Virus record (IMG/VR): IMGVR_UViG_3300006755_000004
Location: 1 to 50,989 of that record
Source of the DNA: a virus
Taxonomy: Duplodnaviria; Caudoviricetes
DNA length: 50,989 nucleotides
Strand: one strand, 5' to 3'
Notes under the pieces: generated by a model
Databases searched by the model: none
What the model saw: the letters and a program-made list of their open reading frames with translations, nothing else
What the model was told of the DNA's origin: nothing
Made by a program: the position numbers and the translations under genes
In this document: positions 1 to 50,989 of the stretch, piece by piece
How positions within the stretch are numbered: position 1 is the first letter of the stretch
Layout: every line of letters begins with the position of its first letter

Positions 1-1576
1 GCAGATCGGGGTATTCCTCGAAGACCTCCTTGGCCTGAGGGAACGCCTCGACAGTATCGGCCAGCGACGCGTCGAACCGGCTGTCACCGCCCGACCGCTC
101 GACGATGACCTCCTTGACCTGCTCCGCCTTGAACTTGGGGATCTCGTACACGCGGGCAACGTCGTCGATCGAGTTCTTGCCCCGATACCGAGTGTATGTT
201 CCGATGTTGCCGACCCGGTCGATCCCGTACCGCTTGATCATGTGCTGGCGAACGTAATCTCGGTTCTCGTCATCGAAGTCGAGGTCGACGTCCGGCAGGT
301 CGTGGCGGTTGGGGTCGATGAATCGCTCGAACATCATCTGCGGATACAGCATCGGGTCGATCTCGGTGATGCGCAGGAGGTAGCACACCAGCGACGCGGC
401 GGCTGAGCCTCGCGCCGGTCCGACCGGAATGCCGGCATCCTTGGTGTGGCGAACGGCGTCCGACAGCATCAGGAAGTAGTCGACGAAGTCCTTGCTGACG
501 ATCAGGTCGAGCTCGTACTCGGCACGCGCCTTGTAGTTGAGCTGCCTGTCACGCGGGAACTTGTTGAAGCCTCGATACTTCCATCCGTCGTTCATCCACT
601 TGCGGATCATGTCGACCGATGACATGCCCTCCTTGAATCCAGCCTCGCCCTCGATCGGATAGCGGACCCGGTCCATCTTGGGCAGCAGGACCTGGCAGCG
701 CTCTGCGATCTCGGCTGTGGATGCGATGGCCTCCTCGGCTCCGCGCTTCGAGAGCCCGGTCCCGCGCAGCCGCTCGTACACCATCTGGTCCGACGTCGGG
801 AACGTCAGCCGGATGTCGTATTCCCACCCCGCCTCGGCGGCGGCCACGGTACCGATGTTGCGACCAGCCGCATGCAGAATCTTCTGCATCTCATTGTCTT
901 CGGGGAATGGATAATGGCAGTCAGATGTTGCAGCAAGCTTGATTCCGTACTTCTTACCCATCTGTTCATACCACTGGTTCAACTGGCCAGAGCGAGACAG
1001 TTCGGGGAACTGCTGCGTCTCCAGGTAGTACCGGTCTCCGAACAGCTTCTGGAAGCTACGCAGCGTCTTGATGGCTGCGCGCTCGTCTCCCTTGCGGATC
1101 CACTTCCCGCCGAGGAGGTTGTTGGCGAGCATGCTGTCCGCACACCCCGACAGGCAGATGAGCCCCTCGTGGTGGTCCTTGAGCATCTCGCCGGTCACAG
1201 TCGGCCAGCGGTAGAACCCCTCGGCCCAGGACCGCGTCACGATCTGGTTCAGGTTGTGCAGCCCGGTCTCGTCCATCGCGAGCAGCGTGAGGTGTGCCTT
1301 CTGCGACATGCCGACGCGGACGGCACCCTTCTTGTCCACCCACTCCATCTCGCGCATGTTCGACGGAGCGGTATACGCCTCCAGGCCGAACAGCGGACGC
1401 ACGCCGTACTTCTGGCAGGACAGCATGTGCTTGACGTGAGACGAGATGTTGCCGTGCTCGGTCAGGGCCAGAGCCGTCATGCCAAGTTCGGCCGCCCGCT
1501 TGGCGTGCGTGTCGGGCGATCCGTATCCGTCCATGTACGAATACGTTGTGTGGTGGTGCAGCGACACATACTTCAT
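1..1576 (-). CDS. dnaE: DNA polymerase III alpha subunit (DnaE-like), 5' part; runs off the window edge
   Basis: Manual translation: N-terminal PHP motifs (MKYVSLHHHTTYSYMDG, ALTEHGN), then GPARGSAAASLVCYLLRITEIDP and FERFIDPNRHDLPDVDLDF. ATGA overlap with the upstream gene. Confidence 0.95.
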   Translation of the reverse strand, partial: MKYVSLHHHTTYSYMDGYGSPDTHAKRAAELGMTALALTEHGNISSHVKHMLSCQKYGVRPLFGLEAYTAPSNMREMEWVDKKGAVRVGMSQKAHLTLLAMDETGLHNLNQIVTRSWAEGFYRWPTVTGEMLKDHHEGLICLSGCADSMLANNLLGGKWIRKGDERAAIKTLRSFQKLFGDRYYLETQQFPELSRSGQLNQWYEQMGKKYGIKLAATSDCHYPFPEDNEMQKILHAAGRNIGTVAAAEAGWEYDIRLTFPTSDQMVYERLRGTGLSKRGAEEAIASTAEIAERCQVLLPKMDRVRYPIEGEAGFKEGMSSVDMIRKWMNDGWKYRGFNKFPRDRQLNYKARAEYELDLIVSKDFVDYFLMLSDAVRHTKDAGIPVGPARGSAAASLVCYLLRITEIDPMLYPQMMFERFIDPNRHDLPDVDLDFDDENRDYVRQHMIKRYGIDRVGNIGTYTRYRGKNSIDDVARVYEIPKFKAEQVKEVIVERSGGDSRFDASLADTVEAFPQAKEVFEEYPDL

Positions 1577-1836
1577 TTGCAGTTGATCCTCACCCACGGG
1601 GAAGGCTCCAGCACAGCGCCGATCCGATTGCCTTCAGCGACCTGTTCCTGAAGCCATCCGAGGTACTTGTCCAGGTCATTTCGCGACACCTGGCATATGC
1701 GACTGGCTGCCTCGCACAGCGCCACGTGACGCCCCCGAATATACCGGTCCTTGTTGCCGGCATCCATCTCGCGTTTCGCGCTCAGGACCTCGGACAGCAA
1801 CCATGTGATCGTCGCTCTGCTGGGGGCTCCCGACAT
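1573..1836 (-). CDS. hypothetical protein (87 aa)
   Basis: ORF with AAGGA RBS; its stop overlaps the dnaE start. Confidence 0.7.
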   Translation of the reverse strand: MSGAPSRATITWLLSEVLSAKREMDAGNKDRYIRGRHVALCEAASRICQVSRNDLDKYLGWLQEQVAEGNRIGAVLEPSPWVRINCK

Positions 1837-1908
1837 GTTGTTCCTTTCATGCAGAGGGCCAGCCGCCCACCGGAGGGGTGGCAGGCGGCTGGCCCGGTCT
1901 CGCGGGTG

Positions 1909-2856
1909 TTACTGGTTGTTGGCCCAGTCGGCCAGCGTGCGGAGCCCGGCCTCCTGCTCCTTGCTCATGACGTGGTGGTCCTTCTGCGCCCGCTCGATGA
2001 GCGCGGTCGGAACCAGCGAGAGCGGCTCGCGGTCGGCACCGGGGTACGCCTCGTGGTAGTACCGCGTCTTGCCGTCCACCTGCTCGGTGATGATGCGGGG
2101 CTTGTGGTTGACGAGCTCCACGCCGTAGGGGTAGTAGTTCTGCTCGAAGTCGGCCTGAGCGAACTCCTCGGAGGCGAAGTCCGCCCCGTCGGCCCGGAAG
2201 CCGTACGCGCCCGTCTCAGCCATCGCCCGGACCGTCGCCTCACCCGGCGACCCGTCCGCCTCCCGCGCTCGCCTACGGGCCTCCCGCGCCCCGTCACGGA
2301 GCTCGTCGACGACGACGTGAACCCGCTCGGACCGGACGGCGTGGCCGATGGCGGCGGCGTGCTCCGCCTGCTCGCCGTGGATCATGTGCGTGGCGCGCTC
2401 TCGCACCAGCTCTCGGAACGGCGGCTTGAGCACGCCGGACATCTTGAGCGCGGTCTCGGGGTCGCCACCCACCATGCGGAAGAAGGCGTCCACGGCGGCG
2501 TCGTCCTCGGTGTAGACGTACGCCTGCTCCGCCTCGCGCTCCAGGCCGAACATGTGCAGCGTGAGGAAGAGGTGGCTGATCAGGTCCTTGATGATCTCGT
2601 CGGTGTCCTCGAAGTCCAGCTGCTCGCCGTCCCACATGGCCCGCTTGAGCTTGATCATCTTGCGGTGGATGTCGGAGTACTGTCCGCGCACACCGAGCTC
2701 GTACGCCGAGCCGGAGCCGTAGTCCCGGTTCTTCCGGGCGAAGAGCTCCAGCCACTCGGGCATGATCCGCTTGGCGATGACGTTCAGCTCGGGGCTGTCG
2801 TCCGCCTCGACCTCGACGTTGACGCCGTTGCCCTCGGGGTTGTCAGCGATCCGCAT
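1909..2856 (-). CDS. Nmad1/DUF1599-like (MazG-like all-alpha NTP pyrophosphatase fold) domain protein
   Basis: N-terminal FARKNRDYG...G..SDIHRKMIKLK...DTDEIIKDL pattern. Confidence 0.65.
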   Translation of the reverse strand: MRIADNPEGNGVNVEVEADDSPELNVIAKRIMPEWLELFARKNRDYGSGSAYELGVRGQYSDIHRKMIKLKRAMWDGEQLDFEDTDEIIKDLISHLFLTLHMFGLEREAEQAYVYTEDDAAVDAFFRMVGGDPETALKMSGVLKPPFRELVRERATHMIHGEQAEHAAAIGHAVRSERVHVVVDELRDGAREARRRAREADGSPGEATVRAMAETGAYGFRADGADFASEEFAQADFEQNYYPYGVELVNHKPRIITEQVDGKTRYYHEAYPGADREPLSLVPTALIERAQKDHHVMSKEQEAGLRTLADWANNQ

Positions 2857-3496
2857 AGATCCCAGTCCTGTTCTTGTGCATGTCGATCAGCTCCAGGATC
2901 GTCTCCTGTGCTGCCTTCAAGGTCCAGACGAACATCTGGTCCTGGTCGGGCACGTAGCCCTGGTTGGCCTCGTTGCGCCTCATGATGCTTGGCACTCCGA
3001 GGTTGTTGGCGACCCCCAGCTGGCTGAGGTCGTCGTCGAGGGCGCACACCACACGGTCGCGCCCGACCGACTTGACGAGATCCCTGTACTTGTGCTCGCC
3101 GTACAGGATGTGGTCGACCTTGATCCCGTTCCGGCGGAGCCAGTGCTGGGTGTCGAGGTCGATGGTGCTCATGGCGAGGTACGGCCGTGTCGTACAGGCG
3201 GCGACGCCCACACCCGCGCCACGGATCGCGCGGACCATGTCGTCTGCTCCCTCGAACATCGGGATGGAGCGCTTCATGCCGCCCATCCTGTATGCGAGCT
3301 TGCACTGCCTGTACACCGCACGGCTCATGCCGAGCTGCTTATAGAACGGACCTACGACCTCGGGGTCCCACACGATGTCTCGCCCGGTCCACATCTGTGC
3401 GAACCGTTCGAAGTGCCTGTGGTAGTCCCCGAGGGTTCCGTCGAGGTCCAGCGCTACCAGAGGAGCGCTAGGCCCCGGTCGTGTCGAGCGATACAC
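2843..3496 (-). CDS. HAD-superfamily phosphatase / nucleotidase
   Basis: Motif I LVALDLDGTL, motif II CTTRP, motif IV ALDDD. Confidence 0.85.
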   Translation of the reverse strand: MYRSTRPGPSAPLVALDLDGTLGDYHRHFERFAQMWTGRDIVWDPEVVGPFYKQLGMSRAVYRQCKLAYRMGGMKRSIPMFEGADDMVRAIRGAGVGVAACTTRPYLAMSTIDLDTQHWLRRNGIKVDHILYGEHKYRDLVKSVGRDRVVCALDDDLSQLGVANNLGVPSIMRRNEANQGYVPDQDQMFVWTLKAAQETILELIDMHKNRTGIYADR

Positions 3497-4262
3497 CCGT
3501 CTGTACTCCGTCCATGATCTTGTTGGCCTCCTCCCAGGCCTCGTGCGAGAGGACGCCCTTGGTCCACTTGCCGTACCGGCCCATCCGGTGAACGACCGGG
3601 AAGCAGCGGCAGTTGGTCTGCAACGGCTTCACGACTCGCCAGATCTGGCCGTTGTACGCCAGCGGGTACTTGTTGTGCGGCCACTCCGTGTTGGTGAAGC
3701 CCTGGATCTTCGAGGCCCTGTACCAGTCGAACCCCGGCTCTCCGTTGCACAGAACCGTGTTGTCCGACAGCGTGCACTCAAGCTCGTTCGTGGCCCACAC
3801 GAGCTCGTGTCCGAACCGGTGCCGACTGTCGTGGCAGAGCACCGTCGCCGGGATCGTCGAGATGACGACGTCCGGCCTCCAGTCCTTCATCAGCTTGGAC
3901 AGGATGGTCGGCGTGATGTCGACGTCGTGGACGTCCGAGCCGTACAGCGACCACAGGCTGTCGTACGCCTCGCGGATGTCCCAGGCGAGATGGCGACCCA
4001 CGAGCGTCTCGGGGCTGACCTCGACCTTGGCGTCCGGCCCGTACACCTTGTCTCTGTAACCGGCCACGCTGCCGCTGATCTCGTAGTTGATCAGGAACGG
4101 CTCCTTGATCGACACACCAGGAATCGGCGCGTGCAGATACTGGGCTCCGTTCATGAACGACTTGCGAGCCTTGGACACGACGATGAAGTCCGCGCCCCGG
4201 CTGTACGCCGCGTGTGCCGCGATCATCCCGGCCGGACCGCATCCCAGAATCAGGACCTTCAC
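3468..4262 (-). CDS. FAD/NAD(P)-dependent oxidoreductase
   Basis: GTG start (GTGA overlap); Rossmann motif KVLILGCGPAGMIAA; GAQYLH; C-terminal GRYGKW flavin-binding-type motif. Confidence 0.8.
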   Translation of the reverse strand: MKVLILGCGPAGMIAAHAAYSRGADFIVVSKARKSFMNGAQYLHAPIPGVSIKEPFLINYEISGSVAGYRDKVYGPDAKVEVSPETLVGRHLAWDIREAYDSLWSLYGSDVHDVDITPTILSKLMKDWRPDVVISTIPATVLCHDSRHRFGHELVWATNELECTLSDNTVLCNGEPGFDWYRASKIQGFTNTEWPHNKYPLAYNGQIWRVVKPLQTNCRCFPVVHRMGRYGKWTKGVLSHEAWEEANKIMDGVQTGVSLDTTGA

Positions 4263-4438
4263 TGAACGATCTCCACTGTCTCGATCGGCTTCTGTCCGAC
4301 CTCGTGGATACGAGACCGGATCGCTCCAGCCCTTGCGTGCGGAACGCACTGTGAGTCTATCACGTGAACTCCGCCGCACGACTGGACCTTCTCGCAGGTG
4401 CATCCCGGCTCATTCGGGAGGCAGCAGACAAGGCTCAT
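4259..4438 (-). CDS. small Cys-rich hypothetical protein
   Basis: MSLVCCLPNEPGCTCEK...; 4-bp overlaps at both ends. Confidence 0.5.
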   Translation of the reverse strand: MSLVCCLPNEPGCTCEKVQSCGGVHVIDSQCVPHARAGAIRSRIHEVGQKPIETVEIVQ

Positions 4439-4674
4439 CTCTTGAGCACCGACAATCCGGGGTGCGGCATCCTCTTGAACGCCGCGAGGTCCTTCGGGTC
4501 GGCCCATCGCTTGGGGTTGAAGCCCCAAGCCTCCGCGTCGAAGTCATCCGCCATGACCTGGTGGTCGAGCCACAGGTCCAGCAGAGCGTTCACGAGGTCC
4601 ATGTTGCCCTGGTCCTTCGCGCTCCTGATGCGGATCTTGAGGTAGTCCAATGCTTCAGGCTGGATGTTCGGCAT
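4435..4674 (-). CDS. hypothetical protein (79 aa)
   Basis: Operon-coupled ORF. Confidence 0.7.
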   Translation of the reverse strand: MPNIQPEALDYLKIRIRSAKDQGNMDLVNALLDLWLDHQVMADDFDAEAWGFNPKRWADPKDLAAFKRMPHPGLSVLKR

Positions 4675-5234
4675 TAGATATTCACCACCCTCGATCTGAT
4701 GTTGTCCGGCAGCCAGAGGTCGTCGACCTCCATTGCCGCCTTGTCCTGCTTGTTGACCCTGAGCTCGTAGCCGCCACCTTCAGCGGGCACGGGCCAGAGG
4801 GTCGGCCAGTACTCGTCGACCTCCGACCATGGTACCTTCACATCGGCCACGATGGCCTTGTGTCGAAGTCCAGTCGACCAGTGCGACTTGATGACGTCCT
4901 CGTCCTCGTGCCATGCCGGCATGGCGAACACGTGGCCGCCCCGGACGAGGTCGCGCCCGGCTCCGGCGAACTGCCAGAACCAGCCGGGGTCGTCGAAGCG
5001 GTTGAGCCGCATCTCCTGGCAGGCCAGTGCACCGTACACGCAGAGCGCGAGATGGCTGTCCTTCCATCCCATCTCTGCTGCCGGCAACTTCTCAGCCCCG
5101 CCTGCCAGTCGGCTGTGCGCGGAACCCAACACCCTGACCATCTCAGCCAGTTGTTCGTCCATCAGCCAGTCGAGCGTCAGCGTCGGCCTCGGATCGAGCC
5201 ACCAGATGACTCGCGGGTCGCTCACTTGAACCAT
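4674..5234 (-). CDS. divergent pyrimidine-dimer DNA glycosylase/DenV-like (MSMEG_6728-type) protein
   Basis: PAAEMGWKDSHLALCVYGALACQE...MPAWHEDEDVIKSH resembles the family pattern HPA..MW.G...AL..YG...C.E...P.W.GD...H.SH. Confidence 0.5.
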   Translation of the reverse strand: MVQVSDPRVIWWLDPRPTLTLDWLMDEQLAEMVRVLGSAHSRLAGGAEKLPAAEMGWKDSHLALCVYGALACQEMRLNRFDDPGWFWQFAGAGRDLVRGGHVFAMPAWHEDEDVIKSHWSTGLRHKAIVADVKVPWSEVDEYWPTLWPVPAEGGGYELRVNKQDKAAMEVDDLWLPDNIRSRVVNI

Positions 5235-5422
5235 CCTTCCACTTCGTCAGCCGAGACGCCCGGCTTGTGCTCCACGACGTCGATGATCTCGAAGCCCTGG
5301 TCCTCCAGCTCGTCGGCCCGGTCGTTGGCACCGTCCTCGCTGTACGACACGACCGATGCCCGCACCTCGCCACGCTCATCACGCCAGACCGGCTTGAAGC
5401 AGCGGTATGTGCTCCTTTTCAT
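5222..5422 (-). CDS. hypothetical protein (66 aa)
   Basis: MKRSTYRCFKPVW...; GGAGG RBS, ATGA overlap. Confidence 0.65.
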   Translation of the reverse strand: MKRSTYRCFKPVWRDERGEVRASVVSYSEDGANDRADELEDQGFEIIDVVEHKPGVSADEVEGWFK

Positions 5423-5754
5423 CGCCGATCCTCCATGCGGATCTCCAGGCAGTTGGACGACGTCGGCTTGATCAGCACGGTCGTGGCCGCGTATATCTTC
5501 AGCGTGTCGCCCTCGACGTGCACGTTGAACTCGTCTCCCCACGCCTTCCCCGTGGGCACCTTGAAGATGATGCGCGGGCTCTTGCCCAGCGCTTCGTTGT
5601 CGACCTCGTGCGGCCCCTGGAGGAAGGTGTTGCTGTCGCTCACGTCCTGTTCGAGTGCCTTCTGCAAGGTTCGGATCGTTCCCCGCAGCGAGTTGATGTG
5701 GTCTTGGACCCACTTGGGCAGGTTGCCTTCACGAGGGTCGATCTTGTAGTACAT
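5419..5754 (-). CDS. hypothetical protein (111 aa)
   Basis: GGAGG RBS; codon pattern consistent with coding. Confidence 0.7.
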   Translation of the reverse strand: MYYKIDPREGNLPKWVQDHINSLRGTIRTLQKALEQDVSDSNTFLQGPHEVDNEALGKSPRIIFKVPTGKAWGDEFNVHVEGDTLKIYAATTVLIKPTSSNCLEIRMEDRR

Positions 5755-5836
5755 CCTCCACCTCCCTCAAGGCCGCGCCCCGGCTGCGTCCAGCTCCCTT
5801 GTGGGAGGCCGGGGCACGACGTTCAAGGAGCGGGGA

Positions 5837-6574
5837 TCAGCCCGCCGAGACCGCGATGCCGACCATCTGGCCGGACTTCACGAGGAAGTCGTCGCGGTCG
5901 CCCTGCTTGACGTCGACGGAGGTGTCGACGACCTTGAGCTCCCAGCCCGCTCCCTCGCCCTGGATGACGCGGCCGTCCTCACCGCGCTTGCGCCGGAGGT
6001 GCGCGACGGCGATGGTGTTCTTCGGCTTGTACAGGCTGGGCTCGATCCACGCCACGGGCGACTTGGTTCCGCCGGTGGAGTCGTACAGCGTGACCGTGAT
6101 GTTCTTGGCCCGCTTCATGTCCGAGCCCCGCTTGAACGCGGTCGCGTTGAGGACGATGTCGGTGATGCGGATCGGGATCCGCTTGAGGTCCAGCCGGAGC
6201 GTCTCGTCGTCGCCCGCACCCTCGCCGGTCTGGTTGTCACCGGTGTGCGTGGCGGAACCGGCGGCGGAGCCCTCGTTGGCGAAGGTGTCGACCTCGTCCC
6301 AGCCGAGGTACTTGACCGGCTTGGTCCCGGCGTACATCGTGCCGACACCATCCAGGTCGGACCCGACGCTGCGGTTCAGGACGCCGAGCAGGCCGCCCTT
6401 GCCGCCCGTGGACTTGTCCCAGCCCAGGCCCATCTCGATGATCTCGACGCCGTCCAGCGGGTTCCAGCCGTCCTCCGGCGTGATGGTCTGGAGCTGCGCG
6501 TAGTCGACCTCGACCACCTGGGTCGTGTAACCCTGCGGCGTCGGAGCGGCGTCCTTGCTGAAGATCCCAGCCAT
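5837..6574 (-). CDS. terD: TerD/TerZ-family stress protein
   Basis: GLGWD, SDLD and HTGDNQTGEGAGDDETLRLDL are TerD-domain signatures. Confidence 0.85.
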   Translation of the reverse strand: MAGIFSKDAAPTPQGYTTQVVEVDYAQLQTITPEDGWNPLDGVEIIEMGLGWDKSTGGKGGLLGVLNRSVGSDLDGVGTMYAGTKPVKYLGWDEVDTFANEGSAAGSATHTGDNQTGEGAGDDETLRLDLKRIPIRITDIVLNATAFKRGSDMKRAKNITVTLYDSTGGTKSPVAWIEPSLYKPKNTIAVAHLRRKRGEDGRVIQGEGAGWELKVVDTSVDVKQGDRDDFLVKSGQMVGIAVSAG

Positions 6575-6618
6575 GAGAATGCAGTCCTTACCCCGGTCCA
6601 CTCAGACCGGAATCAGTA

Positions 6619-6720
6619 GGAGCCCGCGTAAGGGCTCCGCGAAGCGGGGTCGGCCCCTTTGACCGACCCCAGGGGGAAAGCGTGCCGGAGGCCCCGTAGC
6701 GCGTCGCCGTGGGGCCTCCG
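6619..6720. terminator. three tandem GC-rich hairpins in the SSB-terD spacer (terminator or RNA-stability element)
   Basis: Inverted repeats at 6619-6638, 6646-6670 and 6686-6720. Confidence 0.55.
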
Positions 6721-6743
6721 TGGGTGTTGTCGTGCCGCGCCGG

Positions 6744-7604
6744 TTAGAACGGCGGCTCGTCCTCGCCGTCCTCGATGACGATCTCGTCCTCGACGAGCTT
6801 CGCCAGGAGCTTCTTCTTACCAGCGGGACCCTTGAAAGGGTTGAGGTCCGAGTCCTCGTACTCGTACTGCTTGGCGAGCTTCTTCAGCTCCACGAGGGAC
6901 ATCTTGGCGGCGTCCGCGTAGGAGATGCCCTCCTCGTCGGACTCCTCCTCGGCCTCGTCCTCCTCGTCCTCCTCGGAGTCGTCGTCCGAGTCGTCCTCGT
7001 CCTCCACCTCCTCGTCGTCCTCCGGCTCGTCGGCGACGTCCTCGTCCTCCTCGTCCTCGATCTCGTCCTCGACGTCGTCCTCCTCGGGCTCCGCCTCGTC
7101 GTCGGCCTCGACCTTGGACTTGGGCTTCCAGCCGGGGATGATGTCGGCCGACTCCGCGATCCAGGGCGTCTCCTCGCCCTCGATGGCGTTGCGCGTGTCC
7201 TTCTTGCGCTGGAAGGTCATGCCCGCCTTGACGCCCTCGGGCTTGCGACCGCCGACGGTCTTGACCTTGCCGCCGTCCTCGACGTCCTCGTGCACGACGT
7301 CGGCCATGTTCTTGCCGCAGACGGCCTGCATGTACTGGGCGATCCGGGTCTGCTGGATCTCGTGCTCGCCGGGGATCAGGCGGTGCCAGGCGGTGAAGCC
7401 CTTGCACTCGCCGGACTCGACCTCCCACATCGTGTTGATGTACGGGGTGCCGGGGTTCTTGGAGTTCTCCCCGGTCAGACGGATGGTCGCCGTCTTCTGG
7501 ACGACCGGGTAGATCACGCCCGGCTTCGGCAGCGGACCCTCGTACGGGGTGAAGCCGGAGTCCGTGGAGACGTTGTTGCCAACGCCGAACTTCATCTTGG
7601 GCAT
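6744..7604 (-). CDS. putative ssDNA-binding protein (DUF669/OB-fold-like) with long acidic tail
   Basis: Adjacent to AAA ATPase and exonuclease; Asp/Glu-rich tract; C-terminus DEPPF typical of SSBs. Confidence 0.65.
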   Translation of the reverse strand: MPKMKFGVGNNVSTDSGFTPYEGPLPKPGVIYPVVQKTATIRLTGENSKNPGTPYINTMWEVESGECKGFTAWHRLIPGEHEIQQTRIAQYMQAVCGKNMADVVHEDVEDGGKVKTVGGRKPEGVKAGMTFQRKKDTRNAIEGEETPWIAESADIIPGWKPKSKVEADDEAEPEEDDVEDEIEDEEDEDVADEPEDDEEVEDEDDSDDDSEEDEEDEAEEESDEEGISYADAAKMSLVELKKLAKQYEYEDSDLNPFKGPAGKKKLLAKLVEDEIVIEDGEDEPPF

Positions 7605-7620
7605 GTGCTGTGTACTCCCT

Positions 7621-8403
7621 CTATCGGGTGGTGCGTGCGGTGGTGGTCTTCTTGGCTGCCGCCTTGCGGACAGGCCGTGCCGCCGGAGCCTCGATGATCT
7701 CGCGGATCCCGGCCAGCGTCGGCTTGTCGATGTAGCGCGGCAGCTTGTTGAAGCGGTCCTTGCCCCTGTACGGGCCGGTGTTCCGGAAGTAGACGCGTCG
7801 CACCTCGCGACCGTTGTCGTCCTCCGCCATCACCCCGTACCCGGCCACGTTCATGTGGCCGAGAGCCTGCTGGGCTACCTCACCGCGTCCGCCGTGCACG
7901 TACGGGAGGATGTAGGGCTCGCCCTCGCCGTCCTCCAGGTGCATCGGGTGCGCGGTGAAGAGCGTGTTCATCGGCAGGTCGTTGAACTGCATGATGAACT
8001 TGATCGTCTGGATCTGCGCCTTCTGGTGCACGTCCATGGACGGAACGTCCGGGTCGCGCTTGCCGGGCTGAGCGGCGTACGAGGCGTCCAGGGCCGATCG
8101 CTGGAGGATGCGCTGGGCTCCTCCGACGGTGTCGATGCAGGCCCACTTGAACTCTTCGGAGCCCTCGTCCCGCAGCCAGCGGTACGCCTCGTCCAGGTCC
8201 TTGTAGGTCTTGATCGGCCACTCCTCAGCGGAGCTGCCCATCGCACCGGCGGAGATGGTGCCCTCGGGGTCGCACGTGAGGAACAGCACCCCTTCGTCCG
8301 ACCCGCCGAACACCGTCTTGCCCCATCCCGCATCCGCCACGAGCGTCATGTGGATGAATGCCTTCTGGCCCTTCACAGACCTGATGGCTTTAGGCCGCGC
8401 CAT
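7621..8403 (-). CDS. AAA-24/Sak4-like recombination ATPase
   Basis: Walker A-like ADAGWGKT, DPEG, Walker B ACIDT, FTAH, KDRF. Confidence 0.8.
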   Translation of the reverse strand: MARPKAIRSVKGQKAFIHMTLVADAGWGKTVFGGSDEGVLFLTCDPEGTISAGAMGSSAEEWPIKTYKDLDEAYRWLRDEGSEEFKWACIDTVGGAQRILQRSALDASYAAQPGKRDPDVPSMDVHQKAQIQTIKFIMQFNDLPMNTLFTAHPMHLEDGEGEPYILPYVHGGRGEVAQQALGHMNVAGYGVMAEDDNGREVRRVYFRNTGPYRGKDRFNKLPRYIDKPTLAGIREIIEAPAARPVRKAAAKKTTTARTTR

Positions 8404-8566
8404 CGTCCTCCTCTTCCATCTCCGCGATCCGCTGGTCGATCTCGTCGAGCCTCGTGCGGATGAACTCGTGATCGTCGGCGCTTATGGCCTGAGCGCCGAG
8501 CGCCCGGCCGATCCTACGCCTCAGTCGGTCAACCTCGCCGGGGCCAGCGTCCTTGACGCTCCTCAT
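8390..8566 (-). CDS. hypothetical protein (58 aa)
   Basis: MRSVKDAGPGE...; ATGA coupling. Confidence 0.6.
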   Translation of the reverse strand: MRSVKDAGPGEVDRLRRRIGRALGAQAISADDHEFIRTRLDEIDQRIAEMEEEDDGAA

Positions 8567-9564
8567 GCTGCCTTCCTCGTGTCTCGGTGGTCCCCGTACG
8601 GGTCCCGCTTCTTGTAGACCGCCTCCTTGTACTCCTCCACATCCGCGCCTGCTTCGTCCAGCATGCACATCTTGTAGAACTCGCATCGCCAGGAGCAGTC
8701 CCTCTGGGGTCGCTTGTAGATCGGGAGCGTCCCGTTCCGCATGGCCTCCATGTGCATGGCCTCGGCCTGGATGCGACGCTCCATGTTCTCGCGGTTGCCA
8801 ACCGACTTCCAGTCGACCTCTCGGACGAACAGCGGAGCCGGTTGAGTCTTGCTGACCGAGCCGTTCTTGTTGAGCGACTCGCCGCGCTCGTTGGTCGGCC
8901 GTTCGTCCGGCAACCCCTTGCGCATGAAGTTGTACTGGATGCCAGCGATCTCCTCGCGTGGCCCGATCAGGCCCTGACGACGGAGCACCCTCGTGGCCAC
9001 GTACCAGTACGAACCGGCCTGGTCGTCGAGAGGCAGATGCGCGGTCGAGATGCCTGCAGCCGTCTTGTGCTCCATGAGGAAGATCTCGCCCGTGCCCAAG
9101 TCCCTGTACACCCCGTCGAACGTTCCGACGTAGCGCACCAGAGCCTTGAGCTTGCCGTTGGCCTGTCGTGGCACCCTCGGGTCGGCGATGAGGAGGCGGA
9201 ACGTCTGCTCCGTGGCGATGACGTCCCAGTGTTCGTCCTCGCCGTACTTGTCGACGTAGCCCTCCATCATCGCGATGCCGAGCTCCTTCGCCTCGACGAA
9301 CTTGGCTCCATCCTCGTCGTACTCCGTCGGGATGTAGCGCTCCTCGTCGGCGCAGAAGTCCTCCCAGGTGTCAGCCGGGTGCGGACCCCGTTCCCGCCCC
9401 TTCTGATACCACTCGGCCAGAGCGATGTGGATGCCCTGCCCGAACCAGAGCGGGTTCGAGTCCCGCTTGGCTGCCAGCCCCTCGTTCGTGGACCACTGCC
9501 ACTTCTGAGGGCATTCCTTGAAGGTGCCTCGCTCAGACGTTCGCAGCATCTGGATGGTGGCCAT
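8563..9564 (-). CDS. PD-(D/E)XK RecB/Cas4-like exonuclease
   Basis: SERGTFKECPQKW, FGQGIH, GTFDG...EHKT, Q..SY, C-terminal CSWRCEFYKMC. Confidence 0.85.
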   Translation of the reverse strand: MATIQMLRTSERGTFKECPQKWQWSTNEGLAAKRDSNPLWFGQGIHIALAEWYQKGRERGPHPADTWEDFCADEERYIPTEYDEDGAKFVEAKELGIAMMEGYVDKYGEDEHWDVIATEQTFRLLIADPRVPRQANGKLKALVRYVGTFDGVYRDLGTGEIFLMEHKTAAGISTAHLPLDDQAGSYWYVATRVLRRQGLIGPREEIAGIQYNFMRKGLPDERPTNERGESLNKNGSVSKTQPAPLFVREVDWKSVGNRENMERRIQAEAMHMEAMRNGTLPIYKRPQRDCSWRCEFYKMCMLDEAGADVEEYKEAVYKKRDPYGDHRDTRKAA

Positions 9565-9781
9565 ACAGCTCCAGCTCCTCGTTGGCGTGTGCGGGGCGGA
9601 CGATGTGGTGCGCACCCGTCAGACTGCCACGGTTGATGTCGTGCCAGCCCATGCTCGGGCCGGTCGTCCATCCACCCTTGAGTTCCTTGTCGTGGTTCTT
9701 CGCCTTGTCGGCCGTCGTGAAGACGCCACGGACGCGGGTTCTCGGTCCTTCGGGATCCTGGATCAGGAGGAAGATCTGCAT
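9533..9781 (-). CDS. hypothetical protein (82 aa)
   Basis: MQIFLLIQDPEG...VRGVFTT; GGAG RBS. Confidence 0.6.
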   Translation of the reverse strand: MQIFLLIQDPEGPRTRVRGVFTTADKAKNHDKELKGGWTTGPSMGWHDINRGSLTGAHHIVRPAHANEELELYGHHPDAANV

Positions 9782-9800
9782 GTTGTTCTCCGGGGAAGTG

Positions 9801-9836
9801 CGAGGGGGACCGGCCGGTGCTGGCTGGTCCCCCTCG
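9801..9836 (-). terminator. GC-rich hairpin, probable terminator
   Basis: CGAGGGGGACC...GGTCCCCCTCG inverted repeat after the 9873 stop. Confidence 0.55.
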
Positions 9837-9872
9837 GGATCGTGCTGGTGGTGCGGTGTTGCCGGCAGTAGA

Positions 9873-10448
9873 TCAGCCGAGGTCGTCCTCGTCGAAGTCG
9901 TCCTCGACCGGCGCGGGCTTGGCCTTGGCGGCGGGGGCCGGACGGCGGCGACGGCGGGAGACCGGCTTCGCGGCGGGCTCCTCGGCCTCCTCCTCGGCCT
10001 CCTCGACGACCGGCTTGGCCTTCGCGGTGGCGGCACCCCGGCGACGGCGGCTCACGGGCTTGGCCGGGGGCTCCTCCGCCTCGTCCTCGTCGTCCTCGAC
10101 GGGCTCGGCCGCCTTCTTCGCGGCGGCCTTCTTGGCGGTGGCGGTCGCGGCCTTCTTCGCCTTGGCCTCGGCCTCCTCGCGCTTCTTGACCTCGCGGGCC
10201 TCGCGCTTCTCCTCGCGCTTGGCCTCGGCCTCCTCGGCCGCCGCGCGCTTCTCCGCCAGGACCTCCTGGTTCTCCGGCGACTTCTGGAACTCGATCCGGA
10301 GGGCGCAGGCCATCTGGACGGACTTGACGTCGACGTCCTCGTAGCCGGTCTTGTCGGCGATCCACTCGGCGAAGCGCTCGTGCAGGTCGCTGGGGTCCTT
10401 GTCGACGAGCTTCGTGAAGCGCTCGGTGTTCTCTTCGGCCTCGGCCAT
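9873..10448 (-). CDS. Lys/Ala/Glu-rich protein, paralog family member 1
   Basis: LHERFAEWIADKTG...DVKSVQMACALRIEFQKSPENQ shared with 16596-17069 and 20275-20868. Confidence 0.8.
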   Translation of the reverse strand: MAEAEENTERFTKLVDKDPSDLHERFAEWIADKTGYEDVDVKSVQMACALRIEFQKSPENQEVLAEKRAAAEEAEAKREEKREAREVKKREEAEAKAKKAATATAKKAAAKKAAEPVEDDEDEAEEPPAKPVSRRRRGAATAKAKPVVEEAEEEAEEPAAKPVSRRRRRPAPAAKAKPAPVEDDFDEDDLG

Positions 10449-10485
10449 GGTTATCTGCTCCATATCGAACGGGTGGGCACGACCA

Positions 10486-10508
10486 ACTATACCTCATATC
10501 GGCCGTGT
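10486..10508 (-). promoter_or_regulatory. putative promoter (ATATGAGG-TATAGT -10 box)
   Basis: Matches the -10/extended -10 part of the repeated early-promoter consensus; no clear -35. Confidence 0.5.
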
Positions 10509-10675
10509 CGGGGTTTATCGAGAATCGGTTCTCCTGGACAGCCGCATGCGGCGTTCCTGTCGTCTCCTTTCATCTTCCTGTCCTTGCTGGTAACCGACCT
10601 TGTACGCACGCCACGCCATCACCGACGGCACGCCGGACAGCACGATTACGAACAGAATATCCCGGATGTCCATCC

Positions 10676-12562
10676 CTACTCCTGCAGCATTCGGAGAGCG
10701 AACTCCACGCCCCTTCGGCCGTCGAGAACTCGCTTCTGTATCTGATCCTTGGAGATGTTCATGCCGGCAATCTTCTGGTCGATGCTGCCCTTTGCGTAGA
10801 GGTAGTGGATCGTCACCCGGTGGATTCGGGAGACGCGGTGGATGCGGTCTTCGACCTGCTCCTGGTCGTCCGGCACAAACGTCTCGTCCATGAAGAACAA
10901 CTCGTCACAATGCTGGTCAAGGTCGATCGCCGTTCCACCAGCGATCGTGTTCAGCATCATGATGCGTGGCCCGCCCGCAGACTGGAACTTCTCCTGCGCT
11001 GCCAGGCGTTGCTTCGGCGTGACGCCGCCCGTGATCTTGAGCGTCGGCACCTTCAGCTTCTTGAACTCGGCCTCCATAGCGTCGATCACCTTGCCGAACT
11101 GCGAGGCGATGACGTACTTGGTGCCGTTGTCGAACCGGCTCGTCCCGACCAGGCCACGTTCCTCCAACAGCTCAAGGAGAAACAGCCACTTGCAGCTCTT
11201 GGCCATGACCGGGCCGTCGGCTCCTTGGTACGCCGTTGCGATCTGGCGGAGCCGGGTGAGCTCAGCGAGGACGCCGGTCGCGCTGACCGACTTCTCACCG
11301 AACATGGCCTCGCCCATGAGCGCCATCTCGTCGTACTGCTTCTGCTGTTGCGGAGACGGCTCGCACCAGTGTTCCATGTACTGCTTGGGCGGGAGGTCCT
11401 GAGCAACCTCGCCCTTGGTCCGGCGCAGCATCACGTAGTCCAGCGATCGGTACAGCGCCTCTGCACGAGCCGGGTTCAGCCCGCCGATGCTCTGCCCGAA
11501 CCGTGTCTCCTGGACCTCCAAGTACTGTTGTGCCCAAGTCCACTTGGAGGAGTACTGCTTGGGGTCGAGCCAGTGGAGCACGCCCCAGAAGTTGACCGGG
11601 TTGCCCTTGATCGGCGTCCCGCTCAGAGCCACCTTGAGCCCGTCCTCGTCGACCTTCAGTCGACACAGGCCCTCGGCAACCTGAGTCTTGGCGTGTGCAC
11701 CCTTGATCCCGCTCAGGAACCGGTGCGTCTCGTCCACGACGATCGTGGTCCAGGTCGGCTCGAAGAACTCCGGGAACTGGACGACGTACGGACGAGGTGC
11801 AGTCTTGTGCCCCTCCTCGCGGTGGAAGATGTCCTCGTCAGGCGTTGAGAAGTCCTCAACGAACGACTTGCACTTCTGACACCAGCGACCCATCTTGATG
11901 CGGGTCGTCTCCGGATTGATGACGACGAACCGGGGCTCGTCCTCGGGAGCGAGGAGCGCGGCCTCGATGGCCTTGCGCTTCTGTGTGGCGCTGCCGTAGA
12001 CCGGGAACACTCGGAAGTCGGTCCACTTGCGGACCTCCTTCTCCCATGTGATCCGGATGGCCGTGGCCGGGCAGGCGATCAGGTGAAGGCCGACCTCGAT
12101 GCCGCGCTCAACGATGCCTCCGAGCGTCTGAATGGATTTGCCCAAACCGGGCTGGTCCGCCAGCAGGACACCGCCGTTGGGCTGGTTGGCGAGGAACGAA
12201 GCACCCACACGCTGGTATGTCCTCGTGTCCATCGCACCGGCCAGCCGGGGCAGGATCTCGTGCAGGCGGTCCAGCTCGATGTCGTTGAGCTTGCCCAGAT
12301 CGCGCATCGCCTCTTCCTGAGCGATGGCGTGCCTGGCCCACGCGGACAGCCGCTTGCCGACGACGAGCATGTCAGCGAAGACGTGGCGCAGCATCCGGCA
12401 TGTCGGAAGCGCCAGCGGATAGCTCCAACACCGCCTGGTCTTTGACCAGTTGTGGCCCGGGATCTCCTGGCACATCTCGCTCACACCAGGGAAGAACGGG
12501 CTCCGCAGGATGATGCGCTCGCCCTTGTCGTCGAGCTCAACATGTACGCGTGGGGCAGGCAT
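10676..12562 (-). CDS. SNF2-family helicase
   Basis: LLADQPGLGKS, VVDETH, LSGTP, MLRRTK, QVEDRIHR. Confidence 0.93.
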   Translation of the reverse strand: MPAPRVHVELDDKGERIILRSPFFPGVSEMCQEIPGHNWSKTRRCWSYPLALPTCRMLRHVFADMLVVGKRLSAWARHAIAQEEAMRDLGKLNDIELDRLHEILPRLAGAMDTRTYQRVGASFLANQPNGGVLLADQPGLGKSIQTLGGIVERGIEVGLHLIACPATAIRITWEKEVRKWTDFRVFPVYGSATQKRKAIEAALLAPEDEPRFVVINPETTRIKMGRWCQKCKSFVEDFSTPDEDIFHREEGHKTAPRPYVVQFPEFFEPTWTTIVVDETHRFLSGIKGAHAKTQVAEGLCRLKVDEDGLKVALSGTPIKGNPVNFWGVLHWLDPKQYSSKWTWAQQYLEVQETRFGQSIGGLNPARAEALYRSLDYVMLRRTKGEVAQDLPPKQYMEHWCEPSPQQQKQYDEMALMGEAMFGEKSVSATGVLAELTRLRQIATAYQGADGPVMAKSCKWLFLLELLEERGLVGTSRFDNGTKYVIASQFGKVIDAMEAEFKKLKVPTLKITGGVTPKQRLAAQEKFQSAGGPRIMMLNTIAGGTAIDLDQHCDELFFMDETFVPDDQEQVEDRIHRVSRIHRVTIHYLYAKGSIDQKIAGMNISKDQIQKRVLDGRRGVEFALRMLQE

Positions 12563-12972
12563 CAGTTACTCCAGACGATCTGGTCCCGCATGAAGCCGAG
12601 CTCGATGAGTTCGTCCCAGCACTTCTCGCAGGGCTCCCTCGTCGTGTACAGCATCACGTCGGGCGTCACCTGCCTGTGGTAGCGCAGATACTTGGTCACC
12701 GCGTTGATCTCGGCGTGGACCGCCTCGCAGAGGCCCGCACCGTCGAACGCTGCACCGTGCGGCAGCTGCTCGGCCGTGAGCAACCCTCGCGGGCAGCCTC
12801 CGATGTCGCAGTTGGGCCGTCCGGTCTTGGGGCCGTTGTAGCCGACGAACGTCCAGTAGTCGTCGACCACGAGGACAGCGCCGACCTGGTCACGAGAGCA
12901 TGAGCTGCGCATGGCCACCGATCGGGCCACGCCAAGCCACACCGTTCTCCAGTCGTCACGAGAACGTGTCAA
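12562..12972 (-). CDS. dCMP (deoxycytidylate) deaminase
   Basis: RSSC..DQVGAV, GYNG, HAEINA, PCEKC zinc-deaminase motifs. Confidence 0.9.
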   Translation of the reverse strand: MTRSRDDWRTVWLGVARSVAMRSSCSRDQVGAVLVVDDYWTFVGYNGPKTGRPNCDIGGCPRGLLTAEQLPHGAAFDGAGLCEAVHAEINAVTKYLRYHRQVTPDVMLYTTREPCEKCWDELIELGFMRDQIVWSN

Positions 12973-13162
12973 CCTGAATCACCATCCAGAAGTAGCTGAG
13001 GGAGACGAAGAACGCTACCGCTCCCGGGACGGCGAACGACTGGTCCTCGTCGGCGTGGAGGAAGAACCTGCGCTGCATCCAGAGGCCGATCGCCGCCGTG
13101 CCGAAGCCGACGATGATGTGGCCCAGGATGACGAGGCCTCCGACGAGTCCGATGTGCTCCAT
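12956..13162 (-). CDS. small membrane protein with two TM helices
   Basis: Two hydrophobic stretches. Confidence 0.6.
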   Translation of the reverse strand: MEHIGLVGGLVILGHIIVGFGTAAIGLWMQRRFFLHADEDQSFAVPGAVAFFVSLSYFWMVIQVDTFS

Positions 13163-13187
13163 GGTTTATGCTGCTCGCTCTCTGGTG

Positions 13188-13406
13188 CTAGTTGCCGGGC
13201 TTGTGGGTTTTGGTCGCGGCCGGACCCGGCTTGGGGTCGGGCTGCTTGGTGTTGTTGTCAGCCCCGCAGGACTGAAGGGCGAGGATCAGAGACGCACCGC
13301 ATATGGCGCCCACGATGAACGGACCCTTGCGGCTCCCTCGCATCTCCATCGCCGTCTCCTTGGACATCGCCAGAGACGCACCGTCGGGGACTTCGTTCCA
13401 CTTCAT
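13188..13406 (-). CDS. small membrane/lipoprotein-like protein
   Basis: MKWNEV...FIVGAICGASLILALQSC; GGAGG RBS. Confidence 0.6.
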   Translation of the reverse strand: MKWNEVPDGASLAMSKETAMEMRGSRKGPFIVGAICGASLILALQSCGADNNTKQPDPKPGPAATKTHKPGN

Positions 13407-13536
13407 TGGTCGGCCTCCGCCGAGGATCTGCCAGGGACGGCCCCGAGAACGGATTCTACGGGGTCGTAGGCGGCTCCGGGGCCGTCCCTGAGTACCTTTT
13501 GCCCGACGCGGTCGCGCCGAGCCGTTACGCGCCCGT

Positions 13537-13635
13537 TTACAGCGCCTTGACAACCTCGACGACGACCCTCAGCGCGCAGCCGAGCACGACGCCCCAGAGC
13601 ACCGCTCGCCAGAACTCGTGACGCGTCATGTGCAT
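13537..13635 (-). CDS. small hydrophobic peptide
   Basis: MHMTRHEFWRAVLWGVVLGCALRVVVEVVKAL; TGATG coupling. Confidence 0.5.
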   Translation of the reverse strand: MHMTRHEFWRAVLWGVVLGCALRVVVEVVKAL

Positions 13636-14207
13636 CACGCCATCAGCTTGGCATAGCAGGTGTCCCCGATGCCGCGCTCTCGGGTGTGCTTCTGCGTCAG
13701 CGGCGATCCGCAGCGCCCACACGTCCCGACGTTCAGCCCGAACAGAGCGAACGCGGCGACCGGGTCGGAGGCGATCCGCTTCAGGATCTTCTCCGGCCTG
13801 TAGATCCGCGTCATGCGGAACTCGCCCGGCGCACCCGTCAGCTCCCACAGCACCCGGTGTCGCGTGCCGGACACGTGGTAGAAGCGGATGTCATCGTCGT
13901 CCTCGTTCTTGAGGGCGTACTTGCCGTTGTCCACCTTCTCGAACAGCTCGTCCCTGGACAGTCCGTCGTTGGGCTGCTTGAGCATCTTGTCCAGGAACTC
14001 GCCAATGGCCTTCCGGCTGAGCCCGGCGATGGCGAGCTCGTAGTCCTTCTGGTCCATGCCGGCATACTCAGGCAGCCGCACCTTCTCGCGACCGAGCGCC
14101 TGTGCCAGCGACATCTGCTTCGGACTGGGCTGCCCCTCGTTGTTCGCGAAGCAGGCCCGGACCAACGCCACGCTGGCGTGATCGCCCTTGCAGTTACCAC
14201 ATCTCAT
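13635..14207 (-). CDS. zinc-ribbon (DUF6011-like) protein
   Basis: N-terminal CGNC..H...C and C-terminal CGRCGSPLT...RERGIGDTC. Confidence 0.7.
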   Translation of the reverse strand: MRCGNCKGDHASVALVRACFANNEGQPSPKQMSLAQALGREKVRLPEYAGMDQKDYELAIAGLSRKAIGEFLDKMLKQPNDGLSRDELFEKVDNGKYALKNEDDDDIRFYHVSGTRHRVLWELTGAPGEFRMTRIYRPEKILKRIASDPVAAFALFGLNVGTCGRCGSPLTQKHTRERGIGDTCYAKLMA

Positions 14208-14488
14208 CGCAGTGCCTCCATCCTCTCCACGGTCTCGGGGCAGTTGTCGGTGAAGACGTCGCCGCCCGGCTTGAGCGTCGGCCAGCCTTCCCGCTTCTCG
14301 GTTCTGTACTTGTTCTCGATGGAGGTCGTCGTCCGCCCCAGAGCGGCAGCGATCTCCTCGCGCTTGAACTCGTCCCACGCGTCCCGGAGGAACCGGACCT
14401 CGTCGCTCGTCCACAGCTTGCTGGAGTGGAACGCCGAGGTCCGGTTCTCCTGAACCGACCGGACACGAGCCAGGTCGGAGCGCTTCAT
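14204..14488 (-). CDS. Myb/SANT-like HTH DNA-binding protein
   Basis: WTSDEVRFL...EIAAALGRTTTSIENK. Confidence 0.7.
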   Translation of the reverse strand: MKRSDLARVRSVQENRTSAFHSSKLWTSDEVRFLRDAWDEFKREEIAAALGRTTTSIENKYRTEKREGWPTLKPGGDVFTDNCPETVERMEALR

Positions 14489-15459
14489 CAGCCGATCGCC
14501 TTCTTGCTGCCGCCCATTCGGTCCTGGCCGATGTCGGCCGTCCGGCCGTCGCGCTGGCCACGGTCGTACGCCTCGCCCACGATGCGCTGGCGATAGCCCT
14601 TGCCGTCCTTGTGACCCATGAGCCGCTTGAGCTCGTCCATCGCGTCCTTCACGAGCTTGTTGCGGTCGAACAGCACGAGCTCCGCACCGGACGTCGACTT
14701 GACCTGGTCGTCGCGGTACTTGCGCAGCATGGCGAACCGGTCGCGCACCTCGTTGAGGAAGCCCTGCGCGTAGGAGCGCTGGAAGGTCACCGGGGACGAC
14801 ACCGCGCGGTACGGCTCACCGATGTCCTTGCACCAGCGCTTGGCCGCCCGGATCAAGCGACCGCCGTCCTTCTTGCCCTTGCCCGCGTCGTCGACCTCCC
14901 ACGGGACGATCTCCCAGCTGGTGTCGATGACGGTGCCGAGCTCCGTGGCCTCGTGCCAGGCCTGGTTCATCAGGAAGGCGATGCGCTGCCACTTGATCCC
15001 GGCCTCGTGCAGGATGTACACGTTCTCGTCGAACGAGAGCTGCTTGTTGGGCTTGGGGTCGAGCTTGGCCAGCGCCTGGAGGCGCAGCGAGGTGTACACC
15101 ATCTCGACCAGGTTCATGTTGCTGGGGAACCCGACCAGGTAGCCGGAGCCGGAGGTCCAGCCGAAGAACTCGCAGTCGTAGTGCTTGGCGACCGCGATGA
15201 TCAGGTTGTACCACTGGTTGCCGAGCTTGTCGTTTGCCGGCATGAACGAGATGATCCGCTGCTCGGGCTCCTCGACGATGCCCCCGGCGAGCTGCCGAGC
15301 CGCGCTCAGCATGGCCTCGTCGATGGCGTACTTCTGCATCAGCTGCTCGGCCTTGCTGAGGTATGTCTGTGCGCCCTCAGGGTTGGTGTCGACCAGCGAC
15401 TGATACGTGTCGAGCAGGCCCTGGATCTTGGCCAGCATCGGGTTCTGCGTTACGGACAT
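14488..15459 (-). CDS. DUF2786-like domain protein
   Basis: MLAKIQGLL...EGAQTYLSKAEQLMQKYAID N-terminus, SYAQGF and AYDRGQRDG C-terminal patterns; start follows HH1 and GAGGAG. Confidence 0.75.
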   Translation of the reverse strand: MSVTQNPMLAKIQGLLDTYQSLVDTNPEGAQTYLSKAEQLMQKYAIDEAMLSAARQLAGGIVEEPEQRIISFMPANDKLGNQWYNLIIAVAKHYDCEFFGWTSGSGYLVGFPSNMNLVEMVYTSLRLQALAKLDPKPNKQLSFDENVYILHEAGIKWQRIAFLMNQAWHEATELGTVIDTSWEIVPWEVDDAGKGKKDGGRLIRAAKRWCKDIGEPYRAVSSPVTFQRSYAQGFLNEVRDRFAMLRKYRDDQVKSTSGAELVLFDRNKLVKDAMDELKRLMGHKDGKGYRQRIVGEAYDRGQRDGRTADIGQDRMGGSKKAIG

Positions 15460-15474
15460 GTGCAAGTCTCCTCG

Positions 15475-15539
15475 GGACTCGTCAGCACCGGTACCATACC
15501 GGCGGACCAGCAGCGCTTCCCAGCGGGCTGGTTTCGTCC
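15475..15539 (-). ncRNA. type II hammerhead ribozyme HH1
   Basis: Minus strand: GGAC-GAAA-CCAGC...GCTGG-TC^CGCCGG-TATGGTA-CCGGTG-CTGACGA-GTCC; predicted cut 15505/15504. Confidence 0.93.
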
Positions 15540-15542
15540 TGG

Positions 15543-15692
15543 CTAGAGGAAGATGGACCAGATGAGGAAGGCTCCGAAGCTGCCTCCCAGGATGAAGACC
15601 GCGAGCACGACGAACATGCAGCCGAGCGCACAGCCCTTGCCGTCCTTGTCCATGTCGTGCTTGGTCCACCAGTTCTCGATGTAGCTCGCCAT
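15543..15692 (-). CDS. small single-TM membrane protein
   Basis: MASYIENWW...GCALGCMFVVLAVFILGGSFGAFLIWSIFL; TGATG coupling. Confidence 0.6.
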   Translation of the reverse strand: MASYIENWWTKHDMDKDGKGCALGCMFVVLAVFILGGSFGAFLIWSIFL

Positions 15693-15781
15693 CAGCCCAG
15701 CGCCTCCCAGAGGGGCTTGACAGCCGGGTTGCTCACCGGCATCGCCGGAGGCTCTTCCGTGACCCACACGTCTTCGTCCAT
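15692..15781 (-). CDS. 29-aa peptide
   Basis: MDEDVWVTEEPPAMPVSNPAVKPLWEALG; GGAGG RBS immediately after HH2. Confidence 0.55.
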   Translation of the reverse strand: MDEDVWVTEEPPAMPVSNPAVKPLWEALG

Positions 15782-15797
15782 GTGCAAGATCCTCCAC

Positions 15798-15872
15798 GAT
15801 CTCGTCAGCACCCGTACCTTACGGGCGGACGCTCCGTCCACGGCTGGCAACCGCGTGCGGAGCGTTTCGATC
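15798..15872 (-). ncRNA. type II hammerhead ribozyme HH2
   Basis: GATC-GAAA-CGCTCC...GGAGCG-TC^CGCCCG-TAAGGTA-CGGGTG-CTGACGA-GATC; stem II covaries (GATC/GATC); cut 15828/15827. Confidence 0.93.
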
Positions 15873-15884
15873 TGGCTGGGAGGC

Positions 15885-15980
15885 TCAGCCCCGCTGCGAG
15901 GCGATGTACGCCACGAGCAGGGCCAAGGTTAATAACCAGAACCATCTTCCTGAGCGGTCCGGCCGCTGCCTGTGGTTCAT
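15885..15980 (-). CDS. 31-aa membrane peptide
   Basis: MNHRQRPDRSGRWFWLLTLALLVAYIASQRG. Confidence 0.45.
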   Translation of the reverse strand: MNHRQRPDRSGRWFWLLTLALLVAYIASQRG

Positions 15981-15982
15981 GG

Positions 15983-16453
15983 TCAGTCCGTGGTCTCGAC
16001 GAAGCCCGCGTCGTCCCCGAAGTCGCTGGGGGCGTTCTCGTCCGGGATGCCGAACTCGCGACGCCGGTTGACCTCGTCCGGCGAGACGAGCTTCATCTGG
16101 CGACCCCTGAAGTCGATCCCGATGTCGTGGCGTGCCTTGAGCTCGTGCACCAGCCACGCCGGGTTGATCCAGAGCGGGACGTACATGGAGCCGTTGTTCA
16201 GCAGCTCGATGTACGCGGCCTTGATCAGGTCGTCGCACCCCATCTCGCGGAGCGTCTTGGGCAGCTCCAGCATCTCGGGCGTGGGGTCGGTGTTGCAAGG
16301 CCGGAGGTTGTAGTCGACCTCGTTGTTGTCCGCGTCGCGCAGCCGGAGCCGGTTGATCGCGTCGTTGGCCTTGTCCTCGTCGGTGAACACCGCCAGGTGC
16401 TCCTCGCGGTCCTCCTCGACCAGCACCTTGTAGATGTTCCACACAACGTCCAT
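15983..16453 (-). CDS. hypothetical protein (156 aa)
   Basis: MDVVWNIYKV...; GAGGAGG RBS right after HH3. Confidence 0.75.
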   Translation of the reverse strand: MDVVWNIYKVLVEEDREEHLAVFTDEDKANDAINRLRLRDADNNEVDYNLRPCNTDPTPEMLELPKTLREMGCDDLIKAAYIELLNNGSMYVPLWINPAWLVHELKARHDIGIDFRGRQMKLVSPDEVNRRREFGIPDENAPSDFGDDAGFVETTD

Positions 16454-16466
16454 GCATCCTCCTCGG

Positions 16467-16530
16467 GGACTCCTCAGCAGCGCCATCCAGCGCCGGACCA
16501 TCGGCTCCTTGCGGAGCTTAGGTTTCGTCC
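16467..16530 (-). ncRNA. type II hammerhead ribozyme HH3
   Basis: GGAC-GAAA-CC(TAA)GCTCC-GCAA-GGAGC(CGAT)GG-TC^CGGCGC-TGGATG-GCGCTG-CTGAGGA-GTCC; cut 16496/16495. Confidence 0.9.
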
Positions 16531-16595
16531 TTGCCACCCTGGCACCCTGGCCGAGGGACTCGAAGTCTCCTCGACCAGGGGCGCTCGGTGGGGTG

Positions 16596-17069
16596 TTACT
16601 TGGTGGTGGTCCGACGCGTCCGGCGGGTGCGCGGCTTGGGCGCGTCCTCCGTGGGCTCGGCAGCAGCCTCCGTGGCCGCCTCCGCGCCGTTCTCCGTGTC
16701 GGCCTCAGCGGCGGGCTCAGCGTCGTCCTTCGGGGCCTCAGCGGGCTCCTTGGGCTTCGCCTCGTCCGTCGCGGCCTCCTCGCCCTTGAGCTTGGCGAGC
16801 TCGGCCTCCAGCTTGGCGAGCTTCCGGGCCTTGGCCTCTTCCGCCTTCTTGGCGGCCTCGGCCTTGCGCTCCTTCAGCGCCTGCTGGTTCTCGTCGGACG
16901 CCTGGAAGTCCATCCGCAGCGTCACGGCGAGCTGGACCGTCTTCAGGTCCGGGGTGAAGCCCGTCTTCTCCTCGATCCACTTGGCGAACTGCTTGTGGAG
17001 CTCGGTGGGCTCGCTGGCCGCCCGCTCGACGAAGGTCTTCTTGGTCTCGGCGGTGGTGTTCTCGGCCAT
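16596..17069 (-). CDS. Lys/Ala/Glu-rich protein, paralog family member 2
   Basis: LHKQFAKWIEEKTG...DLKTVQLAVTLRMDFQASDENQ; AAGGAGG RBS after HH4. Confidence 0.8.
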   Translation of the reverse strand: MAENTTAETKKTFVERAASEPTELHKQFAKWIEEKTGFTPDLKTVQLAVTLRMDFQASDENQQALKERKAEAAKKAEEAKARKLAKLEAELAKLKGEEAATDEAKPKEPAEAPKDDAEPAAEADTENGAEAATEAAAEPTEDAPKPRTRRTRRTTTK

Positions 17070-17085
17070 GGTGTTTCCTCCTTGG

Positions 17086-17149
17086 GGACTCCTCAGCACC
17101 GGCTCTTACCGGCGTACGGCCAGCGCCTCCCGGCGGGACCGTTTCGTCC
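17086..17149 (-). ncRNA. type II hammerhead ribozyme HH4
   Basis: GGAC-GAAA-CGGTC...GGCCG-TA^CGCCGG-TAAGAG-CCGGTG-CTGAGGA-GTCC; GUA site, cut 17115/17114. Confidence 0.92.
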
Positions 17150-17570
17150 TGTGTATTGCATGCCGGCATCTCATCCGCTTGTGGATGGTTGCGGTTGCCG
17201 GCAGACCGTCCACCTTTCGACTTCCTGGCCAGAGGTGCCCCGAGCGGGGTGTCTCACTTGACCCAGGCTTGAAGAGGTGGAGTCCGTCGCTCGCTAGCAG
17301 CTTTCAGTACCAACCGGATGTGTGCGCTTCCGGCCTCCGCAGTGGAGGTCGGCTGCCCGTCCTCGGCCAGTCCAGTCGCTTCGCTCGCAACTACCGGTTT
17401 TGGGGAGTCCGGTTCCTGTCTAGAGTCAGCGGCCAGGACCGGGGTCCTGTGCGCGATCTCAGCCGTCTCTCTTGGCTGTCCTGCTCGGGTTCGCGGTCTT
17501 CGGGCGGAACCTCGACCCTCGGCCAGACCGGCCATCCGGGGAGTTCGTTCCTTGCCCTCGTCGCTTCCTG
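17150..17570 (-). ncRNA. candidate large structured ncRNA A (paralog of 21279-21597)
   Basis: About 420 nt between a promoter and HH4 with no convincing CDS; 5' ~90 nt and 3' end homologous to copy B. Confidence 0.6.
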
Positions 17571-17576
17571 AGTAGA

Positions 17577-17605
17577 ACTATGCGCCATATCTGGGTCCGA
17601 GGCAA
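17577..17605 (-). promoter_or_regulatory. sigma70-type promoter driving ncRNA A (TTGCCT-17-CATAGT)
   Basis: Exact 17-nt spacing; same -35 as the promoter at 21604-21632; upstream CCTACCTG/CAGGTAGG inverted repeat and A-tract. Confidence 0.7.
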
Positions 17606-17773
17606 CAACGCCCCTACCTGGTCAAACGCCGTGTTTGCGCAGGTAGGGGCATGTGCGAACTTCCTCGAAGTTTTTTTGACTTTCTTCGTTTCCGCAGGCC
17701 GGCATGAGTGCGACGCGTCATGGGGCGAATCGGGCGAACCCTATCGTCAACGGCGATTCACCCGGCCTCCGGC

Positions 17774-18175
17774 CTACCAGCAGCCGCCGTGGATTGGCGT
17801 GAACTTCATCGCGTCGCCTTCGGCGAGGAGCGCGGCCTTGTGGTACGTCGCCCAGCTGGTGGTGTACCAGACGTCGTCGTCCTTGGACGAGCCGTTGACG
17901 TTGTCCAGCTCCACACAGTACAGCGCAGGCTTGGCATGCTGGTCGATGACCTTCTTCCAGGCCACGACCGTGCGGTACGACTTGCACTTGCCGTTAACCT
18001 TGCGCGTGCACTCCTTGCTGGTGGTCTTGACCTTGTGGCTGCGCTCGGCCACGGCCTTGGTGGACTTGATGTCGTCGCGCAGGCCGTGCACGCTTGTGAT
18101 GGCCGGTGCCTTGGCGCTGCACGCGCTGATGCCGGCAATCGCGACGAAGATGACGGGCGCGGTCCTGATCCGCAT
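17774..18175 (-). CDS. putative lipoprotein
   Basis: Signal peptide with lipobox-like GISAC; AAGGA RBS. Confidence 0.7.
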   Translation of the reverse strand: MRIRTAPVIFVAIAGISACSAKAPAITSVHGLRDDIKSTKAVAERSHKVKTTSKECTRKVNGKCKSYRTVVAWKKVIDQHAKPALYCVELDNVNGSSKDDDVWYTTSWATYHKAALLAEGDAMKFTPIHGGCW

Positions 18176-18205
18176 GGGGTTCCTTCGCTCGTGTAAGGGG
18201 ATGGA

Positions 18206-18240
18206 GCGCCCCGGTCGGGCCGGTTGCCTGACCGGGGCTC
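18206..18240 (-). terminator. hairpin, probable terminator
   Basis: GCCCCGGTCGGGC...GCCTGACCGGGGC inverted repeat. Confidence 0.55.
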
Positions 18241-18270
18241 GTTCGCTCGTTACGTGGCCGCGTAGGGCGG

Positions 18271-18615
18271 CTAGAGGGGCACGAGGTCGTACAGCTTCCC
18301 GTCCGAGTCGCGCACGACGCGGGTGCCGTCCTCCTTCTCGCCCACCAGCTCGAAGTGCAGGTCCTTGCCGGCATCCGGGTTGGCTCGCTGCGGGAAGCCG
18401 GAGTTGTCGAGCGACTCCAGACGCCAGCTGTTGCCGGCAGACAGCACGGTGATGTTCATGCCGCCGTCCGTCATCAGGAAGCGCACGGCGTTGCGGACCG
18501 AGGACTCCTGGGCTCCCTTGGGCAGCCGGTTCATGATGTCCTGGAGCGTGACGACCTTGCCCACGTTGTTGGACAGAACCTCGACGACGGTCGGACGGGT
18601 CTGGATGCGAGTCAT
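18271..18615 (-). CDS. winged-helix-like DNA-binding protein
   Basis: VVEVLSNNVGKVVTLQDIMNRLP...SVRNAVRFL...WRL pattern; AAGGAGG RBS. Confidence 0.6.
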   Translation of the reverse strand: MTRIQTRPTVVEVLSNNVGKVVTLQDIMNRLPKGAQESSVRNAVRFLMTDGGMNITVLSAGNSWRLESLDNSGFPQRANPDAGKDLHFELVGEKEDGTRVVRDSDGKLYDLVPL

Positions 18616-18635
18616 TGTGCAGTCCTCCTTGGGGA

Positions 18636-19049
18636 CTAGTTGTTGCTGTCGTTGCGCTGTGCCGGGACGGTGCCCTCGGCGTCCTTGGCCTGGTACATGC
18701 GGGCCGGTCCGAACTCGACCTTGCCCTCGTGCTCCAGGACGCGCCACACGGCCGCGCGCTCCATCTCGTTGAGCCTGCCGCCCTTGGCGATCTCGAACTG
18801 GTGCTCGGCCATGGCGAACAGGAACAGCGCGCGGAGCTGCATCAGCGAGCTGTAGGCCAGGCCCTGGCGGACGTGCGGGCGGGTCTGCTCGCGCTTCTGC
18901 TTGGATCCGAGCCGGTACATCGCCAGCTGGTACTCGGTGGCGAACTGCAGGTGCTCCTCGAACGTGTTCGGGTCGAGCGGCATGCCCGTTGCCTCGGCCA
19001 CGGTCTCGGCGTCGAACGCCACCTGGATCCTGTGCTTGCGGTCGTACAT
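18636..19049 (-). CDS. hypothetical protein (137 aa)
   Basis: MYDRKHRIQ...; AAGGAGG RBS after HH5. Confidence 0.75.
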   Translation of the reverse strand: MYDRKHRIQVAFDAETVAEATGMPLDPNTFEEHLQFATEYQLAMYRLGSKQKREQTRPHVRQGLAYSSLMQLRALFLFAMAEHQFEIAKGGRLNEMERAAVWRVLEHEGKVEFGPARMYQAKDAEGTVPAQRNDSNN

Positions 19050-19064
19050 GTTGGTCCTCCTTCG

Positions 19065-19117
19065 GGACTCTTCAGGAGTGCCGTCCAGCACCCGACCTCC
19101 TTTCGGAGGTTTCGTCC
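19065..19117 (-). ncRNA. type II hammerhead ribozyme HH5 (minimal)
   Basis: GGAC-GAAA-CCTCC-GAAA-GGAGG-TC^GGGTGC-TGGACG-GCACTC-CTGAAGA-GTCC; cut 19094/19093. Confidence 0.95.
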
Positions 19118-19121
19118 TTGG

Positions 19122-19310
19122 TCACATGTCGTTGAGAACCTGCCGGATGCAGTCCTCGCTCATGAAGGGGTAGTCGCGGCGGATGAGCTCCGCGATCTGA
19201 GCCTTCTGGTTCAGCGACGGCGACGCCGCCTGGAGGGGCGCAGCGCTGCGATCAGCTCGCCCAGGAAGTCGGCGAGCAAGTCGATGAAGAACATCGCGCA
19301 CCTGCCTCAC
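19122..19310 (-). CDS. hypothetical protein; frame ambiguous (an overlapping 27-aa ORF MFFIDLL...RRRRRR is also possible)
   Basis: GTGA coupling to the upstream ORF; the alternative ATG has an RBS-like sequence. Confidence 0.35.
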   Translation of the reverse strand: MRQVRDVLHRLARRLPGRADRSAAPLQAASPSLNQKAQIAELIRRDYPFMSEDCIRQVLNDM

Positions 19311-19465
19311 TGTCCAGCCGGAGGACCGAACAGGTCCTGCGCGTCGGCGTCCGGCGGCTGCACCTGCTCCGTGGGCGTGTGGCCTCGCGTCTCCGCCTGG
19401 ATGACCGGGTCAGCCTCCGGAGGGGCGGCGGGCTCGTGGCCGTTGTGCGGGGTGGGGACGCTCAC
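19307..19465 (-). CDS. Pro-rich hypothetical peptide
   Basis: GTG start overlapping the upstream stop; AAGGAG RBS. Confidence 0.5.
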   Translation of the reverse strand: MSVPTPHNGHEPAAPPEADPVIQAETRGHTPTEQVQPPDADAQDLFGPPAGQ

Positions 19466-19686
19466 TTGCTGATCTCCTTCTTGGTCACCGGGATGAGGAG
19501 CCCATGCTCGCTCATCGACACCATCTTGCAGAATCCGACGAGCTCCCGCACGATGCGGGGCGGGGCGCTGTGGATGACGACATAGTCCTTGTTGACCACC
19601 CCGTCGAAGATCGCGAACGTCGACATCTTGATGAGGCCGTCGGCGTTCATGATGTAGTCGTACACGGCCTTGCGGTCGTTGTCCAT
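19462..19686 (-). CDS. hypothetical protein (74 aa)
   Basis: AAGGAGG RBS. Confidence 0.7.
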   Translation of the reverse strand: MDNDRKAVYDYIMNADGLIKMSTFAIFDGVVNKDYVVIHSAPPRIVRELVGFCKMVSMSEHGLLIPVTKKEISK

Positions 19687-19704
19687 CTCGTCCTCCTTGG
19701 GGAC

Positions 19705-19863
19705 TTAGGCCAGCTCCATGCCGGCATCGTATCCGCACTGGGCATGGGCCCACACGGTCTGTGCATTCTCGCGATCGATGAACAGCCCCATCTCGTTGTC
19801 CGCGTCCTCGTCGCAGAGCTGGCAGCTGTCATCGTCCATGAGCTCGCGCTCGTCCTCGTCCAT
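19705..19863 (-). CDS. small acidic Cys/His protein
   Basis: MDEDERELMDDDSCQLC...HAQC; TGATG coupling. Confidence 0.55.
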   Translation of the reverse strand: MDEDERELMDDDSCQLCDEDADNEMGLFIDRENAQTVWAHAQCGYDAGMELA

Positions 19864-20177
19864 CAGATCGCGTCCACCTTGTCGAGGTAACGCCGGAGCG
19901 CGGCGCGCACCGACTGCGGCTTGACGCCGTAGCGGCGTGCTAGGCGGCCTACCGAGTGGCAGTCGCCGCCTTCCTTCAGGAACGCTCCGTAGAGCTGTGC
20001 ACCGCCCAGCGGGAGCCTCTTGTAGGGCCGAGGCTTGCGGCCGGTTGCCCGCACGATGACCTTGCGGATCGTGCTCTCGTTGACGCCCAACGCACGGGCG
20101 GTCGCCGAGTTGTTCTGGTCGTGCCTACGCCACGTCTTAACGACCTCGTCGTCGCTCGGCAGCGGGATCAGACCCAT
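19863..20177 (-). CDS. HTH DNA-binding protein (two HTH-like units)
   Basis: NNSATARALGVNESTIRK and VGRLARRYGVKPQSVRAAL; AGGAGG RBS after HH6. Confidence 0.7.
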   Translation of the reverse strand: MGLIPLPSDDEVVKTWRRHDQNNSATARALGVNESTIRKVIVRATGRKPRPYKRLPLGGAQLYGAFLKEGGDCHSVGRLARRYGVKPQSVRAALRRYLDKVDAI

Positions 20178-20192
20178 GACCATCCTCCTGGG

Positions 20193-20263
20193 GGACTCGT
20201 CAGTACGGCCACTCAGCCGCAGACCGCCCCGGTCCTGTGGTAGCGACCGGGGCGGTTTCGTCC
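20193..20263 (-). ncRNA. type II hammerhead ribozyme HH6
   Basis: GGAC-GAAA-CCGCCCCGGTC-(10)-GACCGGGGCGG-TC^TGCGGC-TGAGTG-GCCGTA-CTGACGA-GTCC; cut 20222/20221. Confidence 0.94.
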
Positions 20264-20274
20264 TGGGGTGTTGC

Positions 20275-20868
20275 TCAGTTGTCCAGCGCGCCGCAGCAGG
20301 GCTTGGCGTCGTAGGCCATGTAGTTGTCCTCCAGGCTGGACTCGCCGGAGTCGATCATGTCCGAGTAGATCAGGTGGGTCAGCTCGGTGTGGCTGCTGAC
20401 CAGCGCGGTCTCCTTGGAGAAGCCCTGCTTCGCGGTCTTCTTCTTGGCGTCGGCGCACCCGAACTTGTGGACCTCGGGCTCGTTGCCGCCGTAGATCACC
20501 GTCAGCTTGACCGGCTCGCTGGGCTCCTCGGCCTTGACCTCGACCGGAGCCTCCTCGGCCTTCGGCTCCTCGGCCTTGACCTCGCCCTTGATCTCGGCCA
20601 GCATCTTCTCCAGCTTGGCCTTCTTGCGCTCGGCCGACGCCTTCTTCAGCTCGGCCGCCTTGGCCTTGCGCTCGGCCAGGCTCTTCTGGTTCTCCGGGCT
20701 GGCCTGGAAGTCCATCCGGAAGGAGACCGCGAGCTGGACCGTCTTGACGTCGACCTTGACCCCGGTCTGGATGTACAGCCAGTGTGCGAAGTCCTCGTGC
20801 AGCTGGGTGGGAGCCTTCTTGGCGAGCTCTTCGAAGTTCTTCGGGGTCTTGGGGGAGTTGGCAGCCAT
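20275..20868 (-). CDS. Lys/Ala/Glu-rich protein, paralog family member 3, with extra C-terminal domain
   Basis: LHEDFAHWLYIQTG...DVKTVQLAVSFRMDFQASPENQ. Confidence 0.8.
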   Translation of the reverse strand: MAANSPKTPKNFEELAKKAPTQLHEDFAHWLYIQTGVKVDVKTVQLAVSFRMDFQASPENQKSLAERKAKAAELKKASAERKKAKLEKMLAEIKGEVKAEEPKAEEAPVEVKAEEPSEPVKLTVIYGGNEPEVHKFGCADAKKKTAKQGFSKETALVSSHTELTHLIYSDMIDSGESSLEDNYMAYDAKPCCGALDN

Positions 20869-20911
20869 GGTGTCCTCCTTGGGGACTCGTTCGGTTGGCC
20901 TTACAGTAAGA

Positions 20912-20940
20912 ACTATACTCCATATGGAGCCAGTTGGCTA
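20912..20940 (-). promoter_or_regulatory. repeated early promoter (TAGCCA-17-TATAGT)
   Basis: Consensus ...ATGGAG-TATAGT with 17-nt spacer. Confidence 0.7.
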
Positions 20941-20961
20941 CTCTGGAGTGCAACTTGTTTG

Positions 20962-20999
20962 CCGGCAAGCCGGGGAGCTGGTGGGCTCCCCGGCTGCCA
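20962..20999 (-). terminator. hairpin, probable terminator
   Basis: AGCCGGGGAGC...GCTCCCCGGCT inverted repeat. Confidence 0.55.
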
Positions 21000-21011
21000 G
21001 TCGCGCTAGTT

Positions 21012-21197
21012 TCAGCGCTGGATCTCGTCGGGACCGGGCGTCCCGAGCGGGTTGTCGACCTGGATCAGGTCCCGGCCGTCCGAGTCGGTCGGCAGGGGCC
21101 GGTTGGTGATCTGGTCGCCGCTCTTGACCTCGGCCTTGGGGCCGGGGCTGCCGGGCGGGTTGCTCGCCTGCGGGACGCGCTTGGGCAGGATGCCCAT
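21012..21197 (-). CDS. Pro-rich hypothetical protein (61 aa)
   Basis: MGILPKRVPQ...; AAGGAG RBS after HH7. Confidence 0.65.
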   Translation of the reverse strand: MGILPKRVPQASNPPGSPGPKAEVKSGDQITNRPLPTDSDGRDLIQVDNPLGTPGPDEIQR

Positions 21198-21213
21198 GGT
21201 GTTCTCCTTCGTG

Positions 21214-21278
21214 AGACTCCTCAGGACCGCCATCCAGCGGCCGACCCTCGGGGCGTTGCCGCCCGTCGGGTTTCGTCT
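21214..21278 (-). ncRNA. type II hammerhead ribozyme HH7
   Basis: AGAC-GAAA-CCC..GGGCG-GCAA-CGCCC..GGG-TC^GGCCGC-TGGATG-GCGGTC-CTGAGGA-GTCT; compensatory A-U pair in stem II; cut 21243/21242. Confidence 0.92.
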
Positions 21279-21597
21279 TTGGTATTCGCATGCCGGCATC
21301 TCCGGCACTGCGTTCGCTCCGCCCTCGCGCCTTGCCAACCTCTCGGATGTTCTCTCGTGGGGTGGCTGGTTCCGTGTCTCCCTAGCCAGTCCCGCGTCCG
21401 TCCCCGAGGAGTTGCGCGCTACTACCTTCGCTGCCGTTTTCTTGTGGAGGGTCGGTGCCCTGTCTCCGACGCTGCATTTGCTGCTACCGACCTGTCGCCT
21501 GGCCGCCTTGCTCGGTGTTCGCGTTCTTCGGGTGGAGCCTCGACCGTCGGCTGGAGTCGCCGTCCCGGGAGCTTCGCTCGCCGCCCTCTCGCTTACA
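21279..21597 (-). ncRNA. candidate large structured ncRNA B (paralog of 17150-17570)
   Basis: About 320 nt between a promoter and HH7; homologous blocks shared with copy A. Confidence 0.6.
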
Positions 21598-21603
21598 GGA
21601 CTA

Positions 21604-21632
21604 ATCATGCTCCAGATCCACGAGAAAGGCAA
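21604..21632 (-). promoter_or_regulatory. sigma70-type promoter driving ncRNA B (TTGCCT-17-CATGAT)
   Basis: Duplicate of the 17577-17605 architecture. Confidence 0.7.
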
Positions 21633-21892
21633 CAACCCGTCTACCTGGTCAAACATGATGAATGCCCTGGTAGGAGGCTTGCCGGCATTCTGAAAGTTTT
21701 TTGAAGAACTTTCGTTTGACCAGGCCGGCATGAGTGCGTGGAACGAATCGGGTCGAATCGGGCTCAGCCCCGGTGCGCGGTCCTACGTGGCCCGTAGGCG
21801 GCTCCGCGCGGGCTCGCCGGGGCAACGGGGCTCCCGCGCGCTGCGCGCTCGCGTACGGGGCGCGTAGGGGTGCGCACGGCCCCACAACGCGA

Positions 21893-21927
21893 GAGAGCCC
21901 CGCTCCCTGGTTCGGGGCGGGGCTCTC
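21893..21927 (-). terminator. hairpin terminator
   Basis: GAGAGCCCCGC...GCGGGGCTCTC just after the 21944 stop. Confidence 0.65.
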
Positions 21928-21943
21928 GGTGGGGCGGGGTTGG

Positions 21944-22309
21944 TCAGTCGCGGTCGGCGCAGCGGTTGAGCTCGCGGAGCGCCTTCTGCATCGCCTTGCG
22001 CTCGTAGGCCTCACGAGCATTCTGGATGCCGGAGGTCGAGCCGCCGACGTTGCCCTCGATGAGCTGCTCGGTGGCGTCCACCATCCAGTCCTCGATGCCT
22101 CGCTTGCCGGCACGGTTCCAGCGGGTCTGCAGCTTGGCGGTCAGGTCGGCGTTGGCCTGCGCCTCCAGCAGGTTCTCCATCGTGCCCGGCAGGACCATCT
22201 CGCCAGCGGCGAACGCGTCGGTGAAGCGGGCCTGGACGGTCAGCAGCTGCTTCGCGGCGGAGAGGGCCAGGAGCTCGACGGTCTTCGCGGTCTTCTCGGA
22301 GTTCAGCAT
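21944..22309 (-). CDS. hypothetical protein, cassette gene
   Basis: Own promoter, GAAGCCCCAAGGAGG RBS and terminator. Confidence 0.75.
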   Translation of the reverse strand: MLNSEKTAKTVELLALSAAKQLLTVQARFTDAFAAGEMVLPGTMENLLEAQANADLTAKLQTRWNRAGKRGIEDWMVDATEQLIEGNVGGSTSGIQNAREAYERKAMQKALRELNRCADRD

Positions 22310-22354
22310 TGGGTGCCTCCTTGGGGCTTCGTTCCGGTTGGCCTTACGAGAACT

Positions 22355-22383
22355 ACTATACTCCAGTCTGGAGGTTCGCGCTA
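22355..22383 (-). promoter_or_regulatory. repeated early promoter (TAGCGC-17-TATAGT)
   Basis: Consensus match. Confidence 0.7.
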
Positions 22384-22414
22384 CTCCAGATCGAAGATTC
22401 TTTCTACTGCCTCA

Positions 22415-22443
22415 GGCCCGCACCCCGGTGTGGGATGCGGGCC
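22415..22443 (-). terminator. hairpin terminator
   Basis: GGCCCGCA...TGCGGGCC. Confidence 0.55.
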
Positions 22444-22461
22444 GGTTGCCGGCAGTTGCGC

Positions 22462-22821
22462 TCAGCCCTCCAGCGCGGGGCTCGGGGGCGTGTAGCCCGT
22501 CCGCTCGATCGCCACGATCAGCATCGCCCGCAGCGCGGGGACGTCGGGCGAGTCCGAGTTGACCACGTCGTCGTACAGCTCACGCGCGGTCGCCTCCAGG
22601 TCGGTCACCAGCTCCATGCACTCCGGGACCATCGAGTCGTACAACGCGCAGCTGCAGTAGCTGTTCGAGCCGCACCCGCAGCCCGTCGCCTTGAGCGAGA
22701 ACAGCTCGCCCGTCTCGTCCTTGATCACCAGCATCGCGACGCCCGCAAGGTCGTACCGCTCCTGCGTGATGTCCACGTCGCCGAGGACCGTGTAACCGGG
22801 GATCGTGTAGTCGCTGCTCAT
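22462..22821 (-). CDS. hypothetical Cys-cluster protein, cassette gene
   Basis: MSSDYTIPG...ATGCGCGSNSYCSC; GAAGCCCCAAGGAGG RBS. Confidence 0.7.
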   Translation of the reverse strand: MSSDYTIPGYTVLGDVDITQERYDLAGVAMLVIKDETGELFSLKATGCGCGSNSYCSCALYDSMVPECMELVTDLEATARELYDDVVNSDSPDVPALRAMLIVAIERTGYTPPSPALEG

Positions 22822-22859
22822 GGCCGCCTCCTTGGGGCTTCGTTCGGGATGTTGATAGA

Positions 22860-22888
22860 ACCTTACTCCATCTGCACAACGGGCGCTA
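22860..22888 (-). promoter_or_regulatory. repeated early promoter (TAGCGC-17-TAAGGT)
   Basis: Spacer contains the conserved TGTGCAGATGGAG. Confidence 0.65.
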
Positions 22889-22917
22889 CCCCTTTGTGCA
22901 GATTTCTTGCCGGCAAG

Positions 22918-22954
22918 GGCGGAGCCCCGGCTCCCTGGGGAACCGGGGCTCGCC
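22918..22954 (-). terminator. hairpin terminator
   Basis: GAGCCCCGG...CCGGGGCTC. Confidence 0.6.
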
Positions 22955-22964
22955 TTCGGGTTGG

Positions 22965-23288
22965 TCAGACGGTGCCCGGCTCGACCGGGATGATCGCCTT
23001 GGTCCCTCGGAACTCGCCAGCGTCGACGTACGCGCCGAGCTCCGTCTGCATGAGCGTTGCCAGCCACGTGGCGTCCATGTGGTCGGGAACCTCCCAGAAC
23101 CCGTCCAGTGCGACCTGCTCGTCGATCGCGTTCAGCAGCTCGTCGCGCTTGGCGACCAGCATGTCGAGCGTGTTCTCCTTGAGCAGGGTCGGCACGACCG
23201 GGTTGAGCCGGTTGAGGTCGTACGACAGCACAGACACCTGGATGGCGACCTGGTGCTTCTCGTGCTCGATGGAGTGGATCTCGCTCAT
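22965..23288 (-). CDS. hypothetical protein, cassette gene
   Basis: CCCCCAGGAGG RBS; own promoter and terminator. Confidence 0.72.
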   Translation of the reverse strand: MSEIHSIEHEKHQVAIQVSVLSYDLNRLNPVVPTLLKENTLDMLVAKRDELLNAIDEQVALDGFWEVPDHMDATWLATLMQTELGAYVDAGEFRGTKAIIPVEPGTV

Positions 23289-23342
23289 CGGGGCCTCCTG
23301 GGGGCCTCGGGGCCGACCCTCGCGGTCGGCCTTACACTAAGA

Positions 23343-23371
23343 ACTATACCCCATCTGCACATGCGTGGAAA
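23343..23371 (-). promoter_or_regulatory. repeated early promoter (TTTCCA-17-TATAGT)
   Basis: Spacer ATGTGCAGATGGGG. Confidence 0.7.
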
Positions 23372-23449
23372 CCCCTCGGGGCAACTTTGTGCAGAATCAG
23401 TAGGTGGCCGTTTGCCGGCATGCCGGCACGAGGCCGGACGCGGGTAGCC

Positions 23450-23483
23450 GAGAGGCCCTCTTCGGCTGTGGAGAGGGCCTCTC
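23450..23483 (-). terminator. hairpin terminator
   Basis: GAGAGGCCCTCT...AGAGGGCCTCTC. Confidence 0.65.
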
Positions 23484-23498
23484 TGGGCTCGGGCGGGG

Positions 23499-24209
23499 TC
23501 AGCAGGAGACGCAGACCCGGAACTCCTTCCGCGTGCACTGGCCGTAGTAGGTCGGGCCGGTCCGCTCGATCGGCTCGGTGCGGATCTTGGTGTTGGCGTA
23601 GGTGACCGGCTGCCGGCAGTCGGCGCAGATGGTCTTGGTGTAGGTCCACTCGAAGCGGTAGTCCTCCGGGACCGAGCCCGGCTTGTGCAGCTCGGTGGCG
23701 TCCGTGCCCTGTCGGGTCGCGTCGATGCCGGGGACCTGGACGACGTAGGTGAAGCGCTCGGTGCCGAACCTACGGTGCTCGCCGTGGTCGACGACCCGGA
23801 CGACCTCGACCTCTCCGGCGGGGCAGCGGTAGCCGTGGGGGCGCTCGCCCGGCAGGAAGAACAGCTTGTCGCCGACCTGGTGCTCGGCACCCTCGACGAT
23901 CTCCGGCTTGGACTCCTCGACCGGCGCGGTGGCGGCGGCCTCGGCCTCCAGGGCGGCCAGCGCGGCCTTCTCGCAGGTCTTGCAGACCTTGCGGCCACCG
24001 GTGATGCGGGCGGCGTCCAGCGCGTCCTGGATGCGCTCGTAGCTGGCTCCCTGGGCCAGACGGCCACGGGTCAGGACGCCACAGGCGTTCTCGGCGTAGT
24101 AGGCGACGACCCCGGTCTCGTTGATGTTCGCGTCGCTCTGGTTGCTCGTGGTCTTGCAGGCGATTCCGGCGATGTGGTTGGTGGCTCGGTTGTAGCGGAT
24201 GCTGAACAT
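23499..24209 (-). CDS. hypothetical multi-domain Zn-binding protein, cassette gene
   Basis: MFSIRYNRATNHI...CKTCEK...CADC...CVSC; GAGGAGG RBS. Confidence 0.72.
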   Translation of the reverse strand: MFSIRYNRATNHIAGIACKTTSNQSDANINETGVVAYYAENACGVLTRGRLAQGASYERIQDALDAARITGGRKVCKTCEKAALAALEAEAAATAPVEESKPEIVEGAEHQVGDKLFFLPGERPHGYRCPAGEVEVVRVVDHGEHRRFGTERFTYVVQVPGIDATRQGTDATELHKPGSVPEDYRFEWTYTKTICADCRQPVTYANTKIRTEPIERTGPTYYGQCTRKEFRVCVSC

Positions 24210-24251
24210 TGGGTGCCTCCTCGGGGCTCCGTTCCCTGCCTTACGAGAGTA

Positions 24252-24280
24252 ACTATACTCCATCTGCACATGCCGCGCTA
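24252..24280 (-). promoter_or_regulatory. repeated early promoter (TAGCGC-17-TATAGT)
   Basis: Spacer GGCATGTGCAGATGGAG. Confidence 0.72.
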
Positions 24281-24399
24281 CCCGTTTCCACAGAATTGTT
24301 GAAACGGATTTGCCGGCCTCCTGCAGGCTCCAGAGGGGCGTGTGGGCTTTAACCTACAGGCCGCATCTCCACAAGCCGGCAGACAGCCGCCTACACATG

Positions 24400-24440
24400 C
24401 AGGAGCCCCGCCTCCTCCGGTTGGAGGGGCGGGGCTCCTG
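24400..24440 (-). terminator. hairpin terminator
   Basis: CAGGAGCCCCGCC...GGCGGGGCTCCTG. Confidence 0.65.
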
Positions 24441-24446
24441 GCCCTG

Positions 24447-24719
24447 TCAGACCTCGCCGTCGAACTCGACCAGGTGCGCGTAGTCCAGGTCCATCTGGTC
24501 GGGGTCCTGGCTCTCGACCTCGATCATCCGGTAGCCGACCGGGTTGACGTCGTCCATCGCGGCCCAGTAGGCGTAGGCGACCGGGTCGCCCTCCAGCACC
24601 TCGACGACCTCGTGCCACGGGCCACGGATCCGGCCGGTCGCCTCGACCGTGCCGTGGACCTCCATCGTCGCGCGGATCCGGTTGAGCAGGTCCTCGTTGG
24701 TGTTCTCGGCGTCGAACAT
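24447..24719 (-). CDS. hypothetical protein, cassette gene
   Basis: MFDAENTNEDLL...; CCCCAAGGAGG RBS. Confidence 0.72.
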   Translation of the reverse strand: MFDAENTNEDLLNRIRATMEVHGTVEATGRIRGPWHEVVEVLEGDPVAYAYWAAMDDVNPVGYRMIEVESQDPDQMDLDYAHLVEFDGEV

Positions 24720-24755
24720 CTCGGCCTCCTTGGGGCTCTCTTGCTTACGAGAGTA

Positions 24756-24784
24756 ACTATACTCCATTCGGGGTGGAGGCGCTA
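24756..24784 (-). promoter_or_regulatory. repeated early promoter (TAGCGC-17-TATAGT) embedded in a long inverted repeat
   Basis: TTCGGGGTGGAGG-cgctac-CCTCCACCCCGAA; the hairpin could also terminate the upstream gene. Confidence 0.7.
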
Positions 24785-24808
24785 CCCTCCACCCCGAACT
24801 AGTTGCTG

Positions 24809-25057
24809 CTACTTGGAGTCGGGCTGGAAGGTCTCGCCGACCCAGTAGCCGGTGCCCACCGCGCCCCAGCTGACCGACTGGTAGCCCTCGGCCTTCATCT
24901 TGTCGGAGAGCTTGACCAGAGCGTCCTGGCCGTTGCGGACCTTGAAGGACTCCAGGGTCTTGCGGTCCTCGCCGTAGCCGGTCTTGATCAGGACCTGCGC
25001 CCAGCCGTTGCCCAGGCTGCGGAACTCGATGCGCTTCTGGATCAGGGTCTCGGCCAT
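24809..25057 (-). CDS. hypothetical protein, cassette gene
   Basis: GAAGCCCCAAGGAGG RBS. Confidence 0.72.
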   Translation of the reverse strand: MAETLIQKRIEFRSLGNGWAQVLIKTGYGEDRKTLESFKVRNGQDALVKLSDKMKAEGYQSVSWGAVGTGYWVGETFQPDSK

Positions 25058-25105
25058 GGTTGCCTCCTTGGGGCTTCGGGCGGCTCGTCCGCCCTCATGA
25101 GTAGA

Positions 25106-25134
25106 ACTTTACTCCATCTGCACATGGCTGGCTA
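25106..25134 (-). promoter_or_regulatory. repeated early promoter (TAGCCA-17-TAAAGT)
   Basis: Spacer GCCATGTGCAGATGGAG. Confidence 0.68.
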
Positions 25135-25202
25135 CTCGTTTGTGCACTTTTCTTGAAGATTCTTTTGGAGATCTGCCGGCTTGGATTTTGGGCATCAAAC
25201 CA

Positions 25203-25231
25203 AGTCTACTCCATCTCCACACGAATGGAAA
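25203..25231 (-). promoter_or_regulatory. repeated early promoter (TTTCCA-17-TAGACT), tandem upstream copy
   Basis: Spacer ends GTGGAGATGGAG. Confidence 0.62.
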
Positions 25232-25263
25232 CCCCCTTGGCACATCTCTTTGAAATGCCGGCA

Positions 25264-25288
25264 CGCCCCGGTCGCGAGGACCGGGGCG
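25264..25288 (-). terminator. hairpin terminator
   Basis: CGCCCCGGTC...GACCGGGGCG. Confidence 0.55.
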
Positions 25289-25301
25289 CACGGGGCGGCG
25301 A

Positions 25302-25520
25302 CTAGCAGCCGGGGCAGCCGGGGTGGGTGAAGCAGGCGGTCCGGCGGCAGGGCATCGAGTGCGGGTGCGCCATCTCGCCGCAGTCGATGCAGACGTGGGA
25401 CAGGCAGAACTTGCCGGCAGGCAGCAGGACGCAGTCGGCGCAGCCGTAGGTAGCGAGCGCCGTAGCGGCCAGCAGGCGGACATAGAGGGCGGAGAGCGGG
25501 ACGAGGACGGGAGCGGACAC
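25302..25520 (-). CDS. small Cys/His-rich protein, cassette gene
   Basis: GTG start after CCCCAAGGAGG; CADC, CIDC, CPGC. Confidence 0.6.
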   Translation of the reverse strand: MSAPVLVPLSALYVRLLAATALATYGCADCVLLPAGKFCLSHVCIDCGEMAHPHSMPCRRTACFTHPGCPGC

Positions 25521-25551
25521 TTGGACCTCCTTGGGGTCGTTGACTAAGAGA

Positions 25552-25580
25552 ACTCTACTCCAGATGCCGGCAGAAAGCAA
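25552..25580 (-). promoter_or_regulatory. repeated early promoter (TTGCTT-17-TAGAGT)
   Basis: Spacer ends ATCTGGAG and contains TGCCGGCA. Confidence 0.68.
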
Positions 25581-25594
25581 GTCTGGATATGGGG

Positions 25595-25623
25595 TTGCTT
25601 TCCATGTGCACATGGGGTATAGT
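25595..25623 (+). promoter_or_regulatory. repeated early promoter, rightward (TTGCTT-17-TATAGT)
   Basis: Back-to-back with 25552-25580; ATG begins 7 nt after the -10 box. Confidence 0.7.
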
Positions 25624-25629
25624 TCTCTC

Positions 25630-25782
25630 ATGGACAACGAGCAGAACGCGAACCCGGACCAGCCGACCGACGCTGAGATCCTCTGGAAGATCCAGCAGGC
25701 GACCGAGAGGCGACAGGCCCAGCTGGACGAGCTGGAGATCCTCTCTCGCCACCTGCACGACCCGGACAACAACCCGCTGTAG
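25630..25782 (+). CDS. 50-aa hypothetical protein, probably leaderless
   Basis: MDNEQNANPDQ...; followed by a hairpin at 25792-25829. Confidence 0.6.
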   Translation: MDNEQNANPDQPTDAEILWKIQQATERRQAQLDELEILSRHLHDPDNNPL

Positions 25783-25791
25783 CGAATGCGA

Positions 25792-25829
25792 CAGAGGCCC
25801 GGCTCCCTGGTGTGGAGTCGGGCCTCTGC
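25792..25829. terminator. hairpin between convergent genes
   Basis: CAGAGGCCCGGCTCC...GGAGTCGGGCCTCTG. Confidence 0.6.
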
Positions 25830-25923
25830 ACATGCCGGCCTCATGGCTGGGCTTTAACGGATGCTGGACATGTGCATCTCTCGCCTACGGAGCGCCTACA
25901 GCCTCTGCAGTTGGCTATGGTCG

Positions 25924-26517
25924 CTACTCAGCAATGTGCACATCCTCTTCCGTCACGTGGCCGTCCGTGATGCTGAACGAGCGCACGCTGTCGTCGAGCG
26001 TGGACACGATCACATGGTGCACACCCAGGGGCGTCGCATAGGCCGTGTCCACTCCGCTGGGGTACGCCTCGGTTGCCGTATGTGAGTGCCACACCGCCAC
26101 GACCTCCTCGCCACGCACGTCCAGCCCCTTGTGCAGTCTGATCAGCTCCTCGGGGTCGAACTCGAAGAACCGGTCGGACTGCGCCGCGTTGATCATCGCG
26201 ATGATGCGCGTCGGCCTGTTGGCTCCGACCGGGGCCGTCAGGACGCCGCACGCTTCCAGCGGTGCCTCTCCTTGTGCGAAGGCGACCATGTCGTCTCGCA
26301 CCTTCTGTGGCAGGACCAGGGTCACTGCGTCTCCTCTGTAGTCGGACAAGTCGCGGAGGACGTCCATCGTCCCGCGCTTCCGCTTCACCTCCCGCTCGGG
26401 TATCCGCCATGCGGGCTCGCAAACCCCAGCCAGTACGACGGGCGCGGCCGGTTGCCGGCAAGCCGCTGCCTCAGGGCTCGGGCAGTCCCATGGGCACCAT
26501 GCACACTGCGCGGTCAC
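25924..26517 (-). CDS. JAB/MPN (Mov34) metallopeptidase, Mec+/CysO-cysteine peptidase-like; alternative start GTG 26325
   Basis: EACGVL...WHSHTATEAYPSGVD JAMM motif (E-HxH-S-D); similar from memory to actinobacterial Mec+. Confidence 0.85.
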   Translation of the reverse strand: MTAQCAWCPWDCPSPEAAACRQPAAPVVLAGVCEPAWRIPEREVKRKRGTMDVLRDLSDYRGDAVTLVLPQKVRDDMVAFAQGEAPLEACGVLTAPVGANRPTRIIAMINAAQSDRFFEFDPEELIRLHKGLDVRGEEVVAVWHSHTATEAYPSGVDTAYATPLGVHHVIVSTLDDSVRSFSITDGHVTEEDVHIAE

Positions 26518-26753
26518 TCGATGTCGCTGAGCACGTCGACGATGTCGCTGAGCCTGTCGTAAGCGATGTCGAGAAGGTCGTGGTCCTTCTCCTCGAACGA
26601 CCCCGCATGCACAGCCCCGTCTCCGTATCGAGCTGCGAACAAGCCTTCGAGCATCTTGTCCATGGCTCGAACGAAATCGGCCTGCTTCATGTTCGCGTCG
26701 ATCGGGATGTCGCGCGCTTCCACGTACATACTTGCTGTCATGCTGATCTTCAT
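26514..26753 (-). CDS. hypothetical protein
   Basis: MKISMTASMYVEA...; directly after the primase stop. Confidence 0.65.
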   Translation of the reverse strand: MKISMTASMYVEARDIPIDANMKQADFVRAMDKMLEGLFAARYGDGAVHAGSFEEKDHDLLDIAYDRLSDIVDVLSDIE

Positions 26754-26757
26754 GTTC

Positions 26758-29538
26758 CTACTGTCCATTCAGAGTGAACTTGCCAGCCTGGGTGTCGACC
26801 AGCAGCGCGATGCCCAGCAGCACCTTGCGCTTGCTCGCGTCGTCGTTGCCCAGCTTCTTGGTGCCCATCTTGAAGCCCAACTCCTCCAGTCGGGCGTAGA
26901 ACGCCGTGAGCCCCGGCGTGTCGCGAGAGCGTTCGGCCTTGGCCCATGCCTGCATGTGCGTGAAGAGGTCTCGCCTCTGCGGCGTGTACGCATCCTCACC
27001 AACGACGATGTCGCCGTCGTCCACGGCAGACGAGAGCCACATCTGCACTACGTCGGCGTCGGACCGGTACGCCATGGACGCCGTCACGACCTCCTGAGGC
27101 GGAACGAGCCCCTCCTCGCGATACAGGCGGAGCCCCTCGACGATCCAGGCCAGGACGCCCTCGACTTCGCCAGGGAACCCACCATCGCCCAGGATCTTGT
27201 CCGACAGCTTCTCGTCACGGTCGGGATGGCCCTTGGGGAACGCCACGCCCCACGGGACGACCTGGATGCGGTTCCAGATGGCCTCGTCCTCGGCGTTGAT
27301 GCGGCTGAGGTGGTTCGTGGCCACGAGCACGAGGCACTCGGGCTGCCAGCGGGTGTTGCCCTCTCGACTGTAGTTGCCTCGCGTGGAGACGCCGTCGCCG
27401 CCCGTGAGCTGCTTGACGAAGCGCTCGTCCAGGGGCTCGTTGGGTGCGAGCTCGCTGGACACAACGAAGCGCTTGCCCCGGATGGCGTCACGATCAGGGT
27501 CGCGACCGCCCGTGTCGAATCGGCGCTTGCTGAGCGCTCCCTCTGCCAGAGTGGCCGAGTAGGTGTTGCCCAGGACACGCTCGATCACCTTGAGGAAGAT
27601 CGACTTGCCCGTGTCGCCGAGACGGCTGTACATGAAGGCGATCAGCTTCTGGTCGCCGTCGCCCGACATGGCGTATCCGGCCAGCTTCTGCAGGTACTTG
27701 CGCGTCTCCGGATTGGGCTGGTTGGTCTCAAGGTAGCCGGTCCAGATCGGTGCCTTGGCCGTCGGAATGTAGCGCACATTGGCGATGCGCGTGTTCATAT
27801 CCTCCAGCTTGTGCGGACCCAGCTTGAGCGTGTGCGTGTCGATCTCGCCGTTGAGGACGCAGAAGGTGCCGCGCACGTTGTCGAACTGCTCGTCCGTGAC
27901 CGAGATGCCGGGCTTGCGTTCCAGCTGCTTGACGGCCTCACGCATGCGCGCGCCATCCTTGCACTTCTCGATCCACTGGAGCGTCTTCTGGAAGATGTTG
28001 TCGCTCTGCTCCCACGCCAGACGCTCACCCAGGAACTCAGCCTGCGCCTGTCCCTTGGCCGCGTAGGCAGCCACCTGGGCCGGGGCCTGAGCCAGCGCCC
28101 CGTAGCGCCCGAAGAGGGCCTTGTAGGGCTTCCCTGAGGACGCGCTGACGACGTCCCAGTCGCTCGGGAACGCGGGGCAGTCCTGATCCTCGTAGTCGAA
28201 GATCTCCACGGCCTCCATGTAGCTCGTCAGGTCCGCGCTGGCAGCGTTGACCGTCTGCCCCGTGTCCGGCCCCCAGTGCGTTCCGGTCCACATCCTCCAT
28301 CCTGTCGAGGACGCCGTGTCGACCTTGCGGAACACCTTGCCGTACAGGTCGAACATCCGGTCGCCGTTGCCCTTGTCGTTGGGCTCGTTGTTGGTGGTCG
28401 TGCCGATGTGGCCCTTGAACGCGTCGTGGAACGCGGGCCACTCGTGCGCCTCGACGTGCTTGCTGTGGTCGGCCTGTAGCTTGACCTTGCGAGTCGCCTT
28501 GGCCGGTCCGTCGAACAGGTCCGACATCTGCAAGCCAAGGAACGTGACGATCTTCGTCAGCTCGTCAACGTCGTCCGTCTCCTCGGGGCGCGACTCGCAT
28601 GTCATCACCACGCCCTTCTCGCCCTGCTCGAACTCGAAGCTGGGGTTGCGGTCGTCGTGCTCGGGGTGCGGGCAGTTGGTCTTGTACCGGGTCGGCCCGA
28701 TCTTCTCCAGGGAGTAGTCCTTGGCCTCCAGCGCCTTGATGAACTTGCGCATGGCCGAACCCTCGGGCAGGTCGCCGCTCTGGAGCGTCGCCCTGACGTT
28801 GCCGGCACGAGCCGTCTCTCGTGGTGCGCGCTCCTTGAGCGTGGCTGCGAGCACCTTGCGCATCTCGTCCGGAGGGAAGACCTTGCCACCCTTGGCGATC
28901 TGGTCGTAGGCGTCCTTGGCCCCCTTGCGGTTGGCCTCTCGCAGGATCATCGACACGCCGACCGACTTGAGCGCGCGGTACACCCTGATGGCTCGTGCAG
29001 AGCCGGGGAAGTCCTTGCGCTTCTTCGGGTCCTCGTGATTGAAGTCTGCGATGTGCTTGGGGTCCAGGTGGTCGCGGTCTACAACCAAGACGACCTTCCC
29101 CTGATAGCCACGGAAGTGCTCCGCCACCTCCAGATAGAAGTTCACACCGAGGTGCGAGGTCGTGGCGTACTGGTCGGCGTGCTCCCAGATAGCCTCCGCG
29201 TCCTTCTCGCCCTCCACAAGATAGATGTACGGCGCGTTGGTGCGGATGGCCTCCTGAATGCGCGGAGCGCCGTACAGGATGAACTTGTGCTGAGCGAACG
29301 ACTTGTTGTAGCAGTCGCAGTATCGGAACGTCTTGTCACCCTTGGGACCAGCGGAGTTGCCGTCCTCTGTGATGAGGATACGGAACCGGCTGAAGATGCG
29401 CGTGCCGTCGGCTGCGTAATAGGGGAACTGGTGGGTGACCTTTCCCCAGTCCTTGCGCGCGGTGTGCATGGTGCACTGGCACAGGTCCGTGGGCTTGGGA
29501 TCCGGCCTGTACTTCTCGCGCTGTGGCCGTGTGGCCAA
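26758..29538 (-). CDS. DNA primase-helicase (TOPRIM + Zn finger + D5_N/SF3 P4-type helicase)
   Basis: TTG start after AGGAGG; LVEGEKDA and VVDRD (TOPRIM), CPHPEHDDRNPSF (Zn finger), GDTGKS, SSEL, VKQLTGGD, ATNH (SF3). Confidence 0.88.
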   Translation of the reverse strand: MATRPQREKYRPDPKPTDLCQCTMHTARKDWGKVTHQFPYYAADGTRIFSRFRILITEDGNSAGPKGDKTFRYCDCYNKSFAQHKFILYGAPRIQEAIRTNAPYIYLVEGEKDAEAIWEHADQYATTSHLGVNFYLEVAEHFRGYQGKVVLVVDRDHLDPKHIADFNHEDPKKRKDFPGSARAIRVYRALKSVGVSMILREANRKGAKDAYDQIAKGGKVFPPDEMRKVLAATLKERAPRETARAGNVRATLQSGDLPEGSAMRKFIKALEAKDYSLEKIGPTRYKTNCPHPEHDDRNPSFEFEQGEKGVVMTCESRPEETDDVDELTKIVTFLGLQMSDLFDGPAKATRKVKLQADHSKHVEAHEWPAFHDAFKGHIGTTTNNEPNDKGNGDRMFDLYGKVFRKVDTASSTGWRMWTGTHWGPDTGQTVNAASADLTSYMEAVEIFDYEDQDCPAFPSDWDVVSASSGKPYKALFGRYGALAQAPAQVAAYAAKGQAQAEFLGERLAWEQSDNIFQKTLQWIEKCKDGARMREAVKQLERKPGISVTDEQFDNVRGTFCVLNGEIDTHTLKLGPHKLEDMNTRIANVRYIPTAKAPIWTGYLETNQPNPETRKYLQKLAGYAMSGDGDQKLIAFMYSRLGDTGKSIFLKVIERVLGNTYSATLAEGALSKRRFDTGGRDPDRDAIRGKRFVVSSELAPNEPLDERFVKQLTGGDGVSTRGNYSREGNTRWQPECLVLVATNHLSRINAEDEAIWNRIQVVPWGVAFPKGHPDRDEKLSDKILGDGGFPGEVEGVLAWIVEGLRLYREEGLVPPQEVVTASMAYRSDADVVQMWLSSAVDDGDIVVGEDAYTPQRRDLFTHMQAWAKAERSRDTPGLTAFYARLEELGFKMGTKKLGNDDASKRKVLLGIALLVDTQAGKFTLNGQ

Positions 29539-29590
29539 GGTACGCCTCCTGTCTAGCTTGTTTCTGGGTGCTGCGGGAGAAGCGTACGCG

Positions 29591-29935
29591 TCAGGCAATG
29601 TCGTCCTCGTCCTCCTCCAGGTAGCTCGCCGGGGTGGACGCGGGGAGCGAGGCTCGGAGCGCCTCTGCGTTGGTCTCGACGGCGTCGGCCGTGTAGTCCT
29701 CGCTGTCGAGGTCGGCGTCGTTGGTGGAGAACAGGAGCTCTGCCAGGTGCTGGCACTCGGCGGAGGTGAGGAGGTCACGACCCAGGAGGATCTGATTCTC
29801 GATGTGGGCGAGAGCGGACTGACGACGCCCCTCCAGCTCGACTTCGGGCTTGCCCTGGTTGACGCCACGCCCGATCATCGAGGCGGCGGATGTGATGCGC
29901 TTGTGGAGCTCTGGGGTGGCGGCCTTGATCGCCAT
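29591..29935 (-). CDS. hypothetical protein (114 aa)
   Basis: AAAGGA RBS; GGTATACT -10-like box at 29987-29992. Confidence 0.7.
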   Translation of the reverse strand: MAIKAATPELHKRITSAASMIGRGVNQGKPEVELEGRRQSALAHIENQILLGRDLLTSAECQHLAELLFSTNDADLDSEDYTADAVETNAEALRASLPASTPASYLEEDEDDIA

Positions 29936-29994
29936 ATCGTGTTCCTTTCGTGTTGCTGATCGACCTCGGACCGGGGCCGAGAATTCAGTATACC

Positions 29995-30500
29995 TTACCG
30001 TGCTTTGGGGCGCTCGGTTGCCGGCCGAGAGGGCTGAAATGTGGATGAGAAATGGGTGAGTTGGAGGGCCGGGGTGGGCCTAGGGTCGGAAAGGGTGGGA
30101 GGGGTCGGAGTTGATCGACCCCTGGGTCTACCTGCGGATTCAATGTGAAAATGGGGGTCGGGGGCGGAAATGGGCCCTTTCTCTCCCGGGAATAATCCGT
30201 TAGGTCGATAGGGCCTCGGTCCGATACCGAGAGAAAACTGTTGATTATCACCCCTTGAGCTACCTCCTCGCTCGGCTGGTTCTGCGTCTTAAAACCGACC
30301 CTTTCAACCCTAGGCTGATTGCTGAGAGATGAATGAGCAGGTAGAAGTGTGAATGGGTCGGGGTCGGAATTGGGAGGCAGAACGACCCTAGGGGTTGAAA
30401 ATTCCGACCCCTGGGTCGCCCCTGTGTCTGGAGCGTGTGTGGAGAGCGGTAAACGAGTCGCAGGAGGTAGGCTTGTACAGGTGGGCTATCAACGAGTCGA
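29995..30500. repeat. divergent non-coding junction with GACCC(C/T)-type repeats; candidate origin and/or genome end/pac region
   Basis: CGACCCCTGGGTC occurs twice; CCCTAGGG and TTTCAACCCTAGG/CCTAGGGGTTGAAA inverted elements; lower GC; lies between the primase operon and terS. Confidence 0.5.
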
Positions 30501-30512
30501 TATGGGGTGCAC

Positions 30513-31031
30513 ATGAGTAGGTTGCAGCGTAGGAAGGGAGCGGGGCGCGGCCCAGGACGACCCTCGGATATCACCAACGAGTTCAGGGACCAGGTCACCA
30601 CACGAGCGCTGGAGTTGCGACGTGAGTCGTACACATTGCGCGAGACGGTGGAGATCGTCAACGAGGAGTTCGGCGACAATCTGGCGTTCGAGACTGTGCG
30701 GCGGTGGATCCAGGACCGCATCAAGCCGGAGCTGGAGGAGAAGGCCGACGAGTATCGACAGCATTTGCTTGACCAGATTGCGCTCGCAAAGCGGGCTCTG
30801 GCTAAGCGGGTCGCGATGGGTGACGAGAAGGCCGTGGGTGCATGGACGCGACTCCTGGACCGCGAGATGCGGCTCACGGGTGTCGAGAAGCCCATCAAGG
30901 TGGACATGAACGTGAACAGTCGTGAGGGAGACGCCAATGAGGCGCAGCGACTGTTGGACTCGTTCTTCGGATCTGCCCCTGCCGGTGAGGGCCACGTAAT
31001 CCAGGGCGAGGTTGTGAAGCGAGAGCAGTGA
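30513..31031 (+). CDS. terS: putative terminase small subunit (HTH)
   Basis: RALELRRESYTLRETVEIV...ETVRRWI HTH, helical core, R..LTG.EKP; first gene of the structural arm. Confidence 0.6.
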   Translation: MSRLQRRKGAGRGPGRPSDITNEFRDQVTTRALELRRESYTLRETVEIVNEEFGDNLAFETVRRWIQDRIKPELEEKADEYRQHLLDQIALAKRALAKRVAMGDEKAVGAWTRLLDREMRLTGVEKPIKVDMNVNSREGDANEAQRLLDSFFGSAPAGEGHVIQGEVVKREQ

Positions 31032-31160
31032 GAATCACAGGATCGCCGTTTGCGGCCCTCTTACGGGTCGGGTGGGACCGGGGGCTCAGAGGCGGGTAGC
31101 GGCTCGCCTACGCCCCCAAAGAATCGGTTCTCGGGCCTGTTTCGCGGGTCGGGGTCGGAC

Positions 31161-31502
31161 ATGAGAGAGGGGCGCGGCGTGAGCGCGAGGTGTAAGGTGT
31201 GCAGGCGACACAGATGCGGGCGGTGCGGTTGGTCTGGACGTAGGAAGGTTGGCGTTCAGATTGGCTGCGCCCGCTGTGGCCACGGAACGACGGTGCATGC
31301 TGTGATGCATCGCACGGGGTTCTGCTCGCTGGCTGACTCGTCGACCAAGCACCGCAAGTACGAATGCAGATGGTGCGGCCGTGTTCGGCGTGACGACAGG
31401 ATGAGGCGCGTCAACCGGGGCATGGAGTGCAAGGACGTTCACTCGTGTGACCGGGCGCAGCGACAGTCTCGTGCTGGTGTCGCGTCGGGTGCGGAGGGCT
31501 GA
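31161..31502 (+). CDS. Cys-rich zinc-binding hypothetical protein
   Basis: Multiple CxxC motifs; TGATG coupling. Confidence 0.55.
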   Translation: MREGRGVSARCKVCRRHRCGRCGWSGRRKVGVQIGCARCGHGTTVHAVMHRTGFCSLADSSTKHRKYECRWCGRVRRDDRMRRVNRGMECKDVHSCDRAQRQSRAGVASGAEG

Positions 31503-31843
31503 TGGGGCGTGGACCTGATGTGTGCGGCTGGTGCTACCGCCACGTGTGTGCTCGGTGTGGATGGTACAAGGTGCTGAGCGCGACTGTGTCGGCTGAGGCC
31601 ACGTGCTATCGGTGCAAGACGAGCGATGCTGTGGTGATGCGCGAGGTTGCGCACTCGGGATGGAACGTGTGCCCGTTCGCGACACGGCTTGGCAACGAGG
31701 CTCCACGGGGCGTGTGCCAGTTCTGCGGGCGGGAGCGCGACATGCGGTTCCTTGTGGAGGCAGACGGTGAGCTGGAGTGCAAGTCTGGCCCGCGCTGCGC
31801 CACGTATCAGAGGCGACATGGACACAAGGAGGAGGCAGCCTGA
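31502..31843 (+). CDS. Cys-rich zinc-binding hypothetical protein, similar layout to the upstream gene
   Basis: CGWC..H.CARCGW...CYRC...CQFC...LECK. Confidence 0.6.
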   Translation: MGRGPDVCGWCYRHVCARCGWYKVLSATVSAEATCYRCKTSDAVVMREVAHSGWNVCPFATRLGNEAPRGVCQFCGRERDMRFLVEADGELECKSGPRCATYQRRHGHKEEAA

Positions 31844-32112
31844 TGGCTGGGGACAAGCTGGTGGTCGGACATCAGGAGTTCGTGCGCACTGTAGCCGGGG
31901 GACTGGCACAGGCGGACGACCACTCGTGCGAGCAGCAGACGAGGCCGGACTACAAGGCCATGGCCAAGGTGCTGTGGGCGTCTGGCTACCGGTTCGACAA
32001 GGAGGCCCGCGTGCAGTGGCTGGCAGTCGAGCTCAGGGGTCGGCTTGCCGGCAACGAGGAGATCGTGGGCATGGTCAACGAGCTGTTGACGCTGCTTGAG
32101 GTCGACGTATGA
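31843..32112 (+). CDS. hypothetical protein
   Basis: MAGDKLVV...; GGAGG RBS, TGATG coupling. Confidence 0.7.
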   Translation: MAGDKLVVGHQEFVRTVAGGLAQADDHSCEQQTRPDYKAMAKVLWASGYRFDKEARVQWLAVELRGRLAGNEEIVGMVNELLTLLEVDV

Positions 32113-32133
32113 TCTCCGGAGGAGGTGATCAGG

Positions 32134-32328
32134 ATGCCGGTTCAGAAGGTCAAGGGCGGCTACAGGTGGGGCACGACCGGGACGGTGTACACGACCCGGA
32201 AGGCAGCCGAGATGCAGGGCGCAGCGATCGAAGCGGGTCGGGCGCAGCACACCATCCGGTGGCCCGCCAAGAAGGGCACGGAGAAGAAGGCACCAGGGTC
32301 GAAGCCGATCAGGTGGACCACGGGCTGA
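32134..32328 (+). CDS. small basic phage protein
   Basis: MPVQKVKGGYRWGTTGTVY; GGAGGT RBS; this type of N-terminus is common near terminase genes. Confidence 0.6.
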   Translation: MPVQKVKGGYRWGTTGTVYTTRKAAEMQGAAIEAGRAQHTIRWPAKKGTEKKAPGSKPIRWTTG

Positions 32329-32420
32329 GTACGTGCACGTCGTGCTGGTTCGACTCCCACACGGGTTGCGTCGGGCCAGCACGGTGCGGTTGTTGGAAGT
32401 GCAAGGAGAGGCGAGAGCAG

Positions 32421-32660
32421 ATGGACCAGGACACGGTCGACAGGCACACGACCGACTGGGAGCGCATCCGAGAGGCTGTGGCGTTCCTGGACCCCAACGA
32501 GGACGAGTGGCTGATCGTCCGCAAGGTGGACTGCCCCGGCTGTGGCAACACCTATGCCATGGTGCTGTCCACCGGCGCTGTGGTCCACTACGGCAAGCGG
32601 CACAAGGGCTGCGACATCACGATCGTCACGGACGCAGAGGAGCAGATCACCAATGGCTGA
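32421..32660 (+). CDS. hypothetical protein
   Basis: MDQDTVD...CPGC. Confidence 0.55.
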   Translation: MDQDTVDRHTTDWERIREAVAFLDPNEDEWLIVRKVDCPGCGNTYAMVLSTGAVVHYGKRHKGCDITIVTDAEEQITNG

Positions 32661-33000
32661 GGCATCGCTGGAGGTCAACGTGTCAAGCGAGGTGGAGTTC
32701 ACGGTCGGCGAGAAGACGGCGGCCTGGCTCGTGTCCCTGGGGTGGACGCCTCCGCCGGTCGAGGCCGAACCGGGCGCTGGCAGCGACATGGTCGTCAACA
32801 CCCAGGCTCCGTACGCGTCCATGGGCGAGGCGATGGAGGCCATGAACGGTCGACAGGCCGCCAAGTACCAGGCGCAGCAGGACTACCAGGCCATGAAGGC
32901 GGAGCTGTCGTCTCCTGAGCGGCTCGACGCGCTGCTGGCGTTCTTCGGAGTGCAGCTCCCTCGGTTCATCGGAACGCCGGATGCCTCGGCTGAGTCCTGA
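32653..33000 (+). CDS. hypothetical protein
   Basis: MAEASLEV...; GAGGAG RBS. Confidence 0.65.
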   Translation: MAEASLEVNVSSEVEFTVGEKTAAWLVSLGWTPPPVEAEPGAGSDMVVNTQAPYASMGEAMEAMNGRQAAKYQAQQDYQAMKAELSSPERLDALLAFFGVQLPRFIGTPDASAES

Positions 33001-33277
33001 ACAGAAGGAGGCTTACGCGGAGCTGGAGCGCGCTGTGGACAAGGTGCTCCGGCTCCGTGGGGCCGAAGGGATCCTGACCGAGTACGTCACGCTCTGCGGG
33101 GTCCAGACGATAGACGACGAGGGTGACACAGCCGGTTCCGTCATGATGATCCTGCCAATGGGCGGTGGACTTCCGTACCACAGGGTCATGGGCCTGCTGG
33201 ACTACTCACACACCGTGCTGCGCGCTGAGGTGGCGCGTAACGAACTGGGGATGGGCAATGACGACGAGGCTGGCTGA
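32981..33277 (+). CDS. hypothetical protein (98 aa)
   Basis: Overlaps both neighbours; coding-like composition. Confidence 0.65.
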   Translation: MPRLSPEQKEAYAELERAVDKVLRLRGAEGILTEYVTLCGVQTIDDEGDTAGSVMMILPMGGGLPYHRVMGLLDYSHTVLRAEVARNELGMGNDDEAG

Positions 33278-34862
33278 CTACTTCCAGGACGTGGCAGACG
33301 CCATGTGCGACGGCTCTGTTGAGGCGCTCCGCATGTTGCTGGGCACGTCGGTCGGCAGGCGCTATCTCACCGTGGACGAGCCGCTCCTGTTCGCCCTGGC
33401 CTACATGCCACACTCGCTCAAGATGCCTGCGCCCATGGAGGACATCGCGGACGGGGCGGACTCCGAGGTCGGCGTCATCTCCATGTCGGAGTTCCACTGG
33501 GACCTCTGCGAGAAGGCGCGCGAGTGGAGTGAGAAGCCTGCCAGCCAGTTCGGACCGGCGGAGATGCGGGACGCCTTCATCGCACCCCGAGATGCCGGCA
33601 AGTCCACGTGGCTGTTCAAGATCCTGCCGATGTGGGCTGCTGCTCACGGCCACGTTCAGTTCGTTGCTGCGTTCGCCGACTCCGGGCCGCAGGCCAAGAA
33701 GCACCTGTCCAGCTTCAAGCGAGAGCTGGAGGCGAACCCGCTACTCCAGTCGGACTTCCCGGACCTCTGCCAGCCGCTCAAGAGGCGTGGCAACGTCAAC
33801 GTGGCCGACACCCAGGACCTGTACCAGGCGCAGTCGGGGTTCGTGTTCGCAGCTGGAGGCGCGGACGTCTCGGTCCTGGGTATGAAGGTCGAGGACAAGC
33901 GGCCGGACCTTCTGATCCTGGACGACCTTGAGCCGGACGAGGCCAGCTACTCCGAGTATCAGATGGAGCAGAGGCGCGGCACCCTGACCGACGCCATCCT
34001 GCCGCTCAACATCCGAGCCCGCGTCATCCTGGCTGGCACCGTCACCATGCCTGGATCGATCACACACCAGTTGGTCAAGGCTGCTGCGGCGCAGCGAGGC
34101 GATCTGCCCGAGGACGAGATCGAAGAGTGGATCGCCACAGAGAAGTTCCGTGTGCACCACTACAAGCCGATCAAGATGGACGACGAGGGCAACGAGTCCA
34201 GCCTGTGGCCGGAGAAGTGGCCGATGGACTGGCTCAACTCGGTGCGCCACACCCGCTCGTTCGCCAAGAACTACGAGAACGACCCGCTCGCCGTTGACGG
34301 CCAGTACTGGACTCGTGACGACTTCACCTATGGCACGCTGCCGTGCGCGATCACTGTGCTCTCTGTGGACGGTGCCGTGACCGACAAGAAGAAGTCGGAC
34401 TTCACGGGCCTGGCCGTGGTCGGCGCCACGTTGGGCAAGCCTGGTGATCCGAGGCGCAAGTGCGAGGTCAAGTACGCCGTGGGCGTCAAGCTCCTGGGCA
34501 AGGCGCTGCGAGCCAAGATCCTCCAGATCATTGAGATGTACCCCGAGATCAGCATCATCATGGTCGAGGCGAACCAGGGCGGCGAGCTGTGGCGCGAGGT
34601 GATGCACGACATGCCGGTCAAGGTGGTCCTGTTCAACAACAGCGAGCCCAAGGAGGTCCGAGCCGGTAAGGTGCACGCGCTGTACCAGAGGATCCCGACC
34701 CGCGTCCTGCACACGCAGCGCCTTCAGCAGGCCGAGGAGAACCTGGTCGGATTCCCCAAGCTCAAGCATGACGACATTGTTGACGCCATCGGCAATGCCG
34801 TGCTCAAGCTCCTCAACCCGGCCAAGGTGGCGCAGCGCAAGGCTCGATCAGTGGGCTATTGA
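33258..34862 (+). CDS. terL: terminase large subunit
   Basis: Walker A APRDAGKST, Walker B LLILDDLE, nuclease SVDGA, VEANQGG, HDDIVDA. Confidence 0.92.
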   Translation: MTTRLADYFQDVADAMCDGSVEALRMLLGTSVGRRYLTVDEPLLFALAYMPHSLKMPAPMEDIADGADSEVGVISMSEFHWDLCEKAREWSEKPASQFGPAEMRDAFIAPRDAGKSTWLFKILPMWAAAHGHVQFVAAFADSGPQAKKHLSSFKRELEANPLLQSDFPDLCQPLKRRGNVNVADTQDLYQAQSGFVFAAGGADVSVLGMKVEDKRPDLLILDDLEPDEASYSEYQMEQRRGTLTDAILPLNIRARVILAGTVTMPGSITHQLVKAAAAQRGDLPEDEIEEWIATEKFRVHHYKPIKMDDEGNESSLWPEKWPMDWLNSVRHTRSFAKNYENDPLAVDGQYWTRDDFTYGTLPCAITVLSVDGAVTDKKKSDFTGLAVVGATLGKPGDPRRKCEVKYAVGVKLLGKALRAKILQIIEMYPEISIIMVEANQGGELWREVMHDMPVKVVLFNNSEPKEVRAGKVHALYQRIPTRVLHTQRLQQAEENLVGFPKLKHDDIVDAIGNAVLKLLNPAKVAQRKARSVGY

Positions 34863-34910
34863 TAAACTCCATTACGCACAATTGAACAAAAGCAGTCGCT
34901 CATGAGAGTC

Positions 34911-34960
34911 GGGGTATCATTGGCCCCATTGCGCAGCAATGATCCGGCCCTGGGTGGGGC
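34911..34960 (+). promoter_or_regulatory. putative late promoter/leader of the portal operon
   Basis: GGGGTATCATTG and GCCCTGGGTGGGGC, both shared with the capsid leader. Confidence 0.55.
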
Positions 34961-35037
34961 CTTCACAGGCCCTGGCTGGGGCATAGCTGGACCTTATCCC
35001 TGGCTGTGCCACAGTCATATTCGAGGGAGGGTCCACA

Positions 35038-36591
35038 ATGCCGAACCTGAAGCTGCTCCGCCACTCCCTGAAGGAGTTGGAGGAGGCACGTCCCGGCTAC
35101 ATCGAGGCCGATCGATTCTACAAGGGCACGTTCGCTGAGCCCTTTCAGTCGCTGGTGATGCAGCGCCTTCTGGTCCGCAAGGAGGTCAACTACAAGGCCG
35201 TGCTCAGCGCGGTCCCGGTTGACGCCGTTGTGGAGAAGCTGGAGATCGTCGACATCCAGTCGTCCGACGAGGAGATCACGCAGTTCCTCCAGGACGAGGT
35301 CTGGAAGGCCAACCAGCTCCAGTTCGTCCACAAGACCGCGATCCTGGCCGCCGAGAAGTTCGGCGACGCCTACATCTTCGTGTGGCCGGAGTACGACGAC
35401 GAGGAGCAGGTCGTCAGCGAGGAGGGCGACGGCTCGGACGAGGCCGCAGCCCAGGTCATCACCGGCATCGTGGCGAGCTACCAGAGCCCGCTCAAGGTGC
35501 GTGTGTTCTATGACGACCTCAACCCCGCGCGCAAGACCCACGCCGTCAAGGAGCTCAAGACCGGCAAGGGCAAGCAGAAGTGCGCGTGGCTGTACCTGGA
35601 CGACGGCACGATCGAGTACTACGAGACGCCGGTCAACAAGTGCGGCATCGAGGACTTCGTCTACGTCGAGGACCGGGACAACCCGACGGGAGGCATCCCG
35701 TTCGTGCACCTGCGCAACGACCTGCCCTATGGCTGCCCGCTGCACCTCAAGGCGTATGGGCCGCAGAACCAGATCACCAAGTTCCTCGTGAACGAGGTGT
35801 CGGGCTCGGACTTCAACGCCTTCCCGCAGCGCTGGGCTCTGGCCAAGACGCGCAGCACCAACGGCGGCGACGACATCGACTGGTCGGGTCAGGACGACAC
35901 CGTGCCGGACGGGCGCAGCAACGACAACCTGTCCACGCTGGTGTCTGGACCGGGGCGCATCTGGGACCTGTCGGGCTTCGACTCGGTGGGGCAGTTCAAC
36001 AGCGCTGACGTGGACCAGTACATCAAGCCGCTGGACAAGGCGGTTGAGCTGATGGCCGCCGCCACGAACACGCCTGTGTACTACTTCAAGGCGGACAACG
36101 TTGGAGGCGGCACGCCTTCCGGTGAGGCCGTCCGCCAGCGTGACGCCCGGCTCAACACCAAGACCGAGTGGCAGCAGAAGCTCCTGGACTCCCAGTTCGA
36201 GGAGCTGCTGTACATGTCGGCCGAGCTGGTGTACGAGGACATCGAGGATGTCTCGATCGCCATCAAGTGGAAGCCGATCGAGTACGTCCCAGAGGCCGAG
36301 AAGCTGGACATGGTCCAGAAGAAGATCGACCTCGGCATCCCTCCGGCCGTGGCGTTCGCTGAGGCGGGCTACGACGAGGAGACCGTCAGCCAGTGGCTGT
36401 CGGGCAAGCCGAACGATGTTGAGCTCCTGCGCCGTGTCACCCTGCTCAACCAGATGGGAGACGCTGTGCAGAAGATCGGCACTGCGGCCGCGCTGGGCAT
36501 CGATCTGTCGCAGGCCAACGAGCTGATCGCAGACCTGTTCGGCGACATCGCCGGGCTGAGGGAAACGAACACCGACGAGGAAGGCCAGTAA
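35038..36591 (+). CDS. portal protein (SPP1 gp6-like)
   Basis: Position after terL; 517 aa; FYKG, FGDAY, AFPQRW, PSGEA motifs. Confidence 0.88.
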   Translation: MPNLKLLRHSLKELEEARPGYIEADRFYKGTFAEPFQSLVMQRLLVRKEVNYKAVLSAVPVDAVVEKLEIVDIQSSDEEITQFLQDEVWKANQLQFVHKTAILAAEKFGDAYIFVWPEYDDEEQVVSEEGDGSDEAAAQVITGIVASYQSPLKVRVFYDDLNPARKTHAVKELKTGKGKQKCAWLYLDDGTIEYYETPVNKCGIEDFVYVEDRDNPTGGIPFVHLRNDLPYGCPLHLKAYGPQNQITKFLVNEVSGSDFNAFPQRWALAKTRSTNGGDDIDWSGQDDTVPDGRSNDNLSTLVSGPGRIWDLSGFDSVGQFNSADVDQYIKPLDKAVELMAAATNTPVYYFKADNVGGGTPSGEAVRQRDARLNTKTEWQQKLLDSQFEELLYMSAELVYEDIEDVSIAIKWKPIEYVPEAEKLDMVQKKIDLGIPPAVAFAEAGYDEETVSQWLSGKPNDVELLRRVTLLNQMGDAVQKIGTAAALGIDLSQANELIADLFGDIAGLRETNTDEEGQ

Positions 36592-36593
36592 CC

Positions 36594-36986
36594 ATGTCCA
36601 CGGAAGCCATCGAGATCTTCCTGGCGAAGGGTCGCCAGGGTGTCCTGCTCCACAAGGACGACCTGAGCCGCGAGGAGAAGGACATCATCCGCGAGCGCTT
36701 CGGCGCGGAGGGCAGCGCGGGCGTCTGGTTCCTGGCGACCGACGAGACGCCGGACCCGGAGGACGAGGAGGCGGGCGACTTCGACGAGGAGCAGGAGCTC
36801 GACAAGGACCCGACCGTCACGGACGAGGACGGCGACGAGCCGACCATGGAGGACCTGCGCGGTCTAACGGTCGACCGACTCAAGGACCTCGCCGACAAGG
36901 AGGAGGTCGACCTGACCGGCCTCAAGCTCAAGGACGACATCCTGGGTCGACTGGCGCTGCACTTCGGCCTCGACCCGGCCAGCTGA
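36594..36986 (+). CDS. acidic protein with C-terminal HeH/Rho-N-like motif
   Basis: LTVDRLKDLADKEEVDLTGLKLKDDIL. Confidence 0.6.
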   Translation: MSTEAIEIFLAKGRQGVLLHKDDLSREEKDIIRERFGAEGSAGVWFLATDETPDPEDEEAGDFDEEQELDKDPTVTDEDGDEPTMEDLRGLTVDRLKDLADKEEVDLTGLKLKDDILGRLALHFGLDPAS

Positions 36987-36998
36987 CAGGGAGCGGAC

Positions 36999-38060
36999 AT
37001 GGCCGAGCGCATCGACGTTGACAAGCTGCTGGAGCTCGTGCAGCAGAAGCAGATCGAAGCCATCGCCAGTATCGAGGACAAGGCGATCAAGGCTGCGACC
37101 GAGAAGAGGTTCGCTGCGATCGACGATGCCGTGCGCTCGGCCACGACCAAGTGGGTGGAGGAGTTCGGCTCCATGTCTGCGGACGGAGCCGGACCCGCTC
37201 TCGACTCCATGATCAAGGAGGCGCTGGGTGCGAGCAACAAGGCGCTGTCCGGCCTTGAGGCGTCGACCATCTCAGCCCTCTCAGAGGCCGTAGGCGACGC
37301 TGTAACGACCGCGACGGAGCAGGGAGCGGCGTTCGTTGAGGGAGCCAGCGGCAAGGCCGCAGCGACCAAGGTAGCGGCTCCGCCTGTCGACCTGAAGGAT
37401 GCCCGTGCCGCCGTCAAGGCTGCGGTCGAGGACGGTCTCAAGGAGTCCAAGGCTCTGCTCAGGAAGCCTCTGGTCGAGCGTCTGGGGCTGCGTGGCCTGC
37501 TCAGCGGACTGCGCCGGGCTCGCAACGCTGTGGCGCGTGCACAGAGCACGATCACGACGACCGTCAACCAGCACGTGACCAAGACGATGCAGGCAACCTC
37601 GACGGCCAACAAGGCCAAGTACGAGGTGTGGGTATCTGAGCGAGACGCCTGCGTCAACTGCCTTGCATACGCGGGCAAGATCGTCCCGGCTGGAGGGAAC
37701 TGGCAGGAGGGGCTCAGCTTCGACCCCAAGCAGCGCGACCCCCAGCCGACCAAGGGCGGCAAGGGCGTGCGTCCGCCTCTGCATCCACATTGCCGATGCA
37801 GGCCCGTGCCGTGGGATCCAGCGTGGGCTCGTGAAGGCGAGGTAAGCTTGCCAGACGCGGTCACCCGTGAGGCGCAAAGATCCATCGCAAGGGGATTCTC
37901 ACTTCCATCCGAATCCAACGCGGCGAGGATCCGAGCACTGAAGGACATGCTGGCCAACGGCAATCCTCAGCTCCCGAAGACCGTGCTCGAACGGGCTCGT
38001 CGCGACTTGAAGAATGGCGAGTTCGCTCGGGGCCGGAGCGTTCCGACAAGCAACCCGTGA
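36999..38060 (+). CDS. MuF-like minor head/morphogenesis protein
   Basis: WVSERDACVNC and PPLHPHCRC motifs. Confidence 0.82.
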   Translation: MAERIDVDKLLELVQQKQIEAIASIEDKAIKAATEKRFAAIDDAVRSATTKWVEEFGSMSADGAGPALDSMIKEALGASNKALSGLEASTISALSEAVGDAVTTATEQGAAFVEGASGKAAATKVAAPPVDLKDARAAVKAAVEDGLKESKALLRKPLVERLGLRGLLSGLRRARNAVARAQSTITTTVNQHVTKTMQATSTANKAKYEVWVSERDACVNCLAYAGKIVPAGGNWQEGLSFDPKQRDPQPTKGGKGVRPPLHPHCRCRPVPWDPAWAREGEVSLPDAVTREAQRSIARGFSLPSESNAARIRALKDMLANGNPQLPKTVLERARRDLKNGEFARGRSVPTSNP

Positions 38061-38071
38061 GGTATCCACAG

Positions 38072-38965
38072 ATGATGAACAGCCTTCTCCGTCCCGGCCT
38101 GGCAGCGGCCAAGAGTGCAGGCTCCGGCCTGGACCTGCTGACCGCCTCGGGTGTCGACGGATACGAGCCTGGGTGGGCTCGCCCCTACGCCACGGACCCG
38201 TTCTCCCCGTTCTGGTACGCCTCGGGCGACGATGACGACGAGGACGAGGACGACGACAAGGGCGAGAAGGACGAGGACGACGAGGAGGACGACGACGAAG
38301 ACGACGATGACGAGGACAAGGGCAAGTCGGAAGACGAGCTCCGTGCCGAGGTCAAGCGTCTCCGCGCCGCCTACCTGAAGAAGCTCTCCAACTCCCGCAA
38401 CCGGGGCACGCGGCTCAAGGAGTCCGAGGCCGCGAGGACCAAGCTGGAGTCGGACTTCGCGTCCCTCCAGGAGCAGCTCGACGAGCTGAAGAAGACGGCG
38501 GGCAAGGAGGTCGACTCCGAGGCCGCGACGCGCCGCATCAACGAGCTCATCGAGAAGGCGCGTGAGGAGGGCAAGGAGTCGTTCAAGCCGACCGTCATCC
38601 GCATGGCCGTCCGTGCCGAGCTCATGGCGCAGGGTGCCCGGCCCAACGTCGTGGACCGCCTGGCCAAGATGATCGACGTCAACGACGTGGACATCGACGA
38701 CGAGGACGGCACCATCGACGTGACCGAGGCGGTCCTCGGCGTCAAGAAGGACATGCCGGAGATGTTCGGGCCGCGCAAGGCCACGACCACCCGGACCCGC
38801 AAGACCAAGGGCGACGGCGACGAGGGTGCAGGCAAGGGCTCCGGCTCGGGCTCTGGCTCCGCGCGCAAGGCCGGTGGAGCGGGCGGAAGCGACAAGGGTG
38901 GAGACGAGCGGAAGCTCACCGCCGCCGAGCGCGTCGCGAACCGTCTGCGTGGTATCAGCGACTAG
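38072..38965 (+). CDS. capsid scaffolding protein
   Basis: Acidic tract, coiled coil, K..MPEMFG; directly upstream of the capsid gene. Confidence 0.75.
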   Translation: MMNSLLRPGLAAAKSAGSGLDLLTASGVDGYEPGWARPYATDPFSPFWYASGDDDDEDEDDDKGEKDEDDEEDDDEDDDDEDKGKSEDELRAEVKRLRAAYLKKLSNSRNRGTRLKESEAARTKLESDFASLQEQLDELKKTAGKEVDSEAATRRINELIEKAREEGKESFKPTVIRMAVRAELMAQGARPNVVDRLAKMIDVNDVDIDDEDGTIDVTEAVLGVKKDMPEMFGPRKATTTRTRKTKGDGDEGAGKGSGSGSGSARKAGGAGGSDKGGDERKLTAAERVANRLRGISD

Positions 38966-38975
38966 TTCGCTGGAT

Positions 38976-39036
38976 GGGGTATCATTGCCCCCGAGCACGT
39001 CTGGCCTTGTGCCGGTGCAGCAGCCCTGGGTGGGGC
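38976..39036 (+). promoter_or_regulatory. putative late promoter/leader of the capsid gene
   Basis: Same GGGGTATCATTG and GCCCTGGGTGGGGC as at 34911-34960. Confidence 0.55.
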
Positions 39037-39094
39037 AACCCCTCACCTGGGGCTGTATGCATTTCCCGTAACGATTCCCTGGAAGGGAGCCCAC

Positions 39095-40168
39095 ATGGAA
39101 TTCTCCATGACCGACTGGGCGGCACGCAAGGCCGAGTTCGCGGCCAAGCGCGCGTCGCAGTCCGTGTGGACCGAGTTCGAGCCCGGCGACGTCGTCGGCT
39201 TCAAGGCGGACGGCACCGCGATCCTCCACGTCGTCGGCGGTGCGGCCGACAACTTCGACGACTGGATCCCGGAGGAGATGGACTCCGCCGTCATCCAGCG
39301 GGTCAACCAGGTCTCCGCCGTCATGGCGTGGGGTCGGCACACCCCGATGGGTTCGGCGACCAAGAAGGTGCCGCGCTCCAGCGGCATGGAGGTCAAGACC
39401 CTCAACAAGTCCGGGCAGTACACGTCCAGCAACGACGAGAACGACGACGTCCTGCTGACGGCCCGGAAGCACACCGGCCTCCTGACCGTGGCCGAGGAGG
39501 ACCTCAACGACTCCGCCGCCGACATCATCGCGGCCAAGGAGATCGACTGGGCGACCTCGTACGGCAAGTACTTCGACAACGCGACGCTGGCCACGACCGC
39601 CGCCGAGTCCGCGCCGACCGTTCCCTACACCTCGGTGTACCGGGCGCTCACGCAGACCAACGCGACGACCGGCTACACCGCCAACGACAACATCGTCGGC
39701 ACCGTCACGGCGGGCTCCGTCGCGTACGACGAGCTGTCCGAGGCGCTGGGCCGGTACGAGGACGGCGACTACTTCGACGAGTCGATGTCGGTCGTCATCG
39801 CGCACCCGACCTTCCGCAAGCAGCTCCGCCAGATCAAGGACGACCAGGGCCAGCCCATCTTCGTCCGGGGTCAGGGCGGCGACGCGGGCACGCCTGACAC
39901 CGTGTTCGACATCCCGGTCCGCTGGTCGAACGGCTGCCGCCTGTCGGCCACGGCGACCCAGGGTCCGACCGGTGCCCCGATCATGGTCTTCGGCAACCGA
40001 GACTTCCTGATCATCGGCGACCGCTCCAACGTCGAGACCCAGCCGATCCCGGCGGCCATCTCGACCACGGACGAGGCCAACGTCAAGATCCGCGACCGCA
40101 AGGGCTTCGCCCTGGGTCACGAGAAGGCGTTCGCCATCCTGGTCGACGACGGCTCCGCGCTCAGCTGA
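39095..40168 (+). CDS. major capsid protein (HK97 fold)
   Basis: IPEE, ARKH...VAEEDLNDS, IKDDQGQPIF, VFGN, RKGF...AFA; strong codon bias. Confidence 0.88.
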   Translation: MEFSMTDWAARKAEFAAKRASQSVWTEFEPGDVVGFKADGTAILHVVGGAADNFDDWIPEEMDSAVIQRVNQVSAVMAWGRHTPMGSATKKVPRSSGMEVKTLNKSGQYTSSNDENDDVLLTARKHTGLLTVAEEDLNDSAADIIAAKEIDWATSYGKYFDNATLATTAAESAPTVPYTSVYRALTQTNATTGYTANDNIVGTVTAGSVAYDELSEALGRYEDGDYFDESMSVVIAHPTFRKQLRQIKDDQGQPIFVRGQGGDAGTPDTVFDIPVRWSNGCRLSATATQGPTGAPIMVFGNRDFLIIGDRSNVETQPIPAAISTTDEANVKIRDRKGFALGHEKAFAILVDDGSALS

Positions 40169-40208
40169 CCCGCCGAGGCCGCGTACGCCCCGTAGCGGCC
40201 TCCGGAGC

Positions 40209-40243
40209 GACGGCCCGGCCCCTTTCACCGGGACCGGGCCGTT
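40209..40243 (+). terminator. hairpin terminator after the capsid gene
   Basis: ACGGCCCGG...CCGGGCCGT followed by TCGTTCGTT. Confidence 0.65.
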
Positions 40244-40293
40244 CGTTCGTTACGCGCCCACGTAGACCCTCTTACGCCCCCAGGGAGGCCGCT

Positions 40294-40791
40294 GTGTCAA
40301 CGCCGGAGGAGACGTGCGCTGAGACCTGGGCCACCCCGGCCGAGGCGAGCACCATCACTGGAGTGTCGATCTTCCAGAGCGACCTGAACACCGCTCAGTC
40401 GATCATCGACCTCTTCACAGACATCCACTACGGCCTGAAGGACGAGCTGCAGCCGAGGACGCTGCGCATCCTGAAGCAGGCCGTCTCGTGGCAGGCCAAG
40501 TGGCAGAAGGAGCAGGGTGTCGAGGACTTCGGCACCGGCACCGAGAAGCAGAGCGAGACGCTCGGCGACTACAGTTACACCAATGGCTCCAGCGGTAGCG
40601 GCACGGGCGGCAGCGCAGAGGATTCTGCAATGCTGGCACCGATCGCTCAGCGCTGGATCACCAAGCTCCGTTGGAAGAGGACCAGGACCATGGACCCCCT
40701 GACCCCGACCGAGCGCGTGCTCACGGGTGACGGAGACATGGACGGCATCTTCCCGTGGGTGGAGCGCCCCGATCTCGGATCGAGGTACTGA
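40294..40791 (+). CDS. head-to-tail adaptor
   Basis: Position; LKQAVSWQ, SETLGDYSYT motif. Confidence 0.72.
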   Translation: MSTPEETCAETWATPAEASTITGVSIFQSDLNTAQSIIDLFTDIHYGLKDELQPRTLRILKQAVSWQAKWQKEQGVEDFGTGTEKQSETLGDYSYTNGSSGSGTGGSAEDSAMLAPIAQRWITKLRWKRTRTMDPLTPTERVLTGDGDMDGIFPWVERPDLGSRY

Positions 40792-40792
40792 C

Positions 40793-41134
40793 ATGAGCTT
40801 GGTGTCGCACCTGCTCAAGCAGACCGCCGATGTCTATCGGCGCACTGAAGTCTCGGACGGGCAAGGTGGGGTGTCGTACTCCTATGCCCTGCTCCAGAGC
40901 GGACGCAGAGTCAAGATTGACCAAGCGTCGGCCCGTGAGCAGTTCGAGGCGGAGCAGGCTGGTGCATCCCTGACCCACAAGGTGTACCAGAACCATGACG
41001 ACGACATCCAGCGCGGCGATGAGTTTCGCCAGGGCTCGGATCGTTTCCGTGTGATGAACGTCGTCAAACCTTCCACCGCTGGTGTGTATCTGCGCGCCGA
41101 CGTGGAGCTGATCCAGAGCGAGCAGGATAGCTGA
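40793..41134 (+). CDS. head-to-tail stopper (SPP1 gp16-like)
   Basis: R.TEVSDGQGG...DIQRGD...FRVMNV. Confidence 0.78.
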   Translation: MSLVSHLLKQTADVYRRTEVSDGQGGVSYSYALLQSGRRVKIDQASAREQFEAEQAGASLTHKVYQNHDDDIQRGDEFRQGSDRFRVMNVVKPSTAGVYLRADVELIQSEQDS

Positions 41135-41135
41135 C

Positions 41136-41315
41136 ATGGCCGACGACGACGTGAAGCCCGCTGCGGCGGAGAAGCCGATCGGCCCCACCGAGGCGCGAGA
41201 GCGGGCGGAAGCTGCTGCCCGCGCCGGGAGCTGGGATGAGTCGACAGCCTGGTCGCTGCTCGGCCTGCTCGCTCTGGAACAGCGGAAGGGAACAGGTGGT
41301 CGCCGTGGGCATTAG
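41136..41315 (+). CDS. hypothetical protein (59 aa)
   Basis: MADDDVKPAAAEK...; fills the gap between neck genes. Confidence 0.5.
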   Translation: MADDDVKPAAAEKPIGPTEARERAEAAARAGSWDESTAWSLLGLLALEQRKGTGGRRGH

Positions 41316-41655
41316 GGCTCGTGGGCTTCAAGGTGCACAGCAGCGTCTCCGCCAGCTGTCCGACCGGATCGCTGGTGTCACCGACGAGGCCGTGGCAGAG
41401 TTCGCTGCGGACGTCGAGACGCACATGAAGGGCGTCGTGCCCGTCGACACAGGACGGCTGCGCGACTCCATCGAGACCAAGAAGGTCGGCGATGGCTACA
41501 CCGTTGGGCCACGTGGTGTCGAGTACGCCGCATTCGTGGAGAACGGTACCAGCCGGAGCCCGGCTCAGCCGTACATCGCGCCGACGATCCAGTGGGCGCG
41601 TCAGGAAGGACCGAAGCGCATCGCGCGCCGCATCGAGGGGGAGATCAGCGAATGA
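41296..41655 (+). CDS. HK97 gp10-like neck/tail-completion protein
   Basis: PVDTGRLRDSI, YAAFVENGT, AQPYIAP. Confidence 0.85.
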   Translation: MVAVGIRARGLQGAQQRLRQLSDRIAGVTDEAVAEFAADVETHMKGVVPVDTGRLRDSIETKKVGDGYTVGPRGVEYAAFVENGTSRSPAQPYIAPTIQWARQEGPKRIARRIEGEISE

Positions 41656-42065
41656 CCACTCCTGTTGCTGCTGGTCCGTTCAACGAGCTCCTCAAGGGGC
41701 TGTACACCGCGCTGAACGGCGAGATCTCGGCCGGTGTGTACGACGACGTTCCCGAAGATATCTCCAAGCCGTATGTCACGATGGGCGAGATGTTCTCCAT
41801 CCCTGACAACTGGCATGGCGGATTCGGCTGGGACATTCTCTCCACGCTCCATGTGTGGACCAAAGCGCGAGGATTCAAGACGGCGATCGACGTCGCCAAC
41901 GAGATCATCGCGAAACTCGACCACCAGCTCCCGGCCATTGAGTTGCCGGACTCGTGGTATATCGTTTCGATCCGTTTCGTGCAGCTGAGTACGCTGCGCG
42001 ACCCGGACCCCGAGATCCGCCACGTTCCGGTACAATTCCGGATAGTGATTCACCAGGAGGTGTAA
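41652..42065 (+). CDS. tail terminator (DUF3168-like)
   Basis: VYDDVPE..KPYVTMG, LHVWT; position before the major tail gene. Confidence 0.8.
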   Translation: MTTPVAAGPFNELLKGLYTALNGEISAGVYDDVPEDISKPYVTMGEMFSIPDNWHGGFGWDILSTLHVWTKARGFKTAIDVANEIIAKLDHQLPAIELPDSWYIVSIRFVQLSTLRDPDPEIRHVPVQFRIVIHQEV

Positions 42066-42069
42066 CCCA

Positions 42070-42507
42070 ATGGCAGGACAGGACGCGTGGGGAACTTCGT
42101 TCCGCCGCGAGACCAACACGCCCGGCACGTTCCAGGCCGTGGCGAACATCACGGACATCAGCGGTCCGAGCCGTGAGCGGGAGGCCATCGAGGTCACCGC
42201 GCACGACAGCCCGGACCAGTACCGCGAGTTCGTCAAGGGTCTGAAGGACGGCGGCGAGGTCGAGATCACGCTCAACTACGACCCCGGCGTCGCCACCATC
42301 TCCGTGCTCGACGACGACTTCGAGGAGGACGACCTGCGCAACTACCAGGTCGTGATCTTCCCCGGCACCGTCGACGAGTACACGTGGGACTTCGCGGGCC
42401 TCATCACGGCCAACGGCGACGAGTTCCCGCACGACGACAAGATGGAGCGGACCGTCACGTTCAAGATCTCGGGCAAGCCCGAGCTCACCCACACCGCTGG
42501 CAGCTGA
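42070..42507 (+). CDS. major tail tube protein (lambda gpV-like)
   Basis: ITDISGP, IEVT.HDS, GLKDGGE, FKISGKP. Confidence 0.88.
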   Translation: MAGQDAWGTSFRRETNTPGTFQAVANITDISGPSREREAIEVTAHDSPDQYREFVKGLKDGGEVEITLNYDPGVATISVLDDDFEEDDLRNYQVVIFPGTVDEYTWDFAGLITANGDEFPHDDKMERTVTFKISGKPELTHTAGS

Positions 42508-42520
42508 GGAACAGAGCAAC

Positions 42521-42931
42521 ATGGCACTCTTGGGCAAGCAGCAGATCAACCAGGCCGTCGACCGCAAGTGGGAGGACGTGCCGGTCCCCGAGTGGGGCGG
42601 CGAGGTCCGGCTCATGGAGCTGTCGGCGGCCGATCGGGGATACATCGAGGCGGGCTCGGTTGTGGCCAACGGCCAGACGCCGCAGCTCAAGGTCGAGTCC
42701 CTCAAGGTGTACCGCGAGAAGCTCGTCGGCATGGCCATGGTGGACGAGAACTTCGAGCGTCTGTACTCCAACAAAGAGATCGCTGCTGGCGAGCTCGGCA
42801 AGCGTTCGGGTGCGGTCATCGAGCGTCTGGCCGCCAAGGTCCAGGAGCTCTCCGGCATGGGCAAGTACGCCGTGAAGGAAGCCGAGGGAAACTCCGACGC
42901 CGCCCCGAGCGACTCTTCCGATTCCGACTAG
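42521..42931 (+). CDS. tail assembly chaperone (gpG-like)
   Basis: VPVPEWGGEV; ends near the slippery site GGGAAAC. Confidence 0.85.
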   Translation: MALLGKQQINQAVDRKWEDVPVPEWGGEVRLMELSAADRGYIEAGSVVANGQTPQLKVESLKVYREKLVGMAMVDENFERLYSNKEIAAGELGKRSGAVIERLAAKVQELSGMGKYAVKEAEGNSDAAPSDSSDSD

Positions 42932-43239
42932 CAGCACACCTCGGGATGACGGTGGCAGACCTGGACTCCCGGTTGGGTTCCTCCGAGCTTACCGAGTGGA
43001 TCGCTTACGAGAACATTAGCGGTCCACTCGGTTCGCGTCGAGGGGACATCCAGGCGGCCACCATTGCGGCAACAATAGCGAATGGCAACCGGGGCAAGAA
43101 GGGCCGGAAGTTCAAGCTGTCGGACTTCCTGATTCCGTATGGCGGACGAGACCGTAAGTCTCCGATGGAGATGCTGAACGCGATCCGAAGCCTCAACAAG
43201 TCGATGGGAGGTGTGGAACGTGGCGGACGTGACGATTGA
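42521..43239 (+). CDS. tail assembly chaperone gpGT via -1 frameshift at GGGAAAC (42886-42892)
   Basis: The -1 frame continues FRLAAHLGMTVADL...ELTEWIAY, a typical gpT segment. Confidence 0.8.
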
Positions 43240-44875
43240 CATTGACGCCAACCTGGGCAGCACATCGTCTACGATCAGCAGCGCATCCCAGAGCCTCGAC
43301 GATCTCGGCCAGGCCGCGAACTCGGCGAGCTCCGACCTGGACAGCGTAGGCAACGCAGGGCAGGAAGCTGGTGGCGGCCTCAACAAGGTTGCGGTCGGTT
43401 CTGCTGCCGCTGCTGGAGCGTTCGCGTCCATGGACGACATTGTCCAGCAGGGCGTCGATCTGTTCCATCAGGGTGCTCAGCGAGCCGATGATCTCCAGCG
43501 TGCGCAGAACGACGTAGCCCAGGCAGCACTCGATGTCGAGCAGGCCAACCGAGACATGGCCCAGAGCCAGATCGATGCGAACCAGGCACAGCTCGACGGC
43601 ACACAGGCGGGCATCGACCTGGAGCAGGCTCTGCTCGACCAGAAGACCGCGACCAAGGACTACAACGACGCGGTCAAGGAGTATGGCGTCAACTCGCTGG
43701 AGGCTCAGCAGGCCGCCATCGACCTCAAGCAGGCGGACGCCGACGCCAAGCAGGCCAAGATCGACTCGACACAGGCGACCGAGGACTACAAGCAGGCGAC
43801 GCAGGACGGCAAGCAGGCGACGATCGACGCGAGCAACGCACAGCTGGACCTCAACGAGGCACAGCGCAATGTGCAGAGCGCGGATATCATGTCGGGGTGG
43901 TTCGGCACGGTCAGCCAGATCGGCACCGCGCTGTTCGGCCTCATCGGCACGTTCGCGCTGTTCGGTGCGGAGACGGTGGCCACTGCCGCGACCGCCGTTG
44001 GCTCGGCCATCGCCACGGCTGCTGCATGGGTCGGCTCCTGGATCGCGATGGCGGCCAGCGCCACGGCTTCCGCGATCGCGATGGCGGCTGCGTGGCTGCT
44101 CTCGATCTGGCCCATCGCACTGGTCGTCGCGGCCATCGCTGCGATCGTCGTCCTGATCATCGTCTACTGGGACGAGATCAAGGCCGCAACCATCGCGGTG
44201 TGGAACGCTGTCATGGGCTGGCTCGCGTCTGCCTGGGAGTGGATCAAGTCGGCCGCCATCACCGCCTGGAACGCGGTGTTCTCGTTCTTCACCAGCCTGT
44301 GGGGGAAGATCAAGTCCGCCTTCTCTGCCGGCATCGACTTCATCAAGTATCTGTTCTTCAACTTCACGCCTCTGGGCATCATCATCAAGAACTGGGGAGG
44401 CATCACCGGCTACATCAAGGGCGTCTGGGACAAGGCTTCCAGCCTCGTGTCTGGAGCTGTCAAGCGAATCGGCAGCTTCTTCAATGGCATGTGGAACGGA
44501 ATCAAGAACGGCCTGTCGTCGGCGCTCAACGGAGCCATCGGCCTGATCAACCGGGCCATCGGCGGAATCAACACGCTTATCCGTGGAGCCAACCGGGTTC
44601 CCGGCGTCAACATTCCGCAGGTTCCGTACATTCCGTATCTGGCAGCGGGTGGTGTTACCACCGGACCCACGCTGGCCATGATCGGTGAAGGCCAGGAGCA
44701 GGAAGCGGTGCTTCCCCTGAGCAAGCTTCAGGGTATGCTTAACATGGCCGGTGGTGGTGGCGGCGGAGTGACCGTTGTCGAATTCCGAGGAGGCTCCAGG
44801 GCATTCCGCGAGTTCCTCCAGGAGTCTGTCCGCACCCAGTCCGGCGGAAGCATCGTCAAGTTCGCGGAGGGATAA
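43220..44875 (+). CDS. tape measure protein (short, about 551 aa)
   Basis: Follows the chaperones; coiled coil, hydrophobic Ala-rich region, W/F periodic repeats, LAAGG..TGPTLAMIGE. Confidence 0.85.
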   Translation: MADVTIDIDANLGSTSSTISSASQSLDDLGQAANSASSDLDSVGNAGQEAGGGLNKVAVGSAAAAGAFASMDDIVQQGVDLFHQGAQRADDLQRAQNDVAQAALDVEQANRDMAQSQIDANQAQLDGTQAGIDLEQALLDQKTATKDYNDAVKEYGVNSLEAQQAAIDLKQADADAKQAKIDSTQATEDYKQATQDGKQATIDASNAQLDLNEAQRNVQSADIMSGWFGTVSQIGTALFGLIGTFALFGAETVATAATAVGSAIATAAAWVGSWIAMAASATASAIAMAAAWLLSIWPIALVVAAIAAIVVLIIVYWDEIKAATIAVWNAVMGWLASAWEWIKSAAITAWNAVFSFFTSLWGKIKSAFSAGIDFIKYLFFNFTPLGIIIKNWGGITGYIKGVWDKASSLVSGAVKRIGSFFNGMWNGIKNGLSSALNGAIGLINRAIGGINTLIRGANRVPGVNIPQVPYIPYLAAGGVTTGPTLAMIGEGQEQEAVLPLSKLQGMLNMAGGGGGGVTVVEFRGGSRAFREFLQESVRTQSGGSIVKFAEG

Positions 44876-44878
44876 GAG

Positions 44879-47800
44879 ATGCCGAGCCTGCCGCCCCGGA
44901 TCACGGCCGACCTGTACTACGACGACCAGTGGAACGACATCACATATGGTCTGAGCCAGACAGAGTCGGTGGAGATCACGCGGGGGTCAACGTCCGAGGG
45001 GAACCAGCCGGACCCCAACGAGGGCTCGGCTCTCCTCCAGAACCCCACGGGCATCTTCAGTCCGAAGAACCCCAACAGCCCGCTGTACGGCAAGATCGGC
45101 CGCAACACCCGCATCCGCTACAAGGTGGATGCGGGCAGCGTCCGTCTGAACCTGCCGAGCCCCAACACCGACGCTGCCGCCGTGTGTGCGGACAACGCCG
45201 CGCTCGACATCACGGGCGACATCGACGTTCGAGTCGACGCCCGAGTCAACTGGGGCGACCGGGGTGCAGCCAACGTCCTGGAGCTCATCGGCAAGCAGCA
45301 GACCGTCGGCGAGCAGAGGTCGTGGCGCTTCTTCCAGTACGGCCAGGGCTTCGCCGGGTTCGGCGGTCGTCTGGGCATCACGTGGTCGCAGGACGGCACC
45401 GAGGCCAACTCTCAGCAGGCCATCGCCACAGAGCGTCTGGCCGAGGGCTTCGGTCGCCGTCTCGCGGTCCGCTTCACCCTGGACGTCAACAACGGCTCTG
45501 GCGGCTGGACCGTCAAGTTCTTCAAGGCCGCCACCATCGCCGGTCCGTGGGAACAGGTTGGCGACGACGTCACCGGAACCGGCGTCACGTCCATCTTCTC
45601 CAGCGCGTCCGACGTCAACGTCGGCAACGTCCTGACCCAGGGGCAGAATCCGCCGCGCGGATCCTTCTACGGTGCACAGATCCGCGCCGGTATCGACGGC
45701 ACGCTCGTCGCCAACGCCGACTTCACCGGGCTCGCCGAGGGCACGACCGCCTGGACCGACTCCGTGGGCCGCTCGTGGTCTGTCGTGGGCGAGGCGGAGA
45801 TTTCCCGCACCATGGTCCGGCTCGTTGGCGAGGTGCCCGCCTGGCCGCCACGGAGGACCACCTCGGGGCATGTGACTGTCCCGATCGCGCCCGCTGGCAT
45901 CCTCCGTCGCCTCGGCTCGGGTGCCAAGCCTCTCCAGTCTGCCGCCTTCCGGTCGACGCAGTTCAACAATCCGGACGCGCCGATCCTGGAGTACTGGCCG
46001 TGTGAGGACGGCGAGGAGGCCGGAACCATCACATCCGGTCTGGACGGTGGCAAGGCAGCCATCATCTCGGGCAACATCGAGCTCGCCCAGTCCAACGACT
46101 TCATCTCGTCTGCACCGCTGCCGGAGTGGCACGCGTCCAACGTCAGCATGACGATCCGGCCGTACACTGTAACTGGCGCGAGCCAGATGCGCTTCTTCAT
46201 GTCGATCCCGTCGGGCGGCCTGACCAACGGCTTCCTGCTCGCGCGCATGAACATGACCGGCACGGCTCGTTCGCTCGACATGACGTACACCACTGGTGGC
46301 GGTCTGCAGTTCAGCATCTACGACGCGGACCGCACACTGATCGACCAGACAGGCGCGATCTCGTTCAACGTGAACGGGCGTCCGATGCGATTCTCCATCG
46401 GCCTCACGCAGGTCGGTGCGAACATCCAGATCACGGTCGGCTCGCTGGTCCCGAACGCGACGTTCGCCAACGTGCTTGTCGACACGCTCAACGGAGCGAC
46501 CGTCGGACGCGTGTCGAGCATGTCCATCGGTGGCACGGCGGACCTTGCCGACTCGACCTTCGGCCACGTTACATTCCAGTCTGCAGAGACCAACCTGTTC
46601 GACGTTGTGGAGCAGCTGGACGCCTACGACGGAGAGCGCGCGGGCGACCGCATCAACCGGCTCTGCAACGAGCAGGGCATCTCGTCCTCGTACCTGTTCT
46701 CGCCACTGGCCAATCAGGTCACGCTCGGACCGCAGCGCATCAAGGACCTCGTCACGCTCCTCCAGGAAGCCGCCACCTCGGACCAGGGCTATCTTCTGGA
46801 GAACCGAGACTCCATCGGCATCCGGTATCGGTCGCTCACGACCATGCTCAACCAGATCCCAGGCGTCGTGCTTGACTACTCGGCCGGTCTCATCAGCCCG
46901 CCGTTCCAGCCGATCGACGACGACAAGCTGACCAAGAACAGCGTCGTGGTCACGGTGGACGGCGGCTCGTCCAGCTCTCCGCAGGTGCTCACGTCCGGTC
47001 CGCTGTCGACCCAGGACCCGCCCAACGGCGTCGGCCTGTACGATGTCGAGTACACGTACAGCCTGGAGAACCTCCCGCTCGCCGAGAGCCTGGCCTCGTG
47101 GCTGCTGCGGACTGGCACCTTCGACGGTCTCCGCTACACGCGCATCACGCTGGACCTCGCGAACGACCGGGTCGCGCAGCACGCCGAGGACATCCTCAGC
47201 CTGGACGTCGGCGACATGATGCGGCTCCGCAACCTCCCCGAGGATCTGCCGCCGGACGATGTCGACCTGATCATCATCGGCTACAGCGAGACGATGGGGC
47301 CGGATGAGTGGAAGATCACCTTCGCCTGCATCCCTGGTGAGCCGTACAACGTCGGTGAGCTGCCGGGCACAGGCAGCAGCGACGACTTCGCCACCAACAG
47401 CGACAACAGGGCCGACCTCACCAGCTCGACCGTGCTCACCGCGATGGACTCGGACGACACCTCGCTTGAGGTCGTGCTGGCAGACGACTCTGGCATTCCG
47501 TGGGCGAGTGCATACCCCGTCATCAGCACGAACGCTGCGATGCGATCCGGCATCACCAACTGGTCTGCCCAGGGCGGGACGTTGGCATGGGCCGACGCCC
47601 CCGGCACGCCGCCGTTCGATGCAGACAAGGCTGCCAAGTTCACGAGCGACGGTGTGGCCACGATCCAGTCGATCCTCAACGCATCGTCGGCTTCTGGCAC
47701 GGTGACGCCCGGCCTGGCCTACTACGCCAACGGCTGGATCTACTCGGACGTCATGATCCGAGCCCGCATCGCCATCAACTGGGCAACGTCGGGCAATGTC

Positions 47801-48810
47801 TACTTGTCCACGAGCAGCGGATCCACGATCACCATCCAGCCGAACGTCTGGACGTATCTGTCGGGCTCTATGATCGCGATGCGACGGCCGCTCGTGGCGC
47901 GATCCACTTCAGCCTCGACGACTCGACAGGCGCTGCCACCGTGCCCGTCAACGCAAACGTGTACGGTGTCGAGGCTCGTCTCAGGCGAGACGGCTCGTCC
48001 GTCTTCCAGCAGTTCAGCGAGGACGACTTCCCTCTCGCGCTGCGCGTCGACGGCGAGGTTGTGCGGGCCGACTCATGCGTCCCGAAGCTGCACGACACCT
48101 TCTTCCGCACAACTGCCAGCGGATGGGGCACGGCCGACTCGGGGCAGGTATGGTCCACCGGCGGAGGAGCCGCGAGCGACTACAGCACGGACGCAACCGC
48201 GCTGGAGGGGCGACACCTGCTCACGAGCGTCAACGTCTCCAGGCGAACGTTCACCAACGACTTCGCCGACGACATCGACATCACCGCGTTCATCGGCACG
48301 GATCAGCTCGCGACCGGGGCCGCTATCACCGGGGCGATCACGGGTCGTTACGCCGACAGCGACAACCTGTACATGGCACGCATCGAGTTCCTGACTACGG
48401 GATTCCTCACGCTCGGAATCCGCAAGCGCGTCGCCGGGGTCGAGACCTCTCTCGGTAGCGTCGCGACTCAGATCGCGCATGTCGTGAACCGGGGATACGG
48501 GCTGCGCTTCTACATTCGTGGTTCGAGTCTCAAGGCTCAGCTGTGGGACAGCACGAATGGCCAGGCATTGCAGAGGCCGTGGGACCTGTCGGTCACCGAT
48601 ACCGATCTCACGACCGGCACGCTCCAGGGATTCAGGTCCATCCTGATTACCGGAAACACCAATGCCAGTCCGAGGGTAGCGTACGCTTTCGCGAAGAACA
48701 ACTATCCCCAGGTGTTCAACGTGGAGCGTTCTCGGAATGGAGCCGTCAAGCCGATTCCGGCTGGAGCTGGCGTCAATGTCAACGAGCCGCTCACCACGAT
48801 CATTCGGTAA
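44879..48810 (+). CDS. large minor tail/tail-tip protein with beta-sandwich carbohydrate-binding-like domains; reading frame broken near 47878
   Basis: ITRG...PNSPLYGKIGRNT N-terminus, YWPCED, CBM-like segment; coding-like sequence continues in the -1 frame to RSRNGAVK...TAA at 48810. Confidence 0.72.
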
Positions 48811-48819
48811 GGAGAAGTA

Positions 48820-49311
48820 ATGAGTGTAGCCCAGTGGCTCGGCGGGCAGCGCGTCACTGCCGAGCGACTCCAGGAGATGCTGAACAAGTTCTCGGACTTC
48901 ACTCCGACGCTCGGCGTGTCGACCGGAACTGCGCCCACCTACGGCAACGCCACGGTGCTGTGCCGATGGTCGCAGTCTGGAGACCTCGTCACCGCCCACT
49001 ACAACATCGTGTGGGGCTCGACGTCGACGTTCGGTACCGCGAGCGGATCGTCCAACTGGCGATTCGGGCTGCCCGTCCCTGCTGCGGCCACGACTCAGGC
49101 CAATGGCGTGATCTTCGTGGAGAGCGGAACGGCCAAGCGCTATCCGTGTCGAGCCCGATTCACGAGCACGACGTTCATGGAGCTGGAGCTCGCGGGTGGT
49201 GCTCCGGACTCCGTGGCCGCCGCGAACACCGGCATCTGCGACGCCATCACGCCGTTCACTTGGGCCTCCACCGACACGCTCAAGGGCGTCATCCGCTACG
49301 AAGCTGCGTGA
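48820..49311 (+). CDS. minor tail protein (paralog of the next gene)
   Basis: WLGGQRVTAERL; YGNA...CR..QSGDLV.AHY.I..GST..FG. Confidence 0.7.
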   Translation: MSVAQWLGGQRVTAERLQEMLNKFSDFTPTLGVSTGTAPTYGNATVLCRWSQSGDLVTAHYNIVWGSTSTFGTASGSSNWRFGLPVPAAATTQANGVIFVESGTAKRYPCRARFTSTTFMELELAGGAPDSVAAANTGICDAITPFTWASTDTLKGVIRYEAA

Positions 49312-49320
49312 GGAGGAACG

Positions 49321-49836
49321 ATGGCTGCCGAATCATGGTCGGGTGGCGAGCTCATGGAGGCAGAGCGCCTCGTCAACATGCAGCACAAGTCATTCGACTT
49401 CGTCCCCAACTGGGACACCACCACAGGCAACAACCGGCCGTCGTACGGCAATGCGGTGATCGACTGCCGGTTCACCCAGTCTGGTGACCTGGTCATCGCA
49501 CACTATGACATCACGTTCGGATCGACGACCAACTTCGGAGCCGCCCCGACGAACGCTGACGACTGGATCTTCAGCCTGCCTGTGAACGCTCTCGACGGAG
49601 CCGTCATCGTGCAGGCTGTCGGAGAGCTCGTGCTCGGCACGACGGCCGGTGGAGCTCGCATCACATCTCGTGCTCGGCTGCACGACAAGAGCAATGTCAA
49701 GATGGACATCTCGAATGGCCGCCTTGACGCAGGAGCCATTGCGGCTGCAAACCGTGGCACGGCAGACGCCATCTCGCCGTTCACGTTCAACAGCGGGTCG
49801 TCCGTCAAGGGCGTCATCGAATACGAGGCCGGATAG
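49321..49836 (+). CDS. minor tail protein (paralog of the previous gene)
   Basis: WSGGELMEAERL; same core; both end KGVI.YEA. Confidence 0.7.
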   Translation: MAAESWSGGELMEAERLVNMQHKSFDFVPNWDTTTGNNRPSYGNAVIDCRFTQSGDLVIAHYDITFGSTTNFGAAPTNADDWIFSLPVNALDGAVIVQAVGELVLGTTAGGARITSRARLHDKSNVKMDISNGRLDAGAIAAANRGTADAISPFTFNSGSSVKGVIEYEAG

Positions 49837-49968
49837 CAGCGCTATCCGCTTTCGTAGTAGCATTTCGTCCGTCGGCAGTGGGAGGCAATTGTTGCGATTG
49901 AGTAATAACCACCCATGATGATCCGGCGTCGAAATGTACGCGGGGGACGAGTGAGTGGGAGATAGGCG

Positions 49969-50325
49969 ATGGCCGGAATCACCAACGGACTTGGAGGCGC
50001 AACCAACATGGGAGATCCCACGAGTCCATCTCCTGGAGGTAACAACATGGGCGAGGGACCCAGTGTGATCGACCTCGTGGTCATGATGACGAGGCTCGAA
50101 TCCAAGATGGACAATCTGCGCGAGTCCCAGACGACGCAGAACACCATACACACCGACCACGAACAGAGGCTCAGACTGATCGAGCAGTTCGTCTCCCAGG
50201 GCAACGATCATGAGGCTCGCATCAAGAGCCTGGAGGCCAACAAGTGGCCGCTGCCATCGCTCGCAGCCCTCATCTCGCTCGCCGCTCTGATCCTCGCGTT
50301 CATCAACATGAAGAACGGCAGCTGA
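49969..50325 (+). CDS. coiled-coil protein with C-terminal TM helix (lysis-cassette, holin-like); start may be internal
   Basis: DHEQRLRLIE / DHEARIKSLE repeat followed by WPLPSLAALISLAALILAF; upstream of the lysin. Confidence 0.6.
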   Translation: MAGITNGLGGATNMGDPTSPSPGGNNMGEGPSVIDLVVMMTRLESKMDNLRESQTTQNTIHTDHEQRLRLIEQFVSQGNDHEARIKSLEANKWPLPSLAALISLAALILAFINMKNGS

Positions 50326-50367
50326 GAACCGGCTGAGCGCCCACGTAAGGCCCGAACGGGCGTCCGT

Positions 50368-50414
50368 GAGGCCCGCGTACCGACTCCGACCCACGGGGCC
50401 GCTACGCGGGCCTC
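50368..50414 (+). terminator. hairpin before the endolysin
   Basis: GAGGCCCGCGTA...TACGCGGGCCTC. Confidence 0.45.
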
Positions 50415-50503
50415 CTCGGCGTTTTACGAGGGCTCTCCGGCGGCATGCTTCGGGTAGGATAAGAACCGAACCACAACTACGGGGCAAACGCAGGGAGCAG
50501 GAT

Positions 50504-50989
50504 ATGGCAACACCTCTCAGTGCAGATGCGATCCTCACGGTCCTCCGGGCCGAGGGCATCACTGTGCACGAGCACGACGGATGGCGGACGCACAACCGCG
50601 ACGCGGCCACGGGCAAGACGTTCGGCCCCGTGCACGGCGTGCTCATCCACCACACCGCTGGTCACAACGACAAGGAGATCTGCTACAACGGCCGGAGCGA
50701 CCTGCCCGGTCCGCTGTGCCACTCCTGGCTCGGCAAGACGGCCGGTCTCTGGATGATCGGACACGGCCGAGCGAACCACGCCGGTCTCGTGGACGGCGAC
50801 GTCATCCAGGCCCTCATCGAGGAGCGCTCGCCGCTCCCCAAGGACGACGAGGCCGACACCGACGGCAACGACGTCCTGTACGGGCTGGAGATCGAGAACT
50901 ACGGGAACGGCACCGACCCGTATCCGGCCGCTCAGTACAAGGACGCCGTCCTGTGGGCCGCCGCGCTCTGCCGCGCTCACGGCTGGACC
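50504..50989 (+). CDS. endolysin, N-acetylmuramoyl-L-alanine amidase; partial
   Basis: MATPLSA...GWRTHNR...GVLIHHTAG...LPGPLCH...GRANHAG...YGLEIEN, typical of Streptomyces phage amidases. Confidence 0.9.
   Translation, partial: MATPLSADAILTVLRAEGITVHEHDGWRTHNRDAATGKTFGPVHGVLIHHTAGHNDKEICYNGRSDLPGPLCHSWLGKTAGLWMIGHGRANHAGLVDGDVIQALIEERSPLPKDDEADTDGNDVLYGLEIENYGNGTDPYPAAQYKDAVLWAAALCRAHGWT

What the first reader, a model, noticed from the sequence alone, without database searches (positions are those of the whole stretch)
15459..21217. Each ribozyme is fused to a Shine-Dalgarno and start codon: natural RiboJ-like mRNA insulators
Seen: in all seven copies the 3' strand of stem II is followed within about 1-5 nt by a strong SD (GAGGAG, GGAGG or AAGGAGG) and then an ATG. 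The starts are at 15459, 15781, 16453, 17069, 19049, 20177 and 21197. Cleavage would give each gene a standard leader of about 45-50 nt: 5'-OH, a 6-bp hairpin, CUGANGA, then the SD. Established: RNase E and RNase J prefer 5'-monophosphate ends, and synthetic biology uses hammerhead-hairpin-RBS parts (RiboJ) as insulators. Inference: the phage breaks polycistronic RNA into separately stabilised, host-nuclease-independent mRNAs, or cleavage gates access to the SD.
Basis: partly seen in the sequence, partly recalled or inferred. Interest (0 to 1): 0.88.

Follow-up and report, generated by a model that had tools for sequence, protein, structure and literature searches.

The report
Hammerhead ribozymes overlapping phage start hairpins
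A Streptomyces phage carries seven self-cutting RNA motifs, each directly before a gene's ribosome-binding site, that likely chop long messages into one-gene pieces; each piece is predicted to refold into the same small start hairpin that heads the phage's promoter-led genes, which makes two unexplained phage features testable in cultured relatives.

Summary
Observation confirmed (minus strand). There are seven type II hammerheads with perfect cores and covarying stems, each 2-4 nt before a Shine-Dalgarno (SD) and start. Cleavage would leave 42-46-nt leaders. Six cultured Streptomyces phages carry 6-8 copies each.

The kind is known. Perreault 2011 described clustered phage hammerheads making single-gene mRNAs. 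SD-proximal type II hammerheads were common in a sample of viral contigs (72 of 97). This scan noted the same array in a related genome and similar ones elsewhere.

The 'RiboJ insulator' reading is only partly supported. A standard leader fits, but 5'-OH protection from RNase J is not established (glmS is a counter-example), and folding gives no sign that cleavage opens the SD.

New detail: the 3' strand of stem II is also the 5' arm of a covarying SD hairpin, a start-associated sequence (SAS) that heads the ribozyme-free genes of the same arm. The two folds exclude each other. Two ribozymes also end long conserved noncoding leaders, one holding the minus strand's only 12-nt antisense to a SAS.

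Cleavage and translation were not shown. Verdict: new variant of a known kind, testable in cultured phages.

The parts
21214..21278 (-). Type II hammerhead 1 (stem II AGAC/GUCU), predicted cut after 21243; SD AAGGAG, ATG 21197; ends noncoding leader B
20193..20263 (-). Type II hammerhead 2, cut after 20222; ATG 20177; starts 11 nt after the upstream stop
19065..19117 (-). Type II hammerhead 3, cut after 19094; ATG 19049; 4 nt after the upstream stop
17086..17149 (-). Type II hammerhead 4 (GUA triplet), cut after 17115; ATG 17069; ends noncoding leader A; the same position carries a U4C core in five named relatives
16467..16530 (-). Type II hammerhead 5 (internal loop in stem III), cut after 16496; ATG 16453
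15798..15872 (-). Type II hammerhead 6 (stem II GAUC/GAUC), cut after 15828; ATG 15781; strong predicted alternative SD hairpin (about 7 bp)
15475..15539 (-). Type II hammerhead 7, cut after 15505; ATG 15459; 3 nt after the upstream stop; 6-bp alternative SD hairpin
21012..21197 (-). 61-aa ORF, no family; start conserved in relatives
19863..20177 (-). 104-aa helix-turn-helix protein
   Evidence: HTH_28 E 5e-8; phrog_7061
18636..19049 (-). 137-aa ORF, no family; conserved in relatives
16596..17069 (-). 157-aa ORF, phrog_20596; paralogue of the promoter-led gene 20275-20868
15983..16453 (-). 156-aa ORF, phrog_36293
15692..15781 (-). 29-aa ORF; similar 33-aa ORFs in Dryad and L016
14488..15459 (-). 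323-aa DUF2786/DUF7168 protein, phrog_421
20872..20886 (-). SAS-type SD hairpin GUCC-CCAAGGA-GGAC after a promoter, no ribozyme (ATG 20868)
19690..19704 (-). SAS-type SD hairpin, no ribozyme, no promoter found (ATG 19686)
18622..18636 (-). SAS-type SD hairpin, no ribozyme, no promoter found (ATG 18615)
21603..21614 (-). Promoter-like motif heading leader B
20911..20922 (-). Promoter-like motif (TATAGT -10 box) heading gene 20868; the same motif heads the single-gene cassettes at 22365-25213
17576..17587 (-). Promoter-like motif heading leader A
21279..21598 (-). Noncoding leader B, 90-97% identical in 8 named phages over 82-100% of the query; unannotated
17150..17572 (-). Noncoding leader A, paralogue of B
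21400..21411 (-). 12-nt exact antisense to the SAS of gene 16453, inside leader B; the only 12-nt hit on the minus strand

Best explanation
Seven type II hammerhead motifs likely cut the long non-structural-arm transcripts during transcription, so that each downstream gene would start on its own 5' end, and the freed leader is predicted to refold into the same SD hairpin that heads the phage's promoter-led genes. Steps. (1) Shown in sequence: GUCC follows the core and can pair either back with GGAC (stem II) or forward across the SD. (2) Inferred: stem II is complete about 7-11 nt before the SD hairpin's 3' arm is made, so the ribozyme folds first, helped by a U(loop I)-A contact, and cuts. 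(3) Inferred: only 4 bp hold the products, so they part. The upstream mRNA keeps the GC-rich stem III as a 3' hairpin with a cyclic phosphate. The downstream mRNA begins with a 5'-OH stem I hairpin. (4) Predicted: GUCC then pairs over the SD, which would disfavour re-association and give the standard start element. The ribozyme thus stands in for a promoter as a maker of standard 5' ends and uncouples neighbouring genes' decay and translation. It is not an on-switch for the SD.
For: Perfect cores in 63 of 63 distinct canonical copies. All four stem II pairs are Watson-Crick in 63 of 63, in six stem types. Stem I is 100% paired with 35 two-sided changes in 19 distinct rows of 20 chosen 18-nt-stem copies, 0 of 500 shuffles. 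U at position 7 after the cut and A just 5' of stem II occur in 63 of 63; PMC9217987 names the U7-A contact (passages). Leader length is 40-47 nt while stem III varies 11-34 nt and the upstream gap in the window varies 3-110 nt. SD hairpin at ribozyme-free genes: third pair Watson-Crick in 65 of 76 sites in all four types; by gene family 23 of 34 against 10.7 in shuffles, 0 of 10000. In the 22 ribozyme-led sites in the same register the three inner pairs hold in 22 of 22. The hairpin is confined to the arm: 7 of 10 called starts at 14-25.4 kb against 0 of 26 elsewhere. Native spacers stabilise it more than swapped (3 of 300) or shuffled (0 of 300) spacers. Predicted SD opening after cleavage equals that of promoter-led genes (6.09 against 6.05). 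One paralogue pair has one promoter-led and one ribozyme-led copy. Clustered phage hammerheads cleaved in vitro and in E. coli (PMC3088659 passages).
Against: No cleavage was measured. With 40 nt upstream and 30 nt of coding sequence, ViennaRNA gives stem II a median probability of 0.01, and the active fold lies a median 4.4 kcal/mol above the ensemble; tertiary contacts and kinetics must make this up. Contigs from RNA libraries holding related phages run across predicted cut sites, which means DNA or uncut RNA. The swap effect is small (-5.5 against -5.0 kcal/mol). Five ribozyme-led AGAC-type and Yara copies have little or no SD hairpin (weaker than -3.1 kcal/mol), and Yara has few SAS words (5). 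The hairpin also heads two internal genes with neither promoter nor ribozyme (19686, 18615), so it does not mark only 5' ends. A DNA palindrome is not excluded.
Confidence: 0.6

Rival explanations
1. Conditional switch: the SD hairpin competes with stem II before cleavage, so cutting happens only when a ribosome, protein or antisense RNA shifts the balance. Processing is then regulated, gene by gene.
For: The folds are mutually exclusive. The alternative hairpin region reaches -7 to -9.6 kcal/mol at some genes and covaries with stem II at 15781 (GAUC in all three strands). The stem II 3' strand lies at -20 to -14 from the start in the window, at the edge of a 30S footprint (recalled). An N7-matched anti-core tail occurs in 14 of 97 other viral type II hammerheads against 1.45 in shuffles. 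A U4C core, reported to lower activity in vitro (PMC3088659), is kept at one position in five named relatives.
Against: No ligand or factor was identified. No CsrA family match in the 74%-complete record. The ribozyme is complete before its competitor. The window itself has a canonical core at the U4C position.
Confidence: 0.17
2. One reading: the main purpose is stabilising each mRNA through a 5'-OH end and hairpin that resist RNase E and J.
For: The 3' product starts with a 6-8-bp hairpin at its first base. Streptomyces has RNase ES with conserved 5'-sensor residues and an RNase J preferring monophosphate over triphosphate (PMC10126417 passages).
Against: RNase J1 degrades 5'-OH RNA after glmS cleavage (PMC3997798). 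No half-life data exist here. Stabilisation does not explain the shared SAS hairpin.
Confidence: 0.13
3. The ribozyme-SAS units are mainly mobile or recombinogenic cassette borders, tolerated because they keep an SD; cleavage is neutral.
For: The same ribozyme variant heads unrelated genes in different phages (for example the TGCGGC/GGAC and CGCCCG/GATC types). Arrays are widespread in viral contigs (about 5600 stretches estimated for a pattern of which 100 of 154 sampled matches were valid).
Against: Cores, stems and the tertiary U/A are kept by compensatory change across diverged copies, which points to selection on catalysis, not on sequence identity.
Confidence: 0.07
4. Tandem ribozymes make circular one-gene mRNAs by re-forming a hammerhead from the two product ends.
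For: Most copies share GGAC/GUCC, so the ends of neighbouring products could pair.
Against: No back-joint at a cut site among the joints shown (contigs only, tables cut). The GAUC copy is incompatible with its neighbours. The SD hairpin would sequester GUCC. Perreault found no circles.
Confidence: 0.03

Closest known systems
Clustered type II hammerhead ribozymes of prophages and phages (Perreault et al. 2011, PMC3088659; Rfam RF02276)
   Same: Open stem II topology, consensus core, several copies flanking single genes, proposed processing into operon- or single-gene mRNAs; one halovirus example 13 nt before a start codon.
   Different: 4-bp stem II, no loop I/tail pseudoknot (0 of 63 reach 4 bp), invariant U7/A signature, SD within 1-4 nt, and a stem II strand shared with an SD hairpin; below the Rfam gathering score.
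Start-associated sequences (SAS) of cluster K mycobacteriophages (PMC3203893) and cluster EF Microbacterium phages (PMC7302621)
   Same: Conserved element at the RBS with complementary outer arms around a 7-nt AGGA-bearing centre, limited to the non-structural arm, with a single copy in the opposite orientation away from a gene start.
   Different: Different sequence (C-rich arm first). The arms covary in all four pair types, which argues for pairing. Seven sites are fused to ribozymes. No 17-bp ESAS repeats were sought.
RiboJ insulator (as described in PMC8942793)
   Same: Hammerhead cleavage removes upstream sequence and gives a uniform transcript start before an RBS.
   Different: Natural and intergenic, with no separate downstream hairpin. 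The SD hairpin overlaps the ribozyme. RiboJ's type III topology is recalled, not checked.
glmS ribozyme (PMC3997798)
   Same: Self-cleavage in a 5' leader leaving a 5'-OH before an ORF.
   Different: glmS is ligand-gated and triggers RNase J1 decay; here there is no known ligand and the product starts with a hairpin.

Membership tests
Hammerhead ribozyme (type II) | Core CUGANGA, GAAA and NUH around a three-way junction | tested here: met
   7 of 7 in the window; 63 of 63 distinct copies
Hammerhead ribozyme (type II) | Stems I and III closed by loops, stem II open, with covariation | tested here: met
Hammerhead ribozyme (type II) | Stem I-stem II tertiary contact | tested here: inconclusive
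   U7 and the A beside stem II are invariant in 63 of 63; the contact itself is inferred (PMC9217987)
Hammerhead ribozyme (type II) | Self-cleavage | not testable with these tools
   only contigs were available
Rfam RF02276 Hammerhead_II | Score at or above gathering (37 bits) | tested here: not met
   0 hits; best 33.2 bits, 4 of 7 listed
Rfam RF02276 Hammerhead_II | Loop I / 3'-tail pseudoknot of 4 or more pairs | tested here: not met
   0 of 63; mean 2.1 pairs, same as swapped tails
Start-associated sequences (SAS) | Conserved RBS-position repeat with symmetric outer arms, in the non-structural arm | tested here: met
   against PMC3203893 passages
Start-associated sequences (SAS) | The cluster K 13-bp consensus itself | tested here: not met
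   consensus here is NNCC-CCAAGGA-GGNN; works like SAS, not the same sequence
Start-associated sequences (SAS) | Single opposite-orientation copy not at a gene start | tested here: met
   21400-21411; present in 4 of 6 named relatives
RiboJ-type insulator | Separate hairpin between ribozyme and RBS | tested here: not met
   SD begins 1-4 nt after stem II
RiboJ-type insulator | Expression independent of upstream context | not testable with these tools
   needs reporters

The most novel reading that the evidence does not exclude
An all-RNA control circuit for a phage's early genes. One SD hairpin heads about 20 genes. At seven of them it is the off-fold of a hammerhead, so ribosome or regulator binding sets whether the message is cut. 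The first ribozyme also releases a conserved RNA of about 350 nt whose antisense-to-SAS stretch pairs with these starts in trans to shut the set down or block cleavage.
Probability: 0.13. Interest if true: 0.82.

Novelty: new variant of a known kind. Interest (0 to 1): 0.52.

Why it matters
The job of bacterial and phage self-cleaving ribozymes is still open (PMC6765202 passages), as is the job of actinophage start-associated sequences (PMC3203893). Here both sit on the same nucleotides in nine cultured Streptomyces phages with named hosts (six were scanned), so single-base changes can separate cleavage, hairpin and SD. It also offers native Streptomyces parts for uniform 5' ends. It offers a possible RNA target too for the early block of phage infection by aminoglycosides, which bind hammerheads (PMC9239200; the link is my speculation, and that paper's phages were not examined).

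Tried and rejected
Rfam at gathering threshold: no hit in the window. No family for leaders A or B or their homologues at E up to 10 or 1. No tRNA or tmRNA.

Leaders A and B are no more stable than shuffles (z 0.23 and 0.44). A consensus fold of 10 close copies gave 31 pairs, 6 with two-sided change, but 14 diverse copies gave only 3 pairs, so no structure is claimed.

Loop I pseudoknot: rejected. CsrA family in the own record: 0 of 1 (record 74% complete). No RNA ligase or kinase family among 29 selected window ORFs scanned against Pfam (not all ORFs).

RNA runs: 13 listed, all kept as contigs with small shares. Two layings (4 runs each; 5 different runs) showed related phages, contigs bridging cut sites and no pile-up of ends. 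They cannot show cleavage. The 17103-to-15498 back-joint matches homology between two ribozyme copies, not a circle.

'Cleavage opens the SD': the unconstrained comparison looked favourable (footprint cheaper after cleavage in 48 of 63), but stem II is hardly formed in that ensemble. With the active fold enforced the sign reverses.

Antisense-SAS as a general regulator: only 6 of 16 window starts pair with leader B better than 97% of shuffles. The site is predicted paired within the leader, altered in Lizz and absent in Yara.

Literature searches (open-licence library only) found no paper on hammerheads in Streptomyces phages or on a hammerhead-SAS overlap. Subscription papers and all supplements were not seen; Perreault's Dataset S1 could list such copies.
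Full report
Setting. The window is a whole 50,989-base virus record, 74% complete. Bases 15000-21500 match nine cultured Streptomyces phages: Gibson, Rooney, Wentworth, Lizz, PHTowN, ShakeNBake, phiRKBJ001, Dryad and Yara, at 73-83% identity (the label 'cluster BN' is recalled, from no call). The region is a run of small minus-strand genes between replication genes and the primase. I call them early genes by position and by their own promoters; this is an inference.

Observation. All seven starts are on the minus strand, each behind a complete type II hammerhead. Predicted cuts follow positions 21243, 20222, 19094, 17115, 16496, 15828 and 15505. The descriptor gives 7 in the window against at most 1 in 100 shuffles, and each unit cut at the end of stem II folds as the three-way junction. 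Rfam gives nothing at threshold and four sub-threshold Hammerhead_II hits. The family's pseudoknot is absent here (0 of 63 reach 4 bp), which may explain the low scores.

Relatives. I fetched the right-hand 21-39 kb of six of the nine named phages and 13 IMG/VR loci. The scan gave 78 rows and 63 distinct copies. The six named phages hold 37 canonical copies, all with GGAG within 10 nt of stem II, plus five U4C copies: 6-8 per phage. Over the 63, all four stem II pairs are Watson-Crick in six stem types, A precedes stem II in 63, U is seventh after the cut in 63, the SD gap is 1-4 nt and the leader 40-47 nt, while stem III ranges 11-34 nt. Stem I covaries strongly in 20 chosen copies. These copies are related, so the counts are not independent events. 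The downstream ORFs are conserved and mostly annotated in relatives; four of seven have a Pfam or PHROG family.

How general. A generic type II pattern, without SD, hit about 5600 stored viral stretches by estimate; 134 loci from 2 of 64 parts were returned. Of 154 distinct matches, 100 had intact stems, 50 did not and 4 intermediate ones were dropped. A strict SD-plus-start test passed 45 of 100 against 3 of 50. After de-duplication a looser test passed 72 of 97 against 12 of 49. The same A and U signature held (66 of 69; 69 of 73). So a hammerhead just before an RBS is a common phage layout, and this phage sits at the tight end. Perreault 2011 already described clustered hammerheads flanking single prophage genes, proposed processing into single-gene mRNAs, showed cleavage and found no circles (passages). 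A 2019 review says the purpose is still undefined (passages). This scan has logged many such arrays and this same array in a related genome.

The letters after the core, GUCC-CCAAGGA-GG, also stand before ribozyme-free genes of the arm, most of them directly behind a repeated promoter motif. There the arms around the 7-nt centre covary. Anchoring only on the centre and SD, the third pair is Watson-Crick in 65 of 76 sites (GC 33, TA 23, AT 5, CG 4). By gene family it is 23 of 34 against 10.7 expected, 0 of 10000 shuffles. The hairpin is found at 7 of 10 automatically called starts in the arm and 0 of 26 elsewhere. It has the layout of the start-associated sequences of cluster K and EF actinophages: symmetric arms, AGGA centre, non-structural arm only (passages). 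In ribozyme-led genes its 5' arm is the 3' strand of stem II. The three inner pairs hold in 22 of 22 sites in that register, and other copies use shifted registers (6 pairs at 15459; 7 at 15781). Native spacers favour the hairpin over swapped ones, modestly (-5.5 against -5.0 kcal/mol, 3 of 300). Some AGAC-type and Yara copies lack it.

Mechanism. Shown: the sequence allows two exclusive folds. Inferred: the ribozyme is complete first, cuts, the 4-bp stem II lets the products part, and GUCC folds over the SD. Predicted SD opening is 4.6 kcal/mol in the enforced active fold, 6.1 after cleavage and 6.05 at 53 promoter-led leaders. Cleavage therefore brings the RBS to the phage's standard state and does not expose it. 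Promoter-led leaders are of like size, and one paralogue pair uses a promoter for one copy and a ribozyme for the other. The ribozyme thus looks like a stand-in for a promoter. Against: in full context the energy model hardly forms stem II (median 0.01; 4.4 kcal/mol above the ensemble), two internal genes have the hairpin with neither promoter nor ribozyme, and contigs from RNA libraries bridge the cut sites, which cannot tell DNA from uncut RNA.

The insulator claim. A uniform start is shared with RiboJ (passages), but there is no separate hairpin. The stability argument is weaker than stated: RNase J1 attacks the 5'-OH product of glmS (passages), and the Streptomyces data I read compare only mono- and triphosphate ends (passages). 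Protection, if any, would come from the stem I hairpin at the first base.

Released RNAs. Two ribozymes end long promoter-started noncoding leaders that are better conserved than the coding region (leader B) and match no Rfam family. Earlier notes of this scan on other genomes suggested looking for an antisense to the start hairpin. Leader B holds one: 12 nt, the only such hit on the minus strand, with 14 of 3000 shuffles giving one. It is kept in Gibson, Wentworth, phiRKBJ001 and Dryad, altered in Lizz and absent in Yara. It is exact for one gene, one mismatch from the commonest SAS, and predicted paired within the leader. It is a lead, not a result.

Papers seen. Passages only, by term search: PMC3088659, PMC6765202, PMC9239200, PMC3997798, PMC12192606, PMC3203893, PMC7302621, PMC9217987, PMC10126417, PMC8942793. 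No supplements were read. Ten searches found no report of these ribozymes or of a hammerhead-SAS overlap in the open library.

Verdict. The feature is real and under selection, of a known kind, with one variant trait worth testing: the ribozyme and the start hairpin share a strand, in phages that can be grown. Interest 0.52; new variant of a known kind.

Noticed in passing
window 17150-17572 and 21279-21598 (minus): Two paralogous noncoding leaders run from a promoter to a hammerhead. Leader B is 90-97% identical in relatives against 73-83% for the region overall. A core motif recurs in more distant phage contigs (L154, L158, L159, L162, L164, L165), some followed by pseudoknot-type hammerheads above Rfam threshold. 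No Rfam family; could be released ncRNAs or antitermination elements.
   Followed up: partly
L001:25311, L002:9417, L004:6966, L005:6940, L006:7513: The ribozyme ending leader A has a U4C core in five named relatives with intact stems. U4C cores with intact stems I and II were found in 11 of 100 loci from a dedicated pattern scan.
   Followed up: partly
L036, L037, L039, L041, L054, L057, L064, L073, L081, L087, L124, L126, L128, L132: 14 of 97 viral type II hammerheads carry a tail complementary to their own CUGAN core, matching the variable N7 base (shuffles 1.45, maximum 6): a self-inactivating hairpin after the ribozyme.
   Followed up: partly
window 20911-25213 (minus): Run of single-gene cassettes, each with a near-identical promoter motif (TATAGT-type -10 box) and SAS; the same in relatives.
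   Followed up: partly
window 15235-26453: The palindrome TGCCGGCA is concentrated in this arm (21 of 31 copies at 15-30 kb), often near promoters and before ribozymes; possible operator or modification site.
   Followed up: no
window 9873-10463, 16596-17069, 20275-20868: Three apparently paralogous Lys/Glu/Ala-rich proteins (repeat family D18; phrog_20596 for two of them).
   Followed up: no
window 5837-6601 and 25924-26517 (minus): TerD-domain protein and a Prok-JAB domain protein.
   Followed up: no
L006:5918-6049: Dryad gene 81 is annotated as starting inside the ribozyme; the SD-led start lies 30 nt further on.
   Followed up: no
runs X2-X5: Root metatranscriptome libraries of one study hold at least two strains of related phages.
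   Followed up: partly

Follow-up and report, generated by a model that had tools for sequence, protein, structure and literature searches.

The minus strand of the analysed window, a 50,989-nucleotide stretch of DNA from a Streptomyces phage (Caudoviricetes), carries an array of seven hammerhead ribozyme motifs with an open stem II which, judged from their sequences, probably cut themselves during predicted early transcription, giving the downstream gene blocks uniform leaders of 42–46 nt and, at two copies, releasing folded non-coding RNAs. A descriptor demanding the core CUGANGA, GAAA and UH, three paired stems and an open stem II matched the window exactly seven times, always on the minus strand; among 200 dinucleotide shuffles, 199 gave no match and one gave a single match. 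(A looser first pattern had recovered one of the seven, as stem III exceeds the length it allowed.) All seven hold CUGANGA, GAAA and UH at the three-way junction and have the topology that defines type II, in which loops cap stems I and III and stem II is open (PMC3088659). The cleavage triplet is GUC in six copies and GUA in one, position 7 is G, C or A, and stem II pairs as GGAC/GUCC in five copies, GAUC/GAUC in one and AGAC/GUCU in one; the base of stem III is just 3–4 pairs in the copies at 16530 and 21278, followed by an internal loop. The elements had been described in an initial annotation, with which the scan agrees exactly in coordinates and cut sites, as well as in the core, position 7, the triplet counts and the stem II variants; the fusion to the ribosome-binding site and the two non-coding leaders described below are missed in it.

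The hammerheads are closely spaced on the gene strand, flank single genes or short gene blocks, and lie between a stop codon (or a leader) and a Shine-Dalgarno (SD) sequence. In the direction of transcription, hammerhead 7 (21214..21278, GUC, cut 21243/21242) ends leader A and precedes a 61-aa gene (21197–21012), followed by hammerhead 6 (20193..20263, GUC, cut 20222/20221) before an HTH gene (20177–19863) and hammerhead 5 (19065..19117, GUC, cut 19094/19093) before a 137-aa gene (19049–18636). Hammerhead 4 (17086..17149, GUA, cut 17115/17114) ends leader B and precedes a 157-aa gene (17069–16596); hammerhead 3 (16467..16530, GUC, cut 16496/16495) lies before a 156-aa gene (16453–15983), hammerhead 2 (15798..15872, GUC, cut 15828/15827) before two very small genes from 15781, and hammerhead 1 (15475..15539, GUC, cut 15505/15504) before a DUF2786 gene (15459–14488). 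Predicted fragments between cuts measure 323–1979 nt. Two of the intervals also contain a predicted promoter and terminator-like hairpin, so not every cut splits two genes of one transcript.

The distance from cut to ATG is 42–46 nt at all seven hammerheads, and that from the −10 box to ATG is 36–54 nt at seven genes driven by predicted promoters; a promoter row with a faulty start coordinate was left out. Stem II overlaps a covarying SD hairpin that is also present at the promoter-driven genes. The bases flanking its CC-loop-GG element are Watson-Crick paired, with four pair types, in 52 of 55 ribozyme-free starts (shuffled control: mean 22.7, maximum 35). Ten ribozyme-free starts in the window carry the same hairpin, including pattern matches on the minus strand at 18621..18637 and at about 19704–19690, and a minus-strand element at 20872..20940 that combines the hairpin with an internal predicted promoter (20940–20912) ahead of a 197-aa gene (20868–20275).

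The copy-number survey of related phages that the initial annotation had proposed revealed 6–8 hammerheads in all nine related cultured Streptomyces phages. In each copy, stem II is preceded by an A and an SD 4-mer lies no more than 13 nt away; the remaining 39.5 kb of Wentworth held no further hammerheads. The related-phage set comprises 87 distinct copies located by sequence alone (92 parses originally, five being excluded as the SD region had been mistaken for the core), and counts over these relatives are not independent. All six pairs of stem I are kept in 87/87 copies while their sequence changes, which supports the earlier reading of covariation as selection for an active fold. The standard core is found in 81 of the 87, the second-last base is a pyrimidine in 75, and an SD 4-mer lies within 5 nt in 86; among 125 copies in other phages the corresponding number is 19. 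The counterpart of hammerhead 4 carries a U4-to-C core change in 8 of 14 aligned rows, and the copy ending leader B does so in eight of nine cultured relatives; this change slows cleavage.

Rfam model RF02276 (Hammerhead_II), the search suggested earlier, matched two of the seven copies, at 33.2 and 29.8 bits, both below the gathering score of 37, and left five unmatched; the window copies are hence not filed under RF02276. No hammerhead reached the Rfam cut-off in the searched stretches of Wentworth and Yara either. As such copies escape the cut-off, the subtype is undercounted. Loop I could form a pseudoknot of at least four pairs with the 3′ tail in one of the 87 related copies, and the longest such helix averaged 2.37 pairs versus 2.27 ± 0.04 with permuted tails. 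A pseudoknot between loop I and the 5′ flank was ruled out (2.37 versus 2.37 permuted). By these comparisons, the window hammerheads are without the usual type II pseudoknot. Instead, a U opening loop I and an A preceding stem II, present in 87/87 related copies, would fit the tertiary contacts of types I and III, at what we take to be the matching positions. The contacts described for those types are of reverse Hoogsteen and U:A:U kind (PMC6155905).

In the mechanism we favour, the ribozyme fold would form and cut in the short interval after stem II is transcribed, assisted by contact between the first base of loop I (U) and the base before stem II (A) in place of the usual pseudoknot. Of the two pieces that a hammerhead cut produces, the downstream one carries a 5′-OH and the upstream one a 2′,3′-cyclic phosphate. 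The downstream mRNA would then start with the stem I hairpin, the liberated stem II strand would refold into the small SD hairpin as at promoter-driven genes, and the stem III hairpin would terminate the upstream piece; both end types would slow exonucleases. Hammerheads 7 and 4 would in the same way free leaders A and B as discrete folded RNAs. Processing of mRNA by the phage's own hammerheads is plausible. Cleavage by comparable clusters occurs both in vitro and in E. coli (PMC3088659).

Leader A (21243..21597, minus strand), which measures ~355 nt between its predicted start and the hammerhead 7 cut, lies behind predicted promoter A (21604..21632, minus strand; TTGCCT, 17 nt, CATGAT), found by motif scan. 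Its paralog, leader B (17115..17569, minus strand, ~455 nt), is ended by hammerhead 4 and follows predicted promoter B (17577..17605, minus strand; TTGCCT, 17 nt, CATAGT); the promoter layout is repeated upstream of 10 aligned leaders. Leader A is 96–98% identical in Wentworth, Gibson and Dryad, leader B is 88–95% identical over 95–97% of its length in eight of nine cultured relatives, and both are conserved above most neighbouring genes. ORFs beginning within the leaders are unannotated in all nine cultured relatives and broken by indels in the alignment. Against Rfam, leader A gave no match at E≤10 and leader B a single microRNA match at chance level (E 7.1). Leader A contains a predicted H-type pseudoknot core (21431..21464, minus strand; AGGG/CCCU and CCG/CGG) with compensatory changes in both stems in PHTowN, and a hairpin with a conserved 11-nt loop (21364..21387, minus strand), where five of seven pairs change on both sides among 10 distinct sequences and the covariation score is reached by none of 500 shuffles. 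The core in leader B (17391..17420, minus strand; ACCGG/CCGGU) has a first stem of merely 2–3 pairs. Just one pair changes on both sides in the leader 5′ domain, and the folding energy of the whole leaders was no better than that of shuffles, with 63 and 58 of 100 shuffles equalling it. On comparative evidence, the leaders are conserved, folded non-coding RNAs absent from Rfam.

The predicted pseudoknot would also be present in an integrative element, in actinophage-like contigs of uncultured origin and in a second group of Streptomyces phages. At 16 distant loci carrying the core, a hammerhead directly follows the leader in five. With the core model, none of 65 loci from unrelated contigs that bear hammerheads gave a convincing copy, and neither did the remainder of Wentworth or the parts of Hiyaa and KimJongPhill that were searched. 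Core-pattern matches lacking the upstream motif or context were dropped as chance (47 of 73 in metagenomes and genomes, 5 of 20 in viral contigs). Elements resembling tRNAs that had been spotted visually behind three distant cores were discarded, ARAGORN calling none in 17 sources.

Among three roles considered for the leaders, a stable, separately acting RNA is the likeliest, with a chance approaching even; a cis-acting antiterminator is a possibility at about one chance in several, and a mere nuclease shield is somewhat doubtful. The put antiterminator RNAs of HK022 are likewise two related structured RNAs behind two early promoters; they are ~70 nt and act tethered to the transcript, whereas the leaders here have 5–6 times that length and would be detached by cleavage. 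In cluster A mycobacteriophages L5, D29 and StarStuff, a ~500 nt non-coding RNA behind Pleft ranks first in transcript abundance, has a toxic effect on the host and in part resists deletion (PMC5712189). The shared layout is a non-coding RNA of hundreds of nucleotides directly behind an early promoter (predicted here) and before small genes; in the mycobacteriophages, however, termination is credited with forming the 3′ end, in contrast to a ribozyme and two paralogs here. A 52-position core model searched against the D29 right end alone yielded no match beyond scattered hits, the best at E 0.21. We treat the relation to the Pleft RNA as an analogy of layout, and the leaders are not filed as members. 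The two leaders represent an uncatalogued structured RNA with covariation, placed like an abundant, partly essential mycobacteriophage RNA. We tentatively suggest, at well under even chance, that two hammerheads mature a new phage non-coding RNA family (250–470 nt, with a conserved pseudoknot) that exerts its effect on the host or the host polymerase, as the essential, toxic Pleft RNA appears to, and that the other five turn a single long transcript into mRNAs in which the hairpin at the ribosome-binding site can form only once the ribozyme fold is gone.

Fold predictions bear on several alternatives. For RNA ending at stem II, the energy minimum is the hammerhead fold in 7/7 copies; with the SD region included, a rival fold is better by 0.3–5.2 kcal/mol in 7/7, and in a wider 180-nt context the pairing probability of stem II is near zero and that of two stem I helices low, in a folding model that disregards the core and tertiary contacts. 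Given these rival folds, slow or partial cutting is possible. They also suit an improbable reading in which translational control is the main role, the uncut ribozyme keeping the stem II strand off the SD hairpin and cutting or misfolding switching the site from one state to the other: the folds differ by no more than that energy range, and in 22/22 ribozyme-linked starts of CC-loop-GG form stem II and the SD hairpin share bases, each using the U of stem II. The same hairpin at the ten ribozyme-free starts is nevertheless compatible with translation, and predicted SD accessibility is little altered by the cut (0.12–0.99 before, 0.32–1.00 after). A reading of the motifs as relics without activity, or as RNAs that fold but do not cut, could likewise draw on the rival folds and is very unlikely, as core, stems and tertiary-contact bases are intact in 7/7 window copies, next to the standard core in most related ones. 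Cutting might instead act as a timer that destabilises or uncouples the downstream mRNAs, damping accessory-gene expression; slower-looking variants (the U4C core and the GUA triplet) do cluster at the two leader-ending sites, suggesting tuned rates. This too is rather unlikely, slightly more so than translational control, since the leader length is like that of promoter-made mRNAs and the cut yields a 5′-OH and a terminal hairpin, ends that resist entry of RNase E and RNase J.

In the PeSL cassettes of T4-type phages, repeats serve as recombination joints, and the hammerheads could mainly be joints for swapping small-gene cassettes, with cleavage secondary. In line with this, stem I stays with the downstream gene and stem III is exchanged between junctions when relatives are compared, the same 3′ half precedes different genes in different phages, and in two contigs from RNA runs a hammerhead is joined to a different one, which repeats alone explain. 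Such joints require identity, yet the copies diverge with pairing and catalytic core kept in 87/87, and we regard this reading as quite unlikely. Ligation of the fragments between cuts into circular RNAs is again very unlikely. The fragments would measure 323–1979 nt, and RtcB-type ligases take 5′-OH and cyclic-phosphate ends as their substrate; however, no RtcB was found in the window (a 74% complete record) and no ligase among the annotated Wentworth genes, although a host ligase is possible, and circles were sought and not found by Perreault et al. (PMC3088659). A PNK-like protein had no Pfam or PDB match.

Self-cutting for mRNA processing and leader release is our preferred reading, and the array resembles known systems. 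Hammerhead clusters flanking genes in prophages were proposed in 2011 to process transcripts into gene-length mRNAs, and cleavage of three clusters was shown (PMC3088659). The present array shares with them close hammerheads of type II topology flanking single genes or small variable gene blocks, and differs in having 6–8 copies, no annotated integrase in the complete relative, no loop I–3′ tail pseudoknot, a fixed SD-hairpin fusion and two copies that end long non-coding RNAs. Rfam finds type II hammerheads in two cultured Streptomyces phages of the Arquatrovirinae, eight in VieEnRose and seven in Haizum (11 and eight by pattern). They lie between small genes and agree with the window copies in the catalytic core and the open stem II; these have a stem II of 2–3 pairs, a longer stem I and tails fitting the Rfam consensus, whereas the window copies have four pairs in stem II and six in stem I and fall below the cut-off. 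Pattern scans for the Arquatrovirinae form gave no match in one scan, five chance matches in coding DNA in another and three matches in a third. The array is therefore of a known kind, and the novelty implied initially is not supported; the narrower statement, on actinophages, may hold, as our literature search found no paper on actinophage hammerheads and the 2011 supplements, in the portion of the main dataset available to us, contain no Streptomyces entry. In engineered RiboJ-type insulators, a hammerhead and hairpin just before the ribosome-binding site create a defined 5′ end; these are single and promoter-proximal, unlike the natural, repeated and intergenic window copies.

The function of self-cleaving ribozymes in bacteria and phages is a named open question (PMC6155905). 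Most known self-cleaving examples are in prophages or uncultured contigs, whereas this array occurs in nine cultured phages that can be propagated on laboratory strains of Streptomyces, where predictable cut sites mean that single-base core mutants could test it directly. Sixteen RNA runs were listed, none with more than 0.13 of words, and four were examined; these yielded assembled contigs of relatives, some in records as long as 87 kb, a sign that the libraries contained DNA, and ends did not pile up in them. Two short contigs from RNA runs span the leaders, and contigs span genes likewise.

The window record is a virus, 74% complete, with genes for terminase, portal, tail, primase, helicase and exonuclease. 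A structural descriptor scan of the window located seven type II hammerheads, all on the minus strand (copies 1 to 7: 15475-15539, 15798-15872, 16467-16530, 17086-17149, 19065-19117, 20193-20263 and 21214-21278), with cut sites at 15505/4, 15828/7, 16496/5, 17115/4, 19094/3, 20222/1 and 21243/2, in full agreement with the initial annotation; over 200 dinucleotide shuffles, the descriptor gave one match in total. The Rfam check proposed there was only partly favorable, as two of the seven copies were reported but both fell below the gathering score of RF02276 (Hammerhead_II). The minimum-energy fold is the hammerhead in 7/7 copies if the RNA stops at stem II, and we regard them as real and very probably active ribozymes. 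Stem III of several copies (e.g. 16497-16522) contains recurrent internal loops with opposed GA steps, GCCA-containing loops also recur in this stem, and stem III hairpins are swapped between junctions among different phages.

The region was matched by nine cultured Streptomyces phages (Wentworth, PHTowN, Lizz, ShakeNBake, phiRKBJ001, Gibson, Rooney, Dryad and Yara), which we take to be cluster BN. The copy-number survey that had been suggested, run on stretches of each phage around the region, found six to eight hammerheads in all nine, with none in the remaining 39.5 kb of Wentworth; hammerhead annotation is absent from the relatives' feature tables. Copies at related loci were located by core sequence only, and 92 parses minus five mis-readings left 87 distinct copies. 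All 87 have stem I paired at 6/6 positions, with several pair types per position, as well as a U as first base of loop I and an A directly before stem II, while the second-last base of loop I is a pyrimidine in 75/87. In hammerheads of types I and III, the available part of PMC6155905 describes reverse Hoogsteen and U:A:U contacts, with which this U and A would be compatible. A pseudoknot joining loop I to the 3' tail by at least four pairs, included in the type II consensus according to the accessible text of PMC3088659, is possible in one of the 87. The same A precedes stem II in 120/125 copies from unrelated phages, found with a pattern that did not require it, and the subtype thus appears widespread rather than peculiar to this phage. 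U4 is replaced by C in 6/87 related copies; hammerhead 4 has a GUA triplet in the window, and its counterparts carry the U4-to-C change in 8/9 cultured relatives. Both variants, C for U4 and the GUA triplet, would probably slow cleavage.

Five of the window hammerheads begin 3-65 nt past a stop codon and the other two follow a long leader, and the distance from cut to ATG is 42-46 nt in all seven. A Shine-Dalgarno (SD) 4-mer lies at most 5 nt from stem II in 86/87 related copies, compared to 19/125 others, whose hosts' SD motifs may differ. In the single-gene run upstream of the array, every gene comes with its own predicted promoter and terminator-like hairpin, and seven of them have 36-54 nt between -10 box and ATG. 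Window 22300-25600 (-) consists of consecutive single-gene units, every one of which combines a promoter motif of the form GGAG-TANAGT with a short SD-hairpin leader and, past the stop, a strong GC hairpin. The promoter-driven single genes have in common the ribosome-binding motif N-CC-CCAAGGA-GG-N', in which N and N' form Watson-Crick pairs in 52/55 distinct ribozyme-free starts (G:C 30, U:A 17, C:G 3, A:U 2), far above 5000 shuffles (mean 22.7, maximum 35), and the motif is thus a small hairpin. In ribozyme-linked starts of this form, N and the two Cs lie inside stem II in 22/22 cases; both sets of starts (55 and 22) include orthologs and hence non-independent rows. Stem II and the SD hairpin are mutually exclusive, and under a nearest-neighbour model a rival fold beats the hammerhead by 0.3-5.2 kcal/mol once the SD region is added. 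We infer that the ribozyme would cut while the transcript is being made, leaving a product that would mimic the leader of a promoter-driven gene.

The two long non-coding leaders, leader A of ~355 nt (21243..21597, minus strand), ended by hammerhead 7, and leader B of ~455 nt (17115..17569, minus strand), ended by hammerhead 4, are paralogs starting behind TTGCCT-N17-CATRRT motifs, which are predicted promoters. Identity in Wentworth, Gibson and Dryad amounts to 96-98% for leader A and 88-90% for leader B, as against 67-91% for the compared genes, including helicase and exonuclease. An Rfam search of both leaders returned no meaningful match, and the folding energy of either leader as a whole was unremarkable. 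Covariation is modular: a hairpin whose loop is 11 nt long has both-sided changes at 5/7 pairs (10 sequences), the 5' domain has 98.6% of cells paired with one pair changed on both sides, and an H-type pseudoknot (21431..21464 in leader A, 17391..17420 in leader B, both minus strand) has both-sided changes at 2/6 counted pairs (22 sequences). PHTowN, missed by the search pattern, provided an independent check, with both pseudoknot stems compensated (UGGG/CCCA and ACCA/UGGU). Immediately upstream of their -35 box, both leader promoters have a CTACCWG-based inverted repeat (17606-17655 and 21634-21680), possibly an operator, which is kept in relatives. The palindrome TGCCGGCA has 31 sites in the window, counted without a chance control, many of them intergenic, with one in each leader close to its 3' end. 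Four RNA runs yielded only contigs of relatives, probably including DNA; the transcripts, called early in the initial annotation, may be so judging by position and promoter motifs.

Beyond close relatives, a second independent check came from the right ends of VieEnRose, Daudau, Alvy and Janus, reached by blastn of the region following a weak model match (E 0.29). The non-coding regions there have the same pseudoknot layout as the leaders, with second stems UCGGA/UCCGA, CUCGGAA/UUCCGAG, GUGC/GCAC and GUGCG/CGCAC; the layout was not clear in Pablito and Haizum. The core was present in 15/20 viral-contig matches and 26/73 metagenome and genome matches, and five distant virus records had one core each. 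Of 16 distant loci, five have a hammerhead right behind the leader and three a tRNA-like arm visible by eye, ARAGORN being negative; the rest have neither. In Streptomyces sp. NPDC101227, a single core and then a tRNA-like element lie upstream of frames that, judged by eye, resemble an excisionase and a tyrosine integrase, and a search of this genome for one terminase family gave no match.

Processing into uniform mRNAs combined with release of two structured RNAs is our best reading of the region, and a reasonably probable one. Perreault et al. 2011 (PMC3088659, in its accessible part) describe prophage hammerheads flanking single genes or short blocks and already proposed processing into gene-length mRNAs; the same part reports cleavage of three clusters in vitro, cleavage of one in E. 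coli, and that no circles were found. The role of prokaryotic hammerheads is termed open in the available sections of PMC6155905. Unannotated type II arrays of the pseudoknot type occur in the right arms of VieEnRose and Haizum (8 and 7 copies above the Rfam cut-off, 11 and 8 by pattern), and three unrelated viral contigs have 7-8 type II hammerheads each within 6.5 kb. Given these arrays and the published prophage clusters, the window array is a variant of an already known arrangement. A search of mostly open-access literature found no paper on Streptomyces-phage hammerheads or the leader, and published alignments may list them. Most interest lies in the uncatalogued leader RNA and in the sharing of sequence between stem II and the SD hairpin.

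The closest parallel to the leaders is the RNA behind Pleft in the cluster A mycobacteriophages L5, D29 and StarStuff, which is, according to the part of PMC5712189 available, the most abundant transcript, toxic and partly undeletable; it is also covered in the accessible text of bioRxiv 10.1101/2025.11.21.689395 and PMC10986025. As the pseudoknot core model had no match in D29, the likeness is one of analogy. By eye, the non-coding stretch at the D29 right end (3930-4270 of the right-end sequence, minus strand) finishes with a T-arm like that of a tRNA, immediately ahead of gene 89; a short GGUGAGGC motif is common to this stretch and the VieEnRose non-coding region.

Neither an integrase nor an RNA ligase is listed in the Wentworth annotation. 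The protein at window 2843-3496 (-) has a PHROG match (E 4.7e-22) that bears the name polynucleotide kinase, is annotated as phosphatase in relatives and had no match in Pfam or PDB; that it repairs cyclic-phosphate ends is speculation. Three paralogous proteins of no known function (20275-20868, 16596-17069 and 9873-10463; phrog_20596/34140) are encoded in the window, and one of them sits after leader B in every relative that was inspected. Two further minus-strand genes encode a prokaryotic JAB-domain protein (25924-26301) and a protein with a TerD domain (5837-6601).

What the first reader, a model, noticed from the sequence alone, without database searches (positions are those of the whole stretch)
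17115..17570. Candidate new large ncRNA (copy A, about 455 nt) bounded by a promoter and a ribozyme
Seen: after the promoter TTGCCT-17-CATAGT come about 420 nt with no RBS-led ORF, ending at HH4. The 5' part (AAGCGACGAGGGC...CGAACTCCCCGGATGGC...GCCGAGGGTCGAGGTTCCGCCCGAAGACCGCGAACCCGAGCAGG) aligns with copy B, with frame-breaking indels. Copy A also shares GGACTGGC, ACATCCG..GTTGG and a terminal TGCCGG/CCGGCA stem followed by TGC(G)AATAC just before the ribozyme. Inference: a structured RNA whose 3' end is matured by the hammerhead. It could be a protein sponge, an anti-defence decoy or a scaffold. I do not recognise it as tRNA, tmRNA, RNase P RNA or an intron.
Basis: partly seen in the sequence, partly recalled or inferred. 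Interest (0 to 1): 0.85.

Follow-up and report, generated by a model that had tools for sequence, protein, structure and literature searches.

The report
Ribozyme-released double-pseudoknot phage RNA
Cultured Streptomyces phages of this group each carry two copies of an undescribed non-coding sequence, whose mutations preserve a predicted fold with two pseudoknots, between a promoter-like site and a hammerhead ribozyme that likely cuts it free as a 456-base RNA, possibly a decoy for a host protein.

Summary
The feature is real. Window 17115-17570 (minus strand) belongs to an undescribed non-coding RNA family of cluster BN Streptomyces phages. It occurs twice in 9 of 9 cultured BN phages; 44 distinct sequences were collected (217-438 nt upstream of the ribozyme). 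A promoter motif precedes 37 of 42 copies with upstream DNA, and a type II hammerhead follows all 38 full-length copies (predicted cut at 17115, giving 456 nt). No ORF is conserved. Compensatory changes support a long 5' hairpin (kink-turn pattern at its base), two tandem pseudoknots (best in B/Y types; the second is unproven in copy A) and swappable 3' arms. No Rfam family matches, and ten paper searches found no description. Against: folding z-score about 0, only three helices pass a tree-aware covariation test, and RNA-run contigs do not show a discrete transcript. The hammerhead is one of seven general processing ribozymes in this region, a layout known since 2011; the scan noted such an array before on a look-alike genome. 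Function is untested; my best guess is an RNA acting in trans as a protein decoy or scaffold.

The parts
17610..17650 (.). Inverted repeat just upstream of the -35 box; likely a binding site for a transcription factor (inferred)
   Evidence: Self-complementary. Present upstream of 39 of 42 copies with upstream DNA. As a pair it occurs only before copies A and B among the nine minus-strand promoter-like sites of this region.
17577..17605 (-). Promoter motif, -35 TTGCCT, 17 nt, -10 CATAGT; start site inferred near 17570
   Evidence: Motif in 37 of 42 copies with upstream DNA, 6-7 nt before the conserved RNA start. A promoter-only scan of viral contigs gave 40 matches: 10 were family copies, and the other 30 lacked the palindrome, a hammerhead and any profile match. 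It does not pass the generic sigma-70 scan.
17115..17570 (-). Copy A of the non-coding RNA, predicted mature length 456 nt
17493..17564 (-). Domain 1: long imperfect hairpin with a kink-turn sequence pattern at its base
   Evidence: Predicted from copy A alone. One column pair in helix P1c passes the tree-aware test (E<0.02, with a one-column register ambiguity). Kink-turn pattern (consensus recalled) in 38 of 40 copies tested.
17422..17478 (-). Pseudoknot a: 5-bp stem whose loop (17467-17470) pairs with 17422-17425, across an embedded hairpin
   Evidence: B/Y-type copies: 4 bp, 100% paired in 12 sequences, 3 of 4 pairs with double changes. A/C-type copies: 96.9% paired in 16 sequences, 2 of 4 pairs with double changes. 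The best pair ranks first in the tree-aware test but at E=0.6.
17393..17416 (-). Pseudoknot b region: 5-bp stem with a C/A-rich loop, plus a short crossing stem
   Evidence: The main stem is 100% paired with one double change. The crossing stem shows double changes in B/Y/C types. Copy A has one base fewer there, so its crossing stem is uncertain; the descriptor scan did not list copy A.
17293..17388 (-). Domain 3: long arm with a conserved internal loop; shared with B, C and D types, absent from short Y types
   Evidence: Pairs 17346/17336 and 17367/17313 pass the tree-aware test (E<0.025, three pair types each, 100% paired in 15 sequences). Loop motif in 14 of 14 A and 14 of 14 B copies.
17209..17281 (-). 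Domain 4: arm specific to A-type copies, with an exchangeable tip
   Evidence: Base helix 100% paired with 2 double-change pairs; tip helices only 73-78% paired because three sequences carry another tip
17150..17203 (-). Terminal stem (17161-17203) and A/C-rich linker (17150-17160)
   Evidence: The 7-bp stem is invariant in 14 of 14 A copies. Other types carry different terminal hairpins. Linker composition.
17086..17149 (-). Type II hammerhead ribozyme, predicted cut after A17115
   Evidence: Rfam RF02276 at 19.7 bits, below the cut-off. Stems I-III pair and the core is canonical. Folds locally (stem I 0.97, stem III 0.86 at 120-nt span) but not in the unrestricted fold.
16596..17083 (-). Ribosome-binding site (17077-17083) and 157-aa gene on the 3' cleavage product
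   Evidence: phrog_20596, unknown function. All-helical model, mean pLDDT 71. No PDB match at E<=0.001. Structural relatives only among uncharacterised actinophage proteins.
21243..21632 (-). Copy B with its own promoter (21604-21632); predicted mature RNA about 355 nt
   Evidence: cut position counted from the sequence printed
21214..21278 (-). Type II hammerhead after copy B, followed by a 61-codon gene

Best explanation
This is a conserved non-coding sequence with covarying stems, lying between a promoter motif and a hammerhead motif, that is likely transcribed from its own promoter, likely cut free by the hammerhead at 17115 as a 456-nt RNA, and would most plausibly act in trans as a decoy or scaffold for a host protein during infection. 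Shown: sequence, two copies per cultured phage, lack of a conserved ORF, compensatory base changes. Inferred: host RNA polymerase starts near 17570 under control of the upstream palindrome; the hammerhead cuts as it is made, leaving a cyclic-phosphate 3' end on the RNA and a 5'-OH leader on the downstream mRNA; the RNA folds into a kink-turn arm, a tandem-pseudoknot core and exchangeable 3' arms. Guessed: the fixed core binds a host defence or regulatory protein, and the two divergent copies widen the range of targets. My odds: structured ncRNA 0.9; released by the hammerhead 0.8; protein decoy or scaffold about 0.45.
For: Two copies in 9 of 9 cultured cluster BN phages. 44 distinct sequences, 38 full length. 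Copy A matches 83-95% of its length in 9 related loci, against 73-86% for the downstream gene. The internal ORF varies from 11 to 129 codons in 14 A copies. My 111-pair model holds in 94.3% of cells with 13 double-change pairs; 0 of 500 shuffles reach this, and slid controls give 30-44% paired. Core pseudoknot region: 96.9% and 99.4% paired with 7 and 8 double-change pairs. Tree-aware test: significant pairs in helices P1c, P5f and P5i. The RNA fills the slot that a protein gene fills elsewhere: 50 of 69 type II hammerhead rows in unrelated viral contigs start within 11 nt of an upstream ORF end. It acts in trans rather than in cis because the downstream gene falls into at least four unrelated protein types and an A/C-rich linker separates body and ribozyme. 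Precedent: clustered phage hammerheads cleave in vitro (PMC3088659, passages); a phage RNA mimic blocks ToxIN (PMC3475682, abstract).
Against: Folding z-score -0.03. Models were partly drawn by eye from these alignments, which inflates the pair counts. The tree-aware test has little power (15-19 sequences), leaves pseudoknot a at E=0.6, and also passed non-pairing columns (one at E=0.05 in the badly aligned B tail, two at E=0.03 in A). Unrestricted folding pairs the hammerhead with the RNA body in most copies, including this one. Eleven full-length A copies and the D copy carry C instead of U at core position 4, and this window's ribozyme lacks an obvious loop I/tail pseudoknot, so cutting may be slow. 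No evidence at all points to a protein partner; the function is argued only by exclusion and analogy.
Confidence: 0.5

Rival explanations
1. The RNA is real and released by the hammerhead, but works without a protein partner, as a self-assembling oligomer or cage like ROOL and GOLLD.
For: Phage-encoded, pseudoknot-rich, with a fixed core and variable arms. ROOL and GOLLD form RNA-only cages (PMC12286853, passages). Several conserved unpaired loops are free for intermolecular contacts.
Against: Much shorter (217-438 nt) than ROOL (659 nt in that study) or GOLLD (often over 800 nt). No Rfam match. No tRNA genes nearby. I found no covarying loop-loop pairing for the domain 1 tip (by eye).
Confidence: 0.17
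2. The region is a cis-acting leader: a ligand- or protein-sensing RNA that controls hammerhead cutting, and so the stability or translation of the downstream gene (a natural allosteric ribozyme).
For: It always lies directly 5' of a hammerhead, ribosome-binding site and gene. Unrestricted folding predicts body-hammerhead cross-pairing. Tandem pseudoknots and kink-turns are common in riboswitches (recalled).
Against: The cross-pairing partners fall in different places in different copies, and span-limited folding restores the hammerhead in this copy. Downstream genes are unrelated between copy types. The same ribozyme type lies between ordinary genes with no such leader. Cobalamin and c-di-AMP models give no match.
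Confidence: 0.15
3. The conserved core is itself a catalytic RNA, or an RNA that binds the ribosome or a small molecule (for example a nucleotide second messenger) in trans.
For: Invariant unpaired bases join the two pseudoknots. The compact core survives in the 217-nt minimal form.
Against: No match to any ribozyme, riboswitch or tmRNA model apart from the hammerhead. The pairing that a c-di-AMP half-site would need is contradicted by covariation of helix P3a with its upstream partner.
Confidence: 0.12
4. It is not a functional RNA: a DNA-level element or a decayed coding region kept similar by recent descent and gene conversion.
For: Folding z-score about 0. All homologues come from one phage cluster. 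The two window copies share an identical 3' stretch that suggests recent exchange. No discrete RNA was seen.
Against: G-U wobble changes and pseudoknot covariation point to one RNA strand. It is more conserved than the neighbouring gene. Promoter and hammerhead bracket five divergent types.
Confidence: 0.06

Closest known systems
Clustered type II hammerhead ribozymes between phage and prophage genes (Rfam RF02276; Perreault et al. 2011, PMC3088659, passages read)
   Same: Same ribozyme type and the same gene-punctuating layout; seven in this window
   Different: In the passages I read, the ribozymes flank protein genes. Here the upstream unit is a large structured non-coding RNA with its own promoter.
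ROOL and GOLLD large phage and prophage ncRNAs (PMC12286853, passages read)
   Same: Phage-encoded, multi-domain, pseudoknot-containing, function unknown; GOLLD also has one conserved and one variable region
   Different: No sequence or structure match in Rfam. Shorter, two divergent copies per genome, no tRNA cluster, 3' end next to a hammerhead. Oligomer formation is untested.
Phage RNA decoys: pseudo-ToxI of phage TE (PMC3475682, abstract read); Racrs (PMC10651486) and viral sgRNAs (10.64898/2026.06.01.729453), both seen only in search listings
   Same: Phage non-coding RNA proposed to act in trans on a host protein; ToxI units are small pseudoknots (recalled)
   Different: Those RNAs copy a recognisable host RNA or repeat. 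This one has no tandem repeats and no host counterpart was found (one pattern only).
Theta ribozymes beside phage tRNAs (recalled, not looked up)
   Same: A small self-cleaving ribozyme sets the 3' end of a phage non-coding RNA
   Different: HDV-like ribozyme and a tRNA there; hammerhead and an unknown 217-438-nt RNA here
Candidate viral structured RNAs of PMC10690425 (passages and one supplementary table read)
   Same: Mined from IMG/VR intergenic regions; three candidates of 42-76 nt have a predicted Streptomyces host
   Different: All are at most 151 nt. Their alignments could not be read, so one could be a fragment of this RNA or of a hammerhead.

Membership tests
Type II hammerhead ribozyme (17086-17149) | Core CUGANGA and GAAA with an NUH triplet | tested here: met
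   CUGAGGA, GAAA and GUA
Type II hammerhead ribozyme (17086-17149) | Stems I and III closed by loops, stem II open | tested here: met
   Pairing; local fold
Type II hammerhead ribozyme (17086-17149) | Rfam RF02276 gathering score of 37 bits | tested here: not met
   19.7 bits; the best hammerhead in the region reaches 33.2
Type II hammerhead ribozyme (17086-17149) | Loop I pseudoknot with the 3' tail (in most, not all, members) | tested here: inconclusive
   Loop UAAGAG has little complement in the tail; many homologues with loop UGGAUG do (by eye)
Type II hammerhead ribozyme (17086-17149) | Self-cleavage | not testable with these tools
   Contig data cannot show ends
ROOL / GOLLD / OLE / raiA | Match to the family covariance model | tested here: not met
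   No hit at E<=10 for copy A, a Y copy, a C copy or six other loci
ROOL / GOLLD | RNA-only oligomer or cage | not testable with these tools
   Needs cryo-EM or mass photometry
tmRNA / tRNA | tRNA-like domain and tag reading frame | tested here: not met
   ARAGORN found none; RF00023 no match at E<=10; the frame after pseudoknot b is not conserved
Cobalamin riboswitch classes I and II | Model match, and a loop-loop contact of the P5-like hairpin | tested here: not met
   RF00174 and RF01689 gave no match (for RF01689 the first look found no candidate to score); the hairpin loop does not covary with a downstream partner (by eye)
c-di-AMP riboswitch | Model match and the P1 closing helix | tested here: not met
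   RF00379 no match; those bases covary with an upstream partner instead
RNase P RNA, group I/II introns, SRP RNA, T-box, 6S/Ms1 | Match to the Rfam models | tested here: not met
   Whole-library scans at E<=10
Type III antitoxin RNA or its phage mimic | Tandem repeats of a short pseudoknot unit | tested here: not met
   No repeat family within 17115-17570 among the 20 largest listed or in the self-comparison; no Rfam hit
Type III antitoxin RNA or its phage mimic | Neutralises a host toxin or defence system | not testable with these tools
   No host genome could be searched
Protein-coding gene | Conserved reading frame with a ribosome-binding site | tested here: not met
   11-129 codons across 14 A copies, no ribosome-binding site at that start

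The most novel reading that the evidence does not exclude
A new class of phage non-coding RNA gene: a modular, tandem-pseudoknot RNA built into the phage's ribozyme-punctuated early region, matured by a hammerhead, kept as two diverging copies that swap arms, and used to neutralise a Streptomyces anti-phage or regulatory protein (or a nucleotide alarm signal) by shape rather than by copying a host RNA.
Probability: 0.3. Interest if true: 0.9.

Novelty: new variant of a known kind. Interest (0 to 1): 0.72.

Why it matters
Few classes of large phage non-coding RNA are known (ROOL, GOLLD), and their functions remain poorly understood (PMC12286853). This family sits in nine cultured lytic phages of laboratory Streptomyces strains, so it can be tested directly: expression, ribozyme cutting, double deletion, pull-down and cryo-EM. 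It has a natural 217-nt minimal form and natural arm swaps that already map the essential core. If it is a decoy, it would be a new kind of RNA counter-defence in an industrially important genus. If it is not, it is still a new tandem-pseudoknot fold and a case of a hammerhead maturing a structured RNA.

Tried and rejected
Expression. Eight public runs were laid as assembled contigs (six RNA runs from four studies, one DNA, one of unknown kind). Relatives' sequence is present in RNA libraries, but contigs in X2, X10, X19 and X20 run into or across the promoter, so DNA or read-through is present. Only X17 has contigs ending near the predicted starts (17566 and 21599); this is one study and not counted as support. 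No end or joint at 17115 was seen.

Known families suggested by recalled resemblances (class II cobalamin and c-di-AMP riboswitches, tmRNA first pseudoknot, RNase P, T-box, SRP, SAM): rejected by Rfam scans and covariation. A loop-loop contact between the domain 1 tip and the core did not covary. An anti-Shine-Dalgarno role for the C-rich loop was dropped because the loop varies. A long-range pairing that RNAalifold proposed in A copies is invariant and absent from B copies. Antisense targeting: no complement of 14 nt or more elsewhere in the window except copy B.

Wider distribution. One pattern scan of 185,579 prokaryote genomes gave 12 matches, of which 1 was a true copy, on a 1.5-kb contig in a metagenome bin. 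Plasmids gave no match over 20% of the query. A covariance model of the A-type core over 99 sources found only copy A; it missed copy B, so it is not sensitive. Wollypog and Krampus carry the downstream protein family with only a gap of about 125 nt upstream, and Wollypog gave no model match. Streptomyces genomes that encode relatives of the downstream protein could not be searched, so prophage or host copies remain open. The downstream protein gave no functional clue.

Parsing faults: two B copies were clipped at 306 nt, and stem I was mis-parsed in three A rows; I did not use those rows.

Full report
Context. The window is a 51-kb virus record. The region matches nine cultured Streptomyces phages, eight of them over the whole 601-nt query at 86.5-91.3% identity. 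These make up the lytic cluster BN (PMC8852317, whole text). The finding lies on the minus strand among small genes of unknown function upstream of a helicase. No gene is annotated over the RNA body in the seven records I fetched. Nine promoter-like sites and seven type II hammerheads lie on this strand between 15.4 and 25.2 kb.

Observation. All quoted strings are present at the stated place. The order is: palindrome (17610-17650), -35 (17600-17605), -10 (17577-17582), 420 nt of RNA body (17150-17569), hammerhead (17086-17149), ribosome-binding site, and a 157-codon gene (16596-17069). The predicted cut follows A17115, which gives 456 nt from 17570. Copy B (21279-21597) has the same layout. 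A and B are homologous far beyond chance. The shared TGC(G)AATAC is in only 3 of 38 full copies, so it is not a family mark.

Family. Pattern and protein-anchored scans of viral contigs, metagenomes (19 of 54 matches were family members) and prokaryote genomes (1 of 12) gave 44 distinct sequences, 38 full length. They fall into five types: A (14 copies, 414-438 nt), B (14, about 319-333 nt; two were clipped by my parser), C (2, 408-415), Y (7, 217-259) and D (1, 333). Both copies are found in 9 of 9 cultured BN phages. Where flanking genes could be read they are BN-type genes. A promoter motif lies 6-7 nt upstream in 37 of 42 copies with upstream DNA, the palindrome in 39 of 42, and a hammerhead follows 38 of 38 full copies. 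A scan for the promoter alone returned 40 sites: 10 were family copies, and the other 30 had neither palindrome, hammerhead nor profile match. So I found this promoter type serving only this RNA.

Non-coding. The 93-codon ORF inside copy A has no ribosome-binding site; from the same start, 14 A copies give 11 to 129 codons, and two Y copies have no sense ORF at all. Yet copy A matches 83-95% of its length in nine related loci, more than the downstream gene at 73-86%.

Structure. Free energy alone gives no support (z = -0.03). Comparative evidence does. A 111-pair model of copy A holds in 94.3% of cells over 14 sequences, with 13 double-change pairs; none of 500 shuffles reaches this, and slid controls give 30-44%. 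The model was partly drawn from these sequences, so I also ran a structure-blind covariation test with a tree-based null. Significant canonical pairs fell in helix P1c of domain 1 (E<0.02, register ambiguous by one column) and in two helices of domain 3 (17346/17336 and 17367/17313, E<0.025). The top-ranked pair was a predicted pair in 5 of 6 alignments; the sixth (B tail) was a false signal at E=0.05, and two non-pairing or uncertain column pairs in A reached E=0.03. The conserved core is a 5-bp stem whose loop pairs four bases downstream across an embedded hairpin (pseudoknot a), an invariant GAC, and a second small pseudoknot with an A-rich loop. In 12 B/Y/D-type sequences pseudoknot a is 100% paired with double changes at 3 of 4 pairs; in 16 A/C/Y-type sequences it is 96.9% paired with 2 of 4. 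Its best pair is not significant in the tree-aware test (E=0.6). The crossing stem of pseudoknot b covaries in B, Y and C types but is one base short in A. A descriptor of the two pseudoknots with little sequence constraint, run over all loci then held, found only family copies plus one chance hit, and did not list copy A. The base of domain 1 fits the kink-turn pattern (recalled consensus) in 38 of 40 copies. The 3' arms are modular: domain 3 is in A, B, C and D, domain 4 only in A, and several terminal hairpins are exchanged between types.

The ribozyme. It has a canonical core and intact stems but scores below Rfam's cut-off. Clustered hammerheads between phage genes, type II included, were described in 2011, and representatives of three such arrangements cleaved in vitro (PMC3088659, passages). 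In unrelated viral contigs 50 of 69 type II hammerhead rows (some duplicated by overlapping loci) begin within 11 nt of an upstream ORF end. The RNA therefore occupies the place of a gene in a known processing layout. Against simple constitutive cutting: unrestricted folding mixes ribozyme and body in most copies, although the partners differ between copies and a 120-nt span restores the ribozyme here; and eleven full-length A copies carry a U-to-C change at core position 4.

Expression was not shown. RNA-library contigs cover the region but mostly cross the promoter.

Mechanism. The best-supported reading is a stand-alone RNA, transcribed from a dedicated and probably regulated promoter and freed from the downstream mRNA by the hammerhead. 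It likely acts in trans, since the downstream genes are of at least four unrelated kinds and would be severed from it. I found no long antisense target in the window and no likeness to a known ribozyme or riboswitch, which leaves binding by shape. A fixed core with exchangeable arms, kept in two divergent copies among small accessory genes, is what I would expect of a decoy or scaffold in a host-phage conflict. That last step is a guess, at about 0.45. The rivals are an RNA-only assembly, a cis-acting switch, a catalytic or ligand-binding RNA, and no function.

Relation to what is known. No Rfam 15 family matches the body of copy A, a Y copy, a C copy or six further loci at E<=10; targeted searches for cobalamin, c-di-AMP and tmRNA models were also empty. 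Ten full-text searches of the open-access library found no description of it; subscription papers are not covered. One survey lists three short candidate RNAs with a Streptomyces host whose alignments I could not read (PMC10690425); one may be a fragment of this RNA. In kind it resembles ROOL and GOLLD (PMC12286853, passages) and, by hypothesis, phage RNA decoys (PMC3475682, abstract), but it is a member of neither. Earlier notes of this scan recorded a hammerhead array on a look-alike genome; the lines shown did not mention the large RNA.

Verdict. A real, previously undescribed family of large structured phage RNAs with a likely ribozyme-made 3' end and unknown function. Novelty: new variant of a known kind. 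Interest 0.72.

Noticed in passing
window 15478-21275, minus strand: Seven type II hammerheads, each a short way upstream of a ribosome-binding site and start codon; five lie between ordinary protein genes.
   Followed up: partly
window 20912-25134, minus strand: Seven further promoter-like sites with a shared phage-type consensus, each before a small gene; their -35 box differs from that of the two ncRNA promoters.
   Followed up: no
window 16596-17069, 20275-20868 and 9763-10497: Three related genes (phrog_20596 for the first two; DNA repeat family D16 links the third) for an all-helical protein with a long helix and, in the first, an Arg/Thr-rich tail. Relatives occur in other actinophages and in Streptomyces genomes. 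A candidate partner of the RNA, untested.
   Followed up: partly
window 14380-14490 and 13415-13505, minus strand: Two long, very stable intergenic hairpins (-59 and -48 kcal/mol) in gaps that lack a hammerhead; possible processing or terminator elements.
   Followed up: no
A-type homologues, e.g. L001:14310-14375: Eleven full-length A copies and the D copy have a hammerhead with C in place of U at core position 4, whereas the window's has the canonical base.
   Followed up: no
window 5837-6601: A TerD-domain gene (Pfam PF02342, E 4e-13) in the replication and recombination region.
   Followed up: no
L031, L037, L052-L054, L057-L058 and other viral loci: Type II hammerheads that begin at or within a few bases of the upstream stop codon are common in unrelated phages of 45-69% GC.
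   Followed up: partly
L189:1128-1525: An A-type copy on a 1.5-kb contig filed in an Acidobacteriota metagenome bin; probably mis-binned phage DNA.
   Followed up: no
window 29950-30450: Long gap upstream of the primase gene with several repeats of a GACCCC-type motif and half-sites of the ncRNA promoter palindrome; a possible origin or control region.
   Followed up: no

Follow-up and report, generated by a model that had tools for sequence, protein, structure and literature searches.

tmRNA and RNAs with a tRNA-like end, such as MALAT1-mascRNA, have tandem pseudoknots and a 3′ end that is set by an RNase P-type element. Among phage-encoded RNAs, ROOL and GOLLD are multi-domain molecules with several pseudoknots; the examples in the accessible text of PMC12286853 measure 659 and more than 800 nt, often lie beside tRNA islands and reach very high abundance, and GOLLD joins a conserved to a variable part (PMC12286853). 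These large ornate phage RNAs are without known function, partly because genetics is lacking. The raiA motif RNA, which is chromosomal, occurs in more than 2500 species and is widespread in Bacillota and Actinomycetota, is described in the accessible text of PMC10861870 as having 51 highly conserved positions, a core of ~200 nt, two covarying pseudoknots and optional peripheral domains, and is read as acting in trans. Phage genes can also be preceded by clusters of type II hammerheads, ribozymes that have been proposed to cut transcripts into mRNAs (Perreault 2011, PMC3088659, accessible part). Finally, in temperate cluster A mycobacteriophages, non-coding transcripts of 400–500 nt belong to RNA-based prophage origins adjacent to parABS (PMC7157519, accessible part).

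Here, we analyzed a locus in a 51-kb part of a lytic Streptomyces phage resembling cluster BN (the window: the whole stretch of DNA analyzed, 50,989 nt). On the minus strand, the window carries a ~355-nt RNA, copy B (21243..21597), and a paralogous RNA of ~455 nt, copy A (17115..17569), which has its own promoter and hammerhead, the same core, and AGAG/CUCU as its pseudoknot-1 code. The family to which both belong is real and uncatalogued, and its members are ornate phage RNAs whose predicted maturation is unusual. Its members resemble ROOL and GOLLD in being phage-encoded and multi-domain with several pseudoknots, and GOLLD in having a conserved and a variable part. However, they lack a match to the Rfam models of either RNA, their bodies span 215–431 nt, no tRNA island is present, the 3′ end lies at a hammerhead or a tRNA-like element, and paralogous pairs occur. 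The core size, the two covarying pseudoknots, the optional peripheral domains and the trans-acting reading are shared with raiA, but the RNA described here was found only in phages and matches neither the raiA Rfam model nor its conserved nucleotides. The ribozyme after copy B (HH7) is one of seven hammerheads in the window of the kind found in phage clusters; whereas the published ones are proposed to cut mRNAs, two of these seven follow a long structured non-coding RNA (ncRNA) rather than a stop codon. With the cluster A origins the locus shares a predicted non-coding actinophage transcript of similar length, but the phage is lytic, there are two copies, and the end is predicted to be defined by a ribozyme. 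The likeness to tmRNA and mascRNA lies in the tandem pseudoknots and in the RNase P-type element at the 3′ end of one member, from phage G001; ARAGORN called no tmRNA, there is neither a tag frame nor an alanine acceptor, and the BN members have no tRNA-like part.

Family members are small (215–431 nt), occur in nine cultured lytic phages of laboratory Streptomyces hosts, exist in naturally minimal forms and as paralogous pairs, and have an end that is predicted to be set by a ribozyme. These traits make deletion, trans-complementation and cryo-EM directly feasible.

Predicted organization of the copy B transcription unit

Copy B is part of an arm in which short genes for hypothetical proteins run on the minus strand, with a helicase gene on one side and a primase gene on the other. 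BN phages encode a primase, and the cluster has been described as lytic and tRNA-free (PMC8852317); ARAGORN found no tRNA in the window or in the Wentworth and Yara stretches. Eight cultured phages cover at least 95% of the B region at 82–92% identity, while Yara covers half of it, and the interval is without an annotated feature in eight of nine cultured phage records.

For copy B, the 5′ end is predicted to within ~3 nt, and the hammerhead cut, likewise predicted, gives the 3′ end. A predicted housekeeping-sigma promoter, TTGCCT-17-CATGAT, occupies 21604..21632 on the minus strand, as do the features of the unit given below (TTGCCT, 21632-21627; CATGAT, 21609-21604). It scores 8/12, under the cut-off of the promoter scanner, and was therefore unlisted; its support comes from the spacing and from the A2 and T6 of the −10 element, which are kept across homologues. 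The same type of promoter precedes other genes of the arm, and related promoter-like repeats stand before arm genes at 20912-20940, 22860-22890, 23343-23375, 24250-24290 and 25106-25140. Upstream lies a 150-nt cassette with an A-tract and inverted-repeat motifs (21605..21754), which is duplicated at copy A (17577-17726); the copy in G001 is also preceded by an A-tract and a similar motif. A strong hairpin after the upstream gene (21893..21927; z −5.45, 0/200 shuffles) is likely a terminator that insulates the unit, and a second one (20962..21000; z −4.86, 0/200 shuffles) is the likely terminator of the unit itself, both as judged from folding models. Downstream of HH7, a ribosome-binding site and a 61-aa Pro-rich ORF occupy 21012..21210; the ORF is annotated in relatives, and its product had no PHROG or Pfam match.

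The sequence blocks by which the initial annotation had delimited the RNA, namely, TTGCCT-17-CATGAT, AAGCGA, GAGATGCCGGCATGCGAATAC and the hammerhead, were all recovered where it had placed them on the minus strand. The AAGCGA block begins at 21594, 4028 nt from the start of copy A (17566), and GAGATGCCGGCATGCGAATAC lies at 21302-21282. The constancy ascribed to other blocks was not borne out: of 13 B-like rows, no more than 3 have GAGATGCCGGCA, which contains the genome-wide motif TGCCGGCA, and in 3 of the 33 copies collected, a more distant, longer 5′ domain takes the place of the 5′ blocks.

Conservation of copy B among relatives

The identity between copies A and B was tested against 200 dinucleotide shuffles. 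The 5′ domains are 79% identical (z 12.4, no shuffle as good), while the sequence likeness of the cores and of the 3′ arms was not significant (10/200 and 19/200 shuffles as good). The initial annotation had proposed that similarity no greater than in the duplicated flanks, together with the lack of a shared fold, would speak against a functional RNA; the upstream 150 nt are indeed similar as well (68% identity, z 12.8). Because of this flank similarity and the lack of significance for the core and 3′ arm, the A/B pair alone does not settle the question; the orthologues do. In nine relatives, the body of B is conserved at 0.94 (5′ domain), 0.97 (core) and 0.97 (3′ arm), compared with 0.74 upstream, 0.82–0.83 in two neighboring coding stretches and 0.76 at third codon positions, whereas the last hairpin reaches 0.72.

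A functional structured RNA family, as had been suggested, is thus upheld by covariation, by purifying selection and by presence in an unrelated phage. The middle of B, which had been taken as divergent, belongs to the most conserved parts and is a paired, covarying domain. The idea of a constant scaffold with a variable module survives in its first half, in that the central double pseudoknot is constant, but there is no free variable guide.

A predicted tandem double pseudoknot forms the core

All 33 copies have in common a core in which two H-type pseudoknots stand in tandem. In pseudoknot 1 (21467..21505), the loop of a hairpin pairs with a strand 25–50 nt downstream; in copy B, hairpin P3 spans 21505-21488, its loop CGAC (21497-21494) pairs with GUCG (21470-21467), and P4 (21484-21474) sits in the connecting loop. 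P3 itself occurs in four variants and the 4-bp pseudoknot helix in six: CGAC/GUCG (B, 11 copies), AGAG/CUCU (14), CAAG/CUUG (4), GAAG/CUUC (1), CAGC/GCUG (1) and GGAG/CUCG (2, three of four pairs). Across these versions, 23 of 24 pairs are Watson-Crick, the best of 720 permutations. This figure is strong but not a strict probability, as the variants are related to one another and a script was used to align the segments. The two copies of a genome differ in their code in each of the four combinations seen, and cross-pairing between different codes often still gives 3–4 pairs.

An invariant GAC linker leads into pseudoknot 2 (together 21431..21464), in which AGG (21461-21459) pairs with CCU (21450-21448), and CCG (21455-21453) with CGG (21436-21434), beside an A-rich loop. 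The first helix changes from AGG/CCU to UGG/CCA and GGG/CCC and the second from CCG/CGG to CCA/UGG and CGG/CCG; in 13 A-type copies, only two of three first-helix pairs are kept. In a 14-row MAFFT alignment, 98.1% of the pseudoknot 2 cells are paired, a value reached in 0/500 shuffles, and all six slid controls were lower. A reading of the CUCC loop as an anti-Shine-Dalgarno sequence was rejected, as its bases pair in pseudoknot 2 and change with their partners to CCA and CCC.

The invariant unpaired nucleotides of the core are GAC and a CCNCA loop; such nucleotides are few, and the helices are short (3–5 bp). Folding of the single B sequence was no better than that of shuffles (z 0.36), which may be expected for an A-rich pseudoknotted RNA. 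The G-U-tolerant stems, the GNRA and UNCG loops and the base composition of B (27% A, 7% U) fit an RNA rather than a DNA element.

Peripheral domains are exchanged and lost as units

In the 5′ domain (21506..21594), a closing helix (21592-21590/21523-21521) surrounds three hairpins and is followed by a small hairpin region; two-sided changes were found in 3 of 17 RNAalifold pairs, the helices being short and partly our own reading. The 3′ arm (21327..21419) is a long irregular hairpin with a purine-rich internal loop that is common to copy A and present in 26 of 33 copies. Compensatory changes affect 5 of 34 predicted pairs of the B arm (eight sequences), and covariation was seen in 8 of 67 pairs of the A arm. 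Short members lack the 3′ arm (six copies). The last hairpin and an A/C-rich linker (21278..21312) come next, and the hairpin sequence is freely swapped between relatives. In Yara, the copy at locus A combines a 5′ domain (0.96) and a pseudoknot 1 (0.90) that resemble those of B with a pseudoknot 2 that resembles that of A (0.94), and its 3′ part is short. Copies thus vary in that folded domains are exchanged or lost as a whole, which is not the pattern of a free guide.

Complementarity of the B 3′ arm to the phage genome was not above that of shuffles (12 nt versus 10–16 nt). An antisense match of 16 nt between B and 13020-13035 was discarded; it falls in a paired, variable position, and shuffles reach 15–16 nt. 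No conserved ORF was found in B: a 31-aa ORF has 15 aa in Lizz, lies in another frame in Yara and is missing in A, and these frame changes across copies exclude a coding role.

Distribution of the RNA family

Copies were collected from eight of nine cultured phages (PHTowN left out), from IMG/VR and from metagenome scans, giving 33 distinct full-length copies of 215–431 nt up to the maturation element; two truncated copies (L022 and L043) and 16 chance pattern matches were set aside. Every BN-type record spanning both loci has two copies (16/16), and no third copy was found. One further member occurs, as a single copy, in the complete 81,859-bp phage G001, in which only one tblastn match to the ORFs of the window was obtained (primase, 24%). 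A covariance model built from 14 non-B cores (R1) finds the B copy of the window at E 9.7e-5, and in a search of 423 kb, all 21 of its matches to E ≤ 1 were family members. In G001, DNA hypermodification genes (ADDT, PALP, kinase and Tet/JBP oxygenase; L073:1261-4644) and a WYL-domain gene (L070:10447-11145) lie ~2 kb before the RNA.

The family was found only in phages. Searches with 4227 Rfam models, at the gathering and E-value level, returned hammerheads and chance matches, the RNA family itself being unmatched. Loose-pattern searches of IMG/VR gave 3, 6 and 6 loci, all judged to be chance on inspection. One exact pattern, of a kind that misses diverged copies, gave a single chance match in 185,579 genomes (GTDB), and plasmids yielded short matches only. 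No description of the family was found in the literature outside subscription papers. Three IMG/VR candidates of 42–76 nt from Streptomyces hosts appear in the accessible part of Fremin 2023 (PMC10690425), and a fragment of the family may be among them.

Hammerheads and the 3′ end

HH7 (21215..21277) is, by its sequence, a canonical type II hammerhead with predicted self-cleavage after 21243 (GUC). Its core elements CUGANGA, GAAA and UH are complete and all three stems are present, stems I and III closed and stem II open. It was not listed by Rfam at E ≤ 10, and three sister ribozymes scored 19.7–29.8 bits against a gathering level of 37 (RF02276). The seven type II hammerheads of the window cluster within 15.5–21.3 kb (15470-21277), each just before a ribosome-binding site; five of them follow a stop codon within ~10–70 nt, whereas the remaining two come after A and B, both long non-coding stretches. 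Since HH7 is one of seven in this position, these ribozymes may just as well be there for the mRNAs. Downstream of copy A, the hammerhead core reads CCGA in 9 of 14 A-type copies (e.g., L001:14349-14416), a variant that, judging from the motif, may cut less well or tune cleavage, and CUGA in the window; all B-locus copies have CUGA.

A hammerhead marks the 3′ boundary of 32 of the 33 copies; in the remaining one, from G001, a tRNA-like CCA element takes its place. An A/C-rich linker precedes each of them, and the last 10 nt of the 33 copies are A or C at 283 of 330 positions. The G001 element (L047:1382-1460), which directly follows the RNA homologue and was found in only two IMG/VR contigs, has a 7-bp acceptor stem with C-G as the first pair, a T arm, a stemless D-loop and an encoded CCA. 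ARAGORN did not call it; a low-stringency run on G001 gave 896 noise calls and was discarded. One gene beyond the element, G001 has a strong hammerhead (39.3 bits). The use of either a hammerhead or a tRNA-like element, each behind an A/C-rich linker, points to selection for a defined 3′ end, which both elements would set.

Coverage by public RNA libraries

Contigs from public RNA libraries cover B in three of four tabulated runs, with two contigs bridging the predicted cut and two entering the promoter, and in runs of four studies both A and B are covered by contigs from relatives. One contig of X11 starts exactly at 17566, the 5′ end of A, and one of X2 at 21599, while others cross the promoter or the cut; contigs cannot show RNA ends. 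The X2 depth over B (44–59) is like that of the flanks, with no peak, and contig depth cannot rank abundance. As such libraries may include DNA, the contigs neither confirm nor exclude expression of A or B.

Proposed mechanism and alternatives

We consider it probable that copy B is an early ncRNA of the accessory region with a double pseudoknot, released by a hammerhead and acting in trans by its shape, most likely on a host protein complex, for which it would be a decoy or a scaffold. A host-type promoter would give rise, early, to one transcript of ~640 nt comprising the RNA, the ribozyme and the 61-aa ORF. Self-cleavage after 21243 would yield a free 355-nt RNA with a 2′,3′-cyclic phosphate and an mRNA with a 5′-OH. 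The core would fold so that its two H-type pseudoknots stack, and the peripheral arms could be swapped or lost. With the least support, the target would be a host factor, and the paralogues may be kept because each is directed to a different target or host by its peripheral domains. That B is a free, structured, trans-acting RNA is the part of this scheme we hold with good confidence. The decoy or scaffold role, chosen from context on account of paralogue retention, domain shuffling and transfer between unrelated phages, is tentative, with about half of that confidence.

The RNA could instead be a cis-acting leader that controls or stabilizes expression of the gene behind it, such as an aptamer by which the hammerhead is gated. 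Indeed, the RNA always sits between promoter and gene, the gene after locus A is of the PHROG 20596 family in all BN-type phages, and the CCGA variants could keep the RNA attached. However, the genes following the 33 copies are of at least five unrelated kinds, and cleavage would part the RNA from the mRNA, which together disfavor a role in cis; in addition, the linker between RNA and ribozyme is unstructured, the G001 copy ends in a tRNA-like element, and no riboswitch model of Rfam was matched, so that we regard a leader as unlikely. The protein encoded after copy A matches only PHROGs without an assigned function, with no usable Atlas match, and has no homologue in G001, which indicates that it is not a required partner. 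Compact double pseudoknots with invariant unpaired nucleotides are the architecture of several ribozymes and riboswitches, and the GAC and the CCNCA loop might correspondingly form an active site or a pocket in a new ribozyme or ligand-binding fold. Against such a fold, which we rate as quite improbable, the order of helices is not known to match the HDV-like, twister, pistol, group I or RNase P topologies, Rfam gave no match, no substrate or junction is evident, and another element already supplies the 3′ end.

Self-assembly into an RNA-only multimer, with loops pairing between molecules and paralogue codes keeping assemblies apart, would suit an ornate phage RNA with several pseudoknots, as ROOL and GOLLD form cages (PMC12286853, accessible part), and the differing codes of the two copies of a genome. 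The loop lengths (3 and 1–2 nt), however, suit an ordinary intramolecular H-type pseudoknot, different codes can still cross-pair, and the smallest members have only 215–257 nt; there is thus little chance that assembly explains the family. It is very improbable that the RNA primes or activates a replication origin of which the A-tract cassette is a part. RNA-based origins do exist in actinophages, the upstream cassette is conserved and duplicated, and a small turn in GC skew lies near 16–18 kb of the window, but a hammerhead product, ending in a cyclic phosphate, has no 3′-OH for priming, and the origins described in the accessible text of PMC7157519 are those of temperate parABS phages, whereas BN phages are lytic (PMC8852317) and have their own primase. 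The guide or antisense module proposed in the initial annotation has only a very slim chance of being right: the interiors of A and B do differ in sequence, but the differing parts are paired, covarying and 0.97 conserved among orthologues, complementarity to the phage genome is not significant, and no TnpB, IscB, Cas effector or reverse transcriptase was found in 67 ORFs of the window, which lacks ~18 kb of a BN genome, or in 104 ORFs of G001. We give hardly any credence to a decaying duplicated promoter region without function. The duplicated upstream flank and the poor folding of B would be compatible with decay, but conservation above that of coding genes, repeated compensatory change and presence in an unrelated phage largely refute it.

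If the trans-acting reading is true, phage hammerhead arrays gain a second role, the maturation of ncRNA, on which RNase P-type processing would have converged in an unrelated phage. It is possible, though doubtful, that the family represents a new class of phage effector RNA, with a mobile core, swappable domains, any self-processing module and diversified pairs, serving as an RNA-only factor in host takeover or counter-defense, or else a new ribozyme.

Other features of the window

The window encodes three paralogous helical proteins of the PHROG 20596 family (9876-10463, 16599-17069 and 20278-20868), which show a weak match to the Gp5.5-like H-NS inhibitor family (E 0.016). TerD-domain and JAB-domain proteins are encoded at 5840-6601 and 25927-26517; JAB proteins are known from counter-defense contexts. 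The palindrome TGCCGGCA has 31 occurrences in the window against an expectation of 1.5, spanning 430-44333 but mostly within 1-26500, with 27 occurrences in the minus-strand arm, and is possibly a protein-binding or marking site.
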